Positions 1 to 62,980 of a DNA stretch of 62,980 bases are shown here, one piece after another. How positions within the stretch are numbered: the first letter of the stretch is position 1; every line of letters begins with the position of its first letter. The stretch is from a virus. Its lineage: Duplodnaviria > Caudoviricetes. The stretch is taken from the IMG/VR virus record IMGVR_UViG_3300025030_000105, positions 1-62,980 of that record; one strand, written 5' to 3'. The notes beneath the pieces were generated by a model. That model did no database searches. It had not been told where the DNA came from and worked only from the letters and a program-made list of their open reading frames with translations. A program made the translations under genes and the position numbers.

Positions 1-167
1 GCAGGAGCGCAGGAGCGCAGGAGCGCAGGAGCGCAGGAGCGCAGGAGCGCAGGAGCGCAGGAGCGCAGGAGCGCAGGAGCGCAGGAGCGCAGGAGCGCAG
101 GAGCGCAGGAGCGCAGGAGCGCAGGAGCGCAGGAGCGCAGGAGCGCAGGAGCGCAGGAGCGCAGGAG
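1..167. repeat. Tandem array of 8-bp unit GCAGGAGC (left part, ~20.9 copies)
   Basis: Perfect GCAGGAGC repeats from base 1 to 160 plus a partial GCAGGAG; the same array occurs at the right end. Confidence 0.99.
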
Positions 168-329
168 TACTGTGCATATGTCACATTTAGATTGCCATCT
201 GTAAGCCGATCAACACCTTGTCAATGCATTAGCACGCGCCAAAATATCGACGCGCACAAGTCACCCTCACAACAATCGGTAATTGTGAATCATTATGTTA
301 TTGAATGTTAACTGAGCACCATTATTTAT

Positions 330-358
330 TTGACAATCAGGTATCAATGCTATACTAT
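330..358 (+). promoter_or_regulatory. sigma70-type early promoter
   Basis: TTGACA(330-335)-17 bp-TACTAT(353-358) with AT-rich upstream DNA, ahead of the first ORF. Confidence 0.75.
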
Positions 359-412
359 GTAATTAAGAGAGTGAGTTAATTGATTAACAACCAAACTGAG
401 AGGGGTGACAAC

Positions 413-676
413 ATGAAGAACACAACATTGCGACGCAAGGTAGAAGACATCTTGCGCAAACAGGACAATAACAGGCCCCTGTATAAAGTGGCCGCATTGC
501 TTGGCATTGGTTGCGCCGAGCACGGTGGCCATGAATACGCAGACAAAACCTGCTCCAAGTGCGGAGCAGTATATTGCTACTCCTGTTGCGGTTCCCAGAA
601 CGTGGACCAAGGCGGGAAGCACTCCCCTGACTACATGTTGTGCCCGGTCTGCGGACACGACTGGTACGCCGGCTAA
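413..676 (+). CDS. Small Cys-rich (zinc-finger-like) early protein
   Basis: AGGGG SD before ATG 413; CxxC, CxxCC and CxxC motifs. Confidence 0.75.
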   Translation: MKNTTLRRKVEDILRKQDNNRPLYKVAALLGIGCAEHGGHEYADKTCSKCGAVYCYSCCGSQNVDQGGKHSPDYMLCPVCGHDWYAG

Positions 677-741
677 TAAACGGCGTACCTCGGACCTGAG
701 CAGGTCGCTAAACTGCTCAACTTTTTCGGCGGGGCAATAGC

Positions 742-778
742 AAGGCCGGACTATCAATGCGATAGTCCGGCCTTTTTT
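742..778 (+). terminator. Intrinsic terminator
   Basis: 14-bp stem AAGGCCGGACTATC/GATAGTCCGGCCTT, 5-nt loop, T-run. Confidence 0.8.
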
Positions 779-798
779 CTTTTCATAGGGGTGACAAC

Positions 799-1047
799 AT
801 GAAGAACATCGGAACGACCGAGTATTTACTTCCCGACTTTTGGGCGAGCCCACTAATAAATGATGACTACTCCGGCCTGAGCGATGAAGACGACAATGCA
901 CTCAATTACTGGCTTGCCGCAAATGACCCTGGCTATTGTGTAGGATGCAGCGAAGAAAGCGAGTTTACCGCCTGGCATGATGCACGCGCATATGTCCTGG
1001 CTTGCGACTGTTTAACCTTTACGTTTTATAAAGAGGTGACCAAATGA
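799..1047 (+). CDS. Small acidic early hypothetical protein
   Basis: SD shared with ORF 413; ATGA overlap with the next gene. Confidence 0.75.
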   Translation: MKNIGTTEYLLPDFWASPLINDDYSGLSDEDDNALNYWLAANDPGYCVGCSEESEFTAWHDARAYVLACDCLTFTFYKEVTK

Positions 1048-1436
1048 AAACCAGATACGAATATGATATAACCAAGATTGAGGGACCGGACGCCGATATT
1101 GAAACGTCCTTGAAAGAATACGGTATTGCCTGGATTGAAGGGCCGGAAGACATCATTTTTTACTACGGTATCGAACACGACGATACTGGATATGTCCGGT
1201 TTGACTTCTGTGTTATCGACAGGAACCTAGATATCAAGAACGAATATGATTGGGCGGAGTTCGACCGGGTAAGCGCCTCCATCGGTTCCGATATCTTTGA
1301 AGGTTCGCTTATTCAGCAAATTCAAGACTTAGTATCTTATTATGGATATGAAGAAATCTTCGGTTCTTCGTATTGGGCCGGGATACCCTACGAAGGCGTA
1401 TTTGATCGATGTTATATCGAAAGGGGGGAATTATGA
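1044..1436 (+). CDS. Acidic early hypothetical protein
   Basis: GAGGTG SD; coupled overlaps at both ends. Confidence 0.75.
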   Translation: MKTRYEYDITKIEGPDADIETSLKEYGIAWIEGPEDIIFYYGIEHDDTGYVRFDFCVIDRNLDIKNEYDWAEFDRVSASIGSDIFEGSLIQQIQDLVSYYGYEEIFGSSYWAGIPYEGVFDRCYIERGEL

Positions 1437-1630
1437 AACACTTATACGAATTAGCACTGAGCAAGTACCAAAACCATCTCAACATCATTCAGCACCTCAA
1501 AATGCTGGGGGCGATGACTGAAGAAGTCTACCTGGAGAGCCGGGAATCGGCTGCAAAGTTGTGGGCAGCCGATAACGATATGATTGCTCATCTTGAGATA
1601 CGGCAAAACTTTATTAACGAGGTGGCTTGA
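1433..1630 (+). CDS. Hypothetical protein
   Basis: GGGGG SD; ATGA overlap. Confidence 0.6.
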   Translation: MKHLYELALSKYQNHLNIIQHLKMLGAMTEEVYLESRESAAKLWAADNDMIAHLEIRQNFINEVA

Positions 1631-1711
1631 CCCCTGCTAGAACCGGGAACTGAGGTGTCCCGGTTTTGTGGAGTGGTTAAAGATAAAAAATTCAAAATAG
1701 GAGAAACGACA

Positions 1712-2347
1712 ATGAGAACTATTGAAACAAAAGTATACAAATTTGATGATTTGATGGAAGAAGGGAAAGAGAACGCGCGCGACTGGTGGAGAGGCTGCGA
1801 AAACCAAGACAGCTCTTTCTCTGAGTTCGTCTATGAAGATGCCGCGACAATCGCCGGTCTTTTCGGCCTGGATATCAATACTCGCAGAGTAACATTAATG
1901 GGAGGCGGTCATAGGTATGATCCTGCTATCTACTATTCTGGCTTCTCTTCGCAGGGTGACGGCGCTTGTTTCGAGGGTCGTTATGAGTATAAGAAAGGTG
2001 CACTCAAAGCGGTCAAGGAGTACGCGCCGCAAGATATAGAGTTACATAGTATCGCCCTTGCCTTGCAGCAGGCGCAAGCGAAAAACTTTTACCGTGTAGT
2101 TTGTCGCACCGCGCACAGTGGGCACTATTATCATAGTGGATGCATGCGGGTTGCCTGCGAAAACCGGGAAGACAGTTACTATGAAGTAGCCGGCGAAGAC
2201 GATTTCCGTCAAGCTTTGCGGGAGTTTGCCGACTGGATTTATTCGCGCCTGGAAGCCGAATACGATTGGATAATGGCGGATGAACAAGTCGATGAAAACA
2301 TTAGGGTCGGTGAATATGAGTTTACCGAAGGAGGCAAGATAAAATGA
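1712..2347 (+). CDS. Conserved phage early protein of unknown function
   Basis: AGGAG SD; YSGFSSQGDGACF motif and acidic C-terminus of a kind seen in phage/plasmid early proteins. Confidence 0.75.
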   Translation: MRTIETKVYKFDDLMEEGKENARDWWRGCENQDSSFSEFVYEDAATIAGLFGLDINTRRVTLMGGGHRYDPAIYYSGFSSQGDGACFEGRYEYKKGALKAVKEYAPQDIELHSIALALQQAQAKNFYRVVCRTAHSGHYYHSGCMRVACENREDSYYEVAGEDDFRQALREFADWIYSRLEAEYDWIMADEQVDENIRVGEYEFTEGGKIK

Positions 2348-2517
2348 CCAAAGAAGAAAAAAAGCAAAAACTCCGCCGGTTTATGTCACTATACCAGCTT
2401 CGTCTGAAAGATCAAGATCCCGCCGATCTGCCAGATTGGGGCACTACGTTCGTGCCGCCTGCGCAGGAGGAAGAAACCGAGGAATTTTATTGTGTTGGCG
2501 AGTTAAATTTTGAATAA
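2344..2517 (+). CDS. Hypothetical protein (57 aa, not in ORF track)
   Basis: GGAGG SD, ATGA overlap, MTKEEKKQKL...LNFE. Confidence 0.5.
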   Translation: MTKEEKKQKLRRFMSLYQLRLKDQDPADLPDWGTTFVPPAQEEETEEFYCVGELNFE

Positions 2518-2530
2518 GGGGGGAAGAAAA

Positions 2531-2746
2531 ATGAATGTAACGGACGCTCTACTACTCAAAGATGGCGATAAAGTACGGGTGACCTATACTCCCGCACCAG
2601 GGCACGGCCCAAAAATAAACGCACCAGGCACGGTCAGGGGTGTAGTTTCTGGAAAAGAAACGGACAAATATGTATGGGTGTGTGTCTACATCCCGAGCCA
2701 GTTGCAAGCAAGCTGCTTTGCTTCGCACTTTGTTTCTAAACTTTAA
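2531..2746 (+). CDS. Hypothetical protein (SH3/KOW-like)
   Basis: GGGGG SD; LKDGDKVRV...GTV pattern. Confidence 0.6.
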   Translation: MNVTDALLLKDGDKVRVTYTPAPGHGPKINAPGTVRGVVSGKETDKYVWVCVYIPSQLQASCFASHFVSKL

Positions 2747-2758
2747 GGAGAAAGAAAA

Positions 2759-3424
2759 ATGAACTTACCAAAAAGCAAACTCACAAAGAGCCAAAAAATA
2801 ACCATGTCAAAAGTCAAGGGCAATGAGAAACTTGTCGTAACTATCCGACATGATGATGAGTGCGGCAACGGGCACAACTCATTTTCGGTTACCGGGACAC
2901 TGTTTGAAAAACTGAATAACGGCCAGTGGAGAGACTATAGTTGTGGAATGCTCCACGACGAGGTTGCAAGATTTTTCCCGGAACTTATACCCTATCTCAA
3001 ATGGCACTTGTGTAGTACCGATGGGCCGATGCACTATATAGCCAACACAATGTACCACGCGAACGACAAGGATTGTCACGGACTGCGGAAAGAGGAAATC
3101 AAGCAAATAAAGAATGGCAAGACCGGCCTACCCTGCTGGAAACTTAAAGTAGTGGACGATAAAGGAAACGAAGTATCTCGCCGAAATATCGAAGAATATG
3201 CGGACGCTGAAGAATGCCCTACTGTAGCTTATAAGTATGAATACAGACCGTTCTGCCGGATTGGAGAAGGAAAAACTCCGGACCTTGAAGCAGCTCGGTC
3301 GTGCGCCGTGTGGCCTGACGCTACTTTGGAACAACTCCAAGACAAAGGGGCTTTACTTGCTCGTCTGCCTGGCCTGATGGAGGAATTTAAAACAGCGGTT
3401 GAAAGCCTAGGACTTGTATACTAA
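2759..3424 (+). CDS. Conserved phage hypothetical protein
   Basis: AGGAG SD; DDECGNGHNSFS and KWHL..DGPMHY motifs. Confidence 0.75.
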   Translation: MNLPKSKLTKSQKITMSKVKGNEKLVVTIRHDDECGNGHNSFSVTGTLFEKLNNGQWRDYSCGMLHDEVARFFPELIPYLKWHLCSTDGPMHYIANTMYHANDKDCHGLRKEEIKQIKNGKTGLPCWKLKVVDDKGNEVSRRNIEEYADAEECPTVAYKYEYRPFCRIGEGKTPDLEAARSCAVWPDATLEQLQDKGALLARLPGLMEEFKTAVESLGLVY

Positions 3425-3974
3425 TGTTACACACCGAAGGGCGGAGAGCATCCCGCCCTTGTATCTTTTTTGTTACACTAAATGTATCTAGTGATACATT
3501 CACAGAGAGCCAAAACCTTTAGTGTGGTAGTAACAGAAAGATACACCGAACAAGGTAAAATATCTCCTGATACCAAGGAAATGTCAGGGGAGCCATACAC
3601 GATTGTTGCGGTGCAACAAAGTTGATTTTGCTCGGATGGAGAGAAAAACCCTATGCGATGTAACAGAAAGATACTCCGATCCAGGAGGCGCGGCCGAAAT
3701 GCCTAACAAGTCGGTCGGCGACTTTTTACGCGAAAAACGAGAAAAACCGAAAAATGAGGTATCAAAAAGATACACAGCTTAAGGCTTCGCTTAAATGCGA
3801 TTTTGAAATCATTGAACATTTTTTCGTGTTTTTGTCAGGTTGAGGTATCAGGTGATACCGACTGAAGGGGGTGGCGGAAACGGACCGGCTGCGTAAGTCC
3901 ACCAAATGATTGAATAACCACTACTGGAATTGCTATTATATATATATTTGTATATATAGAGAGATAGATATATA

Positions 3975-4075
3975 AGAAATCAGAACAGCGTGGGAAATGT
4001 CCGATTGCTCGCTGGAGTACCTCAGCAACCACAAAATCTAGCTAATAAGACATTTCCCACGCTGTTCTGATTTCT
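3975..4075. repeat. 27-bp perfect inverted repeat with 47-bp spacer
   Basis: AGAAATCAGAACAGCGTGGGAAATGTC (3975-4001) and its reverse complement (4049-4075). Confidence 0.95.
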
Positions 4076-4192
4076 ATAGTTGCCCCTACTCTTCAAAAAA
4101 CCCGCTTTTTACAACTATCACTATATCGTGTCAGCATTAAGGAGTGTAATCAGGTACTTACCGAGAATCAGCACCACATGATACTTTTCCGC

Positions 4193-4220
4193 TTGACTTT
4201 GCCCCTGGATTTAGTATAAT
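4193..4220 (+). promoter_or_regulatory. sigma70-type promoter
   Basis: TTGACT-16 bp-TATAAT upstream of ORF 4251. Confidence 0.7.
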
Positions 4221-4250
4221 TAAGACATACCAACACTAGAGGAATAAAGA

Positions 4251-4439
4251 ATGAGAGACGGATACTTGAAGAGAGACCAAAACGAAATGCGAACCGCAAA
4301 GCGGATTTATTGGCGCTCCTGCTGGCGCACAGTAAACGCTGAGGGGCACGATCTAGTTCAGCCATGGTCGTGGACGAAGGGCGAGGCGAGGAAGACCGCC
4401 GTGGCTTGCAGCATAAAAATTCTGGGAGAGCTAAAGTGA
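4251..4439 (+). CDS. Hypothetical protein
   Basis: GAGGA SD after the promoter; overlaps the next start. Confidence 0.55.
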   Translation: MRDGYLKRDQNEMRTAKRIYWRSCWRTVNAEGHDLVQPWSWTKGEARKTAVACSIKILGELK

Positions 4440-4981
4440 AAACAGGCTTGCGAGGGAAAATCGGGCGGACGACAATAGGAGGAGTGAGTTACTGGCACGC
4501 CTACACTCCTGAGGGGCGAGAGATGTTGTCCGCAACAAGGGACGAACTATTACTGAAGTGCGCCCTTGAAGGAATGCTTAGAAAAGCAAAACCCGGCATG
4601 ACTGGGAAAGAGCTTAAGTACATCCGACAACGGCTGAATAGGACCATCGCCGCGATAGCCGCAGAACATGCCAAGTCGCCTAGAATGTGGGAGGATATGG
4701 AAGCCGGGAGACGCGATATCCCAGACGACCTGGAGCTTGATATCCGCTTGGCCGCAGAGGAGGCCCAAATCGCTCCATACGGGATTGTTGAGCCTGTGGT
4801 CACTCCAAGGCATCTGAGAGTGTATCGTCGCACTAAGGGGCTAAATCAGGCTGAATTTGCCGCATTACTCGGCGTAGCCTTAAAGACGCTCGCCCGATGG
4901 GAATCCGGAGGAAGAAAGATTCCTCCGTACGTATTATACGCGCTACGAAAATTAAATAAGGAGGAAAACCATGAACTGTAA
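4436..4981 (+). CDS. Tandem XRE-family HTH protein
   Basis: Two HTH_3-like units (MTGKELKYIRQRL...WEDMEAG and TPRHLRVYRRTKGLNQAEFAALLGV...RWESG); GTG start overlapping the previous TGA. Confidence 0.8.
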   Translation: MKTGLRGKIGRTTIGGVSYWHAYTPEGREMLSATRDELLLKCALEGMLRKAKPGMTGKELKYIRQRLNRTIAAIAAEHAKSPRMWEDMEAGRRDIPDDLELDIRLAAEEAQIAPYGIVEPVVTPRHLRVYRRTKGLNQAEFAALLGVALKTLARWESGGRKIPPYVLYALRKLNKEENHEL

Positions 4982-5189
4982 AACACTGAAGACCTATAAG
5001 GTAACTTGGGAGATGGAGCTTGGTGCTACCTCTCCACGCGAAGCGGCTGAACTCGCCCTTGAGATACAGAGAGACCCGTTAAGCTCCGCTACCGTCTTCA
5101 CCGTCGTAGACACCTACGACATGCAAGCGTGGGAAGAGACCATTGACCTTAAAGAGGCAGAAGAGGAGAAAGACAATGAACTACCTTGA
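4971..5189 (+). CDS. Hypothetical protein
   Basis: GGAGG SD; A.SPREAAE motif. Confidence 0.7.
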   Translation: MNCKTLKTYKVTWEMELGATSPREAAELALEIQRDPLSSATVFTVVDTYDMQAWEETIDLKEAEEEKDNELP

Positions 5190-5646
5190 TACAAGAGACC
5201 TTTACAAGAGGCAGGAAGAATTGAAATGGGAGCTTGAAGGCTTGCAGTCTCTTCTCGAAGAGGCGGGAGAGCAGTATACCGAAGCGTGCGACGCCCTACA
5301 GTACGACAAAACCGCCGACGCGGTAGAAGCTAAGGACGAGGCAGAAATCGCCCTACAGGAGGCAACCTCGGCCCTTGCCGACTGGCAAGAAGAGAATCAA
5401 GCGGAGCTTGATGAGTTGAACGCGCTGGAGCGCGAAGTCGGCAGGGAGTGGATGCACGGAGAAACGCTTATCCCTGAGAGTGAGTTCGTGAGCTACACGC
5501 AAGAGCTTGCCGATATCATCGGCGCGACCGCCGGAGATGGTTCATCCTGGCTCGTAATCGACGGGGAAGCGACAGCGGAAGGACTGAAGCAGGACTACTC
5601 AGAGGCGGAGTTTCAAGGTACAACGTACCTGTTCCGAGCAAACTAA
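5176..5646 (+). CDS. Acidic ArdA-like (antirestriction / DNA-mimic-like) protein
   Basis: Very D/E-rich coiled coil; C-terminal ID.EA.A..LK.DY....F.G.TY resembles the ArdA C-terminal pattern. Confidence 0.5.
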   Translation: MNYLDTRDLYKRQEELKWELEGLQSLLEEAGEQYTEACDALQYDKTADAVEAKDEAEIALQEATSALADWQEENQAELDELNALEREVGREWMHGETLIPESEFVSYTQELADIIGATAGDGSSWLVIDGEATAEGLKQDYSEAEFQGTTYLFRAN

Positions 5647-5657
5647 GGAGAAAGACG

Positions 5658-6092
5658 ATGAAAATCGGCGACAAAGTAAAAATTACGGACGGGTCATACG
5701 CGGTAAGGATAGATGAATACCACCGGGTAACCAGTATTGGGATGTGCAGAGACGATTTCGAGATTGTTTTTGTCGAAAACCCCAAATTAACTTGCTGGGA
5801 CGGATCAGCAGCGCATGACATCCATATTAAGAACCTCAAAACAGGAGCTATTTACATCCACTCCTCCTGCATGGTGAAGAAGGTCGGACGAAGGCGCGTA
5901 CTCAACCAAGTACGGCTGATGCAGGTCTTAACTGCGGAAGGGTATATTCCCATCGGAGGTGGGTTCGGCAAGTACGAGGAACTGGGTTTGTACTTTGATA
6001 ATAGTATGTGGAAGTATTGTGAGAAGGAGATCGACGAAACGCTACGCCTCGGCTACTTCCTGTTCAAAGAATCTTGGACTGAGGAATATTGA
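5658..6092 (+). CDS. Hypothetical protein
   Basis: AAGGAG SD; KIGDKVKI start. Confidence 0.7.
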   Translation: MKIGDKVKITDGSYAVRIDEYHRVTSIGMCRDDFEIVFVENPKLTCWDGSAAHDIHIKNLKTGAIYIHSSCMVKKVGRRRVLNQVRLMQVLTAEGYIPIGGGFGKYEELGLYFDNSMWKYCEKEIDETLRLGYFLFKESWTEEY

Positions 6093-6093
6093 A

Positions 6094-6309
6094 GTGAATC
6101 CCTTCACGCCTAAGCACCTGAAGGCTTTCCGCCGACATTTCGGCCTGAGCCAGGCAAGGGCAGCTTCGCTCCTTGGGATGACCCGAGTGTCGTGGTGCCG
6201 GTGGGAGACAGGAGCAAGTCCGTTGCCGGTGTATTTACGCTTCGCGCTAATCGGTCTGGGCCGGGAGCTTAAAAAGGCAGGGGAGCCTGCCAAGGAGGAC
6301 AAAGCCTAA
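6094..6309 (+). CDS. Small XRE HTH protein (Aca-like)
   Basis: LKAFRRHFGLSQARAASLLGM...RWETG..P.P.YLRFAL. Confidence 0.75.
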   Translation: MNPFTPKHLKAFRRHFGLSQARAASLLGMTRVSWCRWETGASPLPVYLRFALIGLGRELKKAGEPAKEDKA

Positions 6310-6397
6310 TGTTCACAATAGCCCTGCTAATTGTTCTCGTCCTCGCCTTCCTCATCATCGGCGCGGGGATGGACAAAGACTGAAAAGGAGGTACGAA

Positions 6398-6655
6398 GTG
6401 ACGAAAAAAGGTAAGTGCCTATATTGCGAGTTTCACGAACTCACCGGCAAGAAGTTCGCTTGTCGAAACAAGGCTGAGGGCGTAAGGCTTAAGACGGTGA
6501 GCAAGTATGCTGCTCCAGCCTGCAAGTCCCGGCATTTGCCACACGCCTGCGAAACGACAGGACTGGAAGAGGCGTACCCAGAAAAATTCAGTCCTGCTTT
6601 CCTGGAAGGAGTGTGCGAGAACTGGAGATTAAAATCTTATGAGGAGGAGAGATGA
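6398..6655 (+). CDS. Cys-rich hypothetical protein
   Basis: AGGAGGT SD; CxxC motif. Confidence 0.7.
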   Translation: MTKKGKCLYCEFHELTGKKFACRNKAEGVRLKTVSKYAAPACKSRHLPHACETTGLEEAYPEKFSPAFLEGVCENWRLKSYEEER

Positions 6656-6813
6656 AAGACCGACTACATCGGCCCCAGGCCGACGCCTGCAAGGACTACG
6701 GATCAAACCATCCGGTTCAGAGAACCAGGTGGAAGGAGAAACTTTTTCTCATCTTCCTCGCAGGGCTTGCACTTTTAAATTTGTGGTTTATACTGGCCTC
6801 CGGGCCGAACTGA
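6652..6813 (+). CDS. Small membrane protein (53 aa)
   Basis: GGAGG SD, ATGA overlap, hydrophobic C-terminus LFLIFLAGLALLNLWFIL. Confidence 0.55.
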   Translation: MKDRLHRPQADACKDYGSNHPVQRTRWKEKLFLIFLAGLALLNLWFILASGPN

Positions 6814-6825
6814 GGAGGAAACTAC

Positions 6826-6999
6826 ATGTGTATTTTCCACAAGTGGGGGAAATGGGAGCAGTATACCCAGATAGTTCTAGAACGTAGGATCTCCATGCGG
6901 TACGTCCTGAGCAGCACTAAGGAGTACAGGCAGAGGAAGCAATGCGCGAAGTGTGGGAAAGTCAAGGACGAACTGATAAATGAAGTAATTTTAGATTGA
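6826..6999 (+). CDS. Small Zn-binding phage protein (57 aa)
   Basis: GAGGAGG SD; MCIFHKW...QCAKCGK. Confidence 0.65.
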   Translation: MCIFHKWGKWEQYTQIVLERRISMRYVLSSTKEYRQRKQCAKCGKVKDELINEVILD

Positions 7000-7008
7000 G
7001 GAGAACAA

Positions 7009-7221
7009 ATGAACTACACCCAATTAAGAAACTCACTTATTCCCGCCGCCCTCCACGCGGCAAAGCAACGTGTTCTCGCCCTCGGGCGGGAGTTCGAGAC
7101 CCGAGTAAATGGGACGATCGGAGAGTACACCCACTATTTCGAAACTGAGTTTTTCCACAAGGAGATGACTCGCAGAGTCAAGGATGCCCTTGCAGGGCAA
7201 GGAAAGGAGGAAACGAATTGA
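7009..7221 (+). CDS. Hypothetical protein
   Basis: GAGGAG SD. Confidence 0.65.
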   Translation: MNYTQLRNSLIPAALHAAKQRVLALGREFETRVNGTIGEYTHYFETEFFHKEMTRRVKDALAGQGKEETN

Positions 7222-7418
7222 CGACATACAAATTAGACAAACCATACAAGCTGGAACAGCTTCACGCCCGCTTCTCAGGGAAGCGAAAAAACGCAGTCTG
7301 GCCCGCAAGCAAGGGTCAAGCGATCAGGCCCGACAAGGTCGGCCAGCCGAAAGGGAAGGCGGAGATTAAGGCCCTTAAGAGGGCGAGGACGAAGGCGTTC
7401 CGCCAGGAACAGGTATGA
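7218..7418 (+). CDS. Basic hypothetical protein
   Basis: GGAGG SD, TTG start, overlaps at both ends. Confidence 0.55.
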   Translation: MTTYKLDKPYKLEQLHARFSGKRKNAVWPASKGQAIRPDKVGQPKGKAEIKALKRARTKAFRQEQV

Positions 7419-7600
7419 ACGACCTGAAGGACCTACGGTCCAAGCTCCACCGGACCCAGGCTGAAATGGCCGCACTTTTCGGTGTGACGAAACTCACATG
7501 GGGGAGGTGGGAGCGCGGGGAGTTCACACCTCTTCCTGTGTACAGGAAGAAACTTGCTAAATTACTTGCGTTCGTGGGGCGAACGAAGGAGGAAGTATGA
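7415..7600 (+). CDS. Small XRE HTH protein
   Basis: LKDLRSKLHRTQAEMAALFGV...RWERG. Confidence 0.8.
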   Translation: MNDLKDLRSKLHRTQAEMAALFGVTKLTWGRWERGEFTPLPVYRKKLAKLLAFVGRTKEEV

Positions 7601-7989
7601 GCACAAGGTGCAACATAATTATCAAGGATGAGTACAACTCAATTCAGCTTTACCGCCATTGCGACGGATACCCAGAAAGCGAACACGGAGTAATCGCGAC
7701 CTTACCGCAGGCGTTAAAATTCGCATGGCCTCTACCAAGGATGGAAGCGTCCGACATGGCGGCAGCGGTTATCGCCGCATGGAAGCAGCAGGGCGGGGGC
7801 AACATCTACGTTGATGGGGAGGCCCACTTACCGGACTCTTTGCATGGGGACATTGATTACTACTACGTAATCAGCCCGCAGGCCGCCGCAGGCCGGTGGC
7901 TGGTTGAGTGCTTCGAGTCGAGGGCGAAGATGCCGTTTTGGTCAGGGTTTATCGGAGACGAGTATCCTGGGAGGAGGGGCGGCGAATGA
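7597..7989 (+). CDS. Conserved phage hypothetical protein
   Basis: MSTRCNI...LYRHCDGYP motif. Confidence 0.75.
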   Translation: MSTRCNIIIKDEYNSIQLYRHCDGYPESEHGVIATLPQALKFAWPLPRMEASDMAAAVIAAWKQQGGGNIYVDGEAHLPDSLHGDIDYYYVISPQAAAGRWLVECFESRAKMPFWSGFIGDEYPGRRGGE

Positions 7990-8231
7990 AAATAGTCTCC
8001 CAAGAAATAAGAAAAATAGGCAGCCACTGGACCACGGTCTACCTCTGCTCCGACGGGGAGGAGCGCACGGCGAGACAACTCGCCTCCTATTGTGGCTACG
8101 CCAGGCCGAGCAACCTCTACCAGAGGCTGAAAGCTGGGGACCGGGGACCGTTTACGCGGGTCAAGAACATTGCGTCTGGGAAGGGAAACTCTGTTTGGCA
8201 GAGCTTAGACCACAGAGGGCTTTTTTCATGA
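7986..8231 (+). CDS. Hypothetical protein
   Basis: ATGA overlaps at both ends. Confidence 0.55.
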   Translation: MKIVSQEIRKIGSHWTTVYLCSDGEERTARQLASYCGYARPSNLYQRLKAGDRGPFTRVKNIASGKGNSVWQSLDHRGLFS

Positions 8232-8422
8232 AGATTCTAGTGATTGGAGATCAATCGGAACAGCGACAAGAAATTTTTCAGTGTTGGGCGGATAAGCACG
8301 GACACGAAGTAGTCCACAAGACACAGGAAGAGTTTTGCCAAGGACAGGAGGTATCAGGAGTATGGGTAGATGAGGTATCAGATTTTGTCATGCACCCTTG
8401 GAGCCGGAGGAAGAAACGATGA
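8228..8422 (+). CDS. Hypothetical protein
   Basis: MKILVIGD; ATGA overlaps, coupled to the polymerase start. Confidence 0.5.
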   Translation: MKILVIGDQSEQRQEIFQCWADKHGHEVVHKTQEEFCQGQEVSGVWVDEVSDFVMHPWSRRKKR

Positions 8423-10614
8423 CCTTAGTACGTACCGTACTTGATTTCGAGTCGGCATACGGAAAACACCCCGTCACCCAAGAGAACATCACCTTGTCTA
8501 AGATGACCTGCGAGGAGTACGTCCGGCATCCGAAGTTCAAAGCCCACGGTCTCGGGGTCAAGATCGGTAAGGAGAAAGCCTTCTACCTCTACAAGCCCGT
8601 CGACCTCGCGGCCTTCCTGAAGGAGCACCCGTGGGCGAAGTCCTACGTGATCTGCCACAATACCGCCTTTGATGGAGCCATCCTCTCCTGGCGGTGCGGG
8701 ATAAAGCCCGCGTTTTGGGGCTGTACGCTCTCCATGGCGAGGGCCATCTTCCCACACGAGTCTTCCAGCCTCGCCAACATCGCGAAGCTCCTGGGCGTCG
8801 GAGAGAAGGGCACCGAGCTTGTTCACTTCCAGGGGAAGTGGTCGCTGACGGACGACGAGCAAAGGATCATGGGCGGGTACTGCATGAACGATGTCGAACT
8901 TACCTCCGACATTTTCGACGCTTTGAAAGGACATTTTCCTCCTTCGGAGCTGAGATTGATTGACCTTACAGTTCGTCTCTTTACTGAGCCTGCGCTTGTG
9001 GTAGAGCGCGGTGTGCTCATCGACGAGTACAAGCGGGAGCGGCGCAGCAAGCGGGCATTGCTCAAGGCGTGCAACACGGATAAGACCGTCCTCGCCTCCG
9101 GTGACAAGTTCGCGGAGTTGCTGCTCGCGCTCGGGGTAGATCCGCCGAAGAAACTCAGTCCATCTAAGGTTAAAGACGGCAGGGTGGACCCGGACAGTGC
9201 AGGCGAAGCCCCGAGTGGGATACTCCCATCCTTTAAGCTCCCGGTGGGCGCCGGGCTATTTCTTTCGAAGGACGAGATGATCTCAGAGCGGGTGAGGCTG
9301 AAAGCCGAGAAGGATGTCTACCCATGGGCCTACGCTTTCGGCAAAAGCGACGAAGCGTTCAAGATGCTGCTCGACCACCCGGACCCGCAGGTTCAGGCAG
9401 TAGTTGGGGCCCGCCTCGGGGTAAAGTCTACGATCAAAGAGACCAGGAGCAAGCGGTTTTATAAGATCGGCAAGCGCGGACGGTTCCCGGTGTATCACAA
9501 CTACTACGGTGCGAGGACGGGCCGAGACAGTGGTGGGGACAAGCAGAACACAACTAACCTAAATCGTGTGAACCCAAAAGACCCAACGTCCGGCGCCCTC
9601 CGGCGCTCACTGCACGCTATTCCCGGCCACACCTTAGTGGTTCGCGACCTTGGGCAGATCGAGGCGCGGAAACTCGCCTATACGGCAGGACAAGAAGACC
9701 TCCTAGAGTTGTTTCGCACCGGCGGAGACCCATACAACCGGCAGGCGTCGAAGATCTTCGGATATGAAGTAGACAGGAAAAGCGAGGCGCACTGGTTGGA
9801 AGGACTAGTAGGAAAATCAAGTACTTTGGGCAACGGCTACGGCATGGGCTGGGGGAAATTCCAAGAGTCCCTTCGCGTGGGGTTCATGGGTGCTCCTCCG
9901 CTTCTCTTCGACCGGGTTGCTGCAGAGAAACTCGGGGCGGATATTGACGTGTTCTCCAACCAGCGAAGTTACAAAAAAGGTTGTGCGTTTCTGCGTGACG
10001 AGGCCCTTGCTCTGAAGCCGCTGAACGTAAGCGAGGAGGCGCATCTCTGGCACTGCGCAGCGGTCAAGCAGATCGTCGATAAGTACCGGGAGAGTAACGG
10101 AGCCATCGTCGCGTTCTGGAAAGAAGCGGGACAGGCGCTCCATGCGATAGAGCAGGGCGAAGAAATCTCAGTAGGCAAGCGCGGAATGGTGACAACCTGC
10201 AAGGAGGGTTTTCGGTTGCCGAACGGCATGAAGATACGGTACCATAAACTGCGGAGCAACGAGAGCGGAGAGTTCCGGTATCTTTCTAATTTCCGGAAAA
10301 AGGAATGGTCGTACATCTACGGTGGCAAGGCCGTTGAAAATATCATCCAGGCGCTCGCCAGGATCGTGCTGACCGACCAGATGCTGAATATCGACAGGTG
10401 GCTCAAAGCGCAGAGGTTACGGGACAGGAAAGGAACATACCAGATTGTTACTTCGACATACGACGAGGTCGTAGCCTGCGTCCCGCTGTACCGGGCCGAA
10501 GAGTGCCTGGAGATGATGAAAGTCGAGATGGCAACCGCGCCGACGTGGTGCGCCGACCTGCCGCTGAAGTCGAGTGGAGGATATGCTGTCTCCTACGGAG
10601 ATGTTGATAAATAA
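8419..10614 (+). CDS. polA: Family A DNA polymerase with 3'-5' exonuclease domain
   Basis: ExoI LDFES, ExoII HNTAFD, ExoIII YCMND; motif A DLGQIEAR; motif B K.STLGNGYG; ENIIQ; motif C YDE. Confidence 0.92.
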   Translation: MTLVRTVLDFESAYGKHPVTQENITLSKMTCEEYVRHPKFKAHGLGVKIGKEKAFYLYKPVDLAAFLKEHPWAKSYVICHNTAFDGAILSWRCGIKPAFWGCTLSMARAIFPHESSSLANIAKLLGVGEKGTELVHFQGKWSLTDDEQRIMGGYCMNDVELTSDIFDALKGHFPPSELRLIDLTVRLFTEPALVVERGVLIDEYKRERRSKRALLKACNTDKTVLASGDKFAELLLALGVDPPKKLSPSKVKDGRVDPDSAGEAPSGILPSFKLPVGAGLFLSKDEMISERVRLKAEKDVYPWAYAFGKSDEAFKMLLDHPDPQVQAVVGARLGVKSTIKETRSKRFYKIGKRGRFPVYHNYYGARTGRDSGGDKQNTTNLNRVNPKDPTSGALRRSLHAIPGHTLVVRDLGQIEARKLAYTAGQEDLLELFRTGGDPYNRQASKIFGYEVDRKSEAHWLEGLVGKSSTLGNGYGMGWGKFQESLRVGFMGAPPLLFDRVAAEKLGADIDVFSNQRSYKKGCAFLRDEALALKPLNVSEEAHLWHCAAVKQIVDKYRESNGAIVAFWKEAGQALHAIEQGEEISVGKRGMVTTCKEGFRLPNGMKIRYHKLRSNESGEFRYLSNFRKKEWSYIYGGKAVENIIQALARIVLTDQMLNIDRWLKAQRLRDRKGTYQIVTSTYDEVVACVPLYRAEECLEMMKVEMATAPTWCADLPLKSSGGYAVSYGDVDK

Positions 10615-10617
10615 CCC

Positions 10618-10646
10618 TTGACTCTTAATGTCAATCAGGTTACAAT
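10618..10646 (+). promoter_or_regulatory. sigma70-type promoter (twin of 18372)
   Basis: TTGACT-17 bp-TACAAT; contains TTGAC-N7-GTCAA. Confidence 0.8.
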
Positions 10647-10655
10647 TAGACAATG

Positions 10656-10749
10656 AGAAGTGAGGCGAGGAGTCGGCAACCTTCAGGGAAACCTGAGTAG
10701 ATCCCATAATGACCACCCGCTCGTCAGGGAGTCGGCCTCGCTTCTTTTT
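10656..10749 (+). ncRNA. Candidate structured non-coding RNA or leader
   Basis: 11-bp closing stem (10656-10666/10735-10745), GAAA-tetraloop hairpin, second internal hairpin, followed by a T-run. Confidence 0.45.
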
Positions 10750-10752
10750 AAA

Positions 10753-10829
10753 CTGCGCGTAGCTCAGTCTGGTAGAGTACCTGGCTTGGACCCAGGGAGT
10801 CGCGTGTTCGAATCACGCCACGCAGACCA
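10753..10829 (+). tRNA. tRNA-Pro(TGG)
   Basis: Cloverleaf with D arm GCTC/GAGT, anticodon stem CCTGG/CCAGG and loop CT-TGG-AC, TTCGAAT T loop, encoded CCA. Confidence 0.96.
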
Positions 10830-10853
10830 TTAAAATTACATAAGGAGAGCAAC

Positions 10854-12047
10854 ATGAAACAGATCATTGCTACCGACCGAGTACCTATTAAGTTGTGGCT
10901 TACTGACATCGAAGCAGGGGCACTTGCGCAGGCTAGAAACCTCGCAAACCTTCCATTCGTCTTCAAGCACATTGCTATTATGCCGGACGCTCACCAAGGC
11001 TACGGGATGCCCATAGGTGGCGTAATGGCGACCCAAGACGTCGTCGTTCCGAACGCTGTTGGCGTGGATATTGGTTGCGGAATGTGCGCCGTGAGGACCT
11101 CGCTCACTGATCTTGATCAAGAGGCGCTGCGTCGGATTATGGGAGGGTCGAATGAGTGTAAAGGAGGTATTAGGGGCAAGGTTCCTGTAGGGTTCGGGCA
11201 TCACTCAAAGAGGCAAAGCGAGGGTATTATGCCTGATATAGATTTCATGACTGACGACCTGCCTATCGTAAAACGAGAATATTTTTCCGCGCTGAAACAG
11301 ATAGGAACTCTTGGTGGCGGTAATCATTTCATTGAGATCCAAAAAGGTAGTGACGGTTTTATCTGGGTAATGATTCACTCCGGCAGCCGCAATATCGGCT
11401 ACCAGGTCGCGAAGTACTACAACAATCTGGCGATTTCGCTGAACGAGAAATGGCACTGCGCAGTACCCGCAACTTGGCAGCTTGCGTTCTTTCCTCTTGA
11501 CTCTGCTGAAGGTCAGAGCTACCTCACCGAGATGCAATACTGTGTAGACTTCGCCCTTGCAAGTCGGGAACTCATGATGAGCAACACACTCCTCAGCATT
11601 TCTGAAGTTGTTGGGGAACAGTTTTCATGCGACGACCCGATTAACATCGCGCATAACTACGCAGCTATGGAGCACCACTTTGGCAAGAATGTAATGATCC
11701 ATCGCAAGGGAGCGACGAAGGCAATGACCGGTCAGTTAGGGATTATTCCTGGAAGCCAAGGCACAGCCAGTTATATCGTGAAGGGAAAGGGCAATGCTGA
11801 GAGCTTCTTTTCATGCTCCCACGGAGCAGGGCGCCGAATGGGTCGAGGGCAGGCGCAGCGGGAGTTGTCACTCGACGGCGAGAAAGAAAAACTTGACACC
11901 ATTGGAGTAATTCACAGCGTTCGGAATACCTCCGATCTTGACGAAGCGCCAGGAGCGTACAAGGATATTTCAGAAGTGATGAAGAACCAAGAGGACCTGG
12001 TCGAGGTAGTTGTCGAGCTTCGTCCGTTGGCGGTTATTAAGGGCTGA
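10854..12047 (+). CDS. rtcB: RtcB family RNA ligase
   Basis: MPDAHQGYG, VGVDIGCG, GTLGGGNHFIE, HSGSR, HNY, HRKGA, IPGS, SHGAGR, DEAPGAYK. Confidence 0.96.
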   Translation: MKQIIATDRVPIKLWLTDIEAGALAQARNLANLPFVFKHIAIMPDAHQGYGMPIGGVMATQDVVVPNAVGVDIGCGMCAVRTSLTDLDQEALRRIMGGSNECKGGIRGKVPVGFGHHSKRQSEGIMPDIDFMTDDLPIVKREYFSALKQIGTLGGGNHFIEIQKGSDGFIWVMIHSGSRNIGYQVAKYYNNLAISLNEKWHCAVPATWQLAFFPLDSAEGQSYLTEMQYCVDFALASRELMMSNTLLSISEVVGEQFSCDDPINIAHNYAAMEHHFGKNVMIHRKGATKAMTGQLGIIPGSQGTASYIVKGKGNAESFFSCSHGAGRRMGRGQAQRELSLDGEKEKLDTIGVIHSVRNTSDLDEAPGAYKDISEVMKNQEDLVEVVVELRPLAVIKG

Positions 12048-12128
12048 AAAATTTACCGGGAACGCCTATCTGCTGACGGATAAGTCGGCACGAGCGCACC
12101 CTCTCGGTTTTTACTTAAGGAGGACACA

Positions 12129-12320
12129 ATGATTCAATACTTTACTCTGCCTGTAGCCGTACTGCTTTTGGGGTGGTCCATCTATACTGGGACAATTAAG
12201 GTCAAGAATGCTGACAGCTTACCAGCCAAGATTGACCTCCACAGTCGAGCGAGTATTATCGCCCTTGCTGCCGCAGTGGTGAGTACGGCAGGGCTTCTGA
12301 TTGACGGACTTCTAAGATAA
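12129..12320 (+). CDS. Small two-TM membrane protein
   Basis: AAGGAGG SD; two hydrophobic segments. Confidence 0.65.
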   Translation: MIQYFTLPVAVLLLGWSIYTGTIKVKNADSLPAKIDLHSRASIIALAAAVVSTAGLLIDGLLR

Positions 12321-12374
12321 AAGGAGGACACATGTGAAGATGTGTAATCGATATGGAAACGTAGTGAGGATAAA

Positions 12375-13070
12375 ATGATCCCGACAAACGCCAAAGGTAA
12401 GGGGTTCTACTGGTCTCCGTCAGCCATCAATGACTTCATCACTTGCCCAGCGCAGTACGGGGCAAAAAGTTTTTACTGCACCAGCCCTTACGTCGAGACC
12501 GAGGCAGCGCTGGCCGGCAAGGTAGAGCACAAGCACTTGGAGAACCGCCTTTCAGGCGGGACCCCGCTCCCAGAGGGCTACACCAGAGGAGAAAAATATT
12601 GTAGGGTGATCGAAGCATGTGCCTCCGGAGGACAAATCTTTACCGAGAAGCAGTTAGCCCTTAACAGGGACATGAAGTTCGTCAAGTGGTTCGCAAAGGA
12701 CGCATACGGGCGATGCCAAATCGATGTCCTCGCCCTGAAAGGGAAGAACTGCTTCGTCGGAGATTGGAAGTCGGGCAACATCAGGGAGAACAGTCTTCAA
12801 CTGAAGATAAACGCGTGCTTCGTCTCCCTGCTCCATCCTGAGTTGGAGCAATTCAACCTGCGGTACATCTGGCTGAAGCACGACGCAGCGACAGGCGAAG
12901 TCTTTAAGAAGGCTCAGATCCCTGAGTTGTGGGAGGAAATCTTCGGGTGGATCAGGAGGATGGAAGATGCGTGGTCACGCGAAGCGTTTCCTCCCCGCCC
13001 AAGCGGACTCTGTAAGGCATGGTGTGATTGTAAAGGATGTCAACATAACGGGAAAGGAGGAAGGAGATGA
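12375..13070 (+). CDS. PD-(D/E)XK / Cas4-like exonuclease
   Basis: SPS...CP, ID...DWKSG...QL, C-terminal CxxWC...C cluster. Confidence 0.85.
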   Translation: MIPTNAKGKGFYWSPSAINDFITCPAQYGAKSFYCTSPYVETEAALAGKVEHKHLENRLSGGTPLPEGYTRGEKYCRVIEACASGGQIFTEKQLALNRDMKFVKWFAKDAYGRCQIDVLALKGKNCFVGDWKSGNIRENSLQLKINACFVSLLHPELEQFNLRYIWLKHDAATGEVFKKAQIPELWEEIFGWIRRMEDAWSREAFPPRPSGLCKAWCDCKGCQHNGKGGRR

Positions 13071-13339
13071 AAATAGTTATAAACAGATGTTACGGCGGCT
13101 TCGGCCTTTCTGAGAAGGCGTATGAACTTCTCGGCGTCCCTTGGGACGGCTTCGGCCACGCTTCCGGCGTTGCCAGGAACGACCCTCATCTAGTGAGCGT
13201 AGTCGAACAACTAGGCGACGACGCGAACGGACGATACGCAGAACTCGCGGTAGTCGAAATCCCAGACGACGTAGAGTGGCATATTGAAGACTACGATGGG
13301 ATGGAAAGTATTCACGAAAACCACGAATCGTGGGGGTGA
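13067..13339 (+). CDS. Conserved phage protein of unknown function
   Basis: KIVINRCYGGFGLS...R.DP.LV.VVE.LG...EDYDG.E. Confidence 0.75.
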   Translation: MKIVINRCYGGFGLSEKAYELLGVPWDGFGHASGVARNDPHLVSVVEQLGDDANGRYAELAVVEIPDDVEWHIEDYDGMESIHENHESWG

Positions 13340-13343
13340 GAGT

Positions 13344-13478
13344 ATGAACCAAGACCAATTTGACCGGGCGCAGGAAAAATATGATGCGCAAGTACCTGAG
13401 ATCGAGGAACCGAACGACGAAGAGTTTTCGGATGACGATTATCTCTACGAGATCGACTATGAGGAGGATTACGAATGA
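13344..13478 (+). CDS. Very acidic 44-aa peptide
   Basis: MNQDQFDRAQ...EEFSDDDYLYEIDYEEDYE; ATGA overlap with the next gene. Confidence 0.55.
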   Translation: MNQDQFDRAQEKYDAQVPEIEEPNDEEFSDDDYLYEIDYEEDYE

Positions 13479-14002
13479 CTACTGAGATCATGCTCGATCT
13501 TGAGACCATGGGCACCGGCCCAGACGCCGCGATCATTGCCATCGCAGCGGTCGAGTTCGACCTCGAAACAAATCAGTTAGGCCGAGAGTTCTACGAAGTA
13601 GTAGACCTTGAGTCCGCCATGCGGACCGGCGGTACGGTAGATGCTTCGACCATTATCTGGTGGATGAAACAAAGTAACGAGGCGAGAGGTGAGTTTGAGC
13701 GGGGAGGCACGCACATCGAAGATGTGCTCCTCCTCTTGACCGACTGGATACGTCGAGGGGAAGGAGACTTCCACATCTGGGGCAACGGCTCCGACTTCGA
13801 CAACGTGATCCTGCGTTCCGCGTACACGCGGCTCGGCCTGCGGGCACCTTGGTCGCATAAACAGAATAGGTGCTTTCGCACTGTTCGGAATTTATTTCCG
13901 CCGGTCGAGATAGCCGTCGAAGACGGGGTAAAGCATAACGCTTTGGCTGACGCCAAGTATCAGGCGAGGTATCTCTGCGAGATATTGAGGAGGAAGCAAT
14001 GA
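13475..14002 (+). CDS. DEDD 3'-5' exonuclease (Rv2179c/ExoVIII N-domain-like)
   Basis: MLDLETMG, WGNGSDFD, HNALADA. Confidence 0.88.
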   Translation: MTTEIMLDLETMGTGPDAAIIAIAAVEFDLETNQLGREFYEVVDLESAMRTGGTVDASTIIWWMKQSNEARGEFERGGTHIEDVLLLLTDWIRRGEGDFHIWGNGSDFDNVILRSAYTRLGLRAPWSHKQNRCFRTVRNLFPPVEIAVEDGVKHNALADAKYQARYLCEILRRKQ

Positions 14003-14244
14003 CCATAATCCCAATGCCGAGAGGCATAAAAATCTACAACGCCAGTACAGAACCCTGCGACACAGCGGTGGGACCTTGCTGCTGTGGAGCCTGGCATGAC
14101 CTAAGTGATATGCCTGAAGAAGTGCGAAAAGCACTTGCTTGTGCCGCCTGCGGCCAGCCGGCCACGCCGGACGACGGCCTCTGCACCGAGTGCGCGGAGA
14201 AACTTGACAAGCTGGCTTGTTCATTCGAGGGGAGGGAAGGATGA
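13999..14244 (+). CDS. Cys-rich small protein
   Basis: CD..VGPCCCGAWH plus CxxC...CxxC; coupled to the radical SAM gene. Confidence 0.65.
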   Translation: MTIIPMPRGIKIYNASTEPCDTAVGPCCCGAWHDLSDMPEEVRKALACAACGQPATPDDGLCTECAEKLDKLACSFEGREG

Positions 14245-15173
14245 GAAATTCATTATATTGGGACGACTTCACCAGGAGGGCGGAAGAGACAATTGCTCAT
14301 GTAAAGGCAGGTACTGCGCCACCTGTCCGACGAGCCGCGGTCTTCGTTACGGATCGTTGCAACTTTAAGTGTGCGTATTGTAATCACTGTGTTACCGGCA
14401 GTACAATGTCGCAGGAGATGTTCGAGCACATACTTGCTAAGTACGGAGATTCTGCTATAATTCACATCACAGGCGGCGAGCCCTCAGTAGTGCCTTGGCT
14501 GTACCCATTCCTGCGAGAACAAGGGCACCGATATCGTTTTCACTTGAACACAAATGCATTCATCGTGCCTCCAGCGGAGGCGGTGCAGCGATTGAAGGTA
14601 TCGCTTGATTCTAACGATGCTAAGTATTGGAATTGTTTAGTTGGGCGGGATAATGCTTTCGCTATCGTCCTCAATAATCTCAAAAGGGCTTCTGAGAAAA
14701 CTGTAGCGTCAGTTACATACACTGTGACGCGAGAGAATTTCAATAACGCTGTAGCTTTTGCGAAGTTCATTTTTACTGAGGCGCCAAACTTGTACGCTGT
14801 CTTCTTCTCCATTTACAAAGGGACCGACGCAAGGTACTCTATGCAGCAGAACGATGTGGATGTATTCTTCGGCGAAACTATCCCTCATCTGTATGAAATT
14901 CTCCCTGATGAATCGGCAGCGCTACTCCGCGAGACGGTAGATGAGAAGCGTCGGCTTATACAAGGTGTGAGATTTGAGCAGGCCGCTGGTCCATGCTACC
15001 TATCGATGTCCGAACGGGTGTTTTCTCCAACCGGAGAAGAGTTCACATGCTCTCACTTATATCGCGACAAGATCTACATGACCGCGCCAGTAAAATGCGA
15101 CCGGTGCAAATACGGGTGTAACCAGAGGTTGGTGCAGTTCAATGATCTCGTTGCCAGGAGGTTGAGAAGATGA
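14241..15173 (+). CDS. Radical SAM enzyme with Cys-rich C-terminal extension
   Basis: CNFKCAYC, TGGEP, TN, VSLD motifs; C-terminal C...G....C...CxxCxxxC. Confidence 0.88.
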   Translation: MRNSLYWDDFTRRAEETIAHVKAGTAPPVRRAAVFVTDRCNFKCAYCNHCVTGSTMSQEMFEHILAKYGDSAIIHITGGEPSVVPWLYPFLREQGHRYRFHLNTNAFIVPPAEAVQRLKVSLDSNDAKYWNCLVGRDNAFAIVLNNLKRASEKTVASVTYTVTRENFNNAVAFAKFIFTEAPNLYAVFFSIYKGTDARYSMQQNDVDVFFGETIPHLYEILPDESAALLRETVDEKRRLIQGVRFEQAAGPCYLSMSERVFSPTGEEFTCSHLYRDKIYMTAPVKCDRCKYGCNQRLVQFNDLVARRLRR

Positions 15174-15361
15174 AAAACCAGAAACTTCAGGAGTACCGGA
15201 CGATGGTGAACGATTGCGAAGACCGAGAGTCTCTACTCTCTGAGTGGGAGACGACCTTTATCGAGTCAGTTGGTGAGCAGATCGCTGAGAAAGAGTTCAT
15301 AACAATAAAGCAGGTCGCGATTCTTGAGCGGATCTGGGAAAAAGTTACGGAGGCGGGATGA
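15170..15361 (+). CDS. Hypothetical protein
   Basis: LSEWE..FIES...KQ...L.RIW; coupled overlaps. Confidence 0.7.
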   Translation: MKNQKLQEYRTMVNDCEDRESLLSEWETTFIESVGEQIAEKEFITIKQVAILERIWEKVTEAG

Positions 15362-15717
15362 GCACACCAGAGGGAGAGATTAAAAAAATCACGAAGCTCC
15401 TGCTCGCCAAGTACAAAATCTATAACGCCAAGGACGCGGGGTCCGGGCCGAACGGGCGAGGTCTTCCACTCGATGCAAAAGGGTGGTATTGGATGCCCAT
15501 CAAAGGTGCTTCGTTCGGCGTTCGTGGCATTCCCGACTTCGAAGGGCACTACCAGGGCAGGTATTTCGGGATCGAGACAAAGAGGAAAACAAAGAAGGCT
15601 GAAGGCTTCCAGGCCCTTCAGGTGGACGCTATTCGCTGTTCCGGGGGCGCGGTCTTCGTCGTAGACGGAAGTGAAACTCTGAGCCTCTTCGAGGCTTGGT
15701 TGAAGGAGAACAAATGA
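15358..15717 (+). CDS. VRR-NUC / Holliday-junction-resolvase-like nuclease
   Basis: PEG.IK, GIPD, IETK, Q...I...GG..FVV. Confidence 0.85.
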   Translation: MSTPEGEIKKITKLLLAKYKIYNAKDAGSGPNGRGLPLDAKGWYWMPIKGASFGVRGIPDFEGHYQGRYFGIETKRKTKKAEGFQALQVDAIRCSGGAVFVVDGSETLSLFEAWLKENK

Positions 15718-16121
15718 AACTGAAATACGACCACCTGTTAACACCAGATTTAATCTGGAACATTGAGCAGAACAAGCCAAGCCTTGTGGTCAAGGACCTC
15801 CAAGAGTTCGGAGTGCCCGCTGAAGTAACGCACGGCGTCCTTCTCGCCAGAGGCGTGTATAAGTGGCTTGCCGTTCGGCGGAAGCTTATCAAGCTGAAGA
15901 ACGTTTGGAAGGGTCGTATCCGCGAGACCCTTGTGGGCATGGCTTCCGCTAAAGCGGAGAAGAAGCAATACCAAATAACGTACCTTCGAGGTTATCTTCG
16001 TGCTTACGAGGAGTGCCGGGGCGAGGTTCGAGCGTTATGCCATTCTCCAAGATGGCAGGCTCCGGACTTTGACAAGGGCGCGAGGAAGTTTTTGGAGGAC
16101 AAGTGTCCGACGTTCGAGTAA
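15714..16121 (+). CDS. Hypothetical protein
   Basis: AAGGAG SD; ATGA overlap. Confidence 0.65.
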   Translation: MKLKYDHLLTPDLIWNIEQNKPSLVVKDLQEFGVPAEVTHGVLLARGVYKWLAVRRKLIKLKNVWKGRIRETLVGMASAKAEKKQYQITYLRGYLRAYEECRGEVRALCHSPRWQAPDFDKGARKFLEDKCPTFE

Positions 16122-17662
16122 TAAAAAATCATCTGGTCTTCCGTTCCGGGAGCGTCGGCCAGCTCCGCGCGGTCTTCCCCCTCCTCAAGGAGGCCACCAT
16201 AGGCGGCGAGCGATTTGCCGCCGTCCCCCACACTCTTGAGAGCGCGAAGATCCTGAATAACCTCGGGATCGCGGCGCCGAGTCCGATACGGACGGCTTAC
16301 TCCTGGCCGGGGCGGTACGCACCAAGATGGTATCAGATCGATACCTCCGAGTTTTTCACTCTCAATATGAGGTGTTATTGCCTTTCAGCCATGCGAACGG
16401 GAAAAACGCTCAGCGCACTCTGGGCCGCAGACTACCTCCGGCAAGTAGGAAAAGTGAAACGGACATTGATCGTCGCCCCCCTCTCAACCCTCTGGGATGT
16501 CTGGCAGACAAACATCTTCGAGTCGTTCCCGCTCAGAACCTTCGCGGTGCTGCATGGTGACAGGAAGAAACGGCTTGCACTACTGGCGCAGCCCTACGAT
16601 TTTTATATTGTGAACCACCATGGGGTGAGGCTTCTTGAGCAGGAGCTGAGGGTAAGGCCAGACATCAACCTTGTCATTATCGACGAAGTCGCCACAATGA
16701 GGAACAGCAGGGCGAAGACCCTCTGGAAGCCCTTAAACGCAGTGTTGAACCAACATGGAATTGTTCGAGCAGCGTGGGGCCTCACAGGCTCACCGACGCC
16801 GACCGGGCCGACCGACGCTTTCGGCCAAAGTAAGCTCATTACCCCAGAGAAGCTGAAGGGGCATTTCACCGCCTGGAAACAGGAGACGATGCTCCAAGTC
16901 TCTCAGTTCAAGTGGGTGCCAAAGAAGGACTCGGCCAAAAGTGTAGCCAGGATACTTTCCCCATCGATCAGGTTCGAGCGAACAGTTTGCACCGACATGG
17001 AGCCATGTTACATTGAGCGACGAGCGCAGCTCTCCGAGGAGCAGCACAAGGCGTATCGGCAGATCGTCAATCAGGCATCGACCGACATACGCGGGTCGAT
17101 GGTGACAGTAGTTAACGCTGCGAATTTACTCAGTAAAATAATACAAATCAGCGCCGGCGTTGCCTATGCAGCCGATGGATCACTTGCTCGACTTGACTTT
17201 GGCCCAAGGCTCTCAGTCCTCGAAGAGCTGATTGAGGAGAACAACGAGAAGGTACTGGTCTTCGTCCCGTTTACCGGCGTCCTGGAGGCGTTAGCCTCCG
17301 AGCTTAGGAAGCGTTGGTCAGTATCCGTCATCAACGGCGACGTTTCTCCAGCTCGACGGACGCAGATTTTCAGAGATTTCAGGTCCCTGAAGGACCCCTG
17401 GATACTCCTCTGCCACCCGGACTGCATGGCCCATGGTCTGGACTTGACAACAGCATCCCTCTCCATCTGGTACGCACCGTATCTGAAATCGGAGAAGTAC
17501 CAACAAGCGAACGCTCGGACCGATGGGAGCAAGCAGACAGCGAAGATCGACATCGCTCGGATTTACGCGACTCCTGAGGAGAAGAGGGCTTACGCCGTCC
17601 TTGAGGGTAACGGACGGTATCAGGATATTGTCTTGGAACTTTCCAAGGAAAGGAGTTGGTAA
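16103..17662 (+). CDS. SNF2-like (SF2) helicase
   Basis: MRTGKT, IIDE, LTGSP, HGLDLT, QANAR motifs. Confidence 0.9.
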   Translation: MSDVRVIKNHLVFRSGSVGQLRAVFPLLKEATIGGERFAAVPHTLESAKILNNLGIAAPSPIRTAYSWPGRYAPRWYQIDTSEFFTLNMRCYCLSAMRTGKTLSALWAADYLRQVGKVKRTLIVAPLSTLWDVWQTNIFESFPLRTFAVLHGDRKKRLALLAQPYDFYIVNHHGVRLLEQELRVRPDINLVIIDEVATMRNSRAKTLWKPLNAVLNQHGIVRAAWGLTGSPTPTGPTDAFGQSKLITPEKLKGHFTAWKQETMLQVSQFKWVPKKDSAKSVARILSPSIRFERTVCTDMEPCYIERRAQLSEEQHKAYRQIVNQASTDIRGSMVTVVNAANLLSKIIQISAGVAYAADGSLARLDFGPRLSVLEELIEENNEKVLVFVPFTGVLEALASELRKRWSVSVINGDVSPARRTQIFRDFRSLKDPWILLCHPDCMAHGLDLTTASLSIWYAPYLKSEKYQQANARTDGSKQTAKIDIARIYATPEEKRAYAVLEGNGRYQDIVLELSKERSW

Positions 17663-18357
17663 TGAAGTATTTCGGGGGAAAGCAGCGAGTGGCTAAGGAC
17701 CTAGTGCATGTTATTAGCACGTATAGAAAGCCGGGGCAGTTATTCTTCGAACCGTTCTTAGGGGGGGCTAACATCATTACAAAATTATCTGGAAGAAGAT
17801 GTGCGGCTGACGCCAACAAAGACTTGATCACGATGTATGAGGCGCTGCAGGCCGGGTGGGTACCGCCCGTGGCCGTGAGCAGATCTGAATATGACGCCGC
17901 TAAGGACTTGCCGGAGGGCACGTCACCGCTGAAAGCGTTTGTGGGGTTTGGGTGCTCATTCGCTGGGAAGTGGTTCGGAGGCTATGCAAAGTCAGGAAGC
18001 AGGAACTATGCACTCAACGCAAAGAACAGTTTAGAAAAGAAGAGGGCAGGGCTCGCCGGAGTCAAGCTGTTCGCTAGAAAGTACGAAGAGTTTCACCCTA
18101 AGAATGCTATTATATACTGTGACCCGCCATATGCAGGCACTACCCAGTATGGGGCGGTCGGTGATTTCAATAGTGATGTCTTCTGGGTGATTATGCGGGA
18201 ATGGTCGCAAGCCAATACAGTGTTGGTGTCTGAGTATGTCGCCCCGAGTTATTGCGATGTAGTGTGGGAGAAGGAAGTGGTGACAGACATCAGAGGCGGC
18301 GACGGAAGGCTTGCTCGAACGGAGAAGCTGTTTTTAGTGCGCCCTTTCGGTAGTTGA
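17662..18357 (+). CDS. DNA adenine methyltransferase (Dam/D12-like)
   Basis: KYFGGK, EPFLGG, YCDPPY. Confidence 0.92.
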   Translation: MKYFGGKQRVAKDLVHVISTYRKPGQLFFEPFLGGANIITKLSGRRCAADANKDLITMYEALQAGWVPPVAVSRSEYDAAKDLPEGTSPLKAFVGFGCSFAGKWFGGYAKSGSRNYALNAKNSLEKKRAGLAGVKLFARKYEEFHPKNAIIYCDPPYAGTTQYGAVGDFNSDVFWVIMREWSQANTVLVSEYVAPSYCDVVWEKEVVTDIRGGDGRLARTEKLFLVRPFGS

Positions 18358-18371
18358 CTTACAAAAACCTC

Positions 18372-18400
18372 TTGACTATCTCTGTCAATCAGGTTACAAT
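18372..18400 (+). promoter_or_regulatory. sigma70-type promoter (twin of 10618)
   Basis: TTGACT-17 bp-TACAAT; shares TGTCAATCAGGTTACAATTA with the 10618 promoter. Confidence 0.8.
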
Positions 18401-18515
18401 TAAGAAAACGAGGAAGTAAAAATTTATTGCTCCGCACTCGGTGAAAGCATAGTGCTTTTGACTTGCTACTCGGGAGGGGCCGGTAGCGCCGGGTGCGGAG
18501 TTTGAGGAGGACGAG

Positions 18516-19241
18516 ATGAAAAAAGCATTACAAGACGCGATACGCGAGGCAGTAAAGCCTCCATTCCGAGCAGTCGATGCTCGTGTCGAGCCCGACTTAT
18601 TGGCGCCGGGCGCCAAGATCCGATGGAAGGATGAAGCGTTCGACTGTGTCCGCAACGCGGAGGTCGTGGAGCGGCACGAGAACGAATGGTCGTATTGGGT
18701 GACTGAGGGGCGCGGTAAGTTCCTCATAAATGAGGTTCATATTGTCGCCTTCCTTGAAGGCGAAGCGAAGGAGGATGACATAGGAAATAACAGGAGGGAA
18801 AACGCGCCAAGGGCGGAGCCTCTGCCGGCTCCGCCTCCTGCAAAGAAAGCAGTAACTGCCGACGCAGTAATTGCGGCGTACATCAAGACGCGGGACGCCA
18901 TTGAGGCGGAGAAGAAGATTTACGACGAAAAGGTCGAGAAGCTGAAAGCCGTACAGGCGAAGCGTGAGCAGTGGCTGACATCCAAACTTGACAAGCTGCA
19001 GTTGACCAGCTTCAAGAAAACTGGGGTAGGCATCGCGTTCTTCAAAACGCGAACGTCGGCAACGATGGCTGATGCAACAGAGTTTGTCAAATGGGTAAGG
19101 GAGGACTGGGACGGGAGGAACCACTTTTTGGAAAAACGAGTGTCGAAGACAGCGGTTGATGACCGCATCAAGGACGGCGAGACGCCGCCTCCGGGGACGA
19201 ACTACTCCTCTACGAGGGTAGTACAAATTAACAAGGGATGA
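18516..19241 (+). CDS. Replication-module protein (coiled coil plus conserved C-terminal domain)
   Basis: YIK.RD coiled coil; LEKRVSKTAV...PPG C-terminus. Confidence 0.7.
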   Translation: MKKALQDAIREAVKPPFRAVDARVEPDLLAPGAKIRWKDEAFDCVRNAEVVERHENEWSYWVTEGRGKFLINEVHIVAFLEGEAKEDDIGNNRRENAPRAEPLPAPPPAKKAVTADAVIAAYIKTRDAIEAEKKIYDEKVEKLKAVQAKREQWLTSKLDKLQLTSFKKTGVGIAFFKTRTSATMADATEFVKWVREDWDGRNHFLEKRVSKTAVDDRIKDGETPPPGTNYSSTRVVQINKG

Positions 19242-19254
19242 GGAGGAAACAAGG

Positions 19255-19422
19255 ATGGAAAAACTTTTGAAGAACGTTACCGGGTTGTTCAACGATTTTC
19301 GTATCGACGCACAGCAACGTGCCCTGAAGGGCAACAAGGCAGCCGGTGCCAGATCGCGCAAGGTCAGCTTGGAGCTTGAGAAGCTCCTTAAAGAATGGCG
19401 GAAAATTTCCATCAAGGAGTGA
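19255..19422 (+). CDS. Hc1 / histone H1-like small protein (55 aa, not in ORF track)
   Basis: MEKLLKNV...KGNKAAGARSRKVSLELEKLLKEWRKISIKE; GNKAA..R.RK.SL signature; GGAGG SD. Confidence 0.8.
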   Translation: MEKLLKNVTGLFNDFRIDAQQRALKGNKAAGARSRKVSLELEKLLKEWRKISIKE

Positions 19423-19426
19423 AGGA

Positions 19427-19819
19427 ATGGAGAACGTACTCTTCTGCCCGAACTGCGGAGCTAAGACTCTCGAAGATCAGAACGACTGGGACTATGAGGC
19501 GGGCGACAACTACTTATGCAAGACTTGCAATACTGAGTATTGGATGAGTTGTGCAGGAGTTAAGGCGCCTACGGCAGAAGAAGACCCGAAAGAGGAGTAC
19601 AAGCCGATAATAGGTTTTAATGACTATATGTCTGCAAGATTGCTCGCGTAGGCGGCGGAACTTCTGTATGACGTTTTTGGCTCCCCGCCGCGTGTACTGG
19701 ATGTGGAGAAGTACAAAGGCGCAGGAAGCACGGTCAAATTTCGAAGGTACGCTCTTATCGGGGCGCAAACTGAACCTGCCTCGGAAGAGGCTGAACAACG
19801 TGAGGAGAAAAACAAATGA
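19427..19819 (+). pseudogene. Zn-ribbon plus major-capsid-N-terminus-like ORF with one in-frame TAG (19649-19651)
   Basis: CPNC..CKTC; the frame stays open after the TAG through STVKFRRYA to a TGA that overlaps the next ATG. Confidence 0.65.
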
Positions 19820-20877
19820 GCGAAAATTCACTAATGATACCCAATAAAGCCGAGATTCCGGCCTATATCCTCAACCCCGAGCTTGCCCGCCAGGCGAACG
19901 AAGACGCCGCCGCCGGCATTGGCACGGGCTACCCTGCCAGAATCAAGCTGATGGGCACGAAGTTTGCCATGGTCGACGGTAATGGCGAGGAGAAGCCTTA
20001 CCCGCCCAGCAAGATGATTATCGGGCCTGATGAGAATCAGTACATGCCTGTGGTGGTCCTGCGAGCGAAGAAGGCCCTGCAAAAAGCGTGGTACCTTAAG
20101 AAGTACGACCCGAACGCCGATGCTTTCCAAGCACCGGACTGCTTCAGCAACGACGGGGAGAGACCTGACCCGAGCAGCTCGTCTAAGCAATGCGAGACCT
20201 GTGCCGCGTGCCCTCATAATGCCTTTGGCTCAGGAATGGACCAGAACGGTAACGCCTCTAAAGGCAAGGCGTGTTCCGACAGTAAGATCCTTGCGGTGTT
20301 CGTGCCGAACTTCGGGGTCCATTCGTTCAAGCTGCCCCCCGCATCGCTGAAGAACTTCGGCTTGTACGTGAAGCAGTTGTCGGCCAACGGGATACCGTTG
20401 GGGACAGTAAAAACATTGGTCGGTTTCGATCTGGCCCAGACTTACCCTGTTCTGGTCTTCAAGTTCGGGGGGTTCCTCAAGCAGGATCACATGGCGCAAC
20501 TCGAAGAGATGGCGCTTTCTCCTGAGGTTGATGACATTGTCAAGGGTATCTCTTCGACGCCTTCGGCGCCGGCCCTGCCCGCGCCACCCAAGCAGGTAAG
20601 TAAACCTGCCGCACCTCCTCCTGTAGAGGATGACAACATGGGGCTCGGGCTGGACGACGGCAAAGCTGCAGCAGAAGCTGAGGCGAAAGCCAAGGCAGAC
20701 GCAGCAGCGAAGAAGACCAAAGCCGCAGCCGCGAAGAAGGCTAAGGCCGACGCAGAGGCAAAAGCTGCCGCCGAGGCAGCACTTGCTGCGCAAGCTGCGG
20801 AGACACCTGCGGTATACGACCCGTCGGAAGTTTCCGATCAGGAACTGATCGACGAACTGGGACTAGATGATCTTTAA
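19816..20877 (+). CDS. Putative ssDNA-binding/recombination protein
   Basis: PDCFSNDG..PD, CxxCxxCP.N, GKAC core; Ala/Lys-rich linker; acidic C-terminal tail; position in the replication module. Confidence 0.55.
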   Translation: MSENSLMIPNKAEIPAYILNPELARQANEDAAAGIGTGYPARIKLMGTKFAMVDGNGEEKPYPPSKMIIGPDENQYMPVVVLRAKKALQKAWYLKKYDPNADAFQAPDCFSNDGERPDPSSSSKQCETCAACPHNAFGSGMDQNGNASKGKACSDSKILAVFVPNFGVHSFKLPPASLKNFGLYVKQLSANGIPLGTVKTLVGFDLAQTYPVLVFKFGGFLKQDHMAQLEEMALSPEVDDIVKGISSTPSAPALPAPPKQVSKPAAPPPVEDDNMGLGLDDGKAAAEAEAKAKADAAAKKTKAAAAKKAKADAEAKAAAEAALAAQAAETPAVYDPSEVSDQELIDELGLDDL

Positions 20878-20941
20878 GCCACGAAGCGGGAAGTAAGGAA
20901 TATATCTCCGCCCCTACGTAGGGGCGGAGTAAGGAAACAAC

Positions 20942-21235
20942 ATGACAACGAAAGAGAAAGTGGAAAAGATTTTCCAATCTATTGAGCGTGCGGAGATCGG
21001 CATGGTCGACGTGCAGCGGTTGACCAGCATAAGCAGGGAAACTCTTTACAAGTGGAAGGACGGGGGAAATATTAAGGATTTCTTGCGGTTGAACATTATG
21101 ACAAGGTTCGCCTCCCTGCTGGAGACCGCCGTATCCGAAGGCAAATTGCCTTTACAAAACCCGTTGAAGACAGATGAGAGAATAAAGCTTCTGAGGAAAA
21201 TCATTGCAGCAGCCGCAGTAAAGAAAGTAGAGTAG
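20942..21235 (+). CDS. HTH DNA-binding protein
   Basis: ISRETLYKW..G. Confidence 0.65.
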   Translation: MTTKEKVEKIFQSIERAEIGMVDVQRLTSISRETLYKWKDGGNIKDFLRLNIMTRFASLLETAVSEGKLPLQNPLKTDERIKLLRKIIAAAAVKKVE

Positions 21236-21313
21236 TAAGCTCATTTCTCTGCGGAGGCGCACCATGTTGCGAACAAAGTTCGCCCTTCCAAAGGGCTACA
21301 AGGAGGTGCGATA

Positions 21314-24202
21314 ATGTTCCTATCCAAGCTCCTCCCGACGGAAGGGTTATATTGCGTAGCGCTGCTGATTCCTCAGCAAGGCAAAAAGCCCAAGTGGAGG
21401 CATTTTTTCCATGCTCGGCTGCAAGAAGCAGAGGCGCGCCTTGACGCTCTTAACGGGGCGGGAAACACTGTCTTTATCGCACAGGCTACGTTCGATGCGG
21501 AGAAGGTTGAGGCCGCGAAGGAGCAGAACAAGACCGTCCCCGCTGGTGGAGCCTATGTAGGACTTCGCACACACGCAAATGCTCACCAGCTGAAGAATTT
21601 TTTCCTCGATATCGACGTGGGCGAGAAGTGGCCGCTGAAGACTCGGAAGGCGGCGGTCGACGAACTGAAGAAGTTTGTCCGGGAAACAGGTCTGCCGTTT
21701 CCGGCAGTTGTCAGCTCTGGCCACGGTTTTTACACTCACTGGATATTGGCGCAGGCAGTGCCGGCCAATCAATGGAAGACCATCGCACAGCTCCTAAAAA
21801 AGGTAGTGGCTACATATTCCCCTGCAATAGGTGGTGATTCCTCCAAGACTAGCGACCCATCGACAGTACTTCGCCCACCAGGAATGACAAATAGGAAGTA
21901 TCCTGGCGAAGAAAAACCGGTAGTCCTCCTGAAGGACGTAGAACCGATCGAGTTCATCGACTTTGTAAACCTGCTCGGAGAAGCCGCGAAGAAAAAGAAA
22001 ATAAATCGGGAGATGATCCTGCCGCCCAAGACGGCGGACATCAACGCTGACTTCTATGCCGGTCTCAGTCCGACAGGGCCTCCGAGCAACGCCGACCGCG
22101 TAGCCGATAAGTGTCCGCAAGTGCGAGCCGTGCGTGATGCACAGGGCAACGTCTCCGAGCCAATATGGTACAACACTATTGGACTTGTCGTCCACTGCGA
22201 AGATGGCGAAGCCGTCGCCCAAGAGTGGTCATCGGGACACCCAGAGTACTCGCCGGAGGAAACAGATAGGAAGATCGCCCAATGGCTCGGAACCGGCATC
22301 GGCCCAACAACCTGCGCCAAGTTCGGAGAACTGAACCCGACAGGCTGCATCGGCTGCCCAAGTAATGGGAAGATAAAGAGTCCAATCGTCCTCGGTAAGC
22401 CGGAACCAAAATCGCTGGAAGTGATTGAGGAACAGTGTCCTCCTCCGGACGGTTTCAGGAGAAGCCAGGATGGTCTGTACGTGGACGCTGAAGGCGTATG
22501 GGTACGTTTCTATGACTGCGACTTGTATGTCGACAGGCTGGCGTATGACCAATCCCTCGGTTACGAAGTAATGACGATCAAGCACTCGCTCCCGCACGAG
22601 GGCAATTTGGAATGCACAATCAGGTCGTCGATGGTAAACGACCCAAAGGCATTGATTACCCTCCTCGGCGACAATCACATCAAGATCGTCGGAAACCGAG
22701 ATAAGAAACTTATGGTGAATTATATGGAAGGATACCAGTCAAAACTTCAAAGGATGCGACGAATGTCACACTATCTGTGCCAGATGGGATGGGCGACGGC
22801 CAGAGATGGCAAGGAGATGTTCGTCCTCGGGAAAAAAATTCTTCACGCAGATGGAACTTCGGAAGAGGCGAGCCTTGCCCACAATGTGCCGACAGCTGCC
22901 GGTGGGTACCGGACAGCAGGAGAGTTGAGTGAGTGGGTGAAAGCAACACGAGTACTGAACGAGCCTGGGATGGAGCCGTTCGCCTTTGCACTCCTCGCTG
23001 GAGGCTTCGGCGCTCCACTTATGAAGTTCACCGGGTTCGACGGCGCGGCGATCTCAATGGTCGGCCAGTCAGGCGCCGGGAAAACGCTTCTCCTTATGAT
23101 GATCCAGTCGGTCTGGGGCGCTCACCAAGACCTGATGATGACGAAGAACGACACCGATCTGTCGATGATCGCCCGCCTCGGTGTATATAACACCTTGCCA
23201 CTTACTATCGACGAAGTGACCAACATGGAGGCGATGAAGGTCTCGAATTTGTTATACCAGATAACTCAAGGAAGGGAGCGCACCAGGCTTGGCCGAGACT
23301 CGAAGGAATTAAGTAATCTGAATAGGTGGAATACCCTCGCAGTGACGAGCTCCAACGAGTCACTTGTCGACAAACTGTCGTCAACGAAGGTCGACGCCTC
23401 GGCGGAGATAAACCGGGTCTTCGAGTACTACGTCAACAAGCATGACCTATTTGTAGAGCCCCTGACGACCGACCTGTATTGGACGATAACCGAGAACTTC
23501 GGGCACGCTGGGGAAAAGTACGCTGAGTGGCTGGTGAAGAACGTCAAAGGACTGAGAGCAGACCTCGACAAAATCAAGACCAGGATCGAGGCGAAGGCTG
23601 CAACCCAAGGCGGTGAGCGGTTCTGGTCGGCGATTGCAAGTGTCGCCATCTACGGCGGACTGATAGCCAAAAAACTCGGGCTGATCGACTTCGAGATCGC
23701 CCCTGTAATGAAATGGGCGGAAGAGACCATCCGAGAGATGAGGACCGACAAGCAGGAGTTGTCCGGTGACTCCGTCACTATCCTCGCTCAGTTCCTCGAC
23801 GACCATGCCGGCAACAGGCTGATCGTGAAAGGCAGCGCCTTGTCGAAACAGGGCTGCCAGGTGATCGAGGCCCCACGAGGCGCACTCTACGTGCGGTACG
23901 AGATCGATACTCAGAGGATGTATATTTCTCGACCAACGTTGAAGACCTGGCTGTCTAAGAGGTTCGGGTCATATACGAAATTGAAGAGGGACCTCGTAGA
24001 GATGAAAGCTTTAGTTGAAGCGAACAAGATGAAGAATTTGGGCGCCGGGACATGGTTCTCTTCGGCGTCTCAGGCTACATGGGAGATAAATGTTTCCTGT
24101 CGTCGGCTTGGGTTTACTGCGCAGCGACTGATTGAGACGGCTGAAGAGCTTGCAAAGCTCCCGGCTTTGCCGGGGAGTGGGAAAATTGGAGGGAAGGAAT
24201 GA
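21314..24202 (+). CDS. Primase-helicase fusion (AEP/RepB-like primase, PriCT-like region, DUF927 helicase)
   Basis: FFLDIDVG, SSGHGF, LRPPG..N.K; CxxC; Walker A GQSGAGKT, IDE, G.ER.RL. Confidence 0.88.
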   Translation: MFLSKLLPTEGLYCVALLIPQQGKKPKWRHFFHARLQEAEARLDALNGAGNTVFIAQATFDAEKVEAAKEQNKTVPAGGAYVGLRTHANAHQLKNFFLDIDVGEKWPLKTRKAAVDELKKFVRETGLPFPAVVSSGHGFYTHWILAQAVPANQWKTIAQLLKKVVATYSPAIGGDSSKTSDPSTVLRPPGMTNRKYPGEEKPVVLLKDVEPIEFIDFVNLLGEAAKKKKINREMILPPKTADINADFYAGLSPTGPPSNADRVADKCPQVRAVRDAQGNVSEPIWYNTIGLVVHCEDGEAVAQEWSSGHPEYSPEETDRKIAQWLGTGIGPTTCAKFGELNPTGCIGCPSNGKIKSPIVLGKPEPKSLEVIEEQCPPPDGFRRSQDGLYVDAEGVWVRFYDCDLYVDRLAYDQSLGYEVMTIKHSLPHEGNLECTIRSSMVNDPKALITLLGDNHIKIVGNRDKKLMVNYMEGYQSKLQRMRRMSHYLCQMGWATARDGKEMFVLGKKILHADGTSEEASLAHNVPTAAGGYRTAGELSEWVKATRVLNEPGMEPFAFALLAGGFGAPLMKFTGFDGAAISMVGQSGAGKTLLLMMIQSVWGAHQDLMMTKNDTDLSMIARLGVYNTLPLTIDEVTNMEAMKVSNLLYQITQGRERTRLGRDSKELSNLNRWNTLAVTSSNESLVDKLSSTKVDASAEINRVFEYYVNKHDLFVEPLTTDLYWTITENFGHAGEKYAEWLVKNVKGLRADLDKIKTRIEAKAATQGGERFWSAIASVAIYGGLIAKKLGLIDFEIAPVMKWAEETIREMRTDKQELSGDSVTILAQFLDDHAGNRLIVKGSALSKQGCQVIEAPRGALYVRYEIDTQRMYISRPTLKTWLSKRFGSYTKLKRDLVEMKALVEANKMKNLGAGTWFSSASQATWEINVSCRRLGFTAQRLIETAEELAKLPALPGSGKIGGKE

Positions 24203-24405
24203 AAGGCGAAGCCTGCATCCGCAGGAAAGTCGTCATAGACGACGAGAACTTTTACTTTGTTATCGGCCCGAACTTCGTCCATGCCACAACGCCGCACGAG
24301 AACAGGCCGGAGAACGAGAAGTTAAGAAGAATAGTTGATGCTATCTGTCACGAAGTGACAGAGGCGCAGGGAGGAGGGGAGGAGGATGAACACATACAGG
24401 CTTGA
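24199..24405 (+). CDS. Hypothetical protein
   Basis: ATGA overlap with primase; GGAGG SD. Confidence 0.6.
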   Translation: MKGEACIRRKVVIDDENFYFVIGPNFVHATTPHENRPENEKLRRIVDAICHEVTEAQGGGEEDEHIQA

Positions 24406-24604
24406 AGCAACTTACAAAGAAAGATACCAAGGATTCAGATGTACGTTCTTCGATGACGGACTGTCGATGGCAAAGTCAATAGCTAGGGCACTTGTTGCCT
24501 CCGGAGACTTCGACGGCGTGATCATTACGAGGAACGAAGATAAGGAAGTGAGCTTTCTGGAGGATGAGGATGATATACATCCAACGCGCGAAGAAGCAGT
24601 ATGA
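24386..24604 (+). CDS. Hypothetical protein
   Basis: GGAGG SD. Confidence 0.55.
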   Translation: MNTYRLEATYKERYQGFRCTFFDDGLSMAKSIARALVASGDFDGVIITRNEDKEVSFLEDEDDIHPTREEAV

Positions 24605-24760
24605 CGCAGGAGAGTTCTACTCCTGGCGAGTCAGTCCGAAGGCAGAGACCATAGGTACCGCAGAGACTTTCTGCGAAGCCGCAAGGCTTATCGCCGAACA
24701 ACCTAAAGGATGGATCTACTACACATCGAACCGCCCTTGCCGGAATTGGAGGGAGAGGGA

Positions 24761-25030
24761 ATGATACACACTTTGAAAACTGATTCGGAAGTATTTCAGG
24801 CAGTGTTACTGCAGGCGAAGACCTTCGAGATTCGTAAGCACGACCGAGACTTTCGAGTCGGCGATGTTTTGGTTCTTCAGGAGACCAAGCACACTGGAGA
24901 GGAAATGCACAACGGCGCACCACTGGAGTACACCAGGAGATCCTATGAGGCCATAGTTACTCACATTCTAGTAGGCCCGGTCTACGGGCTGGCTGAGGGA
25001 TGGTGCATTCTCTCAATAAAGGAGGCGTAA
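24761..25030 (+). CDS. DUF3850 / ASCH-fold protein
   Basis: H.LK....F.AV....KTFEIRK.DRDF.VGD.L.L.E. Confidence 0.85.
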   Translation: MIHTLKTDSEVFQAVLLQAKTFEIRKHDRDFRVGDVLVLQETKHTGEEMHNGAPLEYTRRSYEAIVTHILVGPVYGLAEGWCILSIKEA

Positions 25031-25248
25031 TGAAACTCGAAGACACGAAGATCAAAGTAGGAGGAGTCCTCCGCTGTTGCGTCGCGGACGTAGCCTGCGA
25101 GTATGAGGGTAAGGAAGTCGAGATTGGAGCGACGAGCGAGTGCCCGCATTGTCACGAGAAGTTCACGCTGGTCATGGACCAGTACCCCGTGTGGAAACCT
25201 GATTGGATGTTGGAGAAGAGGAATGAAAATAATAAAACCAAGTGTTGA
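25030..25248 (+). CDS. Small Cys-containing protein
   Basis: GGAGG SD; GG.LRCC...CPHC. Confidence 0.6.
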   Translation: MKLEDTKIKVGGVLRCCVADVACEYEGKEVEIGATSECPHCHEKFTLVMDQYPVWKPDWMLEKRNENNKTKC

Positions 25249-26125
25249 GTTTTTCGGAGCGGTGCCTACTGAGTACGAGAGCGCCTTGCGCTTCATCGAG
25301 ATGGCTGGCAGGACTTGTTACCGGTCGGAAGACCGGATCACGCCGACGAGCGCCGAGTCGTTTGTAAAACGACTTATTAAGGCCGGGCATCTTGCGATGG
25401 TCGAGCATTCGAATTTCGTTGTTCGGTCGCCGAGCTTCGACTCGAAGCTCGGCAACATAGGGAAGTTCCTTAACTACTTCGAAGATGACCGGTATCGATA
25501 CATAGGAGGCAACCTCACTGCGTGGGCGCAGGCTGGGTTGATCAAAGGCACAGCGAACGAAGCACGGATAGATGGGTTCGCCTTAATGGTATTCCTCCGG
25601 CAATATGGCCTGCTATTCGGCCTATGTACAGACGAGTTCGCTGGAGCCTTCGATTCAGTCGCTGACCTTCCTTCGGCTTGCCGATGGCAAGTCTGCCCCC
25701 ACGACGAAATTCCGAAAGAACTGCATCGCTACTCTGCCAAGTTTATCTGCGACAGAGGAGTTTCACACGAGCTGGTCCGGCATCGTCCTTGCTCTTTCGC
25801 GCAGGAGAGTACAAGGTACGTGAACTACGCCGGCAAAGAGATGGAGTTTATTGAGCCTACTGGATTCGAGGAGTGGGACCCGGAGTGCCAAAGGATCTTT
25901 GAATACTCTTTGGAGAAGGACGCTGCTCTGTACGAAGAACTGATAGTCCGAGGACTTAAACCCCAGCAAGCCCGAGCCGTCCTGCCGAACGCCTTGAAGA
26001 CTGAGATCGTCGTTACAGCGGACGCTGCAGAGTGGGCGCACATTAGGAAGCTTCGAACTTCGCCTGCTGCGCACCCTGATATTCAGAGGGTTATGAATAT
26101 GATGCCTTGGGAGGATTTCCTGTGA
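25223..26125 (+). CDS. thyX: Flavin-dependent thymidylate synthase
   Basis: AGRTCY.S, GH....EH, RGVSHELVRHR..SFAQESTRY, ARAVLPN, AHP. Confidence 0.93.
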   Translation: MKIIKPSVEFFGAVPTEYESALRFIEMAGRTCYRSEDRITPTSAESFVKRLIKAGHLAMVEHSNFVVRSPSFDSKLGNIGKFLNYFEDDRYRYIGGNLTAWAQAGLIKGTANEARIDGFALMVFLRQYGLLFGLCTDEFAGAFDSVADLPSACRWQVCPHDEIPKELHRYSAKFICDRGVSHELVRHRPCSFAQESTRYVNYAGKEMEFIEPTGFEEWDPECQRIFEYSLEKDAALYEELIVRGLKPQQARAVLPNALKTEIVVTADAAEWAHIRKLRTSPAAHPDIQRVMNMMPWEDFL

Positions 26126-26445
26126 AACCAGACTGCCAGAACGAGAAGTGTAGGGCCCATGATGTCGAGTACGAGGGAGCATGTGATGCGCACCTGCATC
26201 GCAGATGCGACGACTACGTCGCAGAGCGACCGCGCAGAGACCGGCTTGCGGCGTGCGAAGCAGCAACAAGATACCTTGACGCAGTGAACAATGCAGGCGC
26301 CAACGCCGACAAGTTGAGAAGCATAAAGCAAGCCCTTGCCGACCACCACGCGCAGATTGCAGGGGACGATATAGGCACTGACGCTGAGACTCGGGAGATC
26401 GTGGCGAACCGAACCTTGAGAAGGTTCTTGGAGGAGAACTTATGA
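26122..26445 (+). CDS. Hypothetical protein
   Basis: GGAGG SD, GTGA overlap. Confidence 0.55.
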   Translation: MKPDCQNEKCRAHDVEYEGACDAHLHRRCDDYVAERPRRDRLAACEAATRYLDAVNNAGANADKLRSIKQALADHHAQIAGDDIGTDAETREIVANRTLRRFLEENL

Positions 26446-26615
26446 AATACGTAATAATTTACGGAGGAATCTTCGACGGAGTCCAAGGGGTAGTTGGCCC
26501 GTTCGATACTGAGGACGAAGCGGAAGAATATATGGAGTCCCACAATCTCGGTCACTTCGAGAAGTCGGTTTTTGAACTGGAGGATCTTGGATACTTCGAG
26601 GAGGAGAAGGAATGA
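26442..26615 (+). CDS. Small acidic protein (57 aa)
   Basis: GGAGGAG SD; MKYVIIYG...GPF.TE.EA; overlaps at both ends. Confidence 0.55.
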   Translation: MKYVIIYGGIFDGVQGVVGPFDTEDEAEEYMESHNLGHFEKSVFELEDLGYFEEEKE

Positions 26616-27025
26616 AATGTACTAAGTGCGGAGCAACAGAAGGACTTTCGCCGTATGGGTCGGAGTACTGGCAGTGTGACATCTGTGGCGCGCTGACACA
26701 GTCAGAAACTGATCCGAACGGAGTAGCCCCGCACGAGCCGGGAGCGAAGCTCGACGCCGGCAAGGTCAAAGCCGGCGTCCTCGGTGACTTCTCTCTGGCC
26801 CTTACGGAGGTCGCCAAGGTCGGGACCTTCGGAGCCGAGAAGTATTCGCGCAGAGGGTGGGAGGTAGTCGAAAACGCCGAAGAGCGGTACTTCGACGCTG
26901 AGTGGCGGCACCTGCTCAAGAGCAGGCATGAGGACATTGACCAGGACTCTGGGTTGCTCCACTCGGCGCATCAGTGTTGGAACACTCTGGCTCGACTGGA
27001 ACTGAGACTTAGGAGGGAGAAATGA
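26612..27025 (+). CDS. DUF5664 (dATP/dGTP diphosphohydrolase-like) protein with N-terminal Zn ribbon
   Basis: GAK.DAGK, V.TFGA.KY....W, RY..A..RHL, D.DSGL.H.AH..WN. Confidence 0.8.
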   Translation: MKCTKCGATEGLSPYGSEYWQCDICGALTQSETDPNGVAPHEPGAKLDAGKVKAGVLGDFSLALTEVAKVGTFGAEKYSRRGWEVVENAEERYFDAEWRHLLKSRHEDIDQDSGLLHSAHQCWNTLARLELRLRREK

Positions 27026-27265
27026 TCTATTGCTGTTGCGCCGAAGCGCATGAATTATGTGACGACACCTGTTGCCGATGGCGAGGGACTACCGGGCCAG
27101 ACCATGTAGCAAGGGTGCCTCAGTGGAAGAAGACTGGGGCGAAGCCTACCCTGCTAGGCAGGGTAGAACCAAACAAGGAGGAGGGCAGATGAGGGACATG
27201 ATAATCCTGGCAGTGGCGGCAATAGCTTGCTTCGCGGTACCTCTCGTCATGTGGGGGGTTGTATT

Positions 27266-30200
27266 TTACTCCCCCTGATAAACCGGCACACCAAATTGCG
27301 AAGCCACCTGTCTTTGTCTTAGACCAGTAGTTCCAACCTCGCCGAGAACCAGCCGCCTGACGGCTGGCCGTAAGTCGCTCCCGTTGATCGCAAATAACGG
27401 GAGCTTTGCATTGAAGACGGCTATCGCCGACATCGGCCCCTCAGTATCTTCGCTCTCAACGATCGCCTTGGCAGCATTGCGGATGAGTCGGCCTCTCCGT
27501 TCGGAGAGCTGAGTCCCCAGCTTATTTAAGCTGCGCTCGGCGCCCTGCGCTTTCGCTACCTCGTCAGGCTGGAAGCCGAGGCCGATCATCAAGATCTCAT
27601 CCGGGCCTATGGCCTCGTCGGAAAGGATCTTTTTCCCAGCCCCGGTCTTCAGACCGTCGGATGCAACGCGGATAGCCTTCAGCCCGTCCTTCAGCGGCTT
27701 GGGCAGGGCCTCTTCGAGTCCTCGCATGAAGTTCCCTTTGTTCACCATCTGGTCGTAGCCTTTGACCCACGACTGCGCAACGGAGAAGCTCGGGCCAATG
27801 AGGTTGCCGGCGTACCACGCAGCAAGCTGCGCTCCGTGCATGTTCTCAGGAGGTTCAGAGGAAACGCCGTACAGGTCGCCCATGCCGATACGCTTCGAGG
27901 CGTTTACGCCGACTGCGGTAGGAAGTCCATAGGAAATGATTCCTCCGAAGAGATCCCCCGCCTGCTCGTTGACCCACTTATCGAACTCCATCTCCGCGTC
28001 GTAAGGTTCGTCGTCATCGCCGCCAAAGAGGTTGGCAAGGCCGAAGACAATGCCTCCGATGATCGTACCATGTACGCCGGCCAGGGCGGCAGACATCGTG
28101 GTTACTCCGAGGAACTCCTTGAAGGCTTCCTTCTTTGTCTTCGCGTCTTCCCCTTTCAGAGATTGCATCAGCAAGATACCCATCCTGAGAGCAGTCTTTA
28201 TTCTGTACGTCTGGAACGTTGTCAGAGTCCTGACGGTATCGCCTTGCATGAACCAGCCCTTGTCGGACTTGGCGTAGTTGTAGAGCGTTCCGCCGACGAT
28301 CTCCGAGGAGTCCTCCAAAGCGGAGAAGAAATCCTTCTTCGCGTCCGTCGCCAGTTTGTAACTGGCAAGCACTGTCGCTTTACGACTCCCTAATTCTCCG
28401 TGCTGCATGGGCAGCATCGCGTAGCGCAGGATCTTACCTACGGCGGTAGTCTGTTTCCCTTGAGCGATATCGCTCGCCTCGTGGACGGCGGAGATATCAA
28501 GGTCGCCCTTGGCGAGAGACTCCCGGAGGGCAAGGAGTTCTCGCTTGTAGTCACCGGCTTTGCCTGTGCCTAGCCCCTTAATCTTCTGCAGCTTCTCAGC
28601 TGGCGAGAAGAAGTCCTCTCCGAGTTGCCGGTCGCCGACCCTGTTCTTTTCAGTAACCTTCAGGTGCAGGTCTGCGTATACTCGGTTTACATCAGCGTCG
28701 CCGTACATGGCCTCTTTACTATACTTCTTGTTGAAGGCTTTCCGAAGGCCCTCTGAGAGGGCGGCGGTCGCCTTCGGCAACGACGCGAACTTCCTTGCGA
28801 GTGCAGGGAGGGTGAGCACCGGCAACTGGGTCAACTGGACCAGGAAAGTCGATGGGGAGGTCATGTAGTAGGCCGTGCTGAACTTGCCGAGAGTCGAGGC
28901 AATCGGACTGACTCGCTCATTCTTCACGGCTTGGAACCACCTGCGTGCGTCGTTGACGAGGTGGGTTCTCATGTCCATGTTAATGGGGCCTTCTCTATCG
29001 GCGATTTTGTCTTTGTTCTCCTGTTCAAACCCTTGAATGTCTTCCTCAATCTTCCTGCCGTACTCCATCCACGCGATAGAGCCAGCGTGCCTCAGGACGT
29101 AGTCCATAGAGCTGCGGAGCATGTCGGTGCTGGCTCCGAGAACGTTCTTCCTATGAATGGAGTTTTTCAATGCGGAGGTCTCCGGCATCCACCGGAGGAT
29201 GACCTGGTTCAGGTCGGAGAAAGCGTCGGCTGCTCGGGCTTGCGCTTCGTTCACCGCGCCCGCATCTTCCAGATCAACGCCGGTCAGGTACTTTGCCTCA
29301 AGGGCCTTGCCGAGCTGCTCTCGCAGAGCCTGCGGGATAACGGCTTCGCCCTTCTGTGTCTCTCTCTTCACGTCCTCGACGAAGGTGTCGGGGTCCACTC
29401 CCTGGGCTTCCATCTGCTTTCTGAAGACGCGGCGTTCTCCAGGGGAGGTAAAGAACTCAGTCTGCTCCCGACCATCTTGTGTCGTGAACTTCAGGATATA
29501 CTCGCCATACCGCGACAGCGGTACATAGATGCCTCTCAGCTTGCCGAACGTAGCGTTGAACCGGGTCAGCAGTTGTTCGCGGAGCGTTGGGTTGCCTTCG
29601 GACGAAGCCTCAATTACTGCGAGGAGATTATTTCTCTCCCGCTCCCGGATGGACGCCAGATAGTCGACAATCTTTTTCGCCTGCTCCTGCTCAACCGGTT
29701 TTAACCGGTCCCACGCTGCGCGGGTCTCCGCGTATGCTTCGGCGAAGGTCTTGCCGGTCGACTTCTTCATTCCTTCATCTTTCCAAGCCTTCTCGGTATT
29801 GCTCCGCTGGAGCCCTGCCGGCCCCGACTTATCAAACCAGTCTTGCTCAGTCTCGTCGAGCCAGGGGGTCATCTGATTGAAGGTCCCAGTGAGGAGGAGA
29901 TTGTTGAACGCTTCCAGCCCAGAGTTTTTCTTCGCGACAGCTTCCGCATCTTGGTAGATGGCGTAGAAATCATCTGGAAGCTGCGCTTTGATGGCCTCCA
30001 TTTTCTTGTTGTGGGTGTCGATGTCTTTCAGCCAGTGGATCTTCTTGCCGAGAGTTTGGGCGAGGTGTGACCTAGGAGTTACTGCCAGCCACTGCTTGGC
30101 GTACTTGACGTAGATATCACGGAGCCTACTCTTCGGATCCTGCACTGCGTCGAGGATTTGGTCGATCTTCGCCTGCCCTTCTTTCATTTTGTTGGAGACT

Positions 30201-33200
30201 ACGGAGAACAGTTGCTCGGGCTGATCCAGCCTTGCAAGTATCTTGCTCAGGTCTCCAGTAGGAGCCTGATCCTCAGTCCTGCGAGACCAAGCCTTCGTAC
30301 CTTGTGCGAACAACGCAACGAGGTCAGATTCAGAGAGCCTGCCGTGGGCGATGCCGAGTCGGTAGAGAGCGGCCTTGACGGCTGAGATTATTCGCTTGAA
30401 GATGGAGTGTTTCCTATTCGCAGGGTCTTGGAGGAAATACATTAATCCTTCTTCCCCTCGGAACCCTTTCGCCGTATCGGCAGGCACCTTAGCAAACGCG
30501 GCCTTGATCGCGGGATTATTCTTGGCGAGAATGGCGAAGTCCTTCAGAATCGCAGATCGCTTGGCGCGGAAGACTTTGTCTTCGTTGAGTAGGGCATGGC
30601 CGGCTTCGTGCCGCATTACATCGACTGCGTCGCCGGGCTTGAGGTTGTCGGAGAAAAGAAAAACTTTTTTCTGGCTGGGGAAGTAAGAGCCGGCTATTTC
30701 CCCGTTCTTGGAAAAGATAGCAGTGATTTGAATATCTTCGTCATTGAAAATGACGTAGTTGTATGTTCCCCCACCCTGTGCATCACTCACTGCCTTGAGG
30801 AGTGCAGGCGACGGGTCATACCCAGAAAGTTTGCCGCTCAGAGCCGCACTGATCGCTTGGGCTGGGTAATCATAGCCGAGCCAGTCGTCAGCTACTAGAG
30901 CTTTAAGGATTGCTTCGTTCTTCGGTGAAAATGTGCCGGTGCCGATAAGCTCTTCGACTTCAACGAGATCAGCGTCTTCTGGGAGTTCTTTCAGGAACTC
31001 CGTTTTGATATCTTTTAGCGGACGATTCCTGCTCGTGCCGTCTAGGTATTTTATACCGCGGATGCCTGCAGCGTGCAAGAAACTGCTTGCTTCAGCATCC
31101 GTCCCGAGTATCTTGGATAGGTCCCTATAGAAATACGACCCGTTGAAATTGCTTTTGTTTTTGTCAAGGAAATCGGCAAACTCAACCATCTTGGAATAGG
31201 TGGGGTTCGCATCAGAGTACCGTCTGTTCGCTTCCAGCTTGAAACGATTTACGATGTTATTCTTCTGGTCGCTCAGCGGTTTATCCCATAGTAAATACTC
31301 GTCCTCGGCAGGGGCTAGTTCTACTTGGTAGAGTTTGCCTTTACTATAAACTTTCTGTGCTGCCGCTCGCACCTTATTGTACAACTCTCGTCCAACTGTC
31401 TCGATGTAAAACCCGTCGTGTCCTGCTAGAGTCTTAGCAAGTAACCCTTGAAGCGCAAACGATTTATCCTCTCCCCACCCGCCTTCCGCCGTCATCTTGT
31501 CCCACACCTCGGCAGTAAGTCCTGGTTCTTTTGCTTCGAATAAAGATGCGTCGATATACTTAGGGCTGGCAGACAACTTGTCTTTGTACCACCCAGCAAC
31601 CTCTCTCGACCCGGCAAAATATAAACCATACCCGTAAGCCTGCGCGCCTTCGCCGGTGCCGATCTTCGACGAAGAGAATTTATCGACATCATGCGGAGTC
31701 CCATGCCATGCTACCATCTTCAGGAACGCTTTTTGCATCTGCCGAGGCAGTTCGTTCGCGTTCCGCACAACTTCGAGTTTCCCTCGTTTCACAAGGTTGT
31801 CATAGCCCTTGCCGAGGAAAGATTTCAGATCCTTCTGCACCTGGGCAACGAAGGTGCTGCCGCCTGCACTTCGCGCTTGCGCCTGCAGATGCCCTGAGAC
31901 CTCAGTACTCGCCAACTGCGCTGCGATAGACAACGCCTCACTGAACGCTGTAGTGTGCTCCGCATCGATACCGAGGACCTGCATGACTTTCTCGACGAGG
32001 GCGTCCCACGCACTGCGGAGTTTCCCACCGGTCTTAATTTGTGTGCTTTTAAGTACCCCTTGGAATTGGGCCGAGGAGAACGCCTGGGCCAGGAACTCCT
32101 GCTCGTTGAGGAGCCCGTAGCCGATCTGCTCCATGCCAGACAACTCTCCGGCGAGGAACTTGTTCTTGAAGGTCTTGCTGCCGCCGGCGATCTCAATGTT
32201 CGAGATCGTGTCCTTTGAGATAAGCCCTAGCTTGGTGACTTGAGTCTTTACCTGGGCCATGACCTCTTTCACCCGCTTCTGCATATCAGGCCTGATTTTT
32301 AGTTCCCTCACAGTCACGGAGTGGACCAGCTCGTGGAGAGAGGTTGGTGCGTTCTTCAGGTCCTTGACCGTGATCTCATTCTTGCCAGGGAGGTAGCCCG
32401 CAGTTTTCGCCACCGGGTCAACCTTGACCGCTGACTCAAGTTTCGAGCCTGGGGTGAACGACTTAAGGAAGCCCCCGAGCTTCTTGACGTTTTCGTCCGG
32501 AGATTGTTCGAGCGTAGCAAACAGGTCGCCTGTGGTGATTGTCTGCTTTGTCGCCGTCTCGGAGAGTGTATCGAGAGCTTCGAAAGAAGCTCCGGTAGGA
32601 GCTACTGCTCCCCTGTCGTCAGATAATTGAACACCCTCTTGCACAGGAGCAGCCATACTCCCTGCGGGGACTTTAGGTACTGGTGCAGGGGCTTGATCCC
32701 CAGTGAGGGCTCCACCAGGAGGTAGTACTTCGTCCGGGACTGAGAACTCATCGTTTACTCCTTGCGCAACTTCCGCGCTTTGTCCCGCAGTGCCTGCAGG
32801 TGCTCCGAGATTTCCCGTTGACGGGCCAAGAACTCCCTCTCCTGTTTGGAGAGTATCTGCACCGGCCATCTGAGCCGGATCTTGTTGAAGATCAGCATCT
32901 TCCCTCCTTAGGTCCTCCTGGACCTGCAATCGATCAAAAGCTACGCGTCGCTTGCGGACATCGGCTTCGTCCTGCACTGCTTGCGCAGAGTCTGCCAGAT
33001 CGTAAAGAATGTCGTTCGTTTCAGAGCCTGTTTCTTCGGTTGCCCTTCTGGCCTTGAGTTCACCCTCAGCAACTTGGTTCCTGAACGACGTAGCCTTGTT
33101 CTCGGTAAACCAATTCAATTTCTCCGCAGGCGTCATCCCGGCGGTCTCCGCCTGAACGTCCTGAATTGTTTTCCCTGCAGGCGGCAGATAACTCCACACC

Positions 33201-34570
33201 TCCTCGCCGATAGCGAGGTTCGTCGACGTAGGGGCCGACGGCCTCATCGGCAATTCTTCAACTACCGGCTTCGCCTCTTTCTCAGCGAGGACTTCTTCGA
33301 GGTTGCCTGCCGCTACTGCGGCGGCTGCATCGCTTACAGCGATGTCTACCGTGCGGTCTCCGACCGTGACGGTCGCTACGCCGTCTTCGACTTTGTCGAT
33401 CTTCACCTCTTCAGGTGTAACTTGGTTCAGCGTTTCCGCTTGAACTGTGTTCGTCACCGGGTCGGCCTGTTCCTCCCGAATGACGTTCGCAACTCTTCGG
33501 ATAGGGAGACCTGCGGCGATGTCTTCTTTCGCCCCAACCAGCCACTGATCAGCATCCGGTACCTTATTTGCTACAGCCTGCTTGTGGAGTTCATCTACGA
33601 CGGCTTGTCGTTGCTCCGGCGTTGCCGACGTAGGATCTTCGATTATGGTGTTTACGGCTTTTGCGCTTCTCGCATTGCTGTAGTTCACATGAAGTCCGAA
33701 TGGAGCAAGGAACGCAGTCATGCCGAGGGTAGGACCGACGACGGCTTTCATTTGTTCAAGCGGAGAGACATCAACGCCCGCTTCTCGTTCTACGCTTGCC
33801 TGCAGCCCAGCCTGGCCGATCTCGGTTCCTACTTCGCCGATGGCGGTATTCACAAGCCCCTTGGCGAACGGCTTCCAGACTGCAGTATCCGTCGCCGCCT
33901 TAATCGTACCGGCTACGGTCGGCGCTGCGGCTTTGCCGAGAGCTTTCCCTGCTATGCCTACGAACTTGCCTCCAACGAAAGTGCCTGCAGCTTCGCCTGC
34001 ACCCTCAATAAATAGGTTCTTCCAGCCTGCGGCTCTGGCTACTTCGTCCGAAGCACCTGCGCCCTTGACAGACTCTAAGGTTTGTTGACCTTGCTGCATA
34101 GCGGCGGGGACAGAGCCGAGAACCGACGAGATACCAAGCCCTACAGCCCCACCTACGGCGAGTTCCGGAGCGGCGGCACCGAGAGCGGCGAGACCCCCGC
34201 CTACGATGAGCGGGGCGGCTATGGATGGGGCGAGCATCTGCCCACCTTCGGCGAGAGCGTTAACTACCGCACCGTGTTCGCCAGGGCGAAGTTTGTTCTC
34301 TGGTAGCTCCTGTCTAGTCTTGGCGGCGTCGGCGATGGACTTCCCTGCGTCGTATACGCCCTGTCTGAAACCTCCACCAGTAGGCTCTCCGAGCCACTGC
34401 ATGGCCTGACCGGCTTGAAGAGGGATCCCCTCAGTTACGCCGGTACGGAGCCCGGTGCCGATCTCTCCGAGTGCGGTGCGAGGTTTCTGCCGGATGCCTC
34501 CGGTTGGGGCCAATAAAGCATCAAATGTGCTGCCCCCAGAAGAGGCAAGAAGGTCGTCGAACTCAGCCAT
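27266..34570 (-). CDS. Giant polyvalent internal virion (ejection) protein
   Basis: 2434 aa; two HExxH zincin motifs (HELVH, HEAGH), ART-like WHGT..F....GTGEG.QAYG.GLYF domain, YVPLSRYG (PLxRFG-like), hydrophobic N- and C-terminal segments. Confidence 0.82.
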   Translation of the reverse strand: MAEFDDLLASSGGSTFDALLAPTGGIRQKPRTALGEIGTGLRTGVTEGIPLQAGQAMQWLGEPTGGGFRQGVYDAGKSIADAAKTRQELPENKLRPGEHGAVVNALAEGGQMLAPSIAAPLIVGGGLAALGAAAPELAVGGAVGLGISSVLGSVPAAMQQGQQTLESVKGAGASDEVARAAGWKNLFIEGAGEAAGTFVGGKFVGIAGKALGKAAAPTVAGTIKAATDTAVWKPFAKGLVNTAIGEVGTEIGQAGLQASVEREAGVDVSPLEQMKAVVGPTLGMTAFLAPFGLHVNYSNARSAKAVNTIIEDPTSATPEQRQAVVDELHKQAVANKVPDADQWLVGAKEDIAAGLPIRRVANVIREEQADPVTNTVQAETLNQVTPEEVKIDKVEDGVATVTVGDRTVDIAVSDAAAAVAAGNLEEVLAEKEAKPVVEELPMRPSAPTSTNLAIGEEVWSYLPPAGKTIQDVQAETAGMTPAEKLNWFTENKATSFRNQVAEGELKARRATEETGSETNDILYDLADSAQAVQDEADVRKRRVAFDRLQVQEDLRREDADLQQDPAQMAGADTLQTGEGVLGPSTGNLGAPAGTAGQSAEVAQGVNDEFSVPDEVLPPGGALTGDQAPAPVPKVPAGSMAAPVQEGVQLSDDRGAVAPTGASFEALDTLSETATKQTITTGDLFATLEQSPDENVKKLGGFLKSFTPGSKLESAVKVDPVAKTAGYLPGKNEITVKDLKNAPTSLHELVHSVTVRELKIRPDMQKRVKEVMAQVKTQVTKLGLISKDTISNIEIAGGSKTFKNKFLAGELSGMEQIGYGLLNEQEFLAQAFSSAQFQGVLKSTQIKTGGKLRSAWDALVEKVMQVLGIDAEHTTAFSEALSIAAQLASTEVSGHLQAQARSAGGSTFVAQVQKDLKSFLGKGYDNLVKRGKLEVVRNANELPRQMQKAFLKMVAWHGTPHDVDKFSSSKIGTGEGAQAYGYGLYFAGSREVAGWYKDKLSASPKYIDASLFEAKEPGLTAEVWDKMTAEGGWGEDKSFALQGLLAKTLAGHDGFYIETVGRELYNKVRAAAQKVYSKGKLYQVELAPAEDEYLLWDKPLSDQKNNIVNRFKLEANRRYSDANPTYSKMVEFADFLDKNKSNFNGSYFYRDLSKILGTDAEASSFLHAAGIRGIKYLDGTSRNRPLKDIKTEFLKELPEDADLVEVEELIGTGTFSPKNEAILKALVADDWLGYDYPAQAISAALSGKLSGYDPSPALLKAVSDAQGGGTYNYVIFNDEDIQITAIFSKNGEIAGSYFPSQKKVFLFSDNLKPGDAVDVMRHEAGHALLNEDKVFRAKRSAILKDFAILAKNNPAIKAAFAKVPADTAKGFRGEEGLMYFLQDPANRKHSIFKRIISAVKAALYRLGIAHGRLSESDLVALFAQGTKAWSRRTEDQAPTGDLSKILARLDQPEQLFSVVSNKMKEGQAKIDQILDAVQDPKSRLRDIYVKYAKQWLAVTPRSHLAQTLGKKIHWLKDIDTHNKKMEAIKAQLPDDFYAIYQDAEAVAKKNSGLEAFNNLLLTGTFNQMTPWLDETEQDWFDKSGPAGLQRSNTEKAWKDEGMKKSTGKTFAEAYAETRAAWDRLKPVEQEQAKKIVDYLASIRERERNNLLAVIEASSEGNPTLREQLLTRFNATFGKLRGIYVPLSRYGEYILKFTTQDGREQTEFFTSPGERRVFRKQMEAQGVDPDTFVEDVKRETQKGEAVIPQALREQLGKALEAKYLTGVDLEDAGAVNEAQARAADAFSDLNQVILRWMPETSALKNSIHRKNVLGASTDMLRSSMDYVLRHAGSIAWMEYGRKIEEDIQGFEQENKDKIADREGPINMDMRTHLVNDARRWFQAVKNERVSPIASTLGKFSTAYYMTSPSTFLVQLTQLPVLTLPALARKFASLPKATAALSEGLRKAFNKKYSKEAMYGDADVNRVYADLHLKVTEKNRVGDRQLGEDFFSPAEKLQKIKGLGTGKAGDYKRELLALRESLAKGDLDISAVHEASDIAQGKQTTAVGKILRYAMLPMQHGELGSRKATVLASYKLATDAKKDFFSALEDSSEIVGGTLYNYAKSDKGWFMQGDTVRTLTTFQTYRIKTALRMGILLMQSLKGEDAKTKKEAFKEFLGVTTMSAALAGVHGTIIGGIVFGLANLFGGDDDEPYDAEMEFDKWVNEQAGDLFGGIISYGLPTAVGVNASKRIGMGDLYGVSSEPPENMHGAQLAAWYAGNLIGPSFSVAQSWVKGYDQMVNKGNFMRGLEEALPKPLKDGLKAIRVASDGLKTGAGKKILSDEAIGPDEILMIGLGFQPDEVAKAQGAERSLNKLGTQLSERRGRLIRNAAKAIVESEDTEGPMSAIAVFNAKLPLFAINGSDLRPAVRRLVLGEVGTTGLRQRQVASQFGVPVYQGE

Positions 34571-35802
34571 TACTTCAGTTCTCCGTTTTTGACCTTAGTG
34601 AATATGCTTGTTTGTTCTTCTTGCGTCTGCCCCTTCTTCATATGCTTGGCAGCTATACTCTTCTGCTCTGGGGTCAAGGACGCCGCTACTGCGGCGAAGG
34701 AGCCTTGCGCCCCTTGTTGAGTCTTCACCTGAAGGTTGCCCTCTCGGTCAACGTAGCTGACATACGGCGTCTTGGTCATCCCACCCTGTCCAATGGACTC
34801 AATCTCGCCGAAATGGGGCTTGGGCGGTTCAGGGTCGCCGGCTACTGCGGCTTTCGCCGAAAGAAGACTGGCGTTCGCCAATGCCTCTTTGCTCTGCGCC
34901 GACCTGAATCCCTGTTGGGATTTGTTCTCCCCAGGCATCTCCGCCGCAGACGTACCGGCAAGCAACGCTTGTGCCTGCTGAAGAGGAACACCGCCAGTCA
35001 CTGTAGAATACAGTGTGTTCTCCGCGCCGAACTTGTCGACTGCGGCCTTGTTGTACTCAGCTATGCCGGCGTTGGCCGCTGTCATCTCCGCTGCTCCGGA
35101 AGAGTATATTGGGTTGTCCCCTCGATATCCGGTAATCGTTGCGAAGGCTTTCGGGTTGTCGAACGGGGTCTTCAACTGAGGTGCGTAGCCGGGCTGGACT
35201 GTTGTCTTCGGCGCGATGCCTCCTCCGAACGAGGTTGCTGCGTTCCCATTTATCATTTCACGCCGAGCGCCCCCGGCTCCAGGCGACAGGTTATCGGTAA
35301 GCCACTTCATCCCTTGCGCGTTGACTGCCTTGGTGTCCGGTCTTCCCTCTGATCGCGCCTGCGCATCGGCGAGGGCAATTTGCAGATGGACATCGTCAAG
35401 CTTATTCTGTGTCACCATTTTGGTGCCATCCTTCAGGGTGACAAAGTCAGGCTCGGGCGGGACGTAGGTCCGGGGAGTCTCGGTTCCGACAGGAGTCGCC
35501 TGGGCTACAGGTGCTGCGCCTCGCAGAAGCCCTGATACGCCCCCGGCTAGGTCATATATTTCCCGCACAGGGGAAGTATTGCGCACCGTTTCGTTCATTC
35601 CTGACACCCAGCGGCCAACGCCTCTGGGGATGCCGGCTCCTACCTCTTCCGCACTCGGCAACTGCACAGTCGGCGGTTGCGAGACCAGAGTCTCGCTCGG
35701 CTTGGGGATTATCCCTGTTTCGTTTATCAGTGCCCTGCCCGGCCCAACGTAGGGGTACTTGATTCCCAACTCGTCCGGTTTCACCTTCGCTAAATCTGCC
35801 AT
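34570..35802 (-). CDS. Putative internal virion protein
   Basis: Low-complexity Ala/Gly/Pro protein directly upstream of the giant protein; GGAGG SD. Confidence 0.6.
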   Translation of the reverse strand: MADLAKVKPDELGIKYPYVGPGRALINETGIIPKPSETLVSQPPTVQLPSAEEVGAGIPRGVGRWVSGMNETVRNTSPVREIYDLAGGVSGLLRGAAPVAQATPVGTETPRTYVPPEPDFVTLKDGTKMVTQNKLDDVHLQIALADAQARSEGRPDTKAVNAQGMKWLTDNLSPGAGGARREMINGNAATSFGGGIAPKTTVQPGYAPQLKTPFDNPKAFATITGYRGDNPIYSSGAAEMTAANAGIAEYNKAAVDKFGAENTLYSTVTGGVPLQQAQALLAGTSAAEMPGENKSQQGFRSAQSKEALANASLLSAKAAVAGDPEPPKPHFGEIESIGQGGMTKTPYVSYVDREGNLQVKTQQGAQGSFAAVAASLTPEQKSIAAKHMKKGQTQEEQTSIFTKVKNGELK

Positions 35803-35813
35803 ATCTGAACCTC

Positions 35814-37784
35814 CTACCCTTGGATAATTGTCTGCTCGATGGTGCTGTCGCTGGTCGTGTCGCTCTGCGAATGACTGTCGACAATAGAGAAGCTGTTGCT
35901 CTCCTGTGCTGCGTAGCTCTGCGACAAGCCTTCGTTAAACCCAACCTGCGCGTTCGCCGAGACGCTGGTAAGCGCCGATGCAACCTTCTGCGTGTAGAGA
36001 CCGGCCACCGCTTTCAGCGCTTCCATCTGGATCTCTTTCGCTGCCGTCGCCGCCCGCAGGTTGGCGTCCATCTCCTTGACGATCAACTCGGCTCGGCCTA
36101 CGACCTCACTGACCTGTGCCTTAAAGTTATCTACTTTCGCTCTCAGGTACTCGCCTTCCCGGCGAACCTCGGCGTCGTAGCCTGCCATCTGCGCGGTGTA
36201 GACCTTCGCCCCTGTCTCGTCCTTGCCCAGCTCGTATTGAGTATCAGCTTTATACTTATCGATGGCAGAGGTCAGTACGGCGACCTTGTCCTTGTTCCCT
36301 TCGACGAGGGTTTGCATCTGCGCCAGATTAATATCTGCGACGACTTTCGACGCCTGGACCTGAGTAGCGTAGGCAGTTACCTGCTTGCCGTAGAGGTCAA
36401 CCTTGGCGGTTTCTCCTGCGATGCGGGCCTGGTACAGGTTGAACTTAGCGGTAACTCCAGATATCTGCGCGATGACTGCATCGATCTTCGCCTTGAAGGC
36501 GTCGATCCTTGCCCGGTCGATCTCGGTCTGGAGACGAGCGCCATCCATCTGCGCCTTGTAAAGCTCTATCAGTACTTTCAGTGCGTCCACACGGGCGGTG
36601 TAGATCTGCACCTTTTGAACTTGCAGTTCACCATGGATCTTCGCCCCTTCCATCTGCGCTTTGTAAAGCTCGACTTTGGCAAGCTCGGCCCGAATGCGGG
36701 ACTCGAAGACTTGAGCAAGGGCCTTATACCCTTCCATTCTTGCGTTGAAGGAGCTGACCTTGAGGCCGAAGGCGTCGATCACTGCCTGTACGCGATAGCG
36801 GGCAACCTCGAAGGCTCGCTGTGCGACTTGGTTAGTAAAGTCCATGACCTGCTTCTCGAAGGTCATCCCAGAGGTAATGGCGAACTGGGTCTGTTGCTGC
36901 TGCAACTCGGCCCGCTTGAAGGTTATATCCCTATCAAGATTCAGCCTCGCTCTCGTGTCCTCGGCAAGTGCTTCCTGCAGGGCGGAGGACAGGACGCCGT
37001 CTGGCATCTCGTAGTTCCACTGTTCCCAGTTATTGAGGACTTGGTTATACGCTTTTACCAGCTCAACGTCCAAATTTGAGAGTGCTCTCTCCCAGATTGC
37101 AGTCCACACCTCCTCCGTGTATACGGCGGTCCCGATAGTTACATCGTTATACAGCTTGGTCTTGATCGCGTCAGCCAGGTCTGACTGGTAAGTCGCTTCG
37201 TCGTAGACGAACATCGGCTCGGGCGGTGTAAGGTCCGCCGTCGGGAGGGTTCCTTCGAACTGGGCGAATGCAATCTCCGGAGGAGACGGAAGCACTGTCT
37301 CGTCGAGGACCGGCACTGCCGGCATGTCGAGGGTCGGAGACACCGGGATACTTGGATCGGAGAGCGCGGGAACGTCAGTCGGCACTGTTGGCAGTGCGTC
37401 ATCAGGGGCATCCGGCAATGAAATTGCGGGGGAGATCGCATCCAAATTAGGGAGGTCGACTTGCTCGACGGAGATGTCGACGAGACCAAGGAGAGCACGG
37501 AGCGCGGCGAGGTCGGAGATCGTAACAGGCTGCGCCTGAGTAACGTAGGGCGTTACCGCGTCAGGGGTAGGCGCCTCGCCAATATTCGGTGGATCGAGTG
37601 TCTCAAGTGCGAGGTCTAGGTTCCCCATCGGAACGGAGAAGTCGCCGACAGCGAGAGCGTCAAGTGCTGCGACCGACTCCGCGTCGTACTGATTCACAAG
37701 GTCTTCTGACATCCCAAACCTTGCAGTCACAAGGTCTGAGGCGACATGCGCAACCGGTGTTATCTGAAAACTACTTAGCGCCAT
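35814..37784 (-). CDS. Virion structural protein (Pro-rich N-terminus, long coiled coil)
   Basis: Recurrent Y.A.. heptads; position in the tail/ejection module. Confidence 0.65.
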   Translation of the reverse strand: MALSSFQITPVAHVASDLVTARFGMSEDLVNQYDAESVAALDALAVGDFSVPMGNLDLALETLDPPNIGEAPTPDAVTPYVTQAQPVTISDLAALRALLGLVDISVEQVDLPNLDAISPAISLPDAPDDALPTVPTDVPALSDPSIPVSPTLDMPAVPVLDETVLPSPPEIAFAQFEGTLPTADLTPPEPMFVYDEATYQSDLADAIKTKLYNDVTIGTAVYTEEVWTAIWERALSNLDVELVKAYNQVLNNWEQWNYEMPDGVLSSALQEALAEDTRARLNLDRDITFKRAELQQQQTQFAITSGMTFEKQVMDFTNQVAQRAFEVARYRVQAVIDAFGLKVSSFNARMEGYKALAQVFESRIRAELAKVELYKAQMEGAKIHGELQVQKVQIYTARVDALKVLIELYKAQMDGARLQTEIDRARIDAFKAKIDAVIAQISGVTAKFNLYQARIAGETAKVDLYGKQVTAYATQVQASKVVADINLAQMQTLVEGNKDKVAVLTSAIDKYKADTQYELGKDETGAKVYTAQMAGYDAEVRREGEYLRAKVDNFKAQVSEVVGRAELIVKEMDANLRAATAAKEIQMEALKAVAGLYTQKVASALTSVSANAQVGFNEGLSQSYAAQESNSFSIVDSHSQSDTTSDSTIEQTIIQG

Positions 37785-37830
37785 CTCGGCCTCCTTATAT
37801 GTGTAACATGAGTATACCTCATGCTGTTGG

Positions 37831-39279
37831 TTAATACAACTGGACTTTTTCTTCTATGGCGTAGTCGACTCTCCCGAGGAAGATCTCTCCATAGAACTCA
37901 ACCAAGTTGCCATCTGCGTCCTTCATGTCTGGTATTGTGTGCCGCGATTGCCCTGTTAAAAGTCTCGGGAAGTTAGTTGATACAAGAGAATTGTTGCTAT
38001 TCGGTCCGACATAATAATAACCGAATTGATCTTGACCGTATATATAAGCTCCAAGTAATGCAGTTATTTGCGCTATACTATCAGTGTTGTAATATTTTAA
38101 TCCAATATTATCGAATTGCGGATAAGTATCAGAACTTACTTCTCGCAATGGATAAACTGTTGAGTTTACTTTAAGATAATCACATTTGGATGTGGTGGCG
38201 GTTACTGTTTCTTCAAGTAAAGCGCCTTCAAGGTCGCATATTTGATAATCCCTTATCCTGTGGGTATGCGTCTCAACGGAACTGGTGCGATAACATGCAG
38301 CGTGATTCTGGTGATTATTCGTCTCAATTCTTACAGAATACTCGCCTGACCATAAGGAACAACCTTCAGCGGTGTATGTGGTGTTCCATTGGTTGTAATA
38401 CTCCCCTCCTGGTATGGAAAATGTATCTTCACCTGGAGTTGGGCCTGGATTGCCGACATTTCCACATGCATCAATTACGTCTTGTTCAACAACAGTTAAT
38501 TCTCCGGAACATCCATAGCCATAGCTAACCCAACAGTTTCCACCATACCTGTCTGATTCATCGACAGCTATGAATCCGTTGCGAGGGAGTCCAATATCAG
38601 TTCCGTAAACCATGATACTTCTATTTTCGGTAACTGTTCTGTCTGCCTCAGATGTCCAGGCATTTCGGCCCATGCATCCACCCCAGCATATTACAACGTG
38701 AATTGTTCCAGCGGATGAAGTAAAGTCGTGTGTTTCTGAGAGATTGCCGGTTAGGTCAATATCTGTCCCCCCTGGCCTTACCCCTGTTTGCGCGACAAAG
38801 AACAGGTAATACTCCCCGTCGGTCGACATGAACTGCCCGTCGATGTTCACTTCGACGTTGTCGTCCATATCCGCCGCAGTTACCCCAGTGACATTCTTGA
38901 ACAACTTGTACGGGCCTTCGAAGGTTCCGCTCATGCAGGCTACCCAGTACTGATTATCCCCACTACGCATACAGGGAACCAGCCTTGAAAGCGGAAGCGG
39001 AGTTATTTGCTCCGCATGTTTCTCTTTTGGAATCTCGGGCTTACCTGCATCGCAAGTGACAACGATATTCTCCGCCCCGTTGACGGACTGCATATAGACC
39101 GTGCCTACATATGCGCCGGTCTGGTCGTAAAACTTCTTCGTCTCGGAATAGATCGCCAGATCCTGAAAGGACTGGTTCCTGCGGAAGTCGAACATCAGGC
39201 GAGGCACATGAGCCTCAGCGAGGGAGCGGGCCTGAACCCTGTCTCCTTTAAGCTCGACCTGCGTCGTCTTGGCGGCCAT
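37831..39279 (-). CDS. Tail-associated protein with variable C-terminal part
   Basis: Start MAAKTTQV overlaps the previous stop; AT-richer central-distal segment. Confidence 0.6.
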   Translation of the reverse strand: MAAKTTQVELKGDRVQARSLAEAHVPRLMFDFRRNQSFQDLAIYSETKKFYDQTGAYVGTVYMQSVNGAENIVVTCDAGKPEIPKEKHAEQITPLPLSRLVPCMRSGDNQYWVACMSGTFEGPYKLFKNVTGVTAADMDDNVEVNIDGQFMSTDGEYYLFFVAQTGVRPGGTDIDLTGNLSETHDFTSSAGTIHVVICWGGCMGRNAWTSEADRTVTENRSIMVYGTDIGLPRNGFIAVDESDRYGGNCWVSYGYGCSGELTVVEQDVIDACGNVGNPGPTPGEDTFSIPGGEYYNQWNTTYTAEGCSLWSGEYSVRIETNNHQNHAACYRTSSVETHTHRIRDYQICDLEGALLEETVTATTSKCDYLKVNSTVYPLREVSSDTYPQFDNIGLKYYNTDSIAQITALLGAYIYGQDQFGYYYVGPNSNNSLVSTNFPRLLTGQSRHTIPDMKDADGNLVEFYGEIFLGRVDYAIEEKVQLY

Positions 39280-39758
39280 CAGCGTGCCTTGCGTTTGAGG
39301 AATACCGGGGCGAGGGCGAGGAAGTCGAGAGAGAAGTTGCCGGTACCTGCGACCCGAACCTTCCAATACCGAGCCTTGCCGTACAGATATTTCTTCAAGG
39401 TCTTGAACATGTCCTGCTGGACTTGGCCGGTCTTCGTCGGAGCGAGAGTGTAGCTCCGCGCATGTGCGGTGTCTTCATCACCAGTCAGGGTAACGGTAAC
39501 GTTTCCTACGGACTCGTAACCGATGTCATAAGCTTCGATGCTCTTCTGCTCTCTGCTCTCGAAGTCGTGCGTTGGAGTGTCCAGCCACCAGGAGATTGCG
39601 GTCCCTGCGTCAGTCGTCCCGCCTTCTTCGAAAATCCCGGTGTCGCCAAACATGACGAGTTTGCCATTGAACTCGACGACGGAGTCGAAGGGCATATTGG
39701 TGTACTGACTCGGCGCCTTATTCATGGTGTTCATTGCGATGGTAAGTCTGTCAGACAT
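39279..39758 (-). CDS. Tail protein
   Basis: MN..N.A.SQY.N..F.S....G...K.RYW pattern. Confidence 0.6.
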   Translation of the reverse strand: MSDRLTIAMNTMNKAPSQYTNMPFDSVVEFNGKLVMFGDTGIFEEGGTTDAGTAISWWLDTPTHDFESREQKSIEAYDIGYESVGNVTVTLTGDEDTAHARSYTLAPTKTGQVQQDMFKTLKKYLYGKARYWKVRVAGTGNFSLDFLALAPVFLKRKAR

Positions 39759-39770
39759 GCTGTCTTCCTC

Positions 39771-40868
39771 CTATGAAGGCCTCGTATACGAAAGAATGTA
39801 ATCGTCAAACCTTGCCATAGCCGCGCCTTCGAGGTAGAACTTAGGGACCGGGAGAGAGAAAACCAGACTGGCTGAGATGGCCTCATAGGAGGACATAAGT
39901 ATCTCCGGTACCGGGAGATCGAAGATGATCGATCCAACAGTCCCAACAGACCCTGAGAGGAGGACTTGGAGAGGGGGGATCTCCAGGAGGAGGACTCCCA
40001 GGGTCTGTTGGCTTGCTGTGAAACTTGTGATAATCGCCGGAAGAGAAATTTGTAATTGGGCGAGCTGGCCGACCGTCCCTTCAAGAAGGACTTCGAGCGC
40101 CGGGAAGTTCAGGTGCAGGTCGGCGGCGAGGCCGGTCGTGCCTGTGAGCGCCGCTTCGATTACTGCGAGGTCGAAGGCTAAGGCTGCACCAGTCTGAGCG
40201 TCGAAGACGAGGGGCGGGAGGTCGAGGTCTAGTGAGCAGGTCGCCCCGGTTACTGCGGTAGCAGTAAACTCTTGGAACGGGATCTCCAGTTCGAGACTGG
40301 AGCCTGCGTTGAGCAGAACCTCCGGTACTGGTAGGTCGAAGGCAAGCCAGGCTGGTGCGGAAGTCTCGCCGAAGAACTCGATTACTGGAAGAGATACGAC
40401 GAGGTCGCAGTTTACCCCTCTTGCTTCGATCGCTACTGCGATGGGCGGAAGCTCAACAACTATGCTGGCACTAATGGTAAGTGTACCTGACATAGTCGCG
40501 TCGTCGCTTCCAGTCTCGACTGCTCCTACGGTTCCTGAGACAACTACTTCGCCTGCGACATCGGCGGTATCACCCCCTGTCTCGGCAACAGTTAGAGTTC
40601 CATAAGTGTAGAGTCCTGATGTGCCGTAGGCTTCGGCGGTGTCGCTCCCGGTCTCGGTTGCGTCCATCGTCCCTGTCGAGTGGACCGTAAGCCCGGCCAA
40701 CGCGGCAGTGTCACTGCCGGTCTCATTCGCTGCTATGGTCCCGGCAATGCCGGGGACGGTCGCGTCGATAACGCCGACTTCGATATACTGCTGGGTTACC
40801 CGCGCCGTTCTTGTAGAAGGCTCAACACCGACCTCGATATATTGTTGAGTTACGCGGGCAACTGTCAT
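39771..40868 (-). CDS. Repeat-rich tail/fibre protein
   Basis: ARVTQQYIEVGV x2, ETG(S/G)D(T/D)A x4, L.LP repeats. Confidence 0.65.
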   Translation of the reverse strand: MTVARVTQQYIEVGVEPSTRTARVTQQYIEVGVIDATVPGIAGTIAANETGSDTAALAGLTVHSTGTMDATETGSDTAEAYGTSGLYTYGTLTVAETGGDTADVAGEVVVSGTVGAVETGSDDATMSGTLTISASIVVELPPIAVAIEARGVNCDLVVSLPVIEFFGETSAPAWLAFDLPVPEVLLNAGSSLELEIPFQEFTATAVTGATCSLDLDLPPLVFDAQTGAALAFDLAVIEAALTGTTGLAADLHLNFPALEVLLEGTVGQLAQLQISLPAIITSFTASQQTLGVLLLEIPPLQVLLSGSVGTVGSIIFDLPVPEILMSSYEAISASLVFSLPVPKFYLEGAAMARFDDYILSYTRPS

Positions 40869-41866
40869 GCTTCCACCTTAAAGCCCCAGGTCATGGCATT
40901 GAAAATAGTCGGTGTCCATGCCTGCGCGTCGGGAGCGGCAGAAAATACATTCGTCGAAGCGGTGTTGTTTACAGCTGGGTACGCTGTTGCCAGTGTTACC
41001 GTTGTCTGATCGTACTCTGTCGAGTCCTGTTTTGCTATCGGTGTAAGCGTCCGACCTCCAGCGTCGTCCTTCCTGGCGACAGTAGTCAGAGCAACAACCT
41101 GTATTACAACGCCGCTTGTAGCTACATCCTCGAAGGCGTACAGATCTTTATGTCCTACAGTACTCGACTCGACATAATCCGTATCTCCGTTCTGCGCGTC
41201 CTCATCAATGCAGGCGTAGTTGCTCCCCGCCGAAGGGGTGAACTGAACTGAACTGTCAGCAGAAGGATTGCAAAGAACAGAGTAAACTTCCCCGTGGAAG
41301 TCGTCTCCAAAGAAAACGTTGTCGATCTTGACTGAATTTGTTTTATTGGGACCTATGCCTACGCTTGTTATGTCAGACCCGCCGGTATTCAGCCCTGTGG
41401 GGTTATCAAAAACTATTCCGGTAGCTTCTCCGTTTAGCCGCAACTCAATAGTGCCGGCGCTCGCATCACTGAACACTTTAATTGCGACATGTGTTAAATC
41501 TGAAGCTATTACTGTCGCACTCGATGATATCAATGTGCTACCTCGATATACTCGGACTCCTGACGCAGTATTAACTACCCAAATTACGTTAGCTCCCGCA
41601 ACGAACTTTACAAGGCTATACGACAGTGTGCCGGTATAGCCTGTGTACGTCCCCAGCCCGACAACGTGAAACCCGATAACTTTGGTTTTCCCGGCAGTTA
41701 CGTCATTGATTACGTGCGACGTGGAATCTGAGGAGAACGACAAGCACTTGCCGTTCGCGTACCCTCCTGTTGCAGAATACGCGACACTTGACGTAGTCGT
41801 GAACTTAGAAAGCACATCTCCGGTAGCTCCGCACCCCTCAAAACCTGTAAAGAACTCAACAGCCAT
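40865..41866 (-). CDS. Beta-rich virion protein (lectin-like)
   Basis: FFTGFE start; DGDTDYV-like segment; P...AWT...FNA...G C-terminus. Confidence 0.6.
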   Translation of the reverse strand: MAVEFFTGFEGCGATGDVLSKFTTTSSVAYSATGGYANGKCLSFSSDSTSHVINDVTAGKTKVIGFHVVGLGTYTGYTGTLSYSLVKFVAGANVIWVVNTASGVRVYRGSTLISSSATVIASDLTHVAIKVFSDASAGTIELRLNGEATGIVFDNPTGLNTGGSDITSVGIGPNKTNSVKIDNVFFGDDFHGEVYSVLCNPSADSSVQFTPSAGSNYACIDEDAQNGDTDYVESSTVGHKDLYAFEDVATSGVVIQVVALTTVARKDDAGGRTLTPIAKQDSTEYDQTTVTLATAYPAVNNTASTNVFSAAPDAQAWTPTIFNAMTWGFKVEA

Positions 41867-41874
41867 ATTTACAC

Positions 41875-42249
41875 CTATGCGTGAGTGATGGTTGCGGAAG
41901 TAATAGTGACTGTCTGCCCTGCTGTAATACTGACGTTATCCAAGATTATGTCCGTCGCTGACGTACCCACCGTAAGTCCAGTAATGATGTCCGTCGCATT
42001 GGAATCCCGTATTCTCGCCGCTGCCGCCGTCCCAGTATTGTCGGCACTTGTGTCAGAGTGAGGCATCGTAAGCGTGAGGACCGCGCCCGAGGCGGTCCCG
42101 CAAGGATCGGTAAGGGCGATGGTCGCCAAGACGGACGCCATCGCTGTGGTCCCTATTTCGATGTATCCTGCGCCTGACCCCGCATCGATCGCAGTAGCAA
42201 CCGCTGTCATCCGTGCCTGTTTAACTGCTGTGGTATATGTAACCGCCAT
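41875..42249 (-). CDS. Small virion structural protein
   Basis: Thr/Ala-rich; TGTA..ARI...ITAGQTVTI. Confidence 0.7.
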   Translation of the reverse strand: MAVTYTTAVKQARMTAVATAIDAGSGAGYIEIGTTAMASVLATIALTDPCGTASGAVLTLTMPHSDTSADNTGTAAAARIRDSNATDIITGLTVGTSATDIILDNVSITAGQTVTITSATITHA

Positions 42250-42260
42250 ATCCTACCTCC

Positions 42261-42998
42261 TTACGCCGAAGCCGGTTGCGTCGCGGTTGCCGTGTCGATG
42301 GTCGTAGTGGCGCCGACCGCAACGGTAAGGCTTGACATGCGAAGTTCACCAGTACCCACGCCGCAGACGCCATCTAAACGTTCGGCAGTAGTCGAAGCCC
42401 CGGTCACATAAGCATTGGTGTAGCATCTGAACCAGCCTGCAGTTCCTGCGGCAAGACCGACACCGCTCCACACCTCGGAAGTCTCTTTGGCCGAGACGCC
42501 GGAGGCGGCATCGGCAAGGTTCAGGCCGTTGGTCGAAGTTCCCGGAGTAAAGGCGCCGGAGGCAACCGTGATTCTCAGGAGCTTGGTCCCGGACTCGGTA
42601 AGGTCGGCGGTGGCCGGCTGGGTGCCGGTATAGACCTCGATCACGCAGTTACGGAAAATCTCGTCGAGCGAGCCCCCGTTCATACCTGCGGCAACGATAA
42701 CCTGGTCGCCTGCAATCTCAGTCGTGAGCGAGCCTGCAGGAATTTCAAGGTAGCCCGCGGCGACCGCAGAAACTTTTACCCCGGCGACGTTGTTCGAAGT
42801 AGAGCCGGCGACACCGATGTAGTCCCCGGCGATGTAACCTGCTGTTACAAATCCGTTACCGGAGTCGGTAATCCGATCGGTGCCACCGGTACCGGTGCCG
42901 TCTTCGAAAGCGAAGGTCGTTCCGGTGATGAGTTTGGTCGGGTATGAATGCTTGGACACCATGCCGTTGCGAGTTCCAGTTGACAATCTTGTAGCCAT
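42261..42998 (-). CDS. Virion structural protein (apparent paralogue of 41875-42249, with insertion)
   Basis: I.VYTGTQPATAD...GTAGWFR...DG..G. Confidence 0.65.
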   Translation of the reverse strand: MATRLSTGTRNGMVSKHSYPTKLITGTTFAFEDGTGTGGTDRITDSGNGFVTAGYIAGDYIGVAGSTSNNVAGVKVSAVAAGYLEIPAGSLTTEIAGDQVIVAAGMNGGSLDEIFRNCVIEVYTGTQPATADLTESGTKLLRITVASGAFTPGTSTNGLNLADAASGVSAKETSEVWSGVGLAAGTAGWFRCYTNAYVTGASTTAERLDGVCGVGTGELRMSSLTVAVGATTTIDTATATQPASA

Positions 42999-43019
42999 TT
43001 TATTCTTCTCCTTTAGTTA

Positions 43020-43928
43020 TCAGGGCTCCAAAAAGACGAGATAGCGACTGTCAACAATCGCAGCGCTTGCGTACCGTCCTGCTGGGAAAATAAGTTTATT
43101 GTACGTGTGATTTGTAAACGTTCCATCCTCACTGCCGGAGCAAATGCCTTGCGGCGTGGTGAAAATTACTGACTTCGGTCCTCCCATCTTCTCGGCAGGG
43201 CACCATACTGCGGAGCCTTCGATGACGCCGAACGGCGCCTTCTCTTCTCTCTTAGTCTTGCGCCACTCCGCCCCTCGATAAAAGAGGACTTGGGTTGTCG
43301 TCCCGACCCATAGGCCGGCGGGCGTCGGTTGCAGCATTGTCACCCTGTTCGGAAATAGCTTCATGTCGCTATGCAGGTCGAAGACTCCGTAGAACGAGGG
43401 GAGCGAGGCGAAGACTACGTCGTCTTTCGCCATCAAGGCTCGGCCCGCGAACCAGCTCACTAGATGCCCGGTCGGAGGGTTCGAATAGATATTCTTGGGG
43501 TTTCCAGGAGCAGTGAACGTTCCCTTCTGCCAGGCGAAGTCTACACCCTTGGAGACATAGCCTTTCTCGTAGCCGTTGGTATAGTAGATCCTCCCCGCTA
43601 TCTGGTAGTATCGCATCCTGGCGCCAAGTGTCAGGCCGGTGCGGATAATCGCCCTAGAGTAGTCGGGAAGAAGCCGATATAATTCGGTGCCGGCCACGAA
43701 GAGGCATGTCTCTCCAGTGGAGAAGGCGCAACGCGAGGCTTCCGCCCGCTTCGCGGTGGAGCGGCCAAGCCGGCTGAATGGTCGGCCTGAGTTGTCGACA
43801 TTCATGTTGACCAGTTGGGCAAGCTCAGTGACTCCGGTCTTCAGGTCGTAACTCAGCCGCACTGGGTCGAGAGCGTTGTTCAGCCCGGTTGTAGCTTTGA
43901 AGAGCGGTATGAGCTTTGCCTGGGCCAT
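43020..43928 (-). CDS. Tail tubular/nozzle-like beta-propeller protein
   Basis: GLNN...N.NVD..G...R.G; follows the adaptor gene. Confidence 0.6.
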   Translation of the reverse strand: MAQAKLIPLFKATTGLNNALDPVRLSYDLKTGVTELAQLVNMNVDNSGRPFSRLGRSTAKRAEASRCAFSTGETCLFVAGTELYRLLPDYSRAIIRTGLTLGARMRYYQIAGRIYYTNGYEKGYVSKGVDFAWQKGTFTAPGNPKNIYSNPPTGHLVSWFAGRALMAKDDVVFASLPSFYGVFDLHSDMKLFPNRVTMLQPTPAGLWVGTTTQVLFYRGAEWRKTKREEKAPFGVIEGSAVWCPAEKMGGPKSVIFTTPQGICSGSEDGTFTNHTYNKLIFPAGRYASAAIVDSRYLVFLEP

Positions 43929-43930
43929 TG

Positions 43931-44878
43931 TTACGTCCTGTAGGCAGGGGCGGTCCCTACTCGGGTTTCGAGATTGTGCAGCCGGCGGAACGCGTTGATT
44001 CCGTCAGTGACGTAGTCTTCGAATGCGTCTTTGTGGTCTTGGGCTTTAACAGGTTCCTGGGCCTCCATATCGTGATGGTTGAGCGCCTTGTAAGCCGCCC
44101 ACTCAATGCACGCTCGTTGCTGAGACGGAATCTCTGGGGACGCAGAGTACACGTCTGCAGCCGTAGCTGTAACTGTCGCTCCTGCTCCGCTGACGACGAC
44201 CGTCGTAGACGTAGAGGTCTCCAACGCGAGGGCTGAGATTGATATAACCTGCCCGGATGCAGTAGCGACAAAAGCCGTCGAAGCATCGATAACCGCTGCC
44301 AATGCAGTAGCTACTGCGGTCAGAGTCCCTTCGGTCCCAAGGACTACGTAGGAATAGACTACGTCGCTCACTGTCGCAGCTATGACATCGCCAGCATGAA
44401 GAGTCCCAGTCAGTGTAATCGTGCTGCTCATACGATTGAGCGGTGATCTACTGTACCTCCAGACATGGAGATCGAGGACAAGGCCGTTTTCCGACACCGT
44501 AGGTGTAGGAGCCAGCTTGATGAAACCGGTTGTCTGGTCGGTCTGCCACTGGACCGGCATCCCTGTCTCTGTAGTTCCTAGATCGATCGGCCAGTTATCC
44601 GGTGTGAGGATTACATCCTGCTGAACCTTGCCGAGTACCTTGTTGCCATACCAGATATTCATTACCTGAATGGCTCGGGCCGGGATTGCGTAGAGCGCCG
44701 TGTTCGTAACAAGCGTCAACGAGTAGTTCGCGATATCAACGAAGAACCCGGTCTCTTCACAGAACTTGTCCTGCCCTTCGGAAAGGTAGGCGAGGAGTCT
44801 TGCGTCGCTCCATGCTCCGTTCGTCGTCTCGCTGTTGAGGACTTCGAGAAGCTCGGTCAACATCTCCGCTCGGGTCAC
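43931..44878 (-). CDS. Head-tail adaptor-like protein with inserted beta-domain
   Basis: WSD..L..YL.EGQ..F N-terminus and PEIP....A...WAAYKA C-terminus. Confidence 0.65.
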   Translation of the reverse strand: MTRAEMLTELLEVLNSETTNGAWSDARLLAYLSEGQDKFCEETGFFVDIANYSLTLVTNTALYAIPARAIQVMNIWYGNKVLGKVQQDVILTPDNWPIDLGTTETGMPVQWQTDQTTGFIKLAPTPTVSENGLVLDLHVWRYSRSPLNRMSSTITLTGTLHAGDVIAATVSDVVYSYVVLGTEGTLTAVATALAAVIDASTAFVATASGQVISISALALETSTSTTVVVSGAGATVTATAADVYSASPEIPSQQRACIEWAAYKALNHHDMEAQEPVKAQDHKDAFEDYVTDGINAFRRLHNLETRVGTAPAYRT

Positions 44879-44881
44879 GGC

Positions 44882-45304
44882 TTACGCTCTCCGCCAGGGG
44901 ATTGCTGAGTACCTTCGTTCTGTTTCCTCTAGTTCTCCGGTGTACGGGTTTTTCTTCTGCTCGATGTGCGTAGCTATGGCGAGTTCGAGAACATGGACTA
45001 CCTCCGGCGGGACTTCGACCGGGACGCCTCGCTTGATTTGGTATACTACTCCGTTGACGCCGACAGCCTCATAGTTGTCCTTACATCCAGCCATTTCATC
45101 GATGATAATGCGGATTTTCCTGGTCTTTTCATCAATGCGGATGGCGCCCATCGGCTTGTCGAGTTCTTCATCGGTCGCAGCCATGATAGCATCAATCATT
45201 GCCTGTTTCTTAGCAGAAACTACTTCCTTGACGGGCTTCCTACTTTTCTTCTCCGGCGCTGCCGGCACGTTCAGGTCAACTTCTACTTCAAATTCATCGT
45301 TCAT
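44882..45304 (-). CDS. Conserved head-module protein
   Basis: VGVNG..YQIKRG.PVEVP.EVV.VL..A. Confidence 0.7.
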   Translation of the reverse strand: MNDEFEVEVDLNVPAAPEKKSRKPVKEVVSAKKQAMIDAIMAATDEELDKPMGAIRIDEKTRKIRIIIDEMAGCKDNYEAVGVNGVVYQIKRGVPVEVPPEVVHVLELAIATHIEQKKNPYTGELEETERRYSAIPWRRA

Positions 45305-45603
45305 TTATACTCCTCCATTTTATGTTTCTTCCCGCCCTCGGCGGCGTCCCCAGCCGCTTCTTCGAAGGCGCTGTCAAACTCTTCTTCAGTCGTATACTTC
45401 TCGTCGAGCATTGGCATGAGTTTCTCAATTATCTTGGCAACTTCCACCGCGTCCTTAGCGATGTACTGTTTTTCGCTGGAGCCTGGGTAGCAGTCGCACA
45501 TGCTTTTGTTATTCGCTTTCTCTTTCGGCTTAATTGGCACCCTGCACTCAATGACGAAACCATTCGAGGCCTGCCCAATTTCCAACATCCGCTTCATATA
45601 CAT
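45301..45603 (-). CDS. Hypothetical protein
   Basis: AGGAG SD; overlap with the next gene. Confidence 0.65.
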   Translation of the reverse strand: MYMKRMLEIGQASNGFVIECRVPIKPKEKANNKSMCDCYPGSSEKQYIAKDAVEVAKIIEKLMPMLDEKYTTEEEFDSAFEEAAGDAAEGGKKHKMEEYK

Positions 45604-45670
45604 CAGGTGTTCTCCTTGTTGTAAGGTTCAATGAAGAGGAGGGTTTTTAGGTCCTCCCCTCGGTTGAACC

Positions 45671-46354
45671 TTACAGTGCTCCTAAATTGATCCAGGTCAG
45701 GGTGATTACCCCTGTAAAAGCAGCAGTACCTGCGGTGTGCGTAGCATCGTCGTCAATGACGAAGTTCAGGTACACATCCTTGGCAGTAGCCGTTCCATCC
45801 ATCCACCGAGCCCCGCTCTCAGTGAGGGCGGTAGCGACAGATACTGCGGAAACTACACCGTCTTTATCGGATGCACCTGCGGACACGGCTACAGATGGCA
45901 TGATATCTGCCTCTGTGCCGGTAAGCGTAGCCCCTGTAGTGGCGGTAGCCGTTCCGAGTGCAACATCGCCATCCCAGTTGTCGATGATCGTTCCTGTGAC
46001 CCCAGCAGTGAGGATTCCGGACACAACTGCTCCGAAAGTGCAGATAGCTCCGAGAGGTAGGTCGTAGACCTTTACCCCTCCGTACTGCGCTACTGCGGCG
46101 TCATCGGTAATAGTTACCGGTGTTGCGGTGCAGGTAAGAACGGTCTTATGGACTACCCCGTCTCCGTACTCGACAGCAGCGACTGTCGATCCGTTCTTGG
46201 CCCCTACTCCAGACGAAGTGGTCGGGAGGTCGATGACTGGCGAAGTAAGTGTCTTGTTGGTAAGCGTCTCAGTGATCGCGTTCTTGTTCGTTCCAGCGGC
46301 ATTGGTGATTTCCTCAGTAATAACGCGAAGAGTTCTAACTTCTTGTCTGCTCAT
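45671..46354 (-). CDS. Capsid decoration-like protein
   Basis: Thr/Ala/Gly-rich; TETLTNKTLTSP motif; downstream of MCP. Confidence 0.55.
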   Translation of the reverse strand: MSRQEVRTLRVITEEITNAAGTNKNAITETLTNKTLTSPVIDLPTTSSGVGAKNGSTVAAVEYGDGVVHKTVLTCTATPVTITDDAAVAQYGGVKVYDLPLGAICTFGAVVSGILTAGVTGTIIDNWDGDVALGTATATTGATLTGTEADIMPSVAVSAGASDKDGVVSAVSVATALTESGARWMDGTATAKDVYLNFVIDDDATHTAGTAAFTGVITLTWINLGAL

Positions 46355-46401
46355 AATAATCTCCTCCAGGTATTGTAAGCCCGCCTGGACGGGCTATCTT
46401 T

Positions 46402-46947
46402 TTAGCGGAACGCTACCACGCGAACAACGTCGGCTGCGGTATCGCAGATGTCGGTACCGAGAGTAACTCCTTCACCTTTTCCGAGCACGTCGTACAAGCT
46501 GACTGCGGCGGCGGCGGCGACGAATGGTTTGTCAGCGGTAGCAACAGTCGAACTGGTGATTGACAGAATACTGACGGTCTCCCCATTCACAGTGACTTTG
46601 TCGCCAACCGCGAGTTCTCCGACAAAGTTGGTACCAGAGCCGGTAATGGTAGCGGAAGCGGCAGTAACGGTAACGGTGCCGGTAACGGCTGCGCCGGCAT
46701 TGCGGCCTGCGTACAGCGTGATGGACCCTGCAGCGTTGACCGAGTTCTGTGTGTCAGCATGGTTGCCGTTGTCAAGCGAAGTGCCTGCGGCCATGCCGTA
46801 GAAATACTCGTAAGCAGCGAGGTTGTTGACGTTATAGGCTCGCACATAGCGAGGCTGCCAGCCACAAACCAAGTTCACAGCGACAGCGGGATTAGAGACG
46901 GTCACGGAAAAAACCTTCTGGACCTGATCTGCGTAGTTCAAAGACAT
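46402..46947 (-). CDS. Capsid decoration/cement-like protein
   Basis: Directly after MCP; G.QPRYV...N. Confidence 0.6.
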   Translation of the reverse strand: MSLNYADQVQKVFSVTVSNPAVAVNLVCGWQPRYVRAYNVNNLAAYEYFYGMAAGTSLDNGNHADTQNSVNAAGSITLYAGRNAGAAVTGTVTVTAASATITGSGTNFVGELAVGDKVTVNGETVSILSITSSTVATADKPFVAAAAAVSLYDVLGKGEGVTLGTDICDTAADVVRVVAFR

Positions 46948-46996
46948 TTTATATTCTCCTTATTTTAAGAGTTGGGGGCTGGAGCCCCCTTCAATT

Positions 46997-47995
46997 TTAA
47001 AGCTCTGCAGCCGCTACCTCAGCTCTGCACATCCAGAGTTGATTCAGGATGACAGCCGCGAAGTAAGTCTTCCAGCCAATCCAGCCGCGCTGGCCGAGCT
47101 GATCGCCTTCCCGAGAAGTTCCAGGGTTGACGACGAACGGGTCGAGGGCGGTCTTCCCTTTGAGCGGTGTTACCGCCGCACACTCGGCGGCGATGTAGAT
47201 GATCGGATATACGTCGGCACTGGTGCCGGTCGTGGAGATCATCGTGGTGCCGGAACCTGCTTTAAGCCCGCCGCCGTCAGCCCACGAGGTGAACACAGTA
47301 GAGGTCAGATACCGAACATCGCCGATACTGCCGATCTCAGTCGGATACGAGGACATCGAACCGTAGTCGACAACATCCTTAAAGCCGGGGATTGCTTGGA
47401 CGGTAGGTTCGAGGTCGGGATGAATAAACGCGATGAACGACGGCTTGACGGATACAGTCTCCATCTTAGCCGAGCTGCTCAGTCTTTCAGTGATGGTGGA
47501 CGCATTCTGACGCTTAAAGCCCCTCGTAATCTTCTGCTGCAGTGCTTTGGTCAGCGGAGTGTTTACATCGGTCCGCGCAGTGCCGTTAGCGAAGTACACG
47601 TTAGTGCCAGCCTTCATTACGTTGAACAACCGAGTCTCAACAGAAAGTGCCGCCTGTTTTGCGAGAATGCTGGTGTACTCTTTGATGATAGGGTCTTCGT
47701 GCGTATCGGCTACGCGGTCAGAGATACCTACCCACGCGCCGATTTGCGACAGATTTGCCTCATAGTCGGAATGCGTGATGGTGCTGGACGGAGGAGTAAC
47801 TCCCTCAGTCAGGTCTGCGATCGCTGCAGCGAGCGCCGCGTAGCGCCGAAACTTGATAGTGCTCGATGCGTTCTGCGGGATTTCATGAGTTTGCAGGAAC
47901 GGTTGCATAATAAGTGCAGGGTCAGCTCTCATAAGAAGCTTGCCAGCCACATACCCAGCCGTTCGAAGGCTAATATCACTCACTGTCATTGTCAT
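46997..47995 (-). CDS. Major capsid protein, N4-gp56 family
   Basis: TIKFRRY, LTEGVTP, EIG...VR, D.LGQRG..GWK, ILN..W..R.E. Confidence 0.92.
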   Translation of the reverse strand: MTMTVSDISLRTAGYVAGKLLMRADPALIMQPFLQTHEIPQNASSTIKFRRYAALAAAIADLTEGVTPPSSTITHSDYEANLSQIGAWVGISDRVADTHEDPIIKEYTSILAKQAALSVETRLFNVMKAGTNVYFANGTARTDVNTPLTKALQQKITRGFKRQNASTITERLSSSAKMETVSVKPSFIAFIHPDLEPTVQAIPGFKDVVDYGSMSSYPTEIGSIGDVRYLTSTVFTSWADGGGLKAGSGTTMISTTGTSADVYPIIYIAAECAAVTPLKGKTALDPFVVNPGTSREGDQLGQRGWIGWKTYFAAVILNQLWMCRAEVAAAEL

Positions 47996-48013
47996 GGGGT
48001 CATACCTCCAAAA

Positions 48014-48940
48014 TTAGGAATTTACGGCTGCGTTGAACGCCGACTCGAAGTCGTCTTCGTCAATACCGCCCTTTTGTGCTGCTTGTCGACTGCGTACTCC
48101 CTCCTGGGATTGCAGTTTTTTCTCCTTCGCAGCCTTCTGTGCAGTCTCTTCAGGAGTCGGAGTTGAAGATGGAGGCCCCTTCACACTACCATTCGTTTCC
48201 TTCTTGAAGATGTTGAACAATTCTACAATTTGCGAAGCGCTCCCCTTGTCGAGGACCGCGTTGTATGCTTCTTTCTGAAAATCTGGTAGGGTGTTGACCC
48301 ATTCCTCGACCTTCGGTACAATTTCAAATGCGTCAGCATGCCCCTTAAGGATCTCGGCCTGATGCGTGTTCTGTGCTACAACCTTGGCAGTAGCGATTGC
48401 CGGGGCGAAGTCCTGGCTAACTTGAGCGAATCGTTGCTCGATCGTTTCCTGGAAATGCGCCAACTTCTTGTTGAACGCGTTTTCCGCCTTGGCGAAGGCT
48501 ATGCGCTCAACGGCCTTCAGAGCCGCTGCGGTGTCCGGGAAGTTGGTCTCTACCTCTTTGAGGGCGGCTTGCTCCTCAGGAGTCAGTGCTTCGCGGGCAG
48601 TGGCGTCCGCTTGAAGACGTTCACCTTCCGCTTTTGCATCTGCGTCAGCTTTTACCTTTGCTTCTTGGGCAAGCCTTGTGGCTTCCACCTCTTGCGCGGC
48701 TTTAGCCGGGTCTACTTCCTGCTTGGGAGTAGGCTTTACTTCGGCCTTCGCTTCATCAGAAGTACCTTCTTCAGAAGTACCTTTTTCAGAAGTACCTTCA
48801 TCGGAAGTACCTTCTTCGGTCTTTCCTTCGTCGGGCTCGCCCTTACCAGCATCGCTGGTATCTTCTCCGCCTACGGCGACGTTGAAGGCGAGATCGAACT
48901 CGTCTTCTGTCACTCCGTTATCAATTACTTCATCTTCCAT
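48014..48940 (-). CDS. Scaffolding protein
   Basis: Acidic, helical, upstream of MCP; ends DDFESAFN. Confidence 0.75.
   Translation of the reverse strand: MEDEVIDNGVTEDEFDLAFNVAVGGEDTSDAGKGEPDEGKTEEGTSDEGTSEKGTSEEGTSDEAKAEVKPTPKQEVDPAKAAQEVEATRLAQEAKVKADADAKAEGERLQADATAREALTPEEQAALKEVETNFPDTAAALKAVERIAFAKAENAFNKKLAHFQETIEQRFAQVSQDFAPAIATAKVVAQNTHQAEILKGHADAFEIVPKVEEWVNTLPDFQKEAYNAVLDKGSASQIVELFNIFKKETNGSVKGPPSSTPTPEETAQKAAKEKKLQSQEGVRSRQAAQKGGIDEDDFESAFNAAVNS
48756..48815. repeat. 4 x 15-bp in-frame tandem repeat in the scaffold gene
   Basis: TC(A/G)GAAGTACCTTNN units encoding (E/D)(E/K)GTS. Confidence 0.9.
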
Positions 48941-48963
48941 GAACTCCTCCGAATTTTATCTGT

Positions 48964-48993
48964 AGTGTAACATCAGTATATACTGGTTGTCAA
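48964..48993 (-). promoter_or_regulatory. Late promoter for scaffold/capsid
   Basis: TTGACA-18 bp-TACACT with TGn extension, on the minus strand. Confidence 0.7.
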
Positions 48994-49178
48994 GACAATA
49001 TGTGTATCAGATCTTTACATTCCTTTGCCCTTCCTCTCATCTCTTCACTCTCGCTACTTTCAAGCTTGTCTCGATGGCGCTCGCGCCTGAGCGTAAGGAG
49101 TTCAGCGAGGAGTTGAACTCCCTCAGTACGTCTCAACAGATTGATCCTGTCCTCAATTTCGAGTTCTCGTTCTTTCAT
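48990..49178 (-). CDS. Small conserved head-module protein
   Basis: Helical; RGRA.E...L. Confidence 0.65.
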   Translation of the reverse strand: MKERELEIEDRINLLRRTEGVQLLAELLTLRRERHRDKLESSESEEMRGRAKECKDLIHILS

Positions 49179-49181
49179 TTC

Positions 49182-49532
49182 TCACCCCTCATTTGCCCGA
49201 CACGGACTCGGGTTCTCATCAAACCGCACCGCCTTGATAGTCTTCTCTCCTTGCAAAATAGCCTTCATCACTCTATGCCTTCCGTCTAAAATATCTCCAT
49301 CCTCATCGAGAATGATTGGGTACGCCAAATCTGCGTCCAGCGCTGTCTTCATGTGCATTACCAGGTCGCGCAGCGTAAGATTCTCATATCTGGTGTAGAC
49401 ACTCATGTGGTCAAGCGGCACATCCATAACGGGTAGCTTTGCTGAAAGGGCTACCAGTCTGGCAACCGAGTATTCGTTGCGCCCACTGCGGCAAACCTGT
49501 ATCTCGTACGCGGGATGCTCAGGAATTTTCAT
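49182..49532 (-). CDS. ParB/Srx-like domain protein
   Basis: ADL.YPII....G.I.DGRHR..KA. Confidence 0.75.
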   Translation of the reverse strand: MKIPEHPAYEIQVCRSGRNEYSVARLVALSAKLPVMDVPLDHMSVYTRYENLTLRDLVMHMKTALDADLAYPIILDEDGDILDGRHRVMKAILQGEKTIKAVRFDENPSPCRANEG

Positions 49533-49858
49533 TCGTCTACCTCCGGCAGCTCAACCGTTTGCCCTGCAAGTCTGTGAGTACAGTCACTGAGGAACTGAAT
49601 CTTCCCGTCCATGACGAAGGAGTGGCATATTTGGTCCGATGCACCGGGCAGACGCAAACCTGTCGCAGGGTTGCATTTCGGCCCCATGCGAACTCGTATT
49701 GACGGAGAGAACGTAGGAGCAGCCATCGACCCGTTGAACTGCCATACTGGGCCAGGCCCTGCTCCGGTCCAAACTCCGTGATGTAACTCGCAACCTGGGC
49801 AGTAGAACATGTATTCTTCTCGCCCGTTCAAATCCTCCAGCTTCTTAAGCTTTGCCAC
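49529..49858 (-). CDS. DUF6527-like metal-binding protein
   Basis: CPGC...H, W.FNG...PTFSPS, CHSFV.DG.I.FL.DCTH. Confidence 0.65.
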   Translation of the reverse strand: MAKLKKLEDLNGREEYMFYCPGCELHHGVWTGAGPGPVWQFNGSMAAPTFSPSIRVRMGPKCNPATGLRLPGASDQICHSFVMDGKIQFLSDCTHRLAGQTVELPEVDE

Positions 49859-51953
49859 TCTTCTCCCCCTTGGGCTTCGCCCCTTCCTTCTTCTCGCTGA
49901 CCGTAGTCAGCAGTACCTTCAGGTTCTCCAACTGGTTCTTGTCCTTCGCCGACTTGGCGTTCGCCAGATTCTGCTCGACCCTAGACAGGATCTCCTGAAT
50001 CGTCGCATCTGCCGACGCCTGCAGCATCTGCACGTCCATCTGCTTCTTCGCGGCTGAGGCCGACACATCCTCGGTCTTGGCCTGGGTAAGCCCCTGCTCG
50101 ACCTGCGAAGCTTGCGCTGCAGCCTGTTTCAGTCCCTCCAGGATTTGCTTGGCTTCGTCTTCTGGGAGAACCCTGTCTACAGGGAGATCCCTCGCCTTTA
50201 AGCGATCGATCAGTAATCCATGCGTGTCGAGAATTGCTCTCTCCTCCGGCGTGAGTGTCATAACGAACTGGTCAAGGGCTGCGCCCCTAACCTCCTTCGC
50301 GACGAGCGACAGGTTGCCTTTGGCGACGACTTGGTAGTCGCCCTTCAGTTCTTCGTTTGGATTGAACTCCATATTCCATGCGAGGAGCGAAGTAAGCAAG
50401 GATGTAGTGAACTTGTCGAACGCACGGACGGTGTCTTTCGTCACCATATTGGCAGAGCCGGTCATCATCGACATGTTGCTCGTCGTCCGGAAGGCTTCGC
50501 CGAGCGGCTGGTTCTGCATGGCACCCATAGTGTAGGCCGGCAAGTTGCTGGCAACGTCGAGCTGCTGTCTCTGCATCTCCAGGAGACTGATAAGCTCGGG
50601 GATGTGGGACTGCGTAACGATGTCTCGTACTGCAGGGTACTGAGCCTCTGGGCCATCGCCCTCTCTGGTGATCGTCATGAACGAATGAATCGGGCCGATG
50701 CTCTTGCGCCCCCTCGGGAGAAGACTTTCGTTCACTTCGTAGATTGGGCCGGCGCAGGCCGAGGCGTTGTCCATAAGCATTCTGCTCGTAGCGCAGATCG
50801 ACATCTGAGAGTCGCGAATCTCTTCCGGCAGGCCGACGCCGGTAAGCCCGGAGTCCTCGTCCTCAGTGTAGATAAACGCATGATACTGGTCGGACGGTCG
50901 CTCGCCGAAGGCGGCTTTCTCCGCCTTGATAACTACGTCGTCGATTATCCAGACATCCGCGAGGATGTCCTCGTCAAGCTCATCGTCGCTTACTTCGACT
51001 CCGACGGATTGAAGCGTATGCGCCGAGACGAACATCAGCCCCCGGTATACTTCGTACCTCCGGGCCTGCCTGTTGGCGAGATTTGAGGTCTTGGCAATGT
51101 CGTGCAGATCGGCCTCGTATGCCTTGGCGACGTAGTTGCCTTCCGCATGGTCTTTCAAATACTCCTTGATTATCTTGGCCTCAAAATCAGATCGTTTGGT
51201 GAGGGCACGGAAGTCATGCCGAAGGAAGATAATCCTCTCGAAGAATGCGTCCTGATCGGTCCACGCTCTGGCCGAGAGGTCAGGGTAGGCATCCCAGATG
51301 CGAACGTACTCCGGGTATGGCCGACGAAGAGTTTTCGTTTTCGCAACATACTGGCCCATCTCGTCGGCGGTCCACACTCGCTCGGCCTGTGTTCTGACCA
51401 TAGGGCTGCGGGCGATGCCGAAGCCGTACAGGTAGCCACTGCGAACTACTTTCTTGCAAAGCTGAGGATAGTCAATCCCCGGATCGGCCAACTGGTCGGC
51501 GATCTCGGTCTCCATCTTCTCCTTACGTTTCTCAGCGAAGGTTCGGACTTCCCGCTCGATGGCGTCGCTAGTAATCGGCGCTGCCGATCGCTGCTCCTCT
51601 TGGGCGAGCATGAGTTCCTGCTGCTGAAGGGTATTGATAATGCCTTGTAGGGCAGACTGAGGGATTGAGGGAGATGGAGAGACTGACAGGCCCCAGTTCT
51701 TGTCCTGGGATGGGAACATCATCTCCATCATCTTCGCGACGCCGCCCTTAACCTTGATGCGGGTATCTTCAGGATACACATGCGATCGCTCATCTGGGAT
51801 GCGGGCAAGCACGTCAGGGTCGTATTTCCTTAAATATTGCCGGAGGTTCTTCATCCACTGGACTTCGAGGAGGACCCGGTCCTTGATATGCTGATCGAGG
51901 ACTCCTTTGGCGTGGGTCCCAAGTTTCTTCAGTTCTTCGTAATTTGTGAGCAT
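49845..51953 (-). CDS. Portal protein
   Basis: 702 aa directly after terminase; G.GLPE.IRD.Q...R...DN, RT.S.MSM motifs; coiled-coil C-terminus. Confidence 0.85.
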   Translation of the reverse strand: MLTNYEELKKLGTHAKGVLDQHIKDRVLLEVQWMKNLRQYLRKYDPDVLARIPDERSHVYPEDTRIKVKGGVAKMMEMMFPSQDKNWGLSVSPSPSIPQSALQGIINTLQQQELMLAQEEQRSAAPITSDAIEREVRTFAEKRKEKMETEIADQLADPGIDYPQLCKKVVRSGYLYGFGIARSPMVRTQAERVWTADEMGQYVAKTKTLRRPYPEYVRIWDAYPDLSARAWTDQDAFFERIIFLRHDFRALTKRSDFEAKIIKEYLKDHAEGNYVAKAYEADLHDIAKTSNLANRQARRYEVYRGLMFVSAHTLQSVGVEVSDDELDEDILADVWIIDDVVIKAEKAAFGERPSDQYHAFIYTEDEDSGLTGVGLPEEIRDSQMSICATSRMLMDNASACAGPIYEVNESLLPRGRKSIGPIHSFMTITREGDGPEAQYPAVRDIVTQSHIPELISLLEMQRQQLDVASNLPAYTMGAMQNQPLGEAFRTTSNMSMMTGSANMVTKDTVRAFDKFTTSLLTSLLAWNMEFNPNEELKGDYQVVAKGNLSLVAKEVRGAALDQFVMTLTPEERAILDTHGLLIDRLKARDLPVDRVLPEDEAKQILEGLKQAAAQASQVEQGLTQAKTEDVSASAAKKQMDVQMLQASADATIQEILSRVEQNLANAKSAKDKNQLENLKVLLTTVSEKKEGAKPKGEKSGKA

Positions 51954-53423
51954 TTAATATCCTTCGCGTTGGGCCGGAACGTATGGCTTGGATGAGTTAA
52001 AAATTGAGTTATGTTGGTACACGACGTAGTCAGCGGGGTCGTACTTCCGGCTGGACAGGAACATCACACCGTACTGCCCGCCCTCAACGAGATGCGAGCA
52101 AGGGTGGGTCTTATCTGGTTTATCGTCGTAAAGGTCGGCGACGGAGACCTTCAATTTCCGGTATTTGTAGTCTGTCTGCATCGCCCGGATGAAGCTCTTG
52201 CAGGAGGGGTCAATGAGCACAAGCGGTCGGCAATCTGGGTACTCTCCGAAGACATCATCAAGTGCCTTTATCCTCACATCTGGGTCGTTAGTAGGTGCAG
52301 GTTTCGCAAGTATTCCCGCCTCTTTGAACTCTTTGAAACATGTGCCCTCGTCGGAGTCGGCTCGCCGAACGCCGGCAGGGTCGCCGACAACTACTATCTC
52401 GTTCGTTGGGAATGCAGTCTTCCGCATCGGGTTGAACCTGCTCTTTATATACCGCTTAGTCCCCATGTCGAACGCTGGGGTTTCCCGGAGGATATGTATC
52501 CTGCCATCGTGCTGCATCTGCATCCACAAACCTGCAGGGGTAAGGCCAAAGTCTTGCCCGACTATTACCGGAAGGTCTGGATCAATGTAAAGCGGTGTCT
52601 TCGACACATGCCGGTCGTAGCGGAACGAATCCCAGTATACCGGCTTGCCTGCTTGGGAGAGTGCATACCTTGCACGGATGAAGACGTTTATATATGCCTT
52701 ACTCCGGCCCTTGGCTTTGCGATCGTAATACCCTGGAGCGAGGTTATTCTTGTTCTCCGCCTCCGGCGAAAGAGCATCCGGCTGCTTGAATGTGTCACAC
52801 GCAACCAGCGTGTCGGGATCGTCGTCCTCAAGCGGTGCGTGCTCGAATATGCGCCACCAGTAAGACCCAAGCTGCGGCGGGTTCGTATCCGCGATCATAA
52901 GCCAGTAGTCGGATCCACCCATTTTCTGCGAAGGATATCGTTCGAGACGACCTTGCAGACCTTCTACGATTTCCTGAACAATTTCACGACATTCGTTAAG
53001 CCAGCACCCGGTTAATTCAAGCGAAAGGACCTTCGCGACATCAGCCGGCTTATCCAATGCACGGAACAAAATCTCGGCTCTAACATCCCCGTAATGGATG
53101 AAATACGTCGCAGCAGTCTCCCGCCAGTAGCCTATCCCCTCTCCAGGTTTGCCGCTGTCTGGGAACCAGTCGAACCAAGTCTTGAGCGTGGTATCTTGCA
53201 ATTCGCCTTTGGTATTCCTGACTACGACCCATCGCGAACGCCTAAGTCCGTCCGTTCCAACCCTCTGCTCCTTGCATCTTCTGAATATCTCGACACAGCA
53301 CGCAACTGACTTGCCGCCGCCGATCGGGCCGAGGATCGCCCTGAAATCAGCGTTCGAGCGATGAAACGCGGCCAGCGTTGGCGCTGATTCGCGGACATCA
53401 TATATGAGGTCGAAGATGTTCAT
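51954..53423 (-). CDS. terL: Terminase large subunit
   Basis: Walker A GPIGGGKS, Walker B WLNE, DTNPP, nuclease GQDFGLTPA, GDPAG, SH. Confidence 0.93.
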   Translation of the reverse strand: MNIFDLIYDVRESAPTLAAFHRSNADFRAILGPIGGGKSVACCVEIFRRCKEQRVGTDGLRRSRWVVVRNTKGELQDTTLKTWFDWFPDSGKPGEGIGYWRETAATYFIHYGDVRAEILFRALDKPADVAKVLSLELTGCWLNECREIVQEIVEGLQGRLERYPSQKMGGSDYWLMIADTNPPQLGSYWWRIFEHAPLEDDDPDTLVACDTFKQPDALSPEAENKNNLAPGYYDRKAKGRSKAYINVFIRARYALSQAGKPVYWDSFRYDRHVSKTPLYIDPDLPVIVGQDFGLTPAGLWMQMQHDGRIHILRETPAFDMGTKRYIKSRFNPMRKTAFPTNEIVVVGDPAGVRRADSDEGTCFKEFKEAGILAKPAPTNDPDVRIKALDDVFGEYPDCRPLVLIDPSCKSFIRAMQTDYKYRKLKVSVADLYDDKPDKTHPCSHLVEGGQYGVMFLSSRKYDPADYVVYQHNSIFNSSKPYVPAQREGY

Positions 53424-54388
53424 CAAGTATAAAAAGGATACCAAGTAACGTTGAACTTACTAACTCCCTTCTTTGCAACATGTATATCTATTATACAGAA
53501 TCCTACGTGCGCCGCTAGTCTTTTCCCACGCATCCACGAAGTCTGGCTCTGCAGGCAGCCGGCTGAGACGCAGTAAACGTTCCTTTCGAAGATGTTGACA
53601 TACTTGTGAACGTGTCCTGTTATCAGGACGTTCGGCTTCTCGCCGCCGGTAAATGACTCTAATATCTTTTGAAGTCGGTAACTTAAGGCATAACTCGAAG
53701 AATCTTCACCGTGCCACAACTTCAGTACCGCTCTCCCATCAAGAGAGATATCTCCCTCGTCGTGGCCGAGGAAATGGAAATTTTCTAAGGACGCCTCAAT
53801 GTCCTTGACAATGAGCGCTCCATTCGATTTTAGGAACCATCGGTCGTGATTCCCATCAATCGCATAAATATCTGTATCAGCCCACTGAGCGAAGCAGTCA
53901 ATCGCTTCGTGCTTCTGGGCGTCGTAGCCAAGAAAGTCAAGTTCGTAAATCTGCCCTGGTCGGTGACTCATGCCTTCGGTCACATCACCTGAATGCGTAA
54001 TGAAGTCAACCTGCTCTTTCTTAAACTCGTCGAAGGCTTGCATTAGCCTGGCCCTAGAGGAGCACATGTGGCCGATGTGTGTATCGGTGATACAGCCAAT
54101 CCTGATGTGCGTCCCAGAGAAGGAGACGATCGGCACCTTGCCGGCACCTGGGACAAGCCTGCCACCTTTGGCGATAGCTTGTAATTCGGTATCTGAGAAC
54201 CTCGTCGCGATTTCTTCCAGCCAGTGCGACTTCTCAGGGATGGTTATCCCTTTCTCCTGCTTCACCATCCTTGTATATCGGTTGAAAGTCTCGTCGGATA
54301 TTCCTAAGTCTTTCTTGGCCTTATCTGGCCCATGCTCTGTCGCGTATGCGACTACTTGCGTTGCTCTACCTATCGCTTTTTGGCCCAT
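53423..54388 (-). CDS. Calcineurin-like metallophosphoesterase with N-terminal HTH-like region
   Basis: DTHIG, GDVTEG, GNHD, H, GHVH. Confidence 0.9.
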   Translation of the reverse strand: MGQKAIGRATQVVAYATEHGPDKAKKDLGISDETFNRYTRMVKQEKGITIPEKSHWLEEIATRFSDTELQAIAKGGRLVPGAGKVPIVSFSGTHIRIGCITDTHIGHMCSSRARLMQAFDEFKKEQVDFITHSGDVTEGMSHRPGQIYELDFLGYDAQKHEAIDCFAQWADTDIYAIDGNHDRWFLKSNGALIVKDIEASLENFHFLGHDEGDISLDGRAVLKLWHGEDSSSYALSYRLQKILESFTGGEKPNVLITGHVHKYVNIFERNVYCVSAGCLQSQTSWMRGKRLAAHVGFCIIDIHVAKKGVSKFNVTWYPFYT

Positions 54389-54391
54389 CTG

Positions 54392-55339
54392 TCACTCCTC
54401 TTGGAAGAACACTCTGGCGAACTGCTGCAACTCCTTACTACCGGTGAAAGTCCGGGTGTGCCCCGCACCAGGAAATGTAACAAAGTGTTTCTCTGACGAC
54501 CTTGATTTCTCAATCAGTCCCCGAGCTTGCTCGACTGAGGTGATGTCATCGTCTTCTCCAGCAAAAACGAAGACGGGACAGATAATATTGCTGAGGTCGA
54601 CAATGGCACCATCAACGCTCCATGTTCCGGCATACAGTCCGTTACCGCAGAAATGGTTCTCAAGAGCGTCCAAGAACCACACGCCGGCCAAGTCGTTGGG
54701 GCTGTCATACCATCCATTTTGTTTCTCCCATTTGTCAATGTCCTTGCTCCGCCCGTTCACTACGTGCGAGAGAAGGTCGAGATAGCGTCCAAAGAATATC
54801 TGCTCGGGGGCGCCCATGGCGAAGGCCATCCACTGCGCCATCCCTGGCTGAATGCCGTTGTTCAGGCCAACAAAGAGTCGGTGGGCTGGCAACGAGATGG
54901 TCTTGCAATACTCCTCGATCCGGTTCTTGCTGCCTGAGTGGGTGTTGATCGGTGCGGCGAAAACGGCGAGGCGATTCACCTGGCTCGGGTGCAGGGCAGT
55001 GAACATGGCCGAGAGCCACCCGCCTTGGCAGCACCCTATAAGGTCGACAGTCTCAGCTCCAGTCTCGCCGTAAATCATGTCGCAGCACTCGCCCAATATG
55101 TGTACCAGCCCTGAGATGCTGAGGTTCTTCGTCTCCTGAGTAGCTGACTTCAGCTCATAAGCATAGGTAGGCCGCCCTGCAGCTGCACACTTGTCGATAA
55201 GGTTTTGAGTAACGGTGCCGTCCCTGCCGGCAAAAGGGGGAACGACGAAGCATGGAGTACCTTCCCCTTCATTGAACCTGTTTAAGGAGAAGTAAGAGTC
55301 CTCGAATACCTTGGTATTGCCCCGATATTCTTGTCTCAT
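54392..55339 (-). CDS. Cys-nucleophile alpha/beta hydrolase, PHA synthase/depolymerase-like
   Basis: PP.AG, LIGCCQGGW, API, DL..I.CP....G..DDI, GH triad layout. Confidence 0.78.
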   Translation of the reverse strand: MRQEYRGNTKVFEDSYFSLNRFNEGEGTPCFVVPPFAGRDGTVTQNLIDKCAAAGRPTYAYELKSATQETKNLSISGLVHILGECCDMIYGETGAETVDLIGCCQGGWLSAMFTALHPSQVNRLAVFAAPINTHSGSKNRIEEYCKTISLPAHRLFVGLNNGIQPGMAQWMAFAMGAPEQIFFGRYLDLLSHVVNGRSKDIDKWEKQNGWYDSPNDLAGVWFLDALENHFCGNGLYAGTWSVDGAIVDLSNIICPVFVFAGEDDDITSVEQARGLIEKSRSSEKHFVTFPGAGHTRTFTGSKELQQFARVFFQEE

Positions 55340-55689
55340 AGCGGAGCCATTCGGTACCTGGGTCCAGTTCTTGTGTCTACGTGGACGAATGTTTTGTAGC
55401 GGATAAGCCCTAGTTGTTTAGGGTACCGACCCTCGACAAACTCGTATATCCTGCTCGGCTGCACGCCAGAAATGTGGATATCGGCTGCGCGGCCCTTGAG
55501 ATGGTACGAATGGGGTTTGCCTCCGACAGCCGCGTTGTGATGCTCACATCGACAAGCTGAGTTGACTATTACTGGAAGATTGAAATACTCCCGGATCGCC
55601 GTCAGAACATCGACAAGCTGTGCATCGACGGTATCGAACCCGCACCCGCACTGACAGGCAAACTCACTTCGCTTGAAGTACTCGTTCAT
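55336..55689 (-). CDS. Peptidase M15A endolysin
   Basis: EFACQCGCG, S..RC..HN..VGG...S.HL.G.AADI, FVHVD. Confidence 0.9.
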   Translation of the reverse strand: MNEYFKRSEFACQCGCGFDTVDAQLVDVLTAIREYFNLPVIVNSACRCEHHNAAVGGKPHSYHLKGRAADIHISGVQPSRIYEFVEGRYPKQLGLIRYKTFVHVDTRTGPRYRMAPL

Positions 55690-55829
55690 CCGCTTCCTCC
55701 TGCGCGATTTTAAGGCATCGCCGGTACGCCTTGGCCTCCGCCGCAGTATCTACTCCGGCAGGGATGATTACTCCTGCCGCGTCGCGGATCGGCACGCGCA
55801 CAGCGCAATCAAGTAATTTCTGAATCTGT

Positions 55830-56093
55830 TCAATGGCGCTCATTCTTCATCTCCAGTAGGATGTTTTCAAGCCTGGTAAGACTGCCTTTGATCTCTCGAA
55901 ACTGCTCATTCCCCATAGTAAACTGCAGGTCGGTACGTTCCTTAATTTCCTGCCGACGCTCGCCACAGCGTTCGTTGGTAACGAACTTGCCGCTTTTCAG
56001 GTCCTCGACATCTCGTTGGACCTTGCCGATCCACATGGCTCCCGCGAGGAGTGCGGTAATTATGGCCCACCAGTCTTTTACCCAGTCCATCAC
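55830..56093 (-). CDS. Single-TM coiled-coil protein (holin/antiholin-like)
   Basis: N-terminal TM segment followed by coiled coil; lysis region. Confidence 0.55.
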   Translation of the reverse strand: MMDWVKDWWAIITALLAGAMWIGKVQRDVEDLKSGKFVTNERCGERRQEIKERTDLQFTMGNEQFREIKGSLTRLENILLEMKNERH

Positions 56094-56476
56094 TTGTCTC
56101 CAGGTTCCTGAAACGTTTTCGGGGAGTTCTTGCCGACCCAGAAGTGCGGAGCGCCAAAGTCTCGAACGGCTTCGTAGTAATGAAGCGCTAGTCTACGCCT
56201 GATCGCTCTAGTTAGCCAGTTTGCTGACTCCGCTTCAACGATTCTAAGCATGTTGTTAAGGAACACTCGGTCGGCTTCTTCCCGGCTTGCTTCGGCTGCT
56301 TCGCCAGCCCAGTACATCCAGTCGTGAACATTGCACGCTTCCGCTATACTTACTCCGAAGAGTTTTTCCGGAACAAGATCCCCTTTCCACCCAGGTGTTC
56401 CGCACCCATTTACGATCTTCACTAGGATGGCTGCCGGCGTTATCCAGTATTCCTCAGGGGCATATAACTTGAGCAT
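56090..56476 (-). CDS. Phospholipase A2-like protein
   Basis: NGCG...AC.VHDW.Y...EAD..F..N...Y..AVR.FG. Confidence 0.65.
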   Translation of the reverse strand: MLKLYAPEEYWITPAAILVKIVNGCGTPGWKGDLVPEKLFGVSIAEACNVHDWMYWAGEAAEASREEADRVFLNNMLRIVEAESANWLTRAIRRRLALHYYEAVRDFGAPHFWVGKNSPKTFQEPGDK

Positions 56477-56674
56477 TTACCTCTCCTTCGTGGAAAACTT
56501 ATTCGCGATGCTCGTAATGCTATCTCCGAACAAAACAGACGCAAGCGCCCCAGCAACATACATAAAATTATCAGAAACGGCAACCATCACTCCGAGCTTA
56601 TAGCTGATCCCTGCCCACGTAAGAGCCATGATGCAGAGAACCGCGCTTGCGGTTATTCTATGAATATGTTGCAT
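56477..56674 (-). CDS. Putative holin (two TM)
   Basis: 65 aa, two hydrophobic helices, charged C-terminus. Confidence 0.55.
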   Translation of the reverse strand: MQHIHRITASAVLCIMALTWAGISYKLGVMVAVSDNFMYVAGALASVLFGDSITSIANKFSTKER

Positions 56675-56993
56675 TACGCTACTCCTTGTTACACACCCAA
56701 TTCAACTCTCCCTCCTCTGTCACTCCGTCTGAGTGAAGATGCGGGCAAATGTCGTGCCAGACGCTGCATGGGGAGTTCTCGCAATAGGTCTTCGACGTAA
56801 AAACTATCGCGCCGTCCGGCTGTCGATCTTGATTAAGCTCAATCTTTCTCATTCTTTCTCCGCCTTCGTCGCTTTTTCTCTGCAACCTCTGCTGCGAGGA
56901 TTGCCTGGTACCTGGCGAGCGCCTCGCCGCTTAGGATTATTGACTCCTCGCCATCAGTTACGCGAAATCTATCCCCACTAAGCTTCTCAATCT

Positions 56994-57608
56994 TCATTCT
57001 TTCGCTGGGACTTCTGCTGCTGGTGCGAGAGCAGAATCACCAGAGAATGTATCCTGCTGATTCTCGACGTTTTCAACTGAGCCGGTACCGTTCGAACTTG
57101 ACTGAGTAGAATCCTGCGTATACACAAGGTGCTCGATCTTCGCCTCAGTATCGAACGTCCCAGTAACGGAACTCTGATTATCCGCCGTCAGTTTATTCCC
57201 GATACCGCTCAACTGATTGTTATCCCCAGTAATGATGAACCCGCCATTGCTGTCGCCGTTGGTGGGAGCCAAACGCCATAGCCGAGCCACATCCACTCCG
57301 AGCGTGGCGTAAGGAAGGAAGGCATGAAGTACGTCGGAAGTCGTCTCAGGTTTGAAAAATGCTTGCTGCCCGAGGTTAGCTGAAAACCCCATTGCCAGAC
57401 CAACCTGGCAGGCGGCGTTGTCGTTACATGCGGCCATGCCTTCGGAGAATGCTTTGAACCTGTCGGTGTTCGCGGTGGCGATCATCTGATTAACCTCAGA
57501 ATGGTTCGACGTTAGTCCATATCCGGCGCAACCCGGCAAAATCAGGACTGCAGCACACAGCGCCATTATAATAATCGTTGTAGAAAATAACCTCGTTTTT
57601 GTTTTCAT
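56994..57608 (-). CDS. Lipoprotein
   Basis: Basic N-terminus, hydrophobic core, lipobox LPGC. Confidence 0.7.
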   Translation of the reverse strand: MKTKTRLFSTTIIIMALCAAVLILPGCAGYGLTSNHSEVNQMIATANTDRFKAFSEGMAACNDNAACQVGLAMGFSANLGQQAFFKPETTSDVLHAFLPYATLGVDVARLWRLAPTNGDSNGGFIITGDNNQLSGIGNKLTADNQSSVTGTFDTEAKIEHLVYTQDSTQSSSNGTGSVENVENQQDTFSGDSALAPAAEVPAKE

Positions 57609-57846
57609 TTTACCCCCTTTGAATTTGCTTCGTTTGGATACTCTACGGCCATTCGCTCATAGTACGCTTTCGCTTGCAAAATCTCCTGTAACACATCGGC
57701 CTCAGTACGGGCCAGCCACTGTTGCAAACAGACAGCGGAAACAATTAGTAACGTCGCTATACACAGAAATTTTTTCATGCAACCCTCAGCAATTTTGCTC
57801 TTAAAATTTGTTAGTCAAAATCTCGATAATAGTTTCTAATCGTGCA

Positions 57847-60393
57847 TCATGCGGCATCTTCAACACCCACTGCGTACAGGCTTGTAGGTGTTTTCTTATT
57901 TGCCGCATCGACCGCAAACCAATCTGCCGTGCGAGTCCCTTTGATGATAAATGCGTCGCTTATGTCGCCGTAAAATGCATATACCGATAAACTGTGGGGT
58001 GATGACCCAACCGTGAGATTTCCCGATGCGACGGCGGCAAGTGCCTCTGTTGAGGCGTAGGACGTGGCGCTTAACACCCCGTTTTTATACATTCGTAGCC
58101 CACCGTTATCTTTATCATATTTCAGATGGATGGCTACTTCTTCGGCGTCGGCCAACACAACATCCGCAAACAATCCACCAACAACCCCACCAGTTGTAAT
58201 AACATAGCCCTGCACCGTATTTGTGGCGGTGGCTATCCTGATCATGAACGCCGCCTTACCAGCGACATAATTACTAAATATTGAATACTGAGCCGTGCTT
58301 GACTGCTTATTGTACTTGAATGCCACGCCAGCGATTAATGCACCCCATCCGGCCATATCAAGCGCAGGAAATGTGATATACTTATTACCCCCGGAAAATC
58401 TCTGTGCCTTGCCAACCAATCCAGGGACTTCAATAATTAGCAACGAGTTTTTAGTGCCTGAATACCCATTCTTTGAGGTATCAATAACTGTATTCTCAAC
58501 ATTGGAATTATCCATGTGGCAGACAAACTCATAATCAGTTCCCCACGGAGTTGTGTTCCCTGATTCGACCCCTGATTTCCCGTAATAAATTAACGCTTTG
58601 GTGTTATTTTCAGAAGATAAGATGGGCAGTTTTGCATACAATTCTTCCGGACCTGTCGGAAGAGAAAATATATTGACTATTGTGCTATATGAGGAGAAGG
58701 TCGAGTATGTCCCATTTAGCCAAAAAACACGCTCCTGGCCATCTACTGGACTGTTTTTTGCCACTATCGGCCTAAATTGCTTTTGGATGGATTTAACGGT
58801 TATACAACGACGTTCCCACGAGACTCCATTATCGTTTGTGGTGTATTTATAAACCTCAAACTGCCCATCAACCACCTTTGACAAATAGACAATATTAGGA
58901 TCAGACGGATCTACAGACACCCCTCCAGAGTAACTCGGTTCACCTGCATATAATGCCCCACCAGCCGCGCAAATTTCATTGTCAGCCCATCCAGCATCGG
59001 TCCATCTCGCATATCTATATCTATGGTCGGCAGCAGTGACGAAATTTGCATAAACTATGACAGGGTAATTGCTGCTGTCATAAGCAATGCCCCAATTCCA
59101 TGCCTTGAATCCTGTGGCTACAGAGTCATATACTTTGTCGCAATCAGTCGGAACCAAGGGCGACCCGGCCAATACTGCAGCCAATGTTTTTACTACAGTG
59201 CCATCAGCTTTTTTAAACTCTCCGTTTTCATATTGGAGGTAGTAGATACTGTTGTTTGCCAGCGCATCAGGATGTCCATCTGTAAAACAGAGGTGAATTT
59301 TACTGGTCCCATCGTAGGCTACTTTCAGGTATGGCCGCTCTCCAAAAACACTAAACAATGTTTTTGCGGTATCCCACGTAGCCCCTCCATCAGTAGATGT
59401 ACTGAAGGTTGGCAGGAAGTCTCCGCCCCGCCAGAAAAGAAAAATCTTATTGTTCTCAGCAGAGAGTATGCAGGGATTTGAATATGAGTATCCGTACAAT
59501 CCGGCGGTGTTTGTACCTACTGTCAGTTCCGCGTCGAAGGCGGATATATCCTCGGGGTTCGTGGATACCCGGTAGAACATATCTGCCCCATTATGAGCGC
59601 AGTAGAAAACAACTATTCGGCCATCATCGCGAATTAAAATGCTCGGATTTGCGTGATCATCGACCTGCAACGCAAGTTTTAAAACAAATTCGACTTGGGC
59701 ATCAGTAGCGTGGTTATAACTCACAACAACAACATCGCCGTTTGCCCGAATAAACCCGGTGTAGGTTTTGCCATTGTAATAAATTGATCGCGGCTCAGAA
59801 TACCAGCACCAAACGCCATCGGTTGTCAAGTTGTCGGTTGACTGAGTAACTATTGGAATTTCTGCACCAAGTACTGTTGTCCCGTCTGCGGCGGTTACAG
59901 CGATATCCAGTCCATTAGATAAAACTTTTGCGGGAATATCGTTGTCACTGCTCAGATCGACGTATAGTTGGTAATCAGATAAGTCGGCTGGCACTGTTGC
60001 GTGATTTACCACTACGGCTTTTCTGTGAGCGTATCCGGAAAGCCAGGGGATTGACGGTACAGACAAGGCCCGCCTCGCTTTTGCGAGAGTATCGGCAGAT
60101 GAGCCAATGGCGTAAAGAGCATATCCTTTTGCGGCGCTCCCAACCAATGTGCTGATGTTGAGCCAGGGACTCGCTGCAATTCTCGCCAGGATATCGGCAT
60201 TCTCACGTACCGAAACAGGCTGACCATCACCATCCAGGACATAGACAATGCTCCACAGATTAGGGTCTATGAGCGGTGCATCGCTGATTGATAAGCCGAT
60301 AACATCAGTCAAACCAGTTGAGGTCTTCCAGAGACCGACAAGCCCCTGCCGAGGCAGCCCGCTGCGCAGCATCCTGCGCTTAACGTACTTCAT
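57847..60393 (-). CDS. Receptor-binding/depolymerase-like protein (DUF2341-like, BNR-4 propeller, LamG-like)
   Basis: WCWY..PR, DDH.NPSI, S.DGG.TW Asp-boxes; C-terminal F.G.ISD..I LamG pattern. Confidence 0.7.
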   Translation of the reverse strand: MKYVKRRMLRSGLPRQGLVGLWKTSTGLTDVIGLSISDAPLIDPNLWSIVYVLDGDGQPVSVRENADILARIAASPWLNISTLVGSAAKGYALYAIGSSADTLAKARRALSVPSIPWLSGYAHRKAVVVNHATVPADLSDYQLYVDLSSDNDIPAKVLSNGLDIAVTAADGTTVLGAEIPIVTQSTDNLTTDGVWCWYSEPRSIYYNGKTYTGFIRANGDVVVVSYNHATDAQVEFVLKLALQVDDHANPSILIRDDGRIVVFYCAHNGADMFYRVSTNPEDISAFDAELTVGTNTAGLYGYSYSNPCILSAENNKIFLFWRGGDFLPTFSTSTDGGATWDTAKTLFSVFGERPYLKVAYDGTSKIHLCFTDGHPDALANNSIYYLQYENGEFKKADGTVVKTLAAVLAGSPLVPTDCDKVYDSVATGFKAWNWGIAYDSSNYPVIVYANFVTAADHRYRYARWTDAGWADNEICAAGGALYAGEPSYSGGVSVDPSDPNIVYLSKVVDGQFEVYKYTTNDNGVSWERRCITVKSIQKQFRPIVAKNSPVDGQERVFWLNGTYSTFSSYSTIVNIFSLPTGPEELYAKLPILSSENNTKALIYYGKSGVESGNTTPWGTDYEFVCHMDNSNVENTVIDTSKNGYSGTKNSLLIIEVPGLVGKAQRFSGGNKYITFPALDMAGWGALIAGVAFKYNKQSSTAQYSIFSNYVAGKAAFMIRIATATNTVQGYVITTGGVVGGLFADVVLADAEEVAIHLKYDKDNGGLRMYKNGVLSATSYASTEALAAVASGNLTVGSSPHSLSVYAFYGDISDAFIIKGTRTADWFAVDAANKKTPTSLYAVGVEDAA

Positions 60394-60396
60394 CCC

Positions 60397-60777
60397 CTAG
60401 TCTCCTGAGACTACCAGGCAGATGATCTTCGCCTTGGCGGAGTTGGTAGTGTTGTTTGAACAAGCGAGCTTGTACCCTCCGACAAAGGGGACCGCAGGAT
60501 CAATTTCGATCCTGTCTGAGGCGGTTATCGCAGCCGCTAGGCTGAGGCTGACGCCGTCGATTGATTGAAAGTCGACAATGAGAGAGTCGAACGGGGTGAC
60601 TGCGTCGGCGACGACTTCTATGCCTACCAAGAAACCTGTTTCGTTCTCGACAGTCTCTGTCGGGATGGTAGCTGCTGCAGCATCTGCCGTAAATTCACTT
60701 ACCAAGCCGATCGGCTCTGTGTACTCGCCGTCGAACTGTCCTCTTCGGTACTCCAAGTCTGCCCACGATCCAGCCAT
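60397..60777 (-). CDS. Small acidic virion-like protein
   Basis: AAGGAG SD; first gene after the 60826 promoter. Confidence 0.65.
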   Translation of the reverse strand: MAGSWADLEYRRGQFDGEYTEPIGLVSEFTADAAAATIPTETVENETGFLVGIEVVADAVTPFDSLIVDFQSIDGVSLSLAAAITASDRIEIDPAVPFVGGYKLACSNNTTNSAKAKIICLVVSGD

Positions 60778-60825
60778 ACCAGCTCCTTATGCTGCGCTCC
60801 TCTCGGAGCCTGATTAGTTATGTTG

Positions 60826-60855
60826 AGTGTAACACTAAGTTACGTCAGATGTCAA
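60826..60855 (-). promoter_or_regulatory. Late promoter
   Basis: TTGACA-18 bp-TACACT (TGn); overlaps GTAAC-N5-GTTAC. Confidence 0.7.
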
Positions 60856-61020
60856 TCTAATTAACAATCCTGCCATCGATACTCATCGGCATGGTCGTTC
60901 CACACCAACCTTTGTCTGTGCCCGCACTTCCTACAAGTCCGATATGCGATACACTTCTCTGTTACTATCCACCCCATCTTGTGGTCACACCACCACTGGA
61001 CGAACTTCTTCCACGGAGAT

Positions 61021-61383
61021 TTAATACAAAACATCCTGATACCCCATGCAGTGCCTCTGCTCATGCTTGATTATAAAGTCGGCGTCGAACGCCGCGTAGA
61101 TATGACACTTATCTACCTTGCCGGTAGTAAAATCTGCATGGACGTCGGCGCAGCCCAGAGCGAAGCCGGCGGAGCCTATCAAGTTCAAGGCCATCAGGCC
61201 GTACTGCTCGTGCTCCATTAGGAGGCGGTTACAGTTGAGCGAGGAAGTCAGTGGGCCGTTGGTGAGGCTATAATCCTCAATCTCTTCGAGCCTGCTCGGC
61301 TCCTTGAGTCCTTCGAAGAGGGTATTGCCAGGCATCAGGGCGCAGGAGGGGAGGAGCAGAAAGAAAAGGAGGAAGTATCTCAA
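61021..61383 (-). CDS. Lipoprotein with HExxH motif
   Basis: TTG start, RYFLLFFLLLPSC lipobox; HEQRHC.G. Confidence 0.6.
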   Translation of the reverse strand: MRYFLLFFLLLPSCALMPGNTLFEGLKEPSRLEEIEDYSLTNGPLTSSLNCNRLLMEHEQYGLMALNLIGSAGFALGCADVHADFTTGKVDKCHIYAAFDADFIIKHEQRHCMGYQDVLY

Positions 61384-61736
61384 GGGAACACCGCCCAGGA
61401 TAAGTCTTGGTCTGGGGGATAGATAAGGCAGGTCGAAGGTTCGACATACCACACTTGTAGTGTATCTGAAAGAAACACGCAAATATCGTGCTCGCCGATG
61501 CTGGCCCAGCCGAAAGCTAAGCCTAGTCCGGAGAAGTGTGCCGTGAGGCGAAGGGCTCGGTTATCGCAGTCTGCGGCTTCGGGTCGGTACGGCTTGACCT
61601 CGACGTTCTCCATGTGGTCTCGTACTTGGACTACGCTAGGGAGAATGTAGTGCCTGTCGGGAAGCCTTAGCTTCTGCGGTGGGATGTTTGTCGTCTGAAT
61701 GAGTAACGCTCTGATATTTTCCCTTGGCTCTTTCAT
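61380..61736 (-). CDS. Papain/transglutaminase-like (MOA agglutinin C-domain-like) protein
   Basis: Y....DCD..A...H......VEP. Confidence 0.55.
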   Translation of the reverse strand: MKEPRENIRALLIQTTNIPPQKLRLPDRHYILPSVVQVRDHMENVEVKPYRPEAADCDNRALRLTAHFSGLGLAFGWASIGEHDICVFLSDTLQVWYVEPSTCLIYPPDQDLSWAVFP

Positions 61737-61741
61737 TTCTT

Positions 61742-62257
61742 TTAGAAATTGATAGAAATATTAATCTGTTGTGCGTTCTGCACATCGCCGCCCTTCCCCT
61801 CTTTTGGGCTCAGATCGCCCCAAGTCACAGCCTGCTTAATACCGTCAAGACGGGTACTTGCCGGGGTTGCCGGGGAATAAACGAGCTGGTCCAGCACTTC
61901 AAGGTAGCTCTCCGCTTGGACGCGGGCCTTGTGCTTAAAACTCAGCCCGTTCTCCCGGACTTCTCGCATGGTGAGGGCAAGGTCCCTTCGGAACGAGGGG
62001 GTTCTCATCAGAGAACTGTAGTCGTCCTCGGAGAGGGAATATCTTTCTAAGATTGGGGTAGTGTCCTCGATCGCTAGGGCGAGGTCGAGGATGAGCCTCG
62101 GGTCCCAGGGGTTGACGTTGGGGGGGTGTTCCGCAGGAACCCACTGCGGCTTGCTTTTGGCTGGGACGAGCGATAGCTCGGAGGACTCCTCCTGCTCGTT
62201 GTCGTCGAACTCCAGGCCGGCGAAGAAATCTTCATTAAGTAGTGTTTGCGTGTCCAT
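61742..62257 (-). CDS. Putative terminase small subunit
   Basis: GLSFK.KAR.QAE.YL, TPA..R.D.IK, C-terminal INISINF; near the genome end. Confidence 0.55.
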   Translation of the reverse strand: MDTQTLLNEDFFAGLEFDDNEQEESSELSLVPAKSKPQWVPAEHPPNVNPWDPRLILDLALAIEDTTPILERYSLSEDDYSSLMRTPSFRRDLALTMREVRENGLSFKHKARVQAESYLEVLDQLVYSPATPASTRLDGIKQAVTWGDLSPKEGKGGDVQNAQQINISINF

Positions 62258-62263
62258 AGGGGT

Positions 62264-62292
62264 AGTGTAACGCATTGTTACTTCGATGTCAA
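62264..62292 (-). promoter_or_regulatory. Late promoter, probably giving a leaderless mRNA
   Basis: TTGACA-17 bp-TACACT, 6 nt before ATG 62257; overlaps GTAAC-N5-GTTAC. Confidence 0.7.
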
Positions 62293-62643
62293 GGAGATCT
62301 CCTCCCATCTCCCGTTTTCGTCTTTCCCTTCGACCTTCAAGTTTTCCGGCGCCATCGTCTTCTCCACCCGCTGCGCGGTCGTCTCGCCAGAGATGCACTC
62401 CAAGATTCGCTGCGACTGCCAGATCTTAAACTTCGGGTGCTCCAGCAGTGAGCGAAATGCCTCTTGGATATTTGCCGGCCTCTCCCGGTTCGATTGTCCT
62501 GTGGCGAAGGCTCCGGAGTCTCGGTGCCTTATGCGGACACAGTTCTGGTGTTTGTTCCGGTACTGCCCTCCGGCGCCGGTTCCGCTGAAGAAATCTATTT
62601 CGAGGTCTTTCTTCGTCACCGAGAAAAGTAGTTCTTTTGTCAT
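62278..62643 (-). CDS. Stand-alone GGQ peptidyl-tRNA hydrolase (RF-1 domain; ArfB/PrfH-like)
   Basis: DL.IDFF.G.GAGGQYRNK...CVRI.H..SG.......R....N...AF..L. Confidence 0.88.
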   Translation of the reverse strand: MTKELLFSVTKKDLEIDFFSGTGAGGQYRNKHQNCVRIRHRDSGAFATGQSNRERPANIQEAFRSLLEHPKFKIWQSQRILECISGETTAQRVEKTMAPENLKVEGKDENGRWEEISLTSK

Positions 62644-62667
62644 CTCCCCTCCTTAGAATTTTCACTT

Positions 62668-62696
62668 ATTATATCAATATGTGTCTTGATTGTCAA
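62668..62696 (-). promoter_or_regulatory. Perfect-consensus sigma70 promoter
   Basis: TTGACA-17 bp-TATAAT on the minus strand, upstream of the GGQ gene. Confidence 0.9.
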
Positions 62697-62871
62697 GATT
62701 TTAGGCAGGCAAGAAATTTTGAAAATTTTTACGCTGAGTTACTCCATTGTCAGGATTTTGGATTTCTGAGGGTTTCAGGTGTTTGGCCGCATGATAAGGG
62801 TCGCACGCCCTCCAGCTCCATCCCCCCAGCCGGCCCCGACGATATCACGACGATACCCCACCCCTTGTGGC

Positions 62872-62980
62872 GCAGGAGCGCAGGAGCGCAGGAGCGCAGG
62901 AGCGCAGGAGCGCAGGAGCGCAGGAGCGCAGGAGCGCAGGAGCGCAGGAGCGCAGGAGCGCAGGAGCGCAGGAGCGCAGG
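62872..62980. repeat. Tandem array GCAGGAGC (right part, ~13.6 copies)
   Basis: Same unit and orientation as 1-167; runs to the window end. Confidence 0.99.

Follow-up and report, generated by a model that had tools for sequence, protein, structure and literature searches.

A stop-interrupted phage gene belongs to a zinc-ribbon family whose tail resembles the N-terminus of the major capsid protein

Here, we describe a short open reading frame (ORF), cut by an in-frame TAG, in the early arm of a tailed phage genome. Our analysis indicates that the locus belongs to an undescribed accessory gene family of a groundwater phage lineage, the uncut members of which have no known function and join an N-terminal zinc ribbon to a C-terminal helix and tail. 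The likeness of this helix and tail to the N-terminal segment of the major capsid protein (MCP) of the same phages is very probably real, judging from profile comparisons. As an explanation of the locus as a whole, we favour, with modest confidence, a nonsense-cut allele of an accessory family that would mimic the N-arm of the MCP. The window, that is, the entire stretch of DNA analysed, covers a virus record in full (62,980 bp) and has direct terminal repeats.

Results

An open frame continues beyond the amber codon

The + strand arm of the window (about 1-27 kb) encodes a family A DNA polymerase, RtcB, a helicase, a methyltransferase, a primase/helicase and ThyX, and the - strand arm comprises the structural genes, the MCP gene among them. 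As the original prediction had it, the ORF lies on the strand opposite to the MCP gene and some 28 kb away from it, its frame reads on past the TAG into an MCP-like sequence, so that the 130-aa read-through product contains YMSARLLA-stop-AAELLYDVFG...GSTVKFRRYA, and the extended frame terminates in an ATGA overlap with the next gene, its TGA at 19817-19819 sharing letters with the ATG at 19816 (Table 1). All three statements were borne out by the sequence. The 74-aa product that ends at the TAG (P0003) has its two knuckles, CPNC and CKTC, at residues 7-10 and 31-34, respectively. Upstream, a 55-aa gene has its stop at 19420-19422, and the upstream neighbour of the ORF matches phrog_13900, which is labelled 'minor head protein' (E 1.1e-16). 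That the tail might be translated on its own was considered and rejected: the sole in-frame start, GTG 19703, has no Shine-Dalgarno-like sequence before it. Given that an uncut homologue, P0004, occupies the same slot of a related phage, the frame beyond the TAG is, by sequence comparison, the true continuation of the gene, and the locus should be annotated as an interrupted family member rather than as a recoded gene.

Table 1. Features of the locus and of the major capsid protein gene, in window coordinates
Feature	Position	Strand	Description or evidence
Promoter-like site TTGACT-17-TACAAT	18372..18400	+	10/12, consensus match only; precedes a run of four genes (18516 to 20877), the ORF among them
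Shine-Dalgarno-like AAGGAG	19414..19419	+	7 nt before ATG 19427; read from sequence
Truncated gene	19427..19651	+	74-aa zinc ribbon, acidic linker and first 11 residues of the family helix; ends at TAG
In-frame TAG	19649..19651	+	homologue column K, R or Q; MCP column invariant R23
Post-TAG frame	19652..19819	+	55 codons + TGA: rest of helix, variable linker, MCP-like tail
KFRRYA	19736..19753	+	core of tail motif G.T[IV].FRRY
Downstream gene, 353 aa, Cys-rich with an acidic C-terminus	19816..20877	+	phrog_23155; own GAGGAG at 19802-19807
Major capsid protein (MCP), N4-gp56 family	46997..47995	-	TIGR04387 E 9.5e-84; AF2 model pLDDT 77.6
MCP segment putatively copied, residues 19-60	47816..47941	-	hhalign columns; end of N-arm helix, coil and strand TIKFRRY (46-52) leading into E-loop

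Uncut homologues define a zinc-ribbon family

Intact homologues, the search for which had been proposed as a check of the original prediction, were found in protein collections. The closest, P0004, is an uncut 129-aa protein encoded in the same slot, with overlapping stop and start codons, in contigs L002 and L003; the more distant members (P0125, P0126 and P0128-P0131) are 27-42% identical to P0004 and retain the ribbon, the helix and the tail. The seven uncut homologues, which are 27-53% identical to one another, share one build, namely, a zinc ribbon, an acidic linker, a helix with the pattern E.ML.[RKQ]A...L..F and a tail with the pattern G.T[IV].FRRYAP. Across the 8 aligned members, the family-invariant residues are the four cysteines, M1, P8, G11, T14, D22, G26, Y58, P60 and the F-R-R-Y block, and no others. 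A further homologue of 84 aa, P0127, is tail-less and reaches the TAG column. In a profile search of the genome, the whole window gene was recovered, read through 1 TAG, at E 5.8e-41.

The AF2 model of P0004 (pLDDT 69) contains strands at residues 15-22, 26-31 and 37-40, a helix at 64-88 and a disordered tail (pLDDT 47-65). The three modelled strands and the four cysteines, invariant in 8/8 members, are those of a three-stranded zinc ribbon with two CxxC knuckles. Against the zinc-ribbon families of Pfam (PF13240 and relatives), the scores remain below gathering, at 16.5 vs 25 bits, and neither Pfam nor PHROGs has a family for P0004. When the P0004 model was compared with the PDB by Foldseek, nothing reached E <= 0.001, and what came up were zinc ribbons of a generic kind, such as those of RNA polymerase subunit I chains and of Trm112; the ESM Atlas returned nothing usable for this protein, with a feature score of 0.87 and a TM of 0.39 at best. 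Among the public phage genomes of INPHARED, no relative of the locus was found by blastn or tblastn, and the DNA encoding P0005 (a further homologue, considered below), P0125 and P0127 was not found in IMG/VR.

The family tail is similar to the N-terminus of the capsid protein

The N-terminus of the MCP reads YVAGKLLMRADPALIMQPF...SSTIKFRRYA, and its AF2 model shows a helix at residues 10-21, a strand at 46-52, strands at 75-91 and a helix at 102-129. When the read-through product, with X at the TAG, was compared with the MCP by BLASTP, 15/42 positions were identical (E 0.003 for this single comparison). In a genome-wide comparison of the MCP with 1773 six-frame segments, the post-TAG frame was the best non-self match, with E 0.069 for the whole MCP and 0.008 for its first 80 aa, and the next unrelated segment followed at E 0.11. 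Thus, taken by itself, the pairwise MCP similarity of the window tail is borderline. A lack of significance had been named as the outcome that would refute the original prediction, and a profile comparison with the N4-gp56 MCP family had been suggested as its check; at the family level, by contrast with the pairwise one, the similarity is significant. Indeed, hhalign of the 8 family members against 44 MCPs gives a probability of 94% and P 1.5e-7 over 42 columns (MCP residues 19-60), the P value improving as members are added, from 1.6e-5 with 2 sequences to 2.2e-7 with 7 and 1.5e-7 with 8. The claim that the read-through product aligns with the phage's own MCP, with the stop at an arginine position, also stands, as the TAG falls opposite R23, which is invariant in 44/44 MCPs.

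Several further searches converge on the same segment. A profile of the C-terminal half of the family, built without the window sequence, singled out the post-TAG frame (E 1.3e-5) and the MCP (E 1.3e-3) among the 1773 segments, with the next match at E 4.1, and the family profile matches the MCP N-terminus in 10 of the 20 related virus records (E 1.8e-4 to 5.6e-3 per record). In the opposite direction, a profile of the MCP N-terminus ranks the MCP first and then 8/8 tail-bearing members, interrupted by a single unrelated segment. The FRRY block (F49-R50-R51-Y52 of the MCP) is invariant in all 8 tail-bearing members and in all 44 aligned MCPs, is present in 68/81 wider MCP frames, and occurs at two places only in the six-frame translation of the genome, the tail and the MCP. 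The more extended motif of the MCP N-terminus, ...ML.RA..L...F...T.KFRRY, is likewise present in the family. Given that the codons of the ORF and of the MCP differ (6/9 of them between STVKFRRYA of the tail and STIKFRRYA of the MCP), the likeness resides at the protein level. The window tail matches best the MCPs of its own sub-lineage, with the phage's own MCP 3rd of 81, a comparison by rank only, as the contigs L009, L010 and L011, which carry the uncut gene, do not include the MCP.

The similarity is confined to this short segment. A search with the full-length MCP profile does not have the tail among its matches at E <= 0.05, and P0004 alone has no TIGR04387 match at E <= 10. Weak matches, at profile positions 36-71, are obtained for 3/8 tail-bearing members (P0002, P0125 and P0126; 11.7-14.9 bits); that of P0002 (11.7 bits, E 0.12) covers positions 39-71 of a 324-position model with a cut-off of 60 bits. 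In the AF2 monomers, the aligned helices do not coincide, spanning residues 64-88 in the ORF family and 10-21 in the MCP. The body of the HK97 fold is absent: no more than 22 residues follow FRRY in the read-through frame, and the P0004 model consists of ribbon, helix and disordered tail. Being below the TIGR04387 cut-off and devoid of an HK97 body, the window protein is not a capsid protein. The shared conserved core amounts to about 10 residues, for which descent from the MCP and convergence on a short motif are indistinguishable by sequence comparison.

The slot gene is gained and lost within a narrow lineage

The genes for P0126 (contig L011) and P0130 (contig L010) reside in the same syntenic slot as the window ORF, between homologues of g18516 and g19816, and the slot gene of both contigs, in which the helicase is 65% identical to that of the window, has overlapping stops and starts. 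In L011, an additional 92-aa gene follows the slot gene. In L001, where the flanking proteins are 97-100% identical to those of the window, the zinc-ribbon gene is gone from the slot, which is filled by a 96-aa homologue of the second gene of L011. In yet another relative, co-occurring in two runs, position 19410 is joined to 19803 with 12 letters between them, replacing 19411-19802. Furthermore, 5/5 related virus records with a completeness of at least 90% lack the gene. The slot gene is thus inherited in place within a narrow lineage and is often lost, replaced or, in the window, broken.

A second protein carries a fragment of the capsid protein

The related phage record G002 (64.8 kb; MCP 56% identical to that of the window) encodes a 685-aa protein, P0133. 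Residues 27-112 of P0133 align with MCP residues 39-134 over 83 columns (hhalign P 3.7e-6; TIGR04387 E 0.0022), a stretch that comprises the FRRY strand and the spine helix with an E-loop of reduced length between them, and the last 200 residues of the protein contain a run of CxxC pairs. The MCP-like part is most similar to MCPs of its own sub-lineage, with the MCP of the same phage 5th of 81. Neither Pfam nor PHROGs has a family for P0133, and no homologue of it was detected in the window. Like the window family, P0133 joins an N-terminal fragment of the MCP to zinc-binding CxxC modules and is encoded away from the head genes; unlike in that family, the fragment is N-terminal and longer, and is part of a large protein with about 350 residues of unknown fold. 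P0133 lends support to the view that N-terminal pieces of the MCP may be used as modules in this phage group.

The amber codon is probably a nonsense mutation

An assembly error can be dismissed as the origin of the TAG: P0003 recurs without a single difference on 26 contigs, and Logan contigs of three other runs (X7, record 5; X8, record 12; X11, record 1) are identical across the TAG, with 0 other letters in each, such contigs being blind to minor alleles and X7 possibly being the source sample. In each of the 8 homologues long enough to include the TAG column (the tail-less P0127 and 7 others that have the tail), the column is occupied by a sense codon, for K in 2 (P0004 and P0129), R in 5 (P0126, P0127, P0128, P0130 and P0131) and Q in 1 (P0125); in L002, the codon is AAA.

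The genome provides little ground for recoding. Of the 84 ORFs in a crude set, 9 end in TAG, the rarest of the stops; besides the window ORF, these include two ORFs of the structural arm, of 656 and 365 aa. The original prediction had rightly regarded TAG as a normal stop elsewhere in the genome. No suppressor tRNA was found in the phage, its sole tRNA being tRNA-Pro, and the combination expected of pyrrolysine decoding (tRNA-Pyl, pyl genes and TAG avoidance) is not seen in the phage. Among the three testable marks of programmed readthrough, an open, conserved extension after the stop is present (55 codons, matched by the family profile at E 1.3e-5), and the other two are lacking in the window gene, the stop not being conserved in the homologues and no stimulatory RNA structure or known element having been detected: downstream of the TAG, the predicted folding of the RNA is on a par with that of shuffled sequences (z 0.04, 200 shuffles), and the region 19000-20300 has no Rfam match at E <= 1. 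Accordingly, of the options that the original prediction had offered for the TAG, recent inactivation fits best, given the sense codon in every homologue, and control by pyrrolysine or programmed readthrough is not supported.

Comparison of the window with L002 gives a more nuanced picture of the tail. Synonymous sites are saturated between the two (pS ~0.8), which confines the comparison to pN, 0.18 in the N-terminal part and 0.45 in the C-terminal part. KFRRYA is preserved despite synonymous change in 5/6 of its codons, which indicates that the tail has been under selection for most of the time since the window and L002 separated. Summed over six outgroups, C-half identities amount to 80/321 for the window vs 106/324 for P0004; the C-half of the window is farther than that of P0004 from 5/6 outgroups, and the N-half is not. 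Identity between the window product and P0004 drops from 75% in the N-half to 33% in the C-half, compared with 78 to 65% and 62 to 53% in other close pairs. This mild excess divergence would fit some relaxation after the stop arose, the numbers being small. The last residue of P0005, the ribbon of which is 97% identical to that of P0004, falls exactly one column ahead of the TAG; P0005 is available as a protein record only, such that its end may reflect either a stop codon or the end of a protein-level assembly, and if it is a stop, two lineages share a stop at one codon. Taken together, the homologues and the genomic context argue that the TAG is probably a plain nonsense allele of a dispensable gene.

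Discussion

We propose that the helix and tail of this family copy residues ~19-60 of the MCP, where the N-arm ends and the first strand leads into the E-loop, and that, in the window genome, a point mutation turned the conserved K/R/Q codon of the helix into TAG. The main product in the window phage would then be the 74-aa zinc ribbon devoid of the capsid-like part, with the full-length protein formed at most in traces, via ordinary near-cognate misreading. The uncut protein, in turn, would compete with unassembled MCP for whatever reads the N-arm segment, a role that we infer from the flexible tail, which appears to copy a strand of another protein together with the arm ahead of it. As for the target, we tentatively prefer a host factor that senses capsid protein, in which case the uncut protein would be a counter-defence decoy; this possibility is favoured because the gene belongs to an early replication operon and appears to be gained, lost and broken in the manner of counter-defence genes. 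Next, with a lower likelihood, come the scaffold, putatively encoded at 48014-48940, and adjacent subunits of the MCP. Prediction of a complex between the MCP and the family protein scored 0.00 in both runs (mark 0.32) and, having been run without controls, weighs neither way.

Alternatively, the uncut protein could be an assembly or packaging factor, with the tail docking on the scaffold or on the MCP as the N-arm does, which would delay or chaperone capsid assembly or else carry the zinc ribbon into the procapsid in the manner of a targeting peptide. In P22 and 80alpha, the N-arm and first strand of the coat protein contact the scaffold, and it is the corresponding segment that seems to be copied here; the tail is C-terminal and predicted to be disordered, as docking peptides are, and the upstream neighbour carries the 'minor head protein' label. 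However, the gene is embedded in a replication operon on the strand opposite to the head genes, is missing from all five of the nearly complete records, has been lost from close strains or given way to another gene there, and is interrupted in the window, and because such dispensability would be unexpected of an assembly factor, we consider this explanation unlikely. For N4 itself, one report states that a scaffolding protein has yet to be identified (PMC11445570). A more radical alternative is that the MCP likeness is due to chance or to a short motif without a common function, so that the locus would be nothing but a decaying zinc-ribbon gene. The small size of the shared core, the genome-wide E value of the tail so close to that of an unrelated segment, and the failure of both P0004 against TIGR04387 and the full-length MCP profile to register the relationship are all in line with this possibility. 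We nevertheless deem it very improbable, given the profile-profile P value, the window-free family profile, for which the MCP is the only other match and which extends to the MCP N-termini of other records, the coincidence of the most conserved block of the tail with the invariant block of the MCP N-terminus, and the second fusion of an MCP fragment in P0133.

The remaining alternatives concern the stop codon. Near-cognate tRNAs read UAG as Gln or Lys, and such misreading would restore residues that homologues have in this column (Q in P0125, K in P0004 and P0129). A leaky or programmed readthrough, in which the TAG is maintained and sets a low ratio of the full-length mimic to the zinc ribbon alone, would be compatible with the retention beyond the TAG of FRRY, of every family-invariant residue, of the frame and of the ATGA overlap, as well as with the stability of the TAG allele in three further runs and on 26 contigs and with the end of P0005, in a different lineage, one residue before the same column. 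By contrast, the uniformly sense codon of the homologues, the unremarkable folding of the downstream RNA, the lack of an Rfam element and of a phage suppressor tRNA, the other eight ORFs that end in TAG, and a C-half more diverged than that of the sister protein all speak against it, and we regard this scenario as decidedly unlikely. Constitutive decoding of the TAG by the host, either as pyrrolysine or through a suppressor, would likewise account for the open frame and the rarity of TAG among the stops, but is extremely improbable given that eight other ORFs end in TAG, long ones of the structural arm among them, that the only phage tRNA is for proline and that the homologues have K, R or Q, never TAG, in this column. 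The most elaborate scenario combines several of these elements: a mimic of the capsid N-arm, made early, would mask newly made MCP from a host sensor or time assembly, the stop would be a selected switch for low-dose readthrough beside the ribbon-only isoform, possibly arisen again in the lineage of P0005, and P0133 would represent a second solution to the same problem. We consider this combination highly unlikely. The nonsense-cut allele of a capsid-mimicking accessory family remains the reading that we favour. For the TAG of the window, the idea of recoding is weak; the uncut family itself is what is unusual.

The practical result for the window genome alone is the smaller one, an annotation as an interrupted gene. 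The uncut members are of broader interest: if they are decoys, they would represent a new class of counter-defence, namely, mimicry of a protein trigger, and if they act on the scaffold or the MCP, they would represent a new kind of assembly control. Our search of the literature found no phage-encoded decoy or mimic in which a fragment of the MCP is placed on a separate small protein. The family offers a short mutable motif, FRRY, along with natural alleles that are broken, deleted or replaced, for direct tests of these possibilities.

Among known proteins, the closest in the ribbon part are small zinc-binding proteins of phages and prophages, Lar (TIGR03655) and ECs_2282 (NF047912), which are devoid of a capsid-like tail. 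The N-terminal CxxC...CxxC ribbon weakly matches TIGR03655 in 8/8 tail-bearing members (E 2.7e-4 to 0.23), with scores of 11.8-21.2 bits (n=8; best, P0131) against a cut-off of 39.6 bits, which none reaches. Zinc ribbons cross-match readily across families. In the other half, the helix and tail of the family align with residues ~19-60 of the N4-gp56 MCP (TIGR04387 / PF25209), the invariant FRRY included, such that about 45 of 332 residues are matched; unlike the MCP, the family has no E-loop, spine helix, P-domain or A-domain, and its capsid-like segment forms part of a zinc-ribbon protein, the gene for which lies in the early arm. With regard to the stop, the obvious comparison is the coat/A1 pair of Qbeta, produced by readthrough of a fixed stop, with an extension that is needed. 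The window gene resembles this pair in that an open and meaningful extension of the C-terminus follows an in-frame stop, but the stop of Qbeta is fixed and its extension needed, whereas the homologues of the window gene have a sense codon and no stimulatory context was found around its TAG.

Terminal docking peptides for shells of the HK97 fold are known from the cargo-loading peptides of encapsulins and the capsid-targeting sequence of T4. As in our family, these are short, disordered terminal peptides attached to an unrelated small domain; however, they have no sequence relation to the family tail and do not copy the shell protein. Capsid proteins are also among the phage products that are read by bacterial immune systems: CapRel senses the MCP, and Lit senses the Gol peptide of gp23 of T4. 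A copy of the trigger could activate such a sensor as well as block it. Yet CapRel and Lit also show that a short segment of the MCP can be the unit that the host reads, which is precisely what a decoy would have to imitate.

A variable slot and its flanking genes

Among near-identical strains, the content of the slot that holds the zinc-ribbon gene differs (window 19410-19803; 3634-3924 in the related locus L001; 8900-9178 in the related locus L011), ranging from both of two genes to just 12 letters of sequence (see table). The 353-aa protein encoded downstream is Cys-rich at its centre; it also carries a low-complexity stretch rich in Ala, Lys and Glu and ends in an acidic sequence (...DELGLDDL), which relatives share. 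Upstream, homologues of the flanking gene (window 18516-19241) in more distant relatives (L010 6087-6638; L011 7990-8541) open with a CPKC...CDC zinc ribbon of their own; the window copy has no such N-terminal ribbon.

Coordinates and content of the features discussed
Feature	Location	Strand	Remarks
Slot: zinc-ribbon gene	window, L002
Slot: different 92-96-aa gene	L001
Slot: both genes	L011
Slot: 12 letters only	contigs from sequencing runs X7 and X8
Downstream protein, 353 aa	window 19816-20877	+	PHROGs matches only to families of unknown function
P0133 gene, 685 aa	L110 2279-4333 = G002:C1:34778-36832	-	related complete phage record
2434-aa protein	window 27266-34570	-	weak polyvalent-protein domain matches
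TAG-ended ORFs with in-frame next gene	window 60391-60399 and 39756-39773	-
tRNA-Pro(tgg) and RtcB RNA ligase gene	window 10753-12047		RtcB: PF01139, E 5.7e-112

P0130, an uncut member of the zinc-ribbon family, is also carried by a 9.3-kb contig (JBAZEO010000081.1) with a layout identical to that of the IMG/VR locus L010. This contig is filed under a Dehalococcoidia MAG, a placement that reflects a binning artefact or else hints at the host.

A second protein with a capsid-like fragment

The N-terminus of P0133 (residues 27-112) resembles residues 39-134 of the major capsid protein, and CxxC pairs densely fill its last 200 residues. P0133 belongs to no family in Pfam or PHROGs, and the window encodes no homologue. 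Small zinc-ribbon ORFs adjoin its gene.

Other features of the phage genome

Following two further TAG-terminated ORFs, the ATG of the next gene lies in the same frame, one codon on (848-aa gene) and four codons on (159-aa gene), respectively, where about one-third of neighbouring genes would be in frame by chance. The 2434-aa protein matches LPD39 (E 2.2e-4) and ART-PolyVal (E 5.7e-4), both below the gathering threshold; judged by the domain scans, it is not an N4-type virion RNA polymerase. Finally, the tRNA gene lies directly upstream of the ligase gene, an arrangement suggesting that tRNA cleaved by the host is repaired or replaced.
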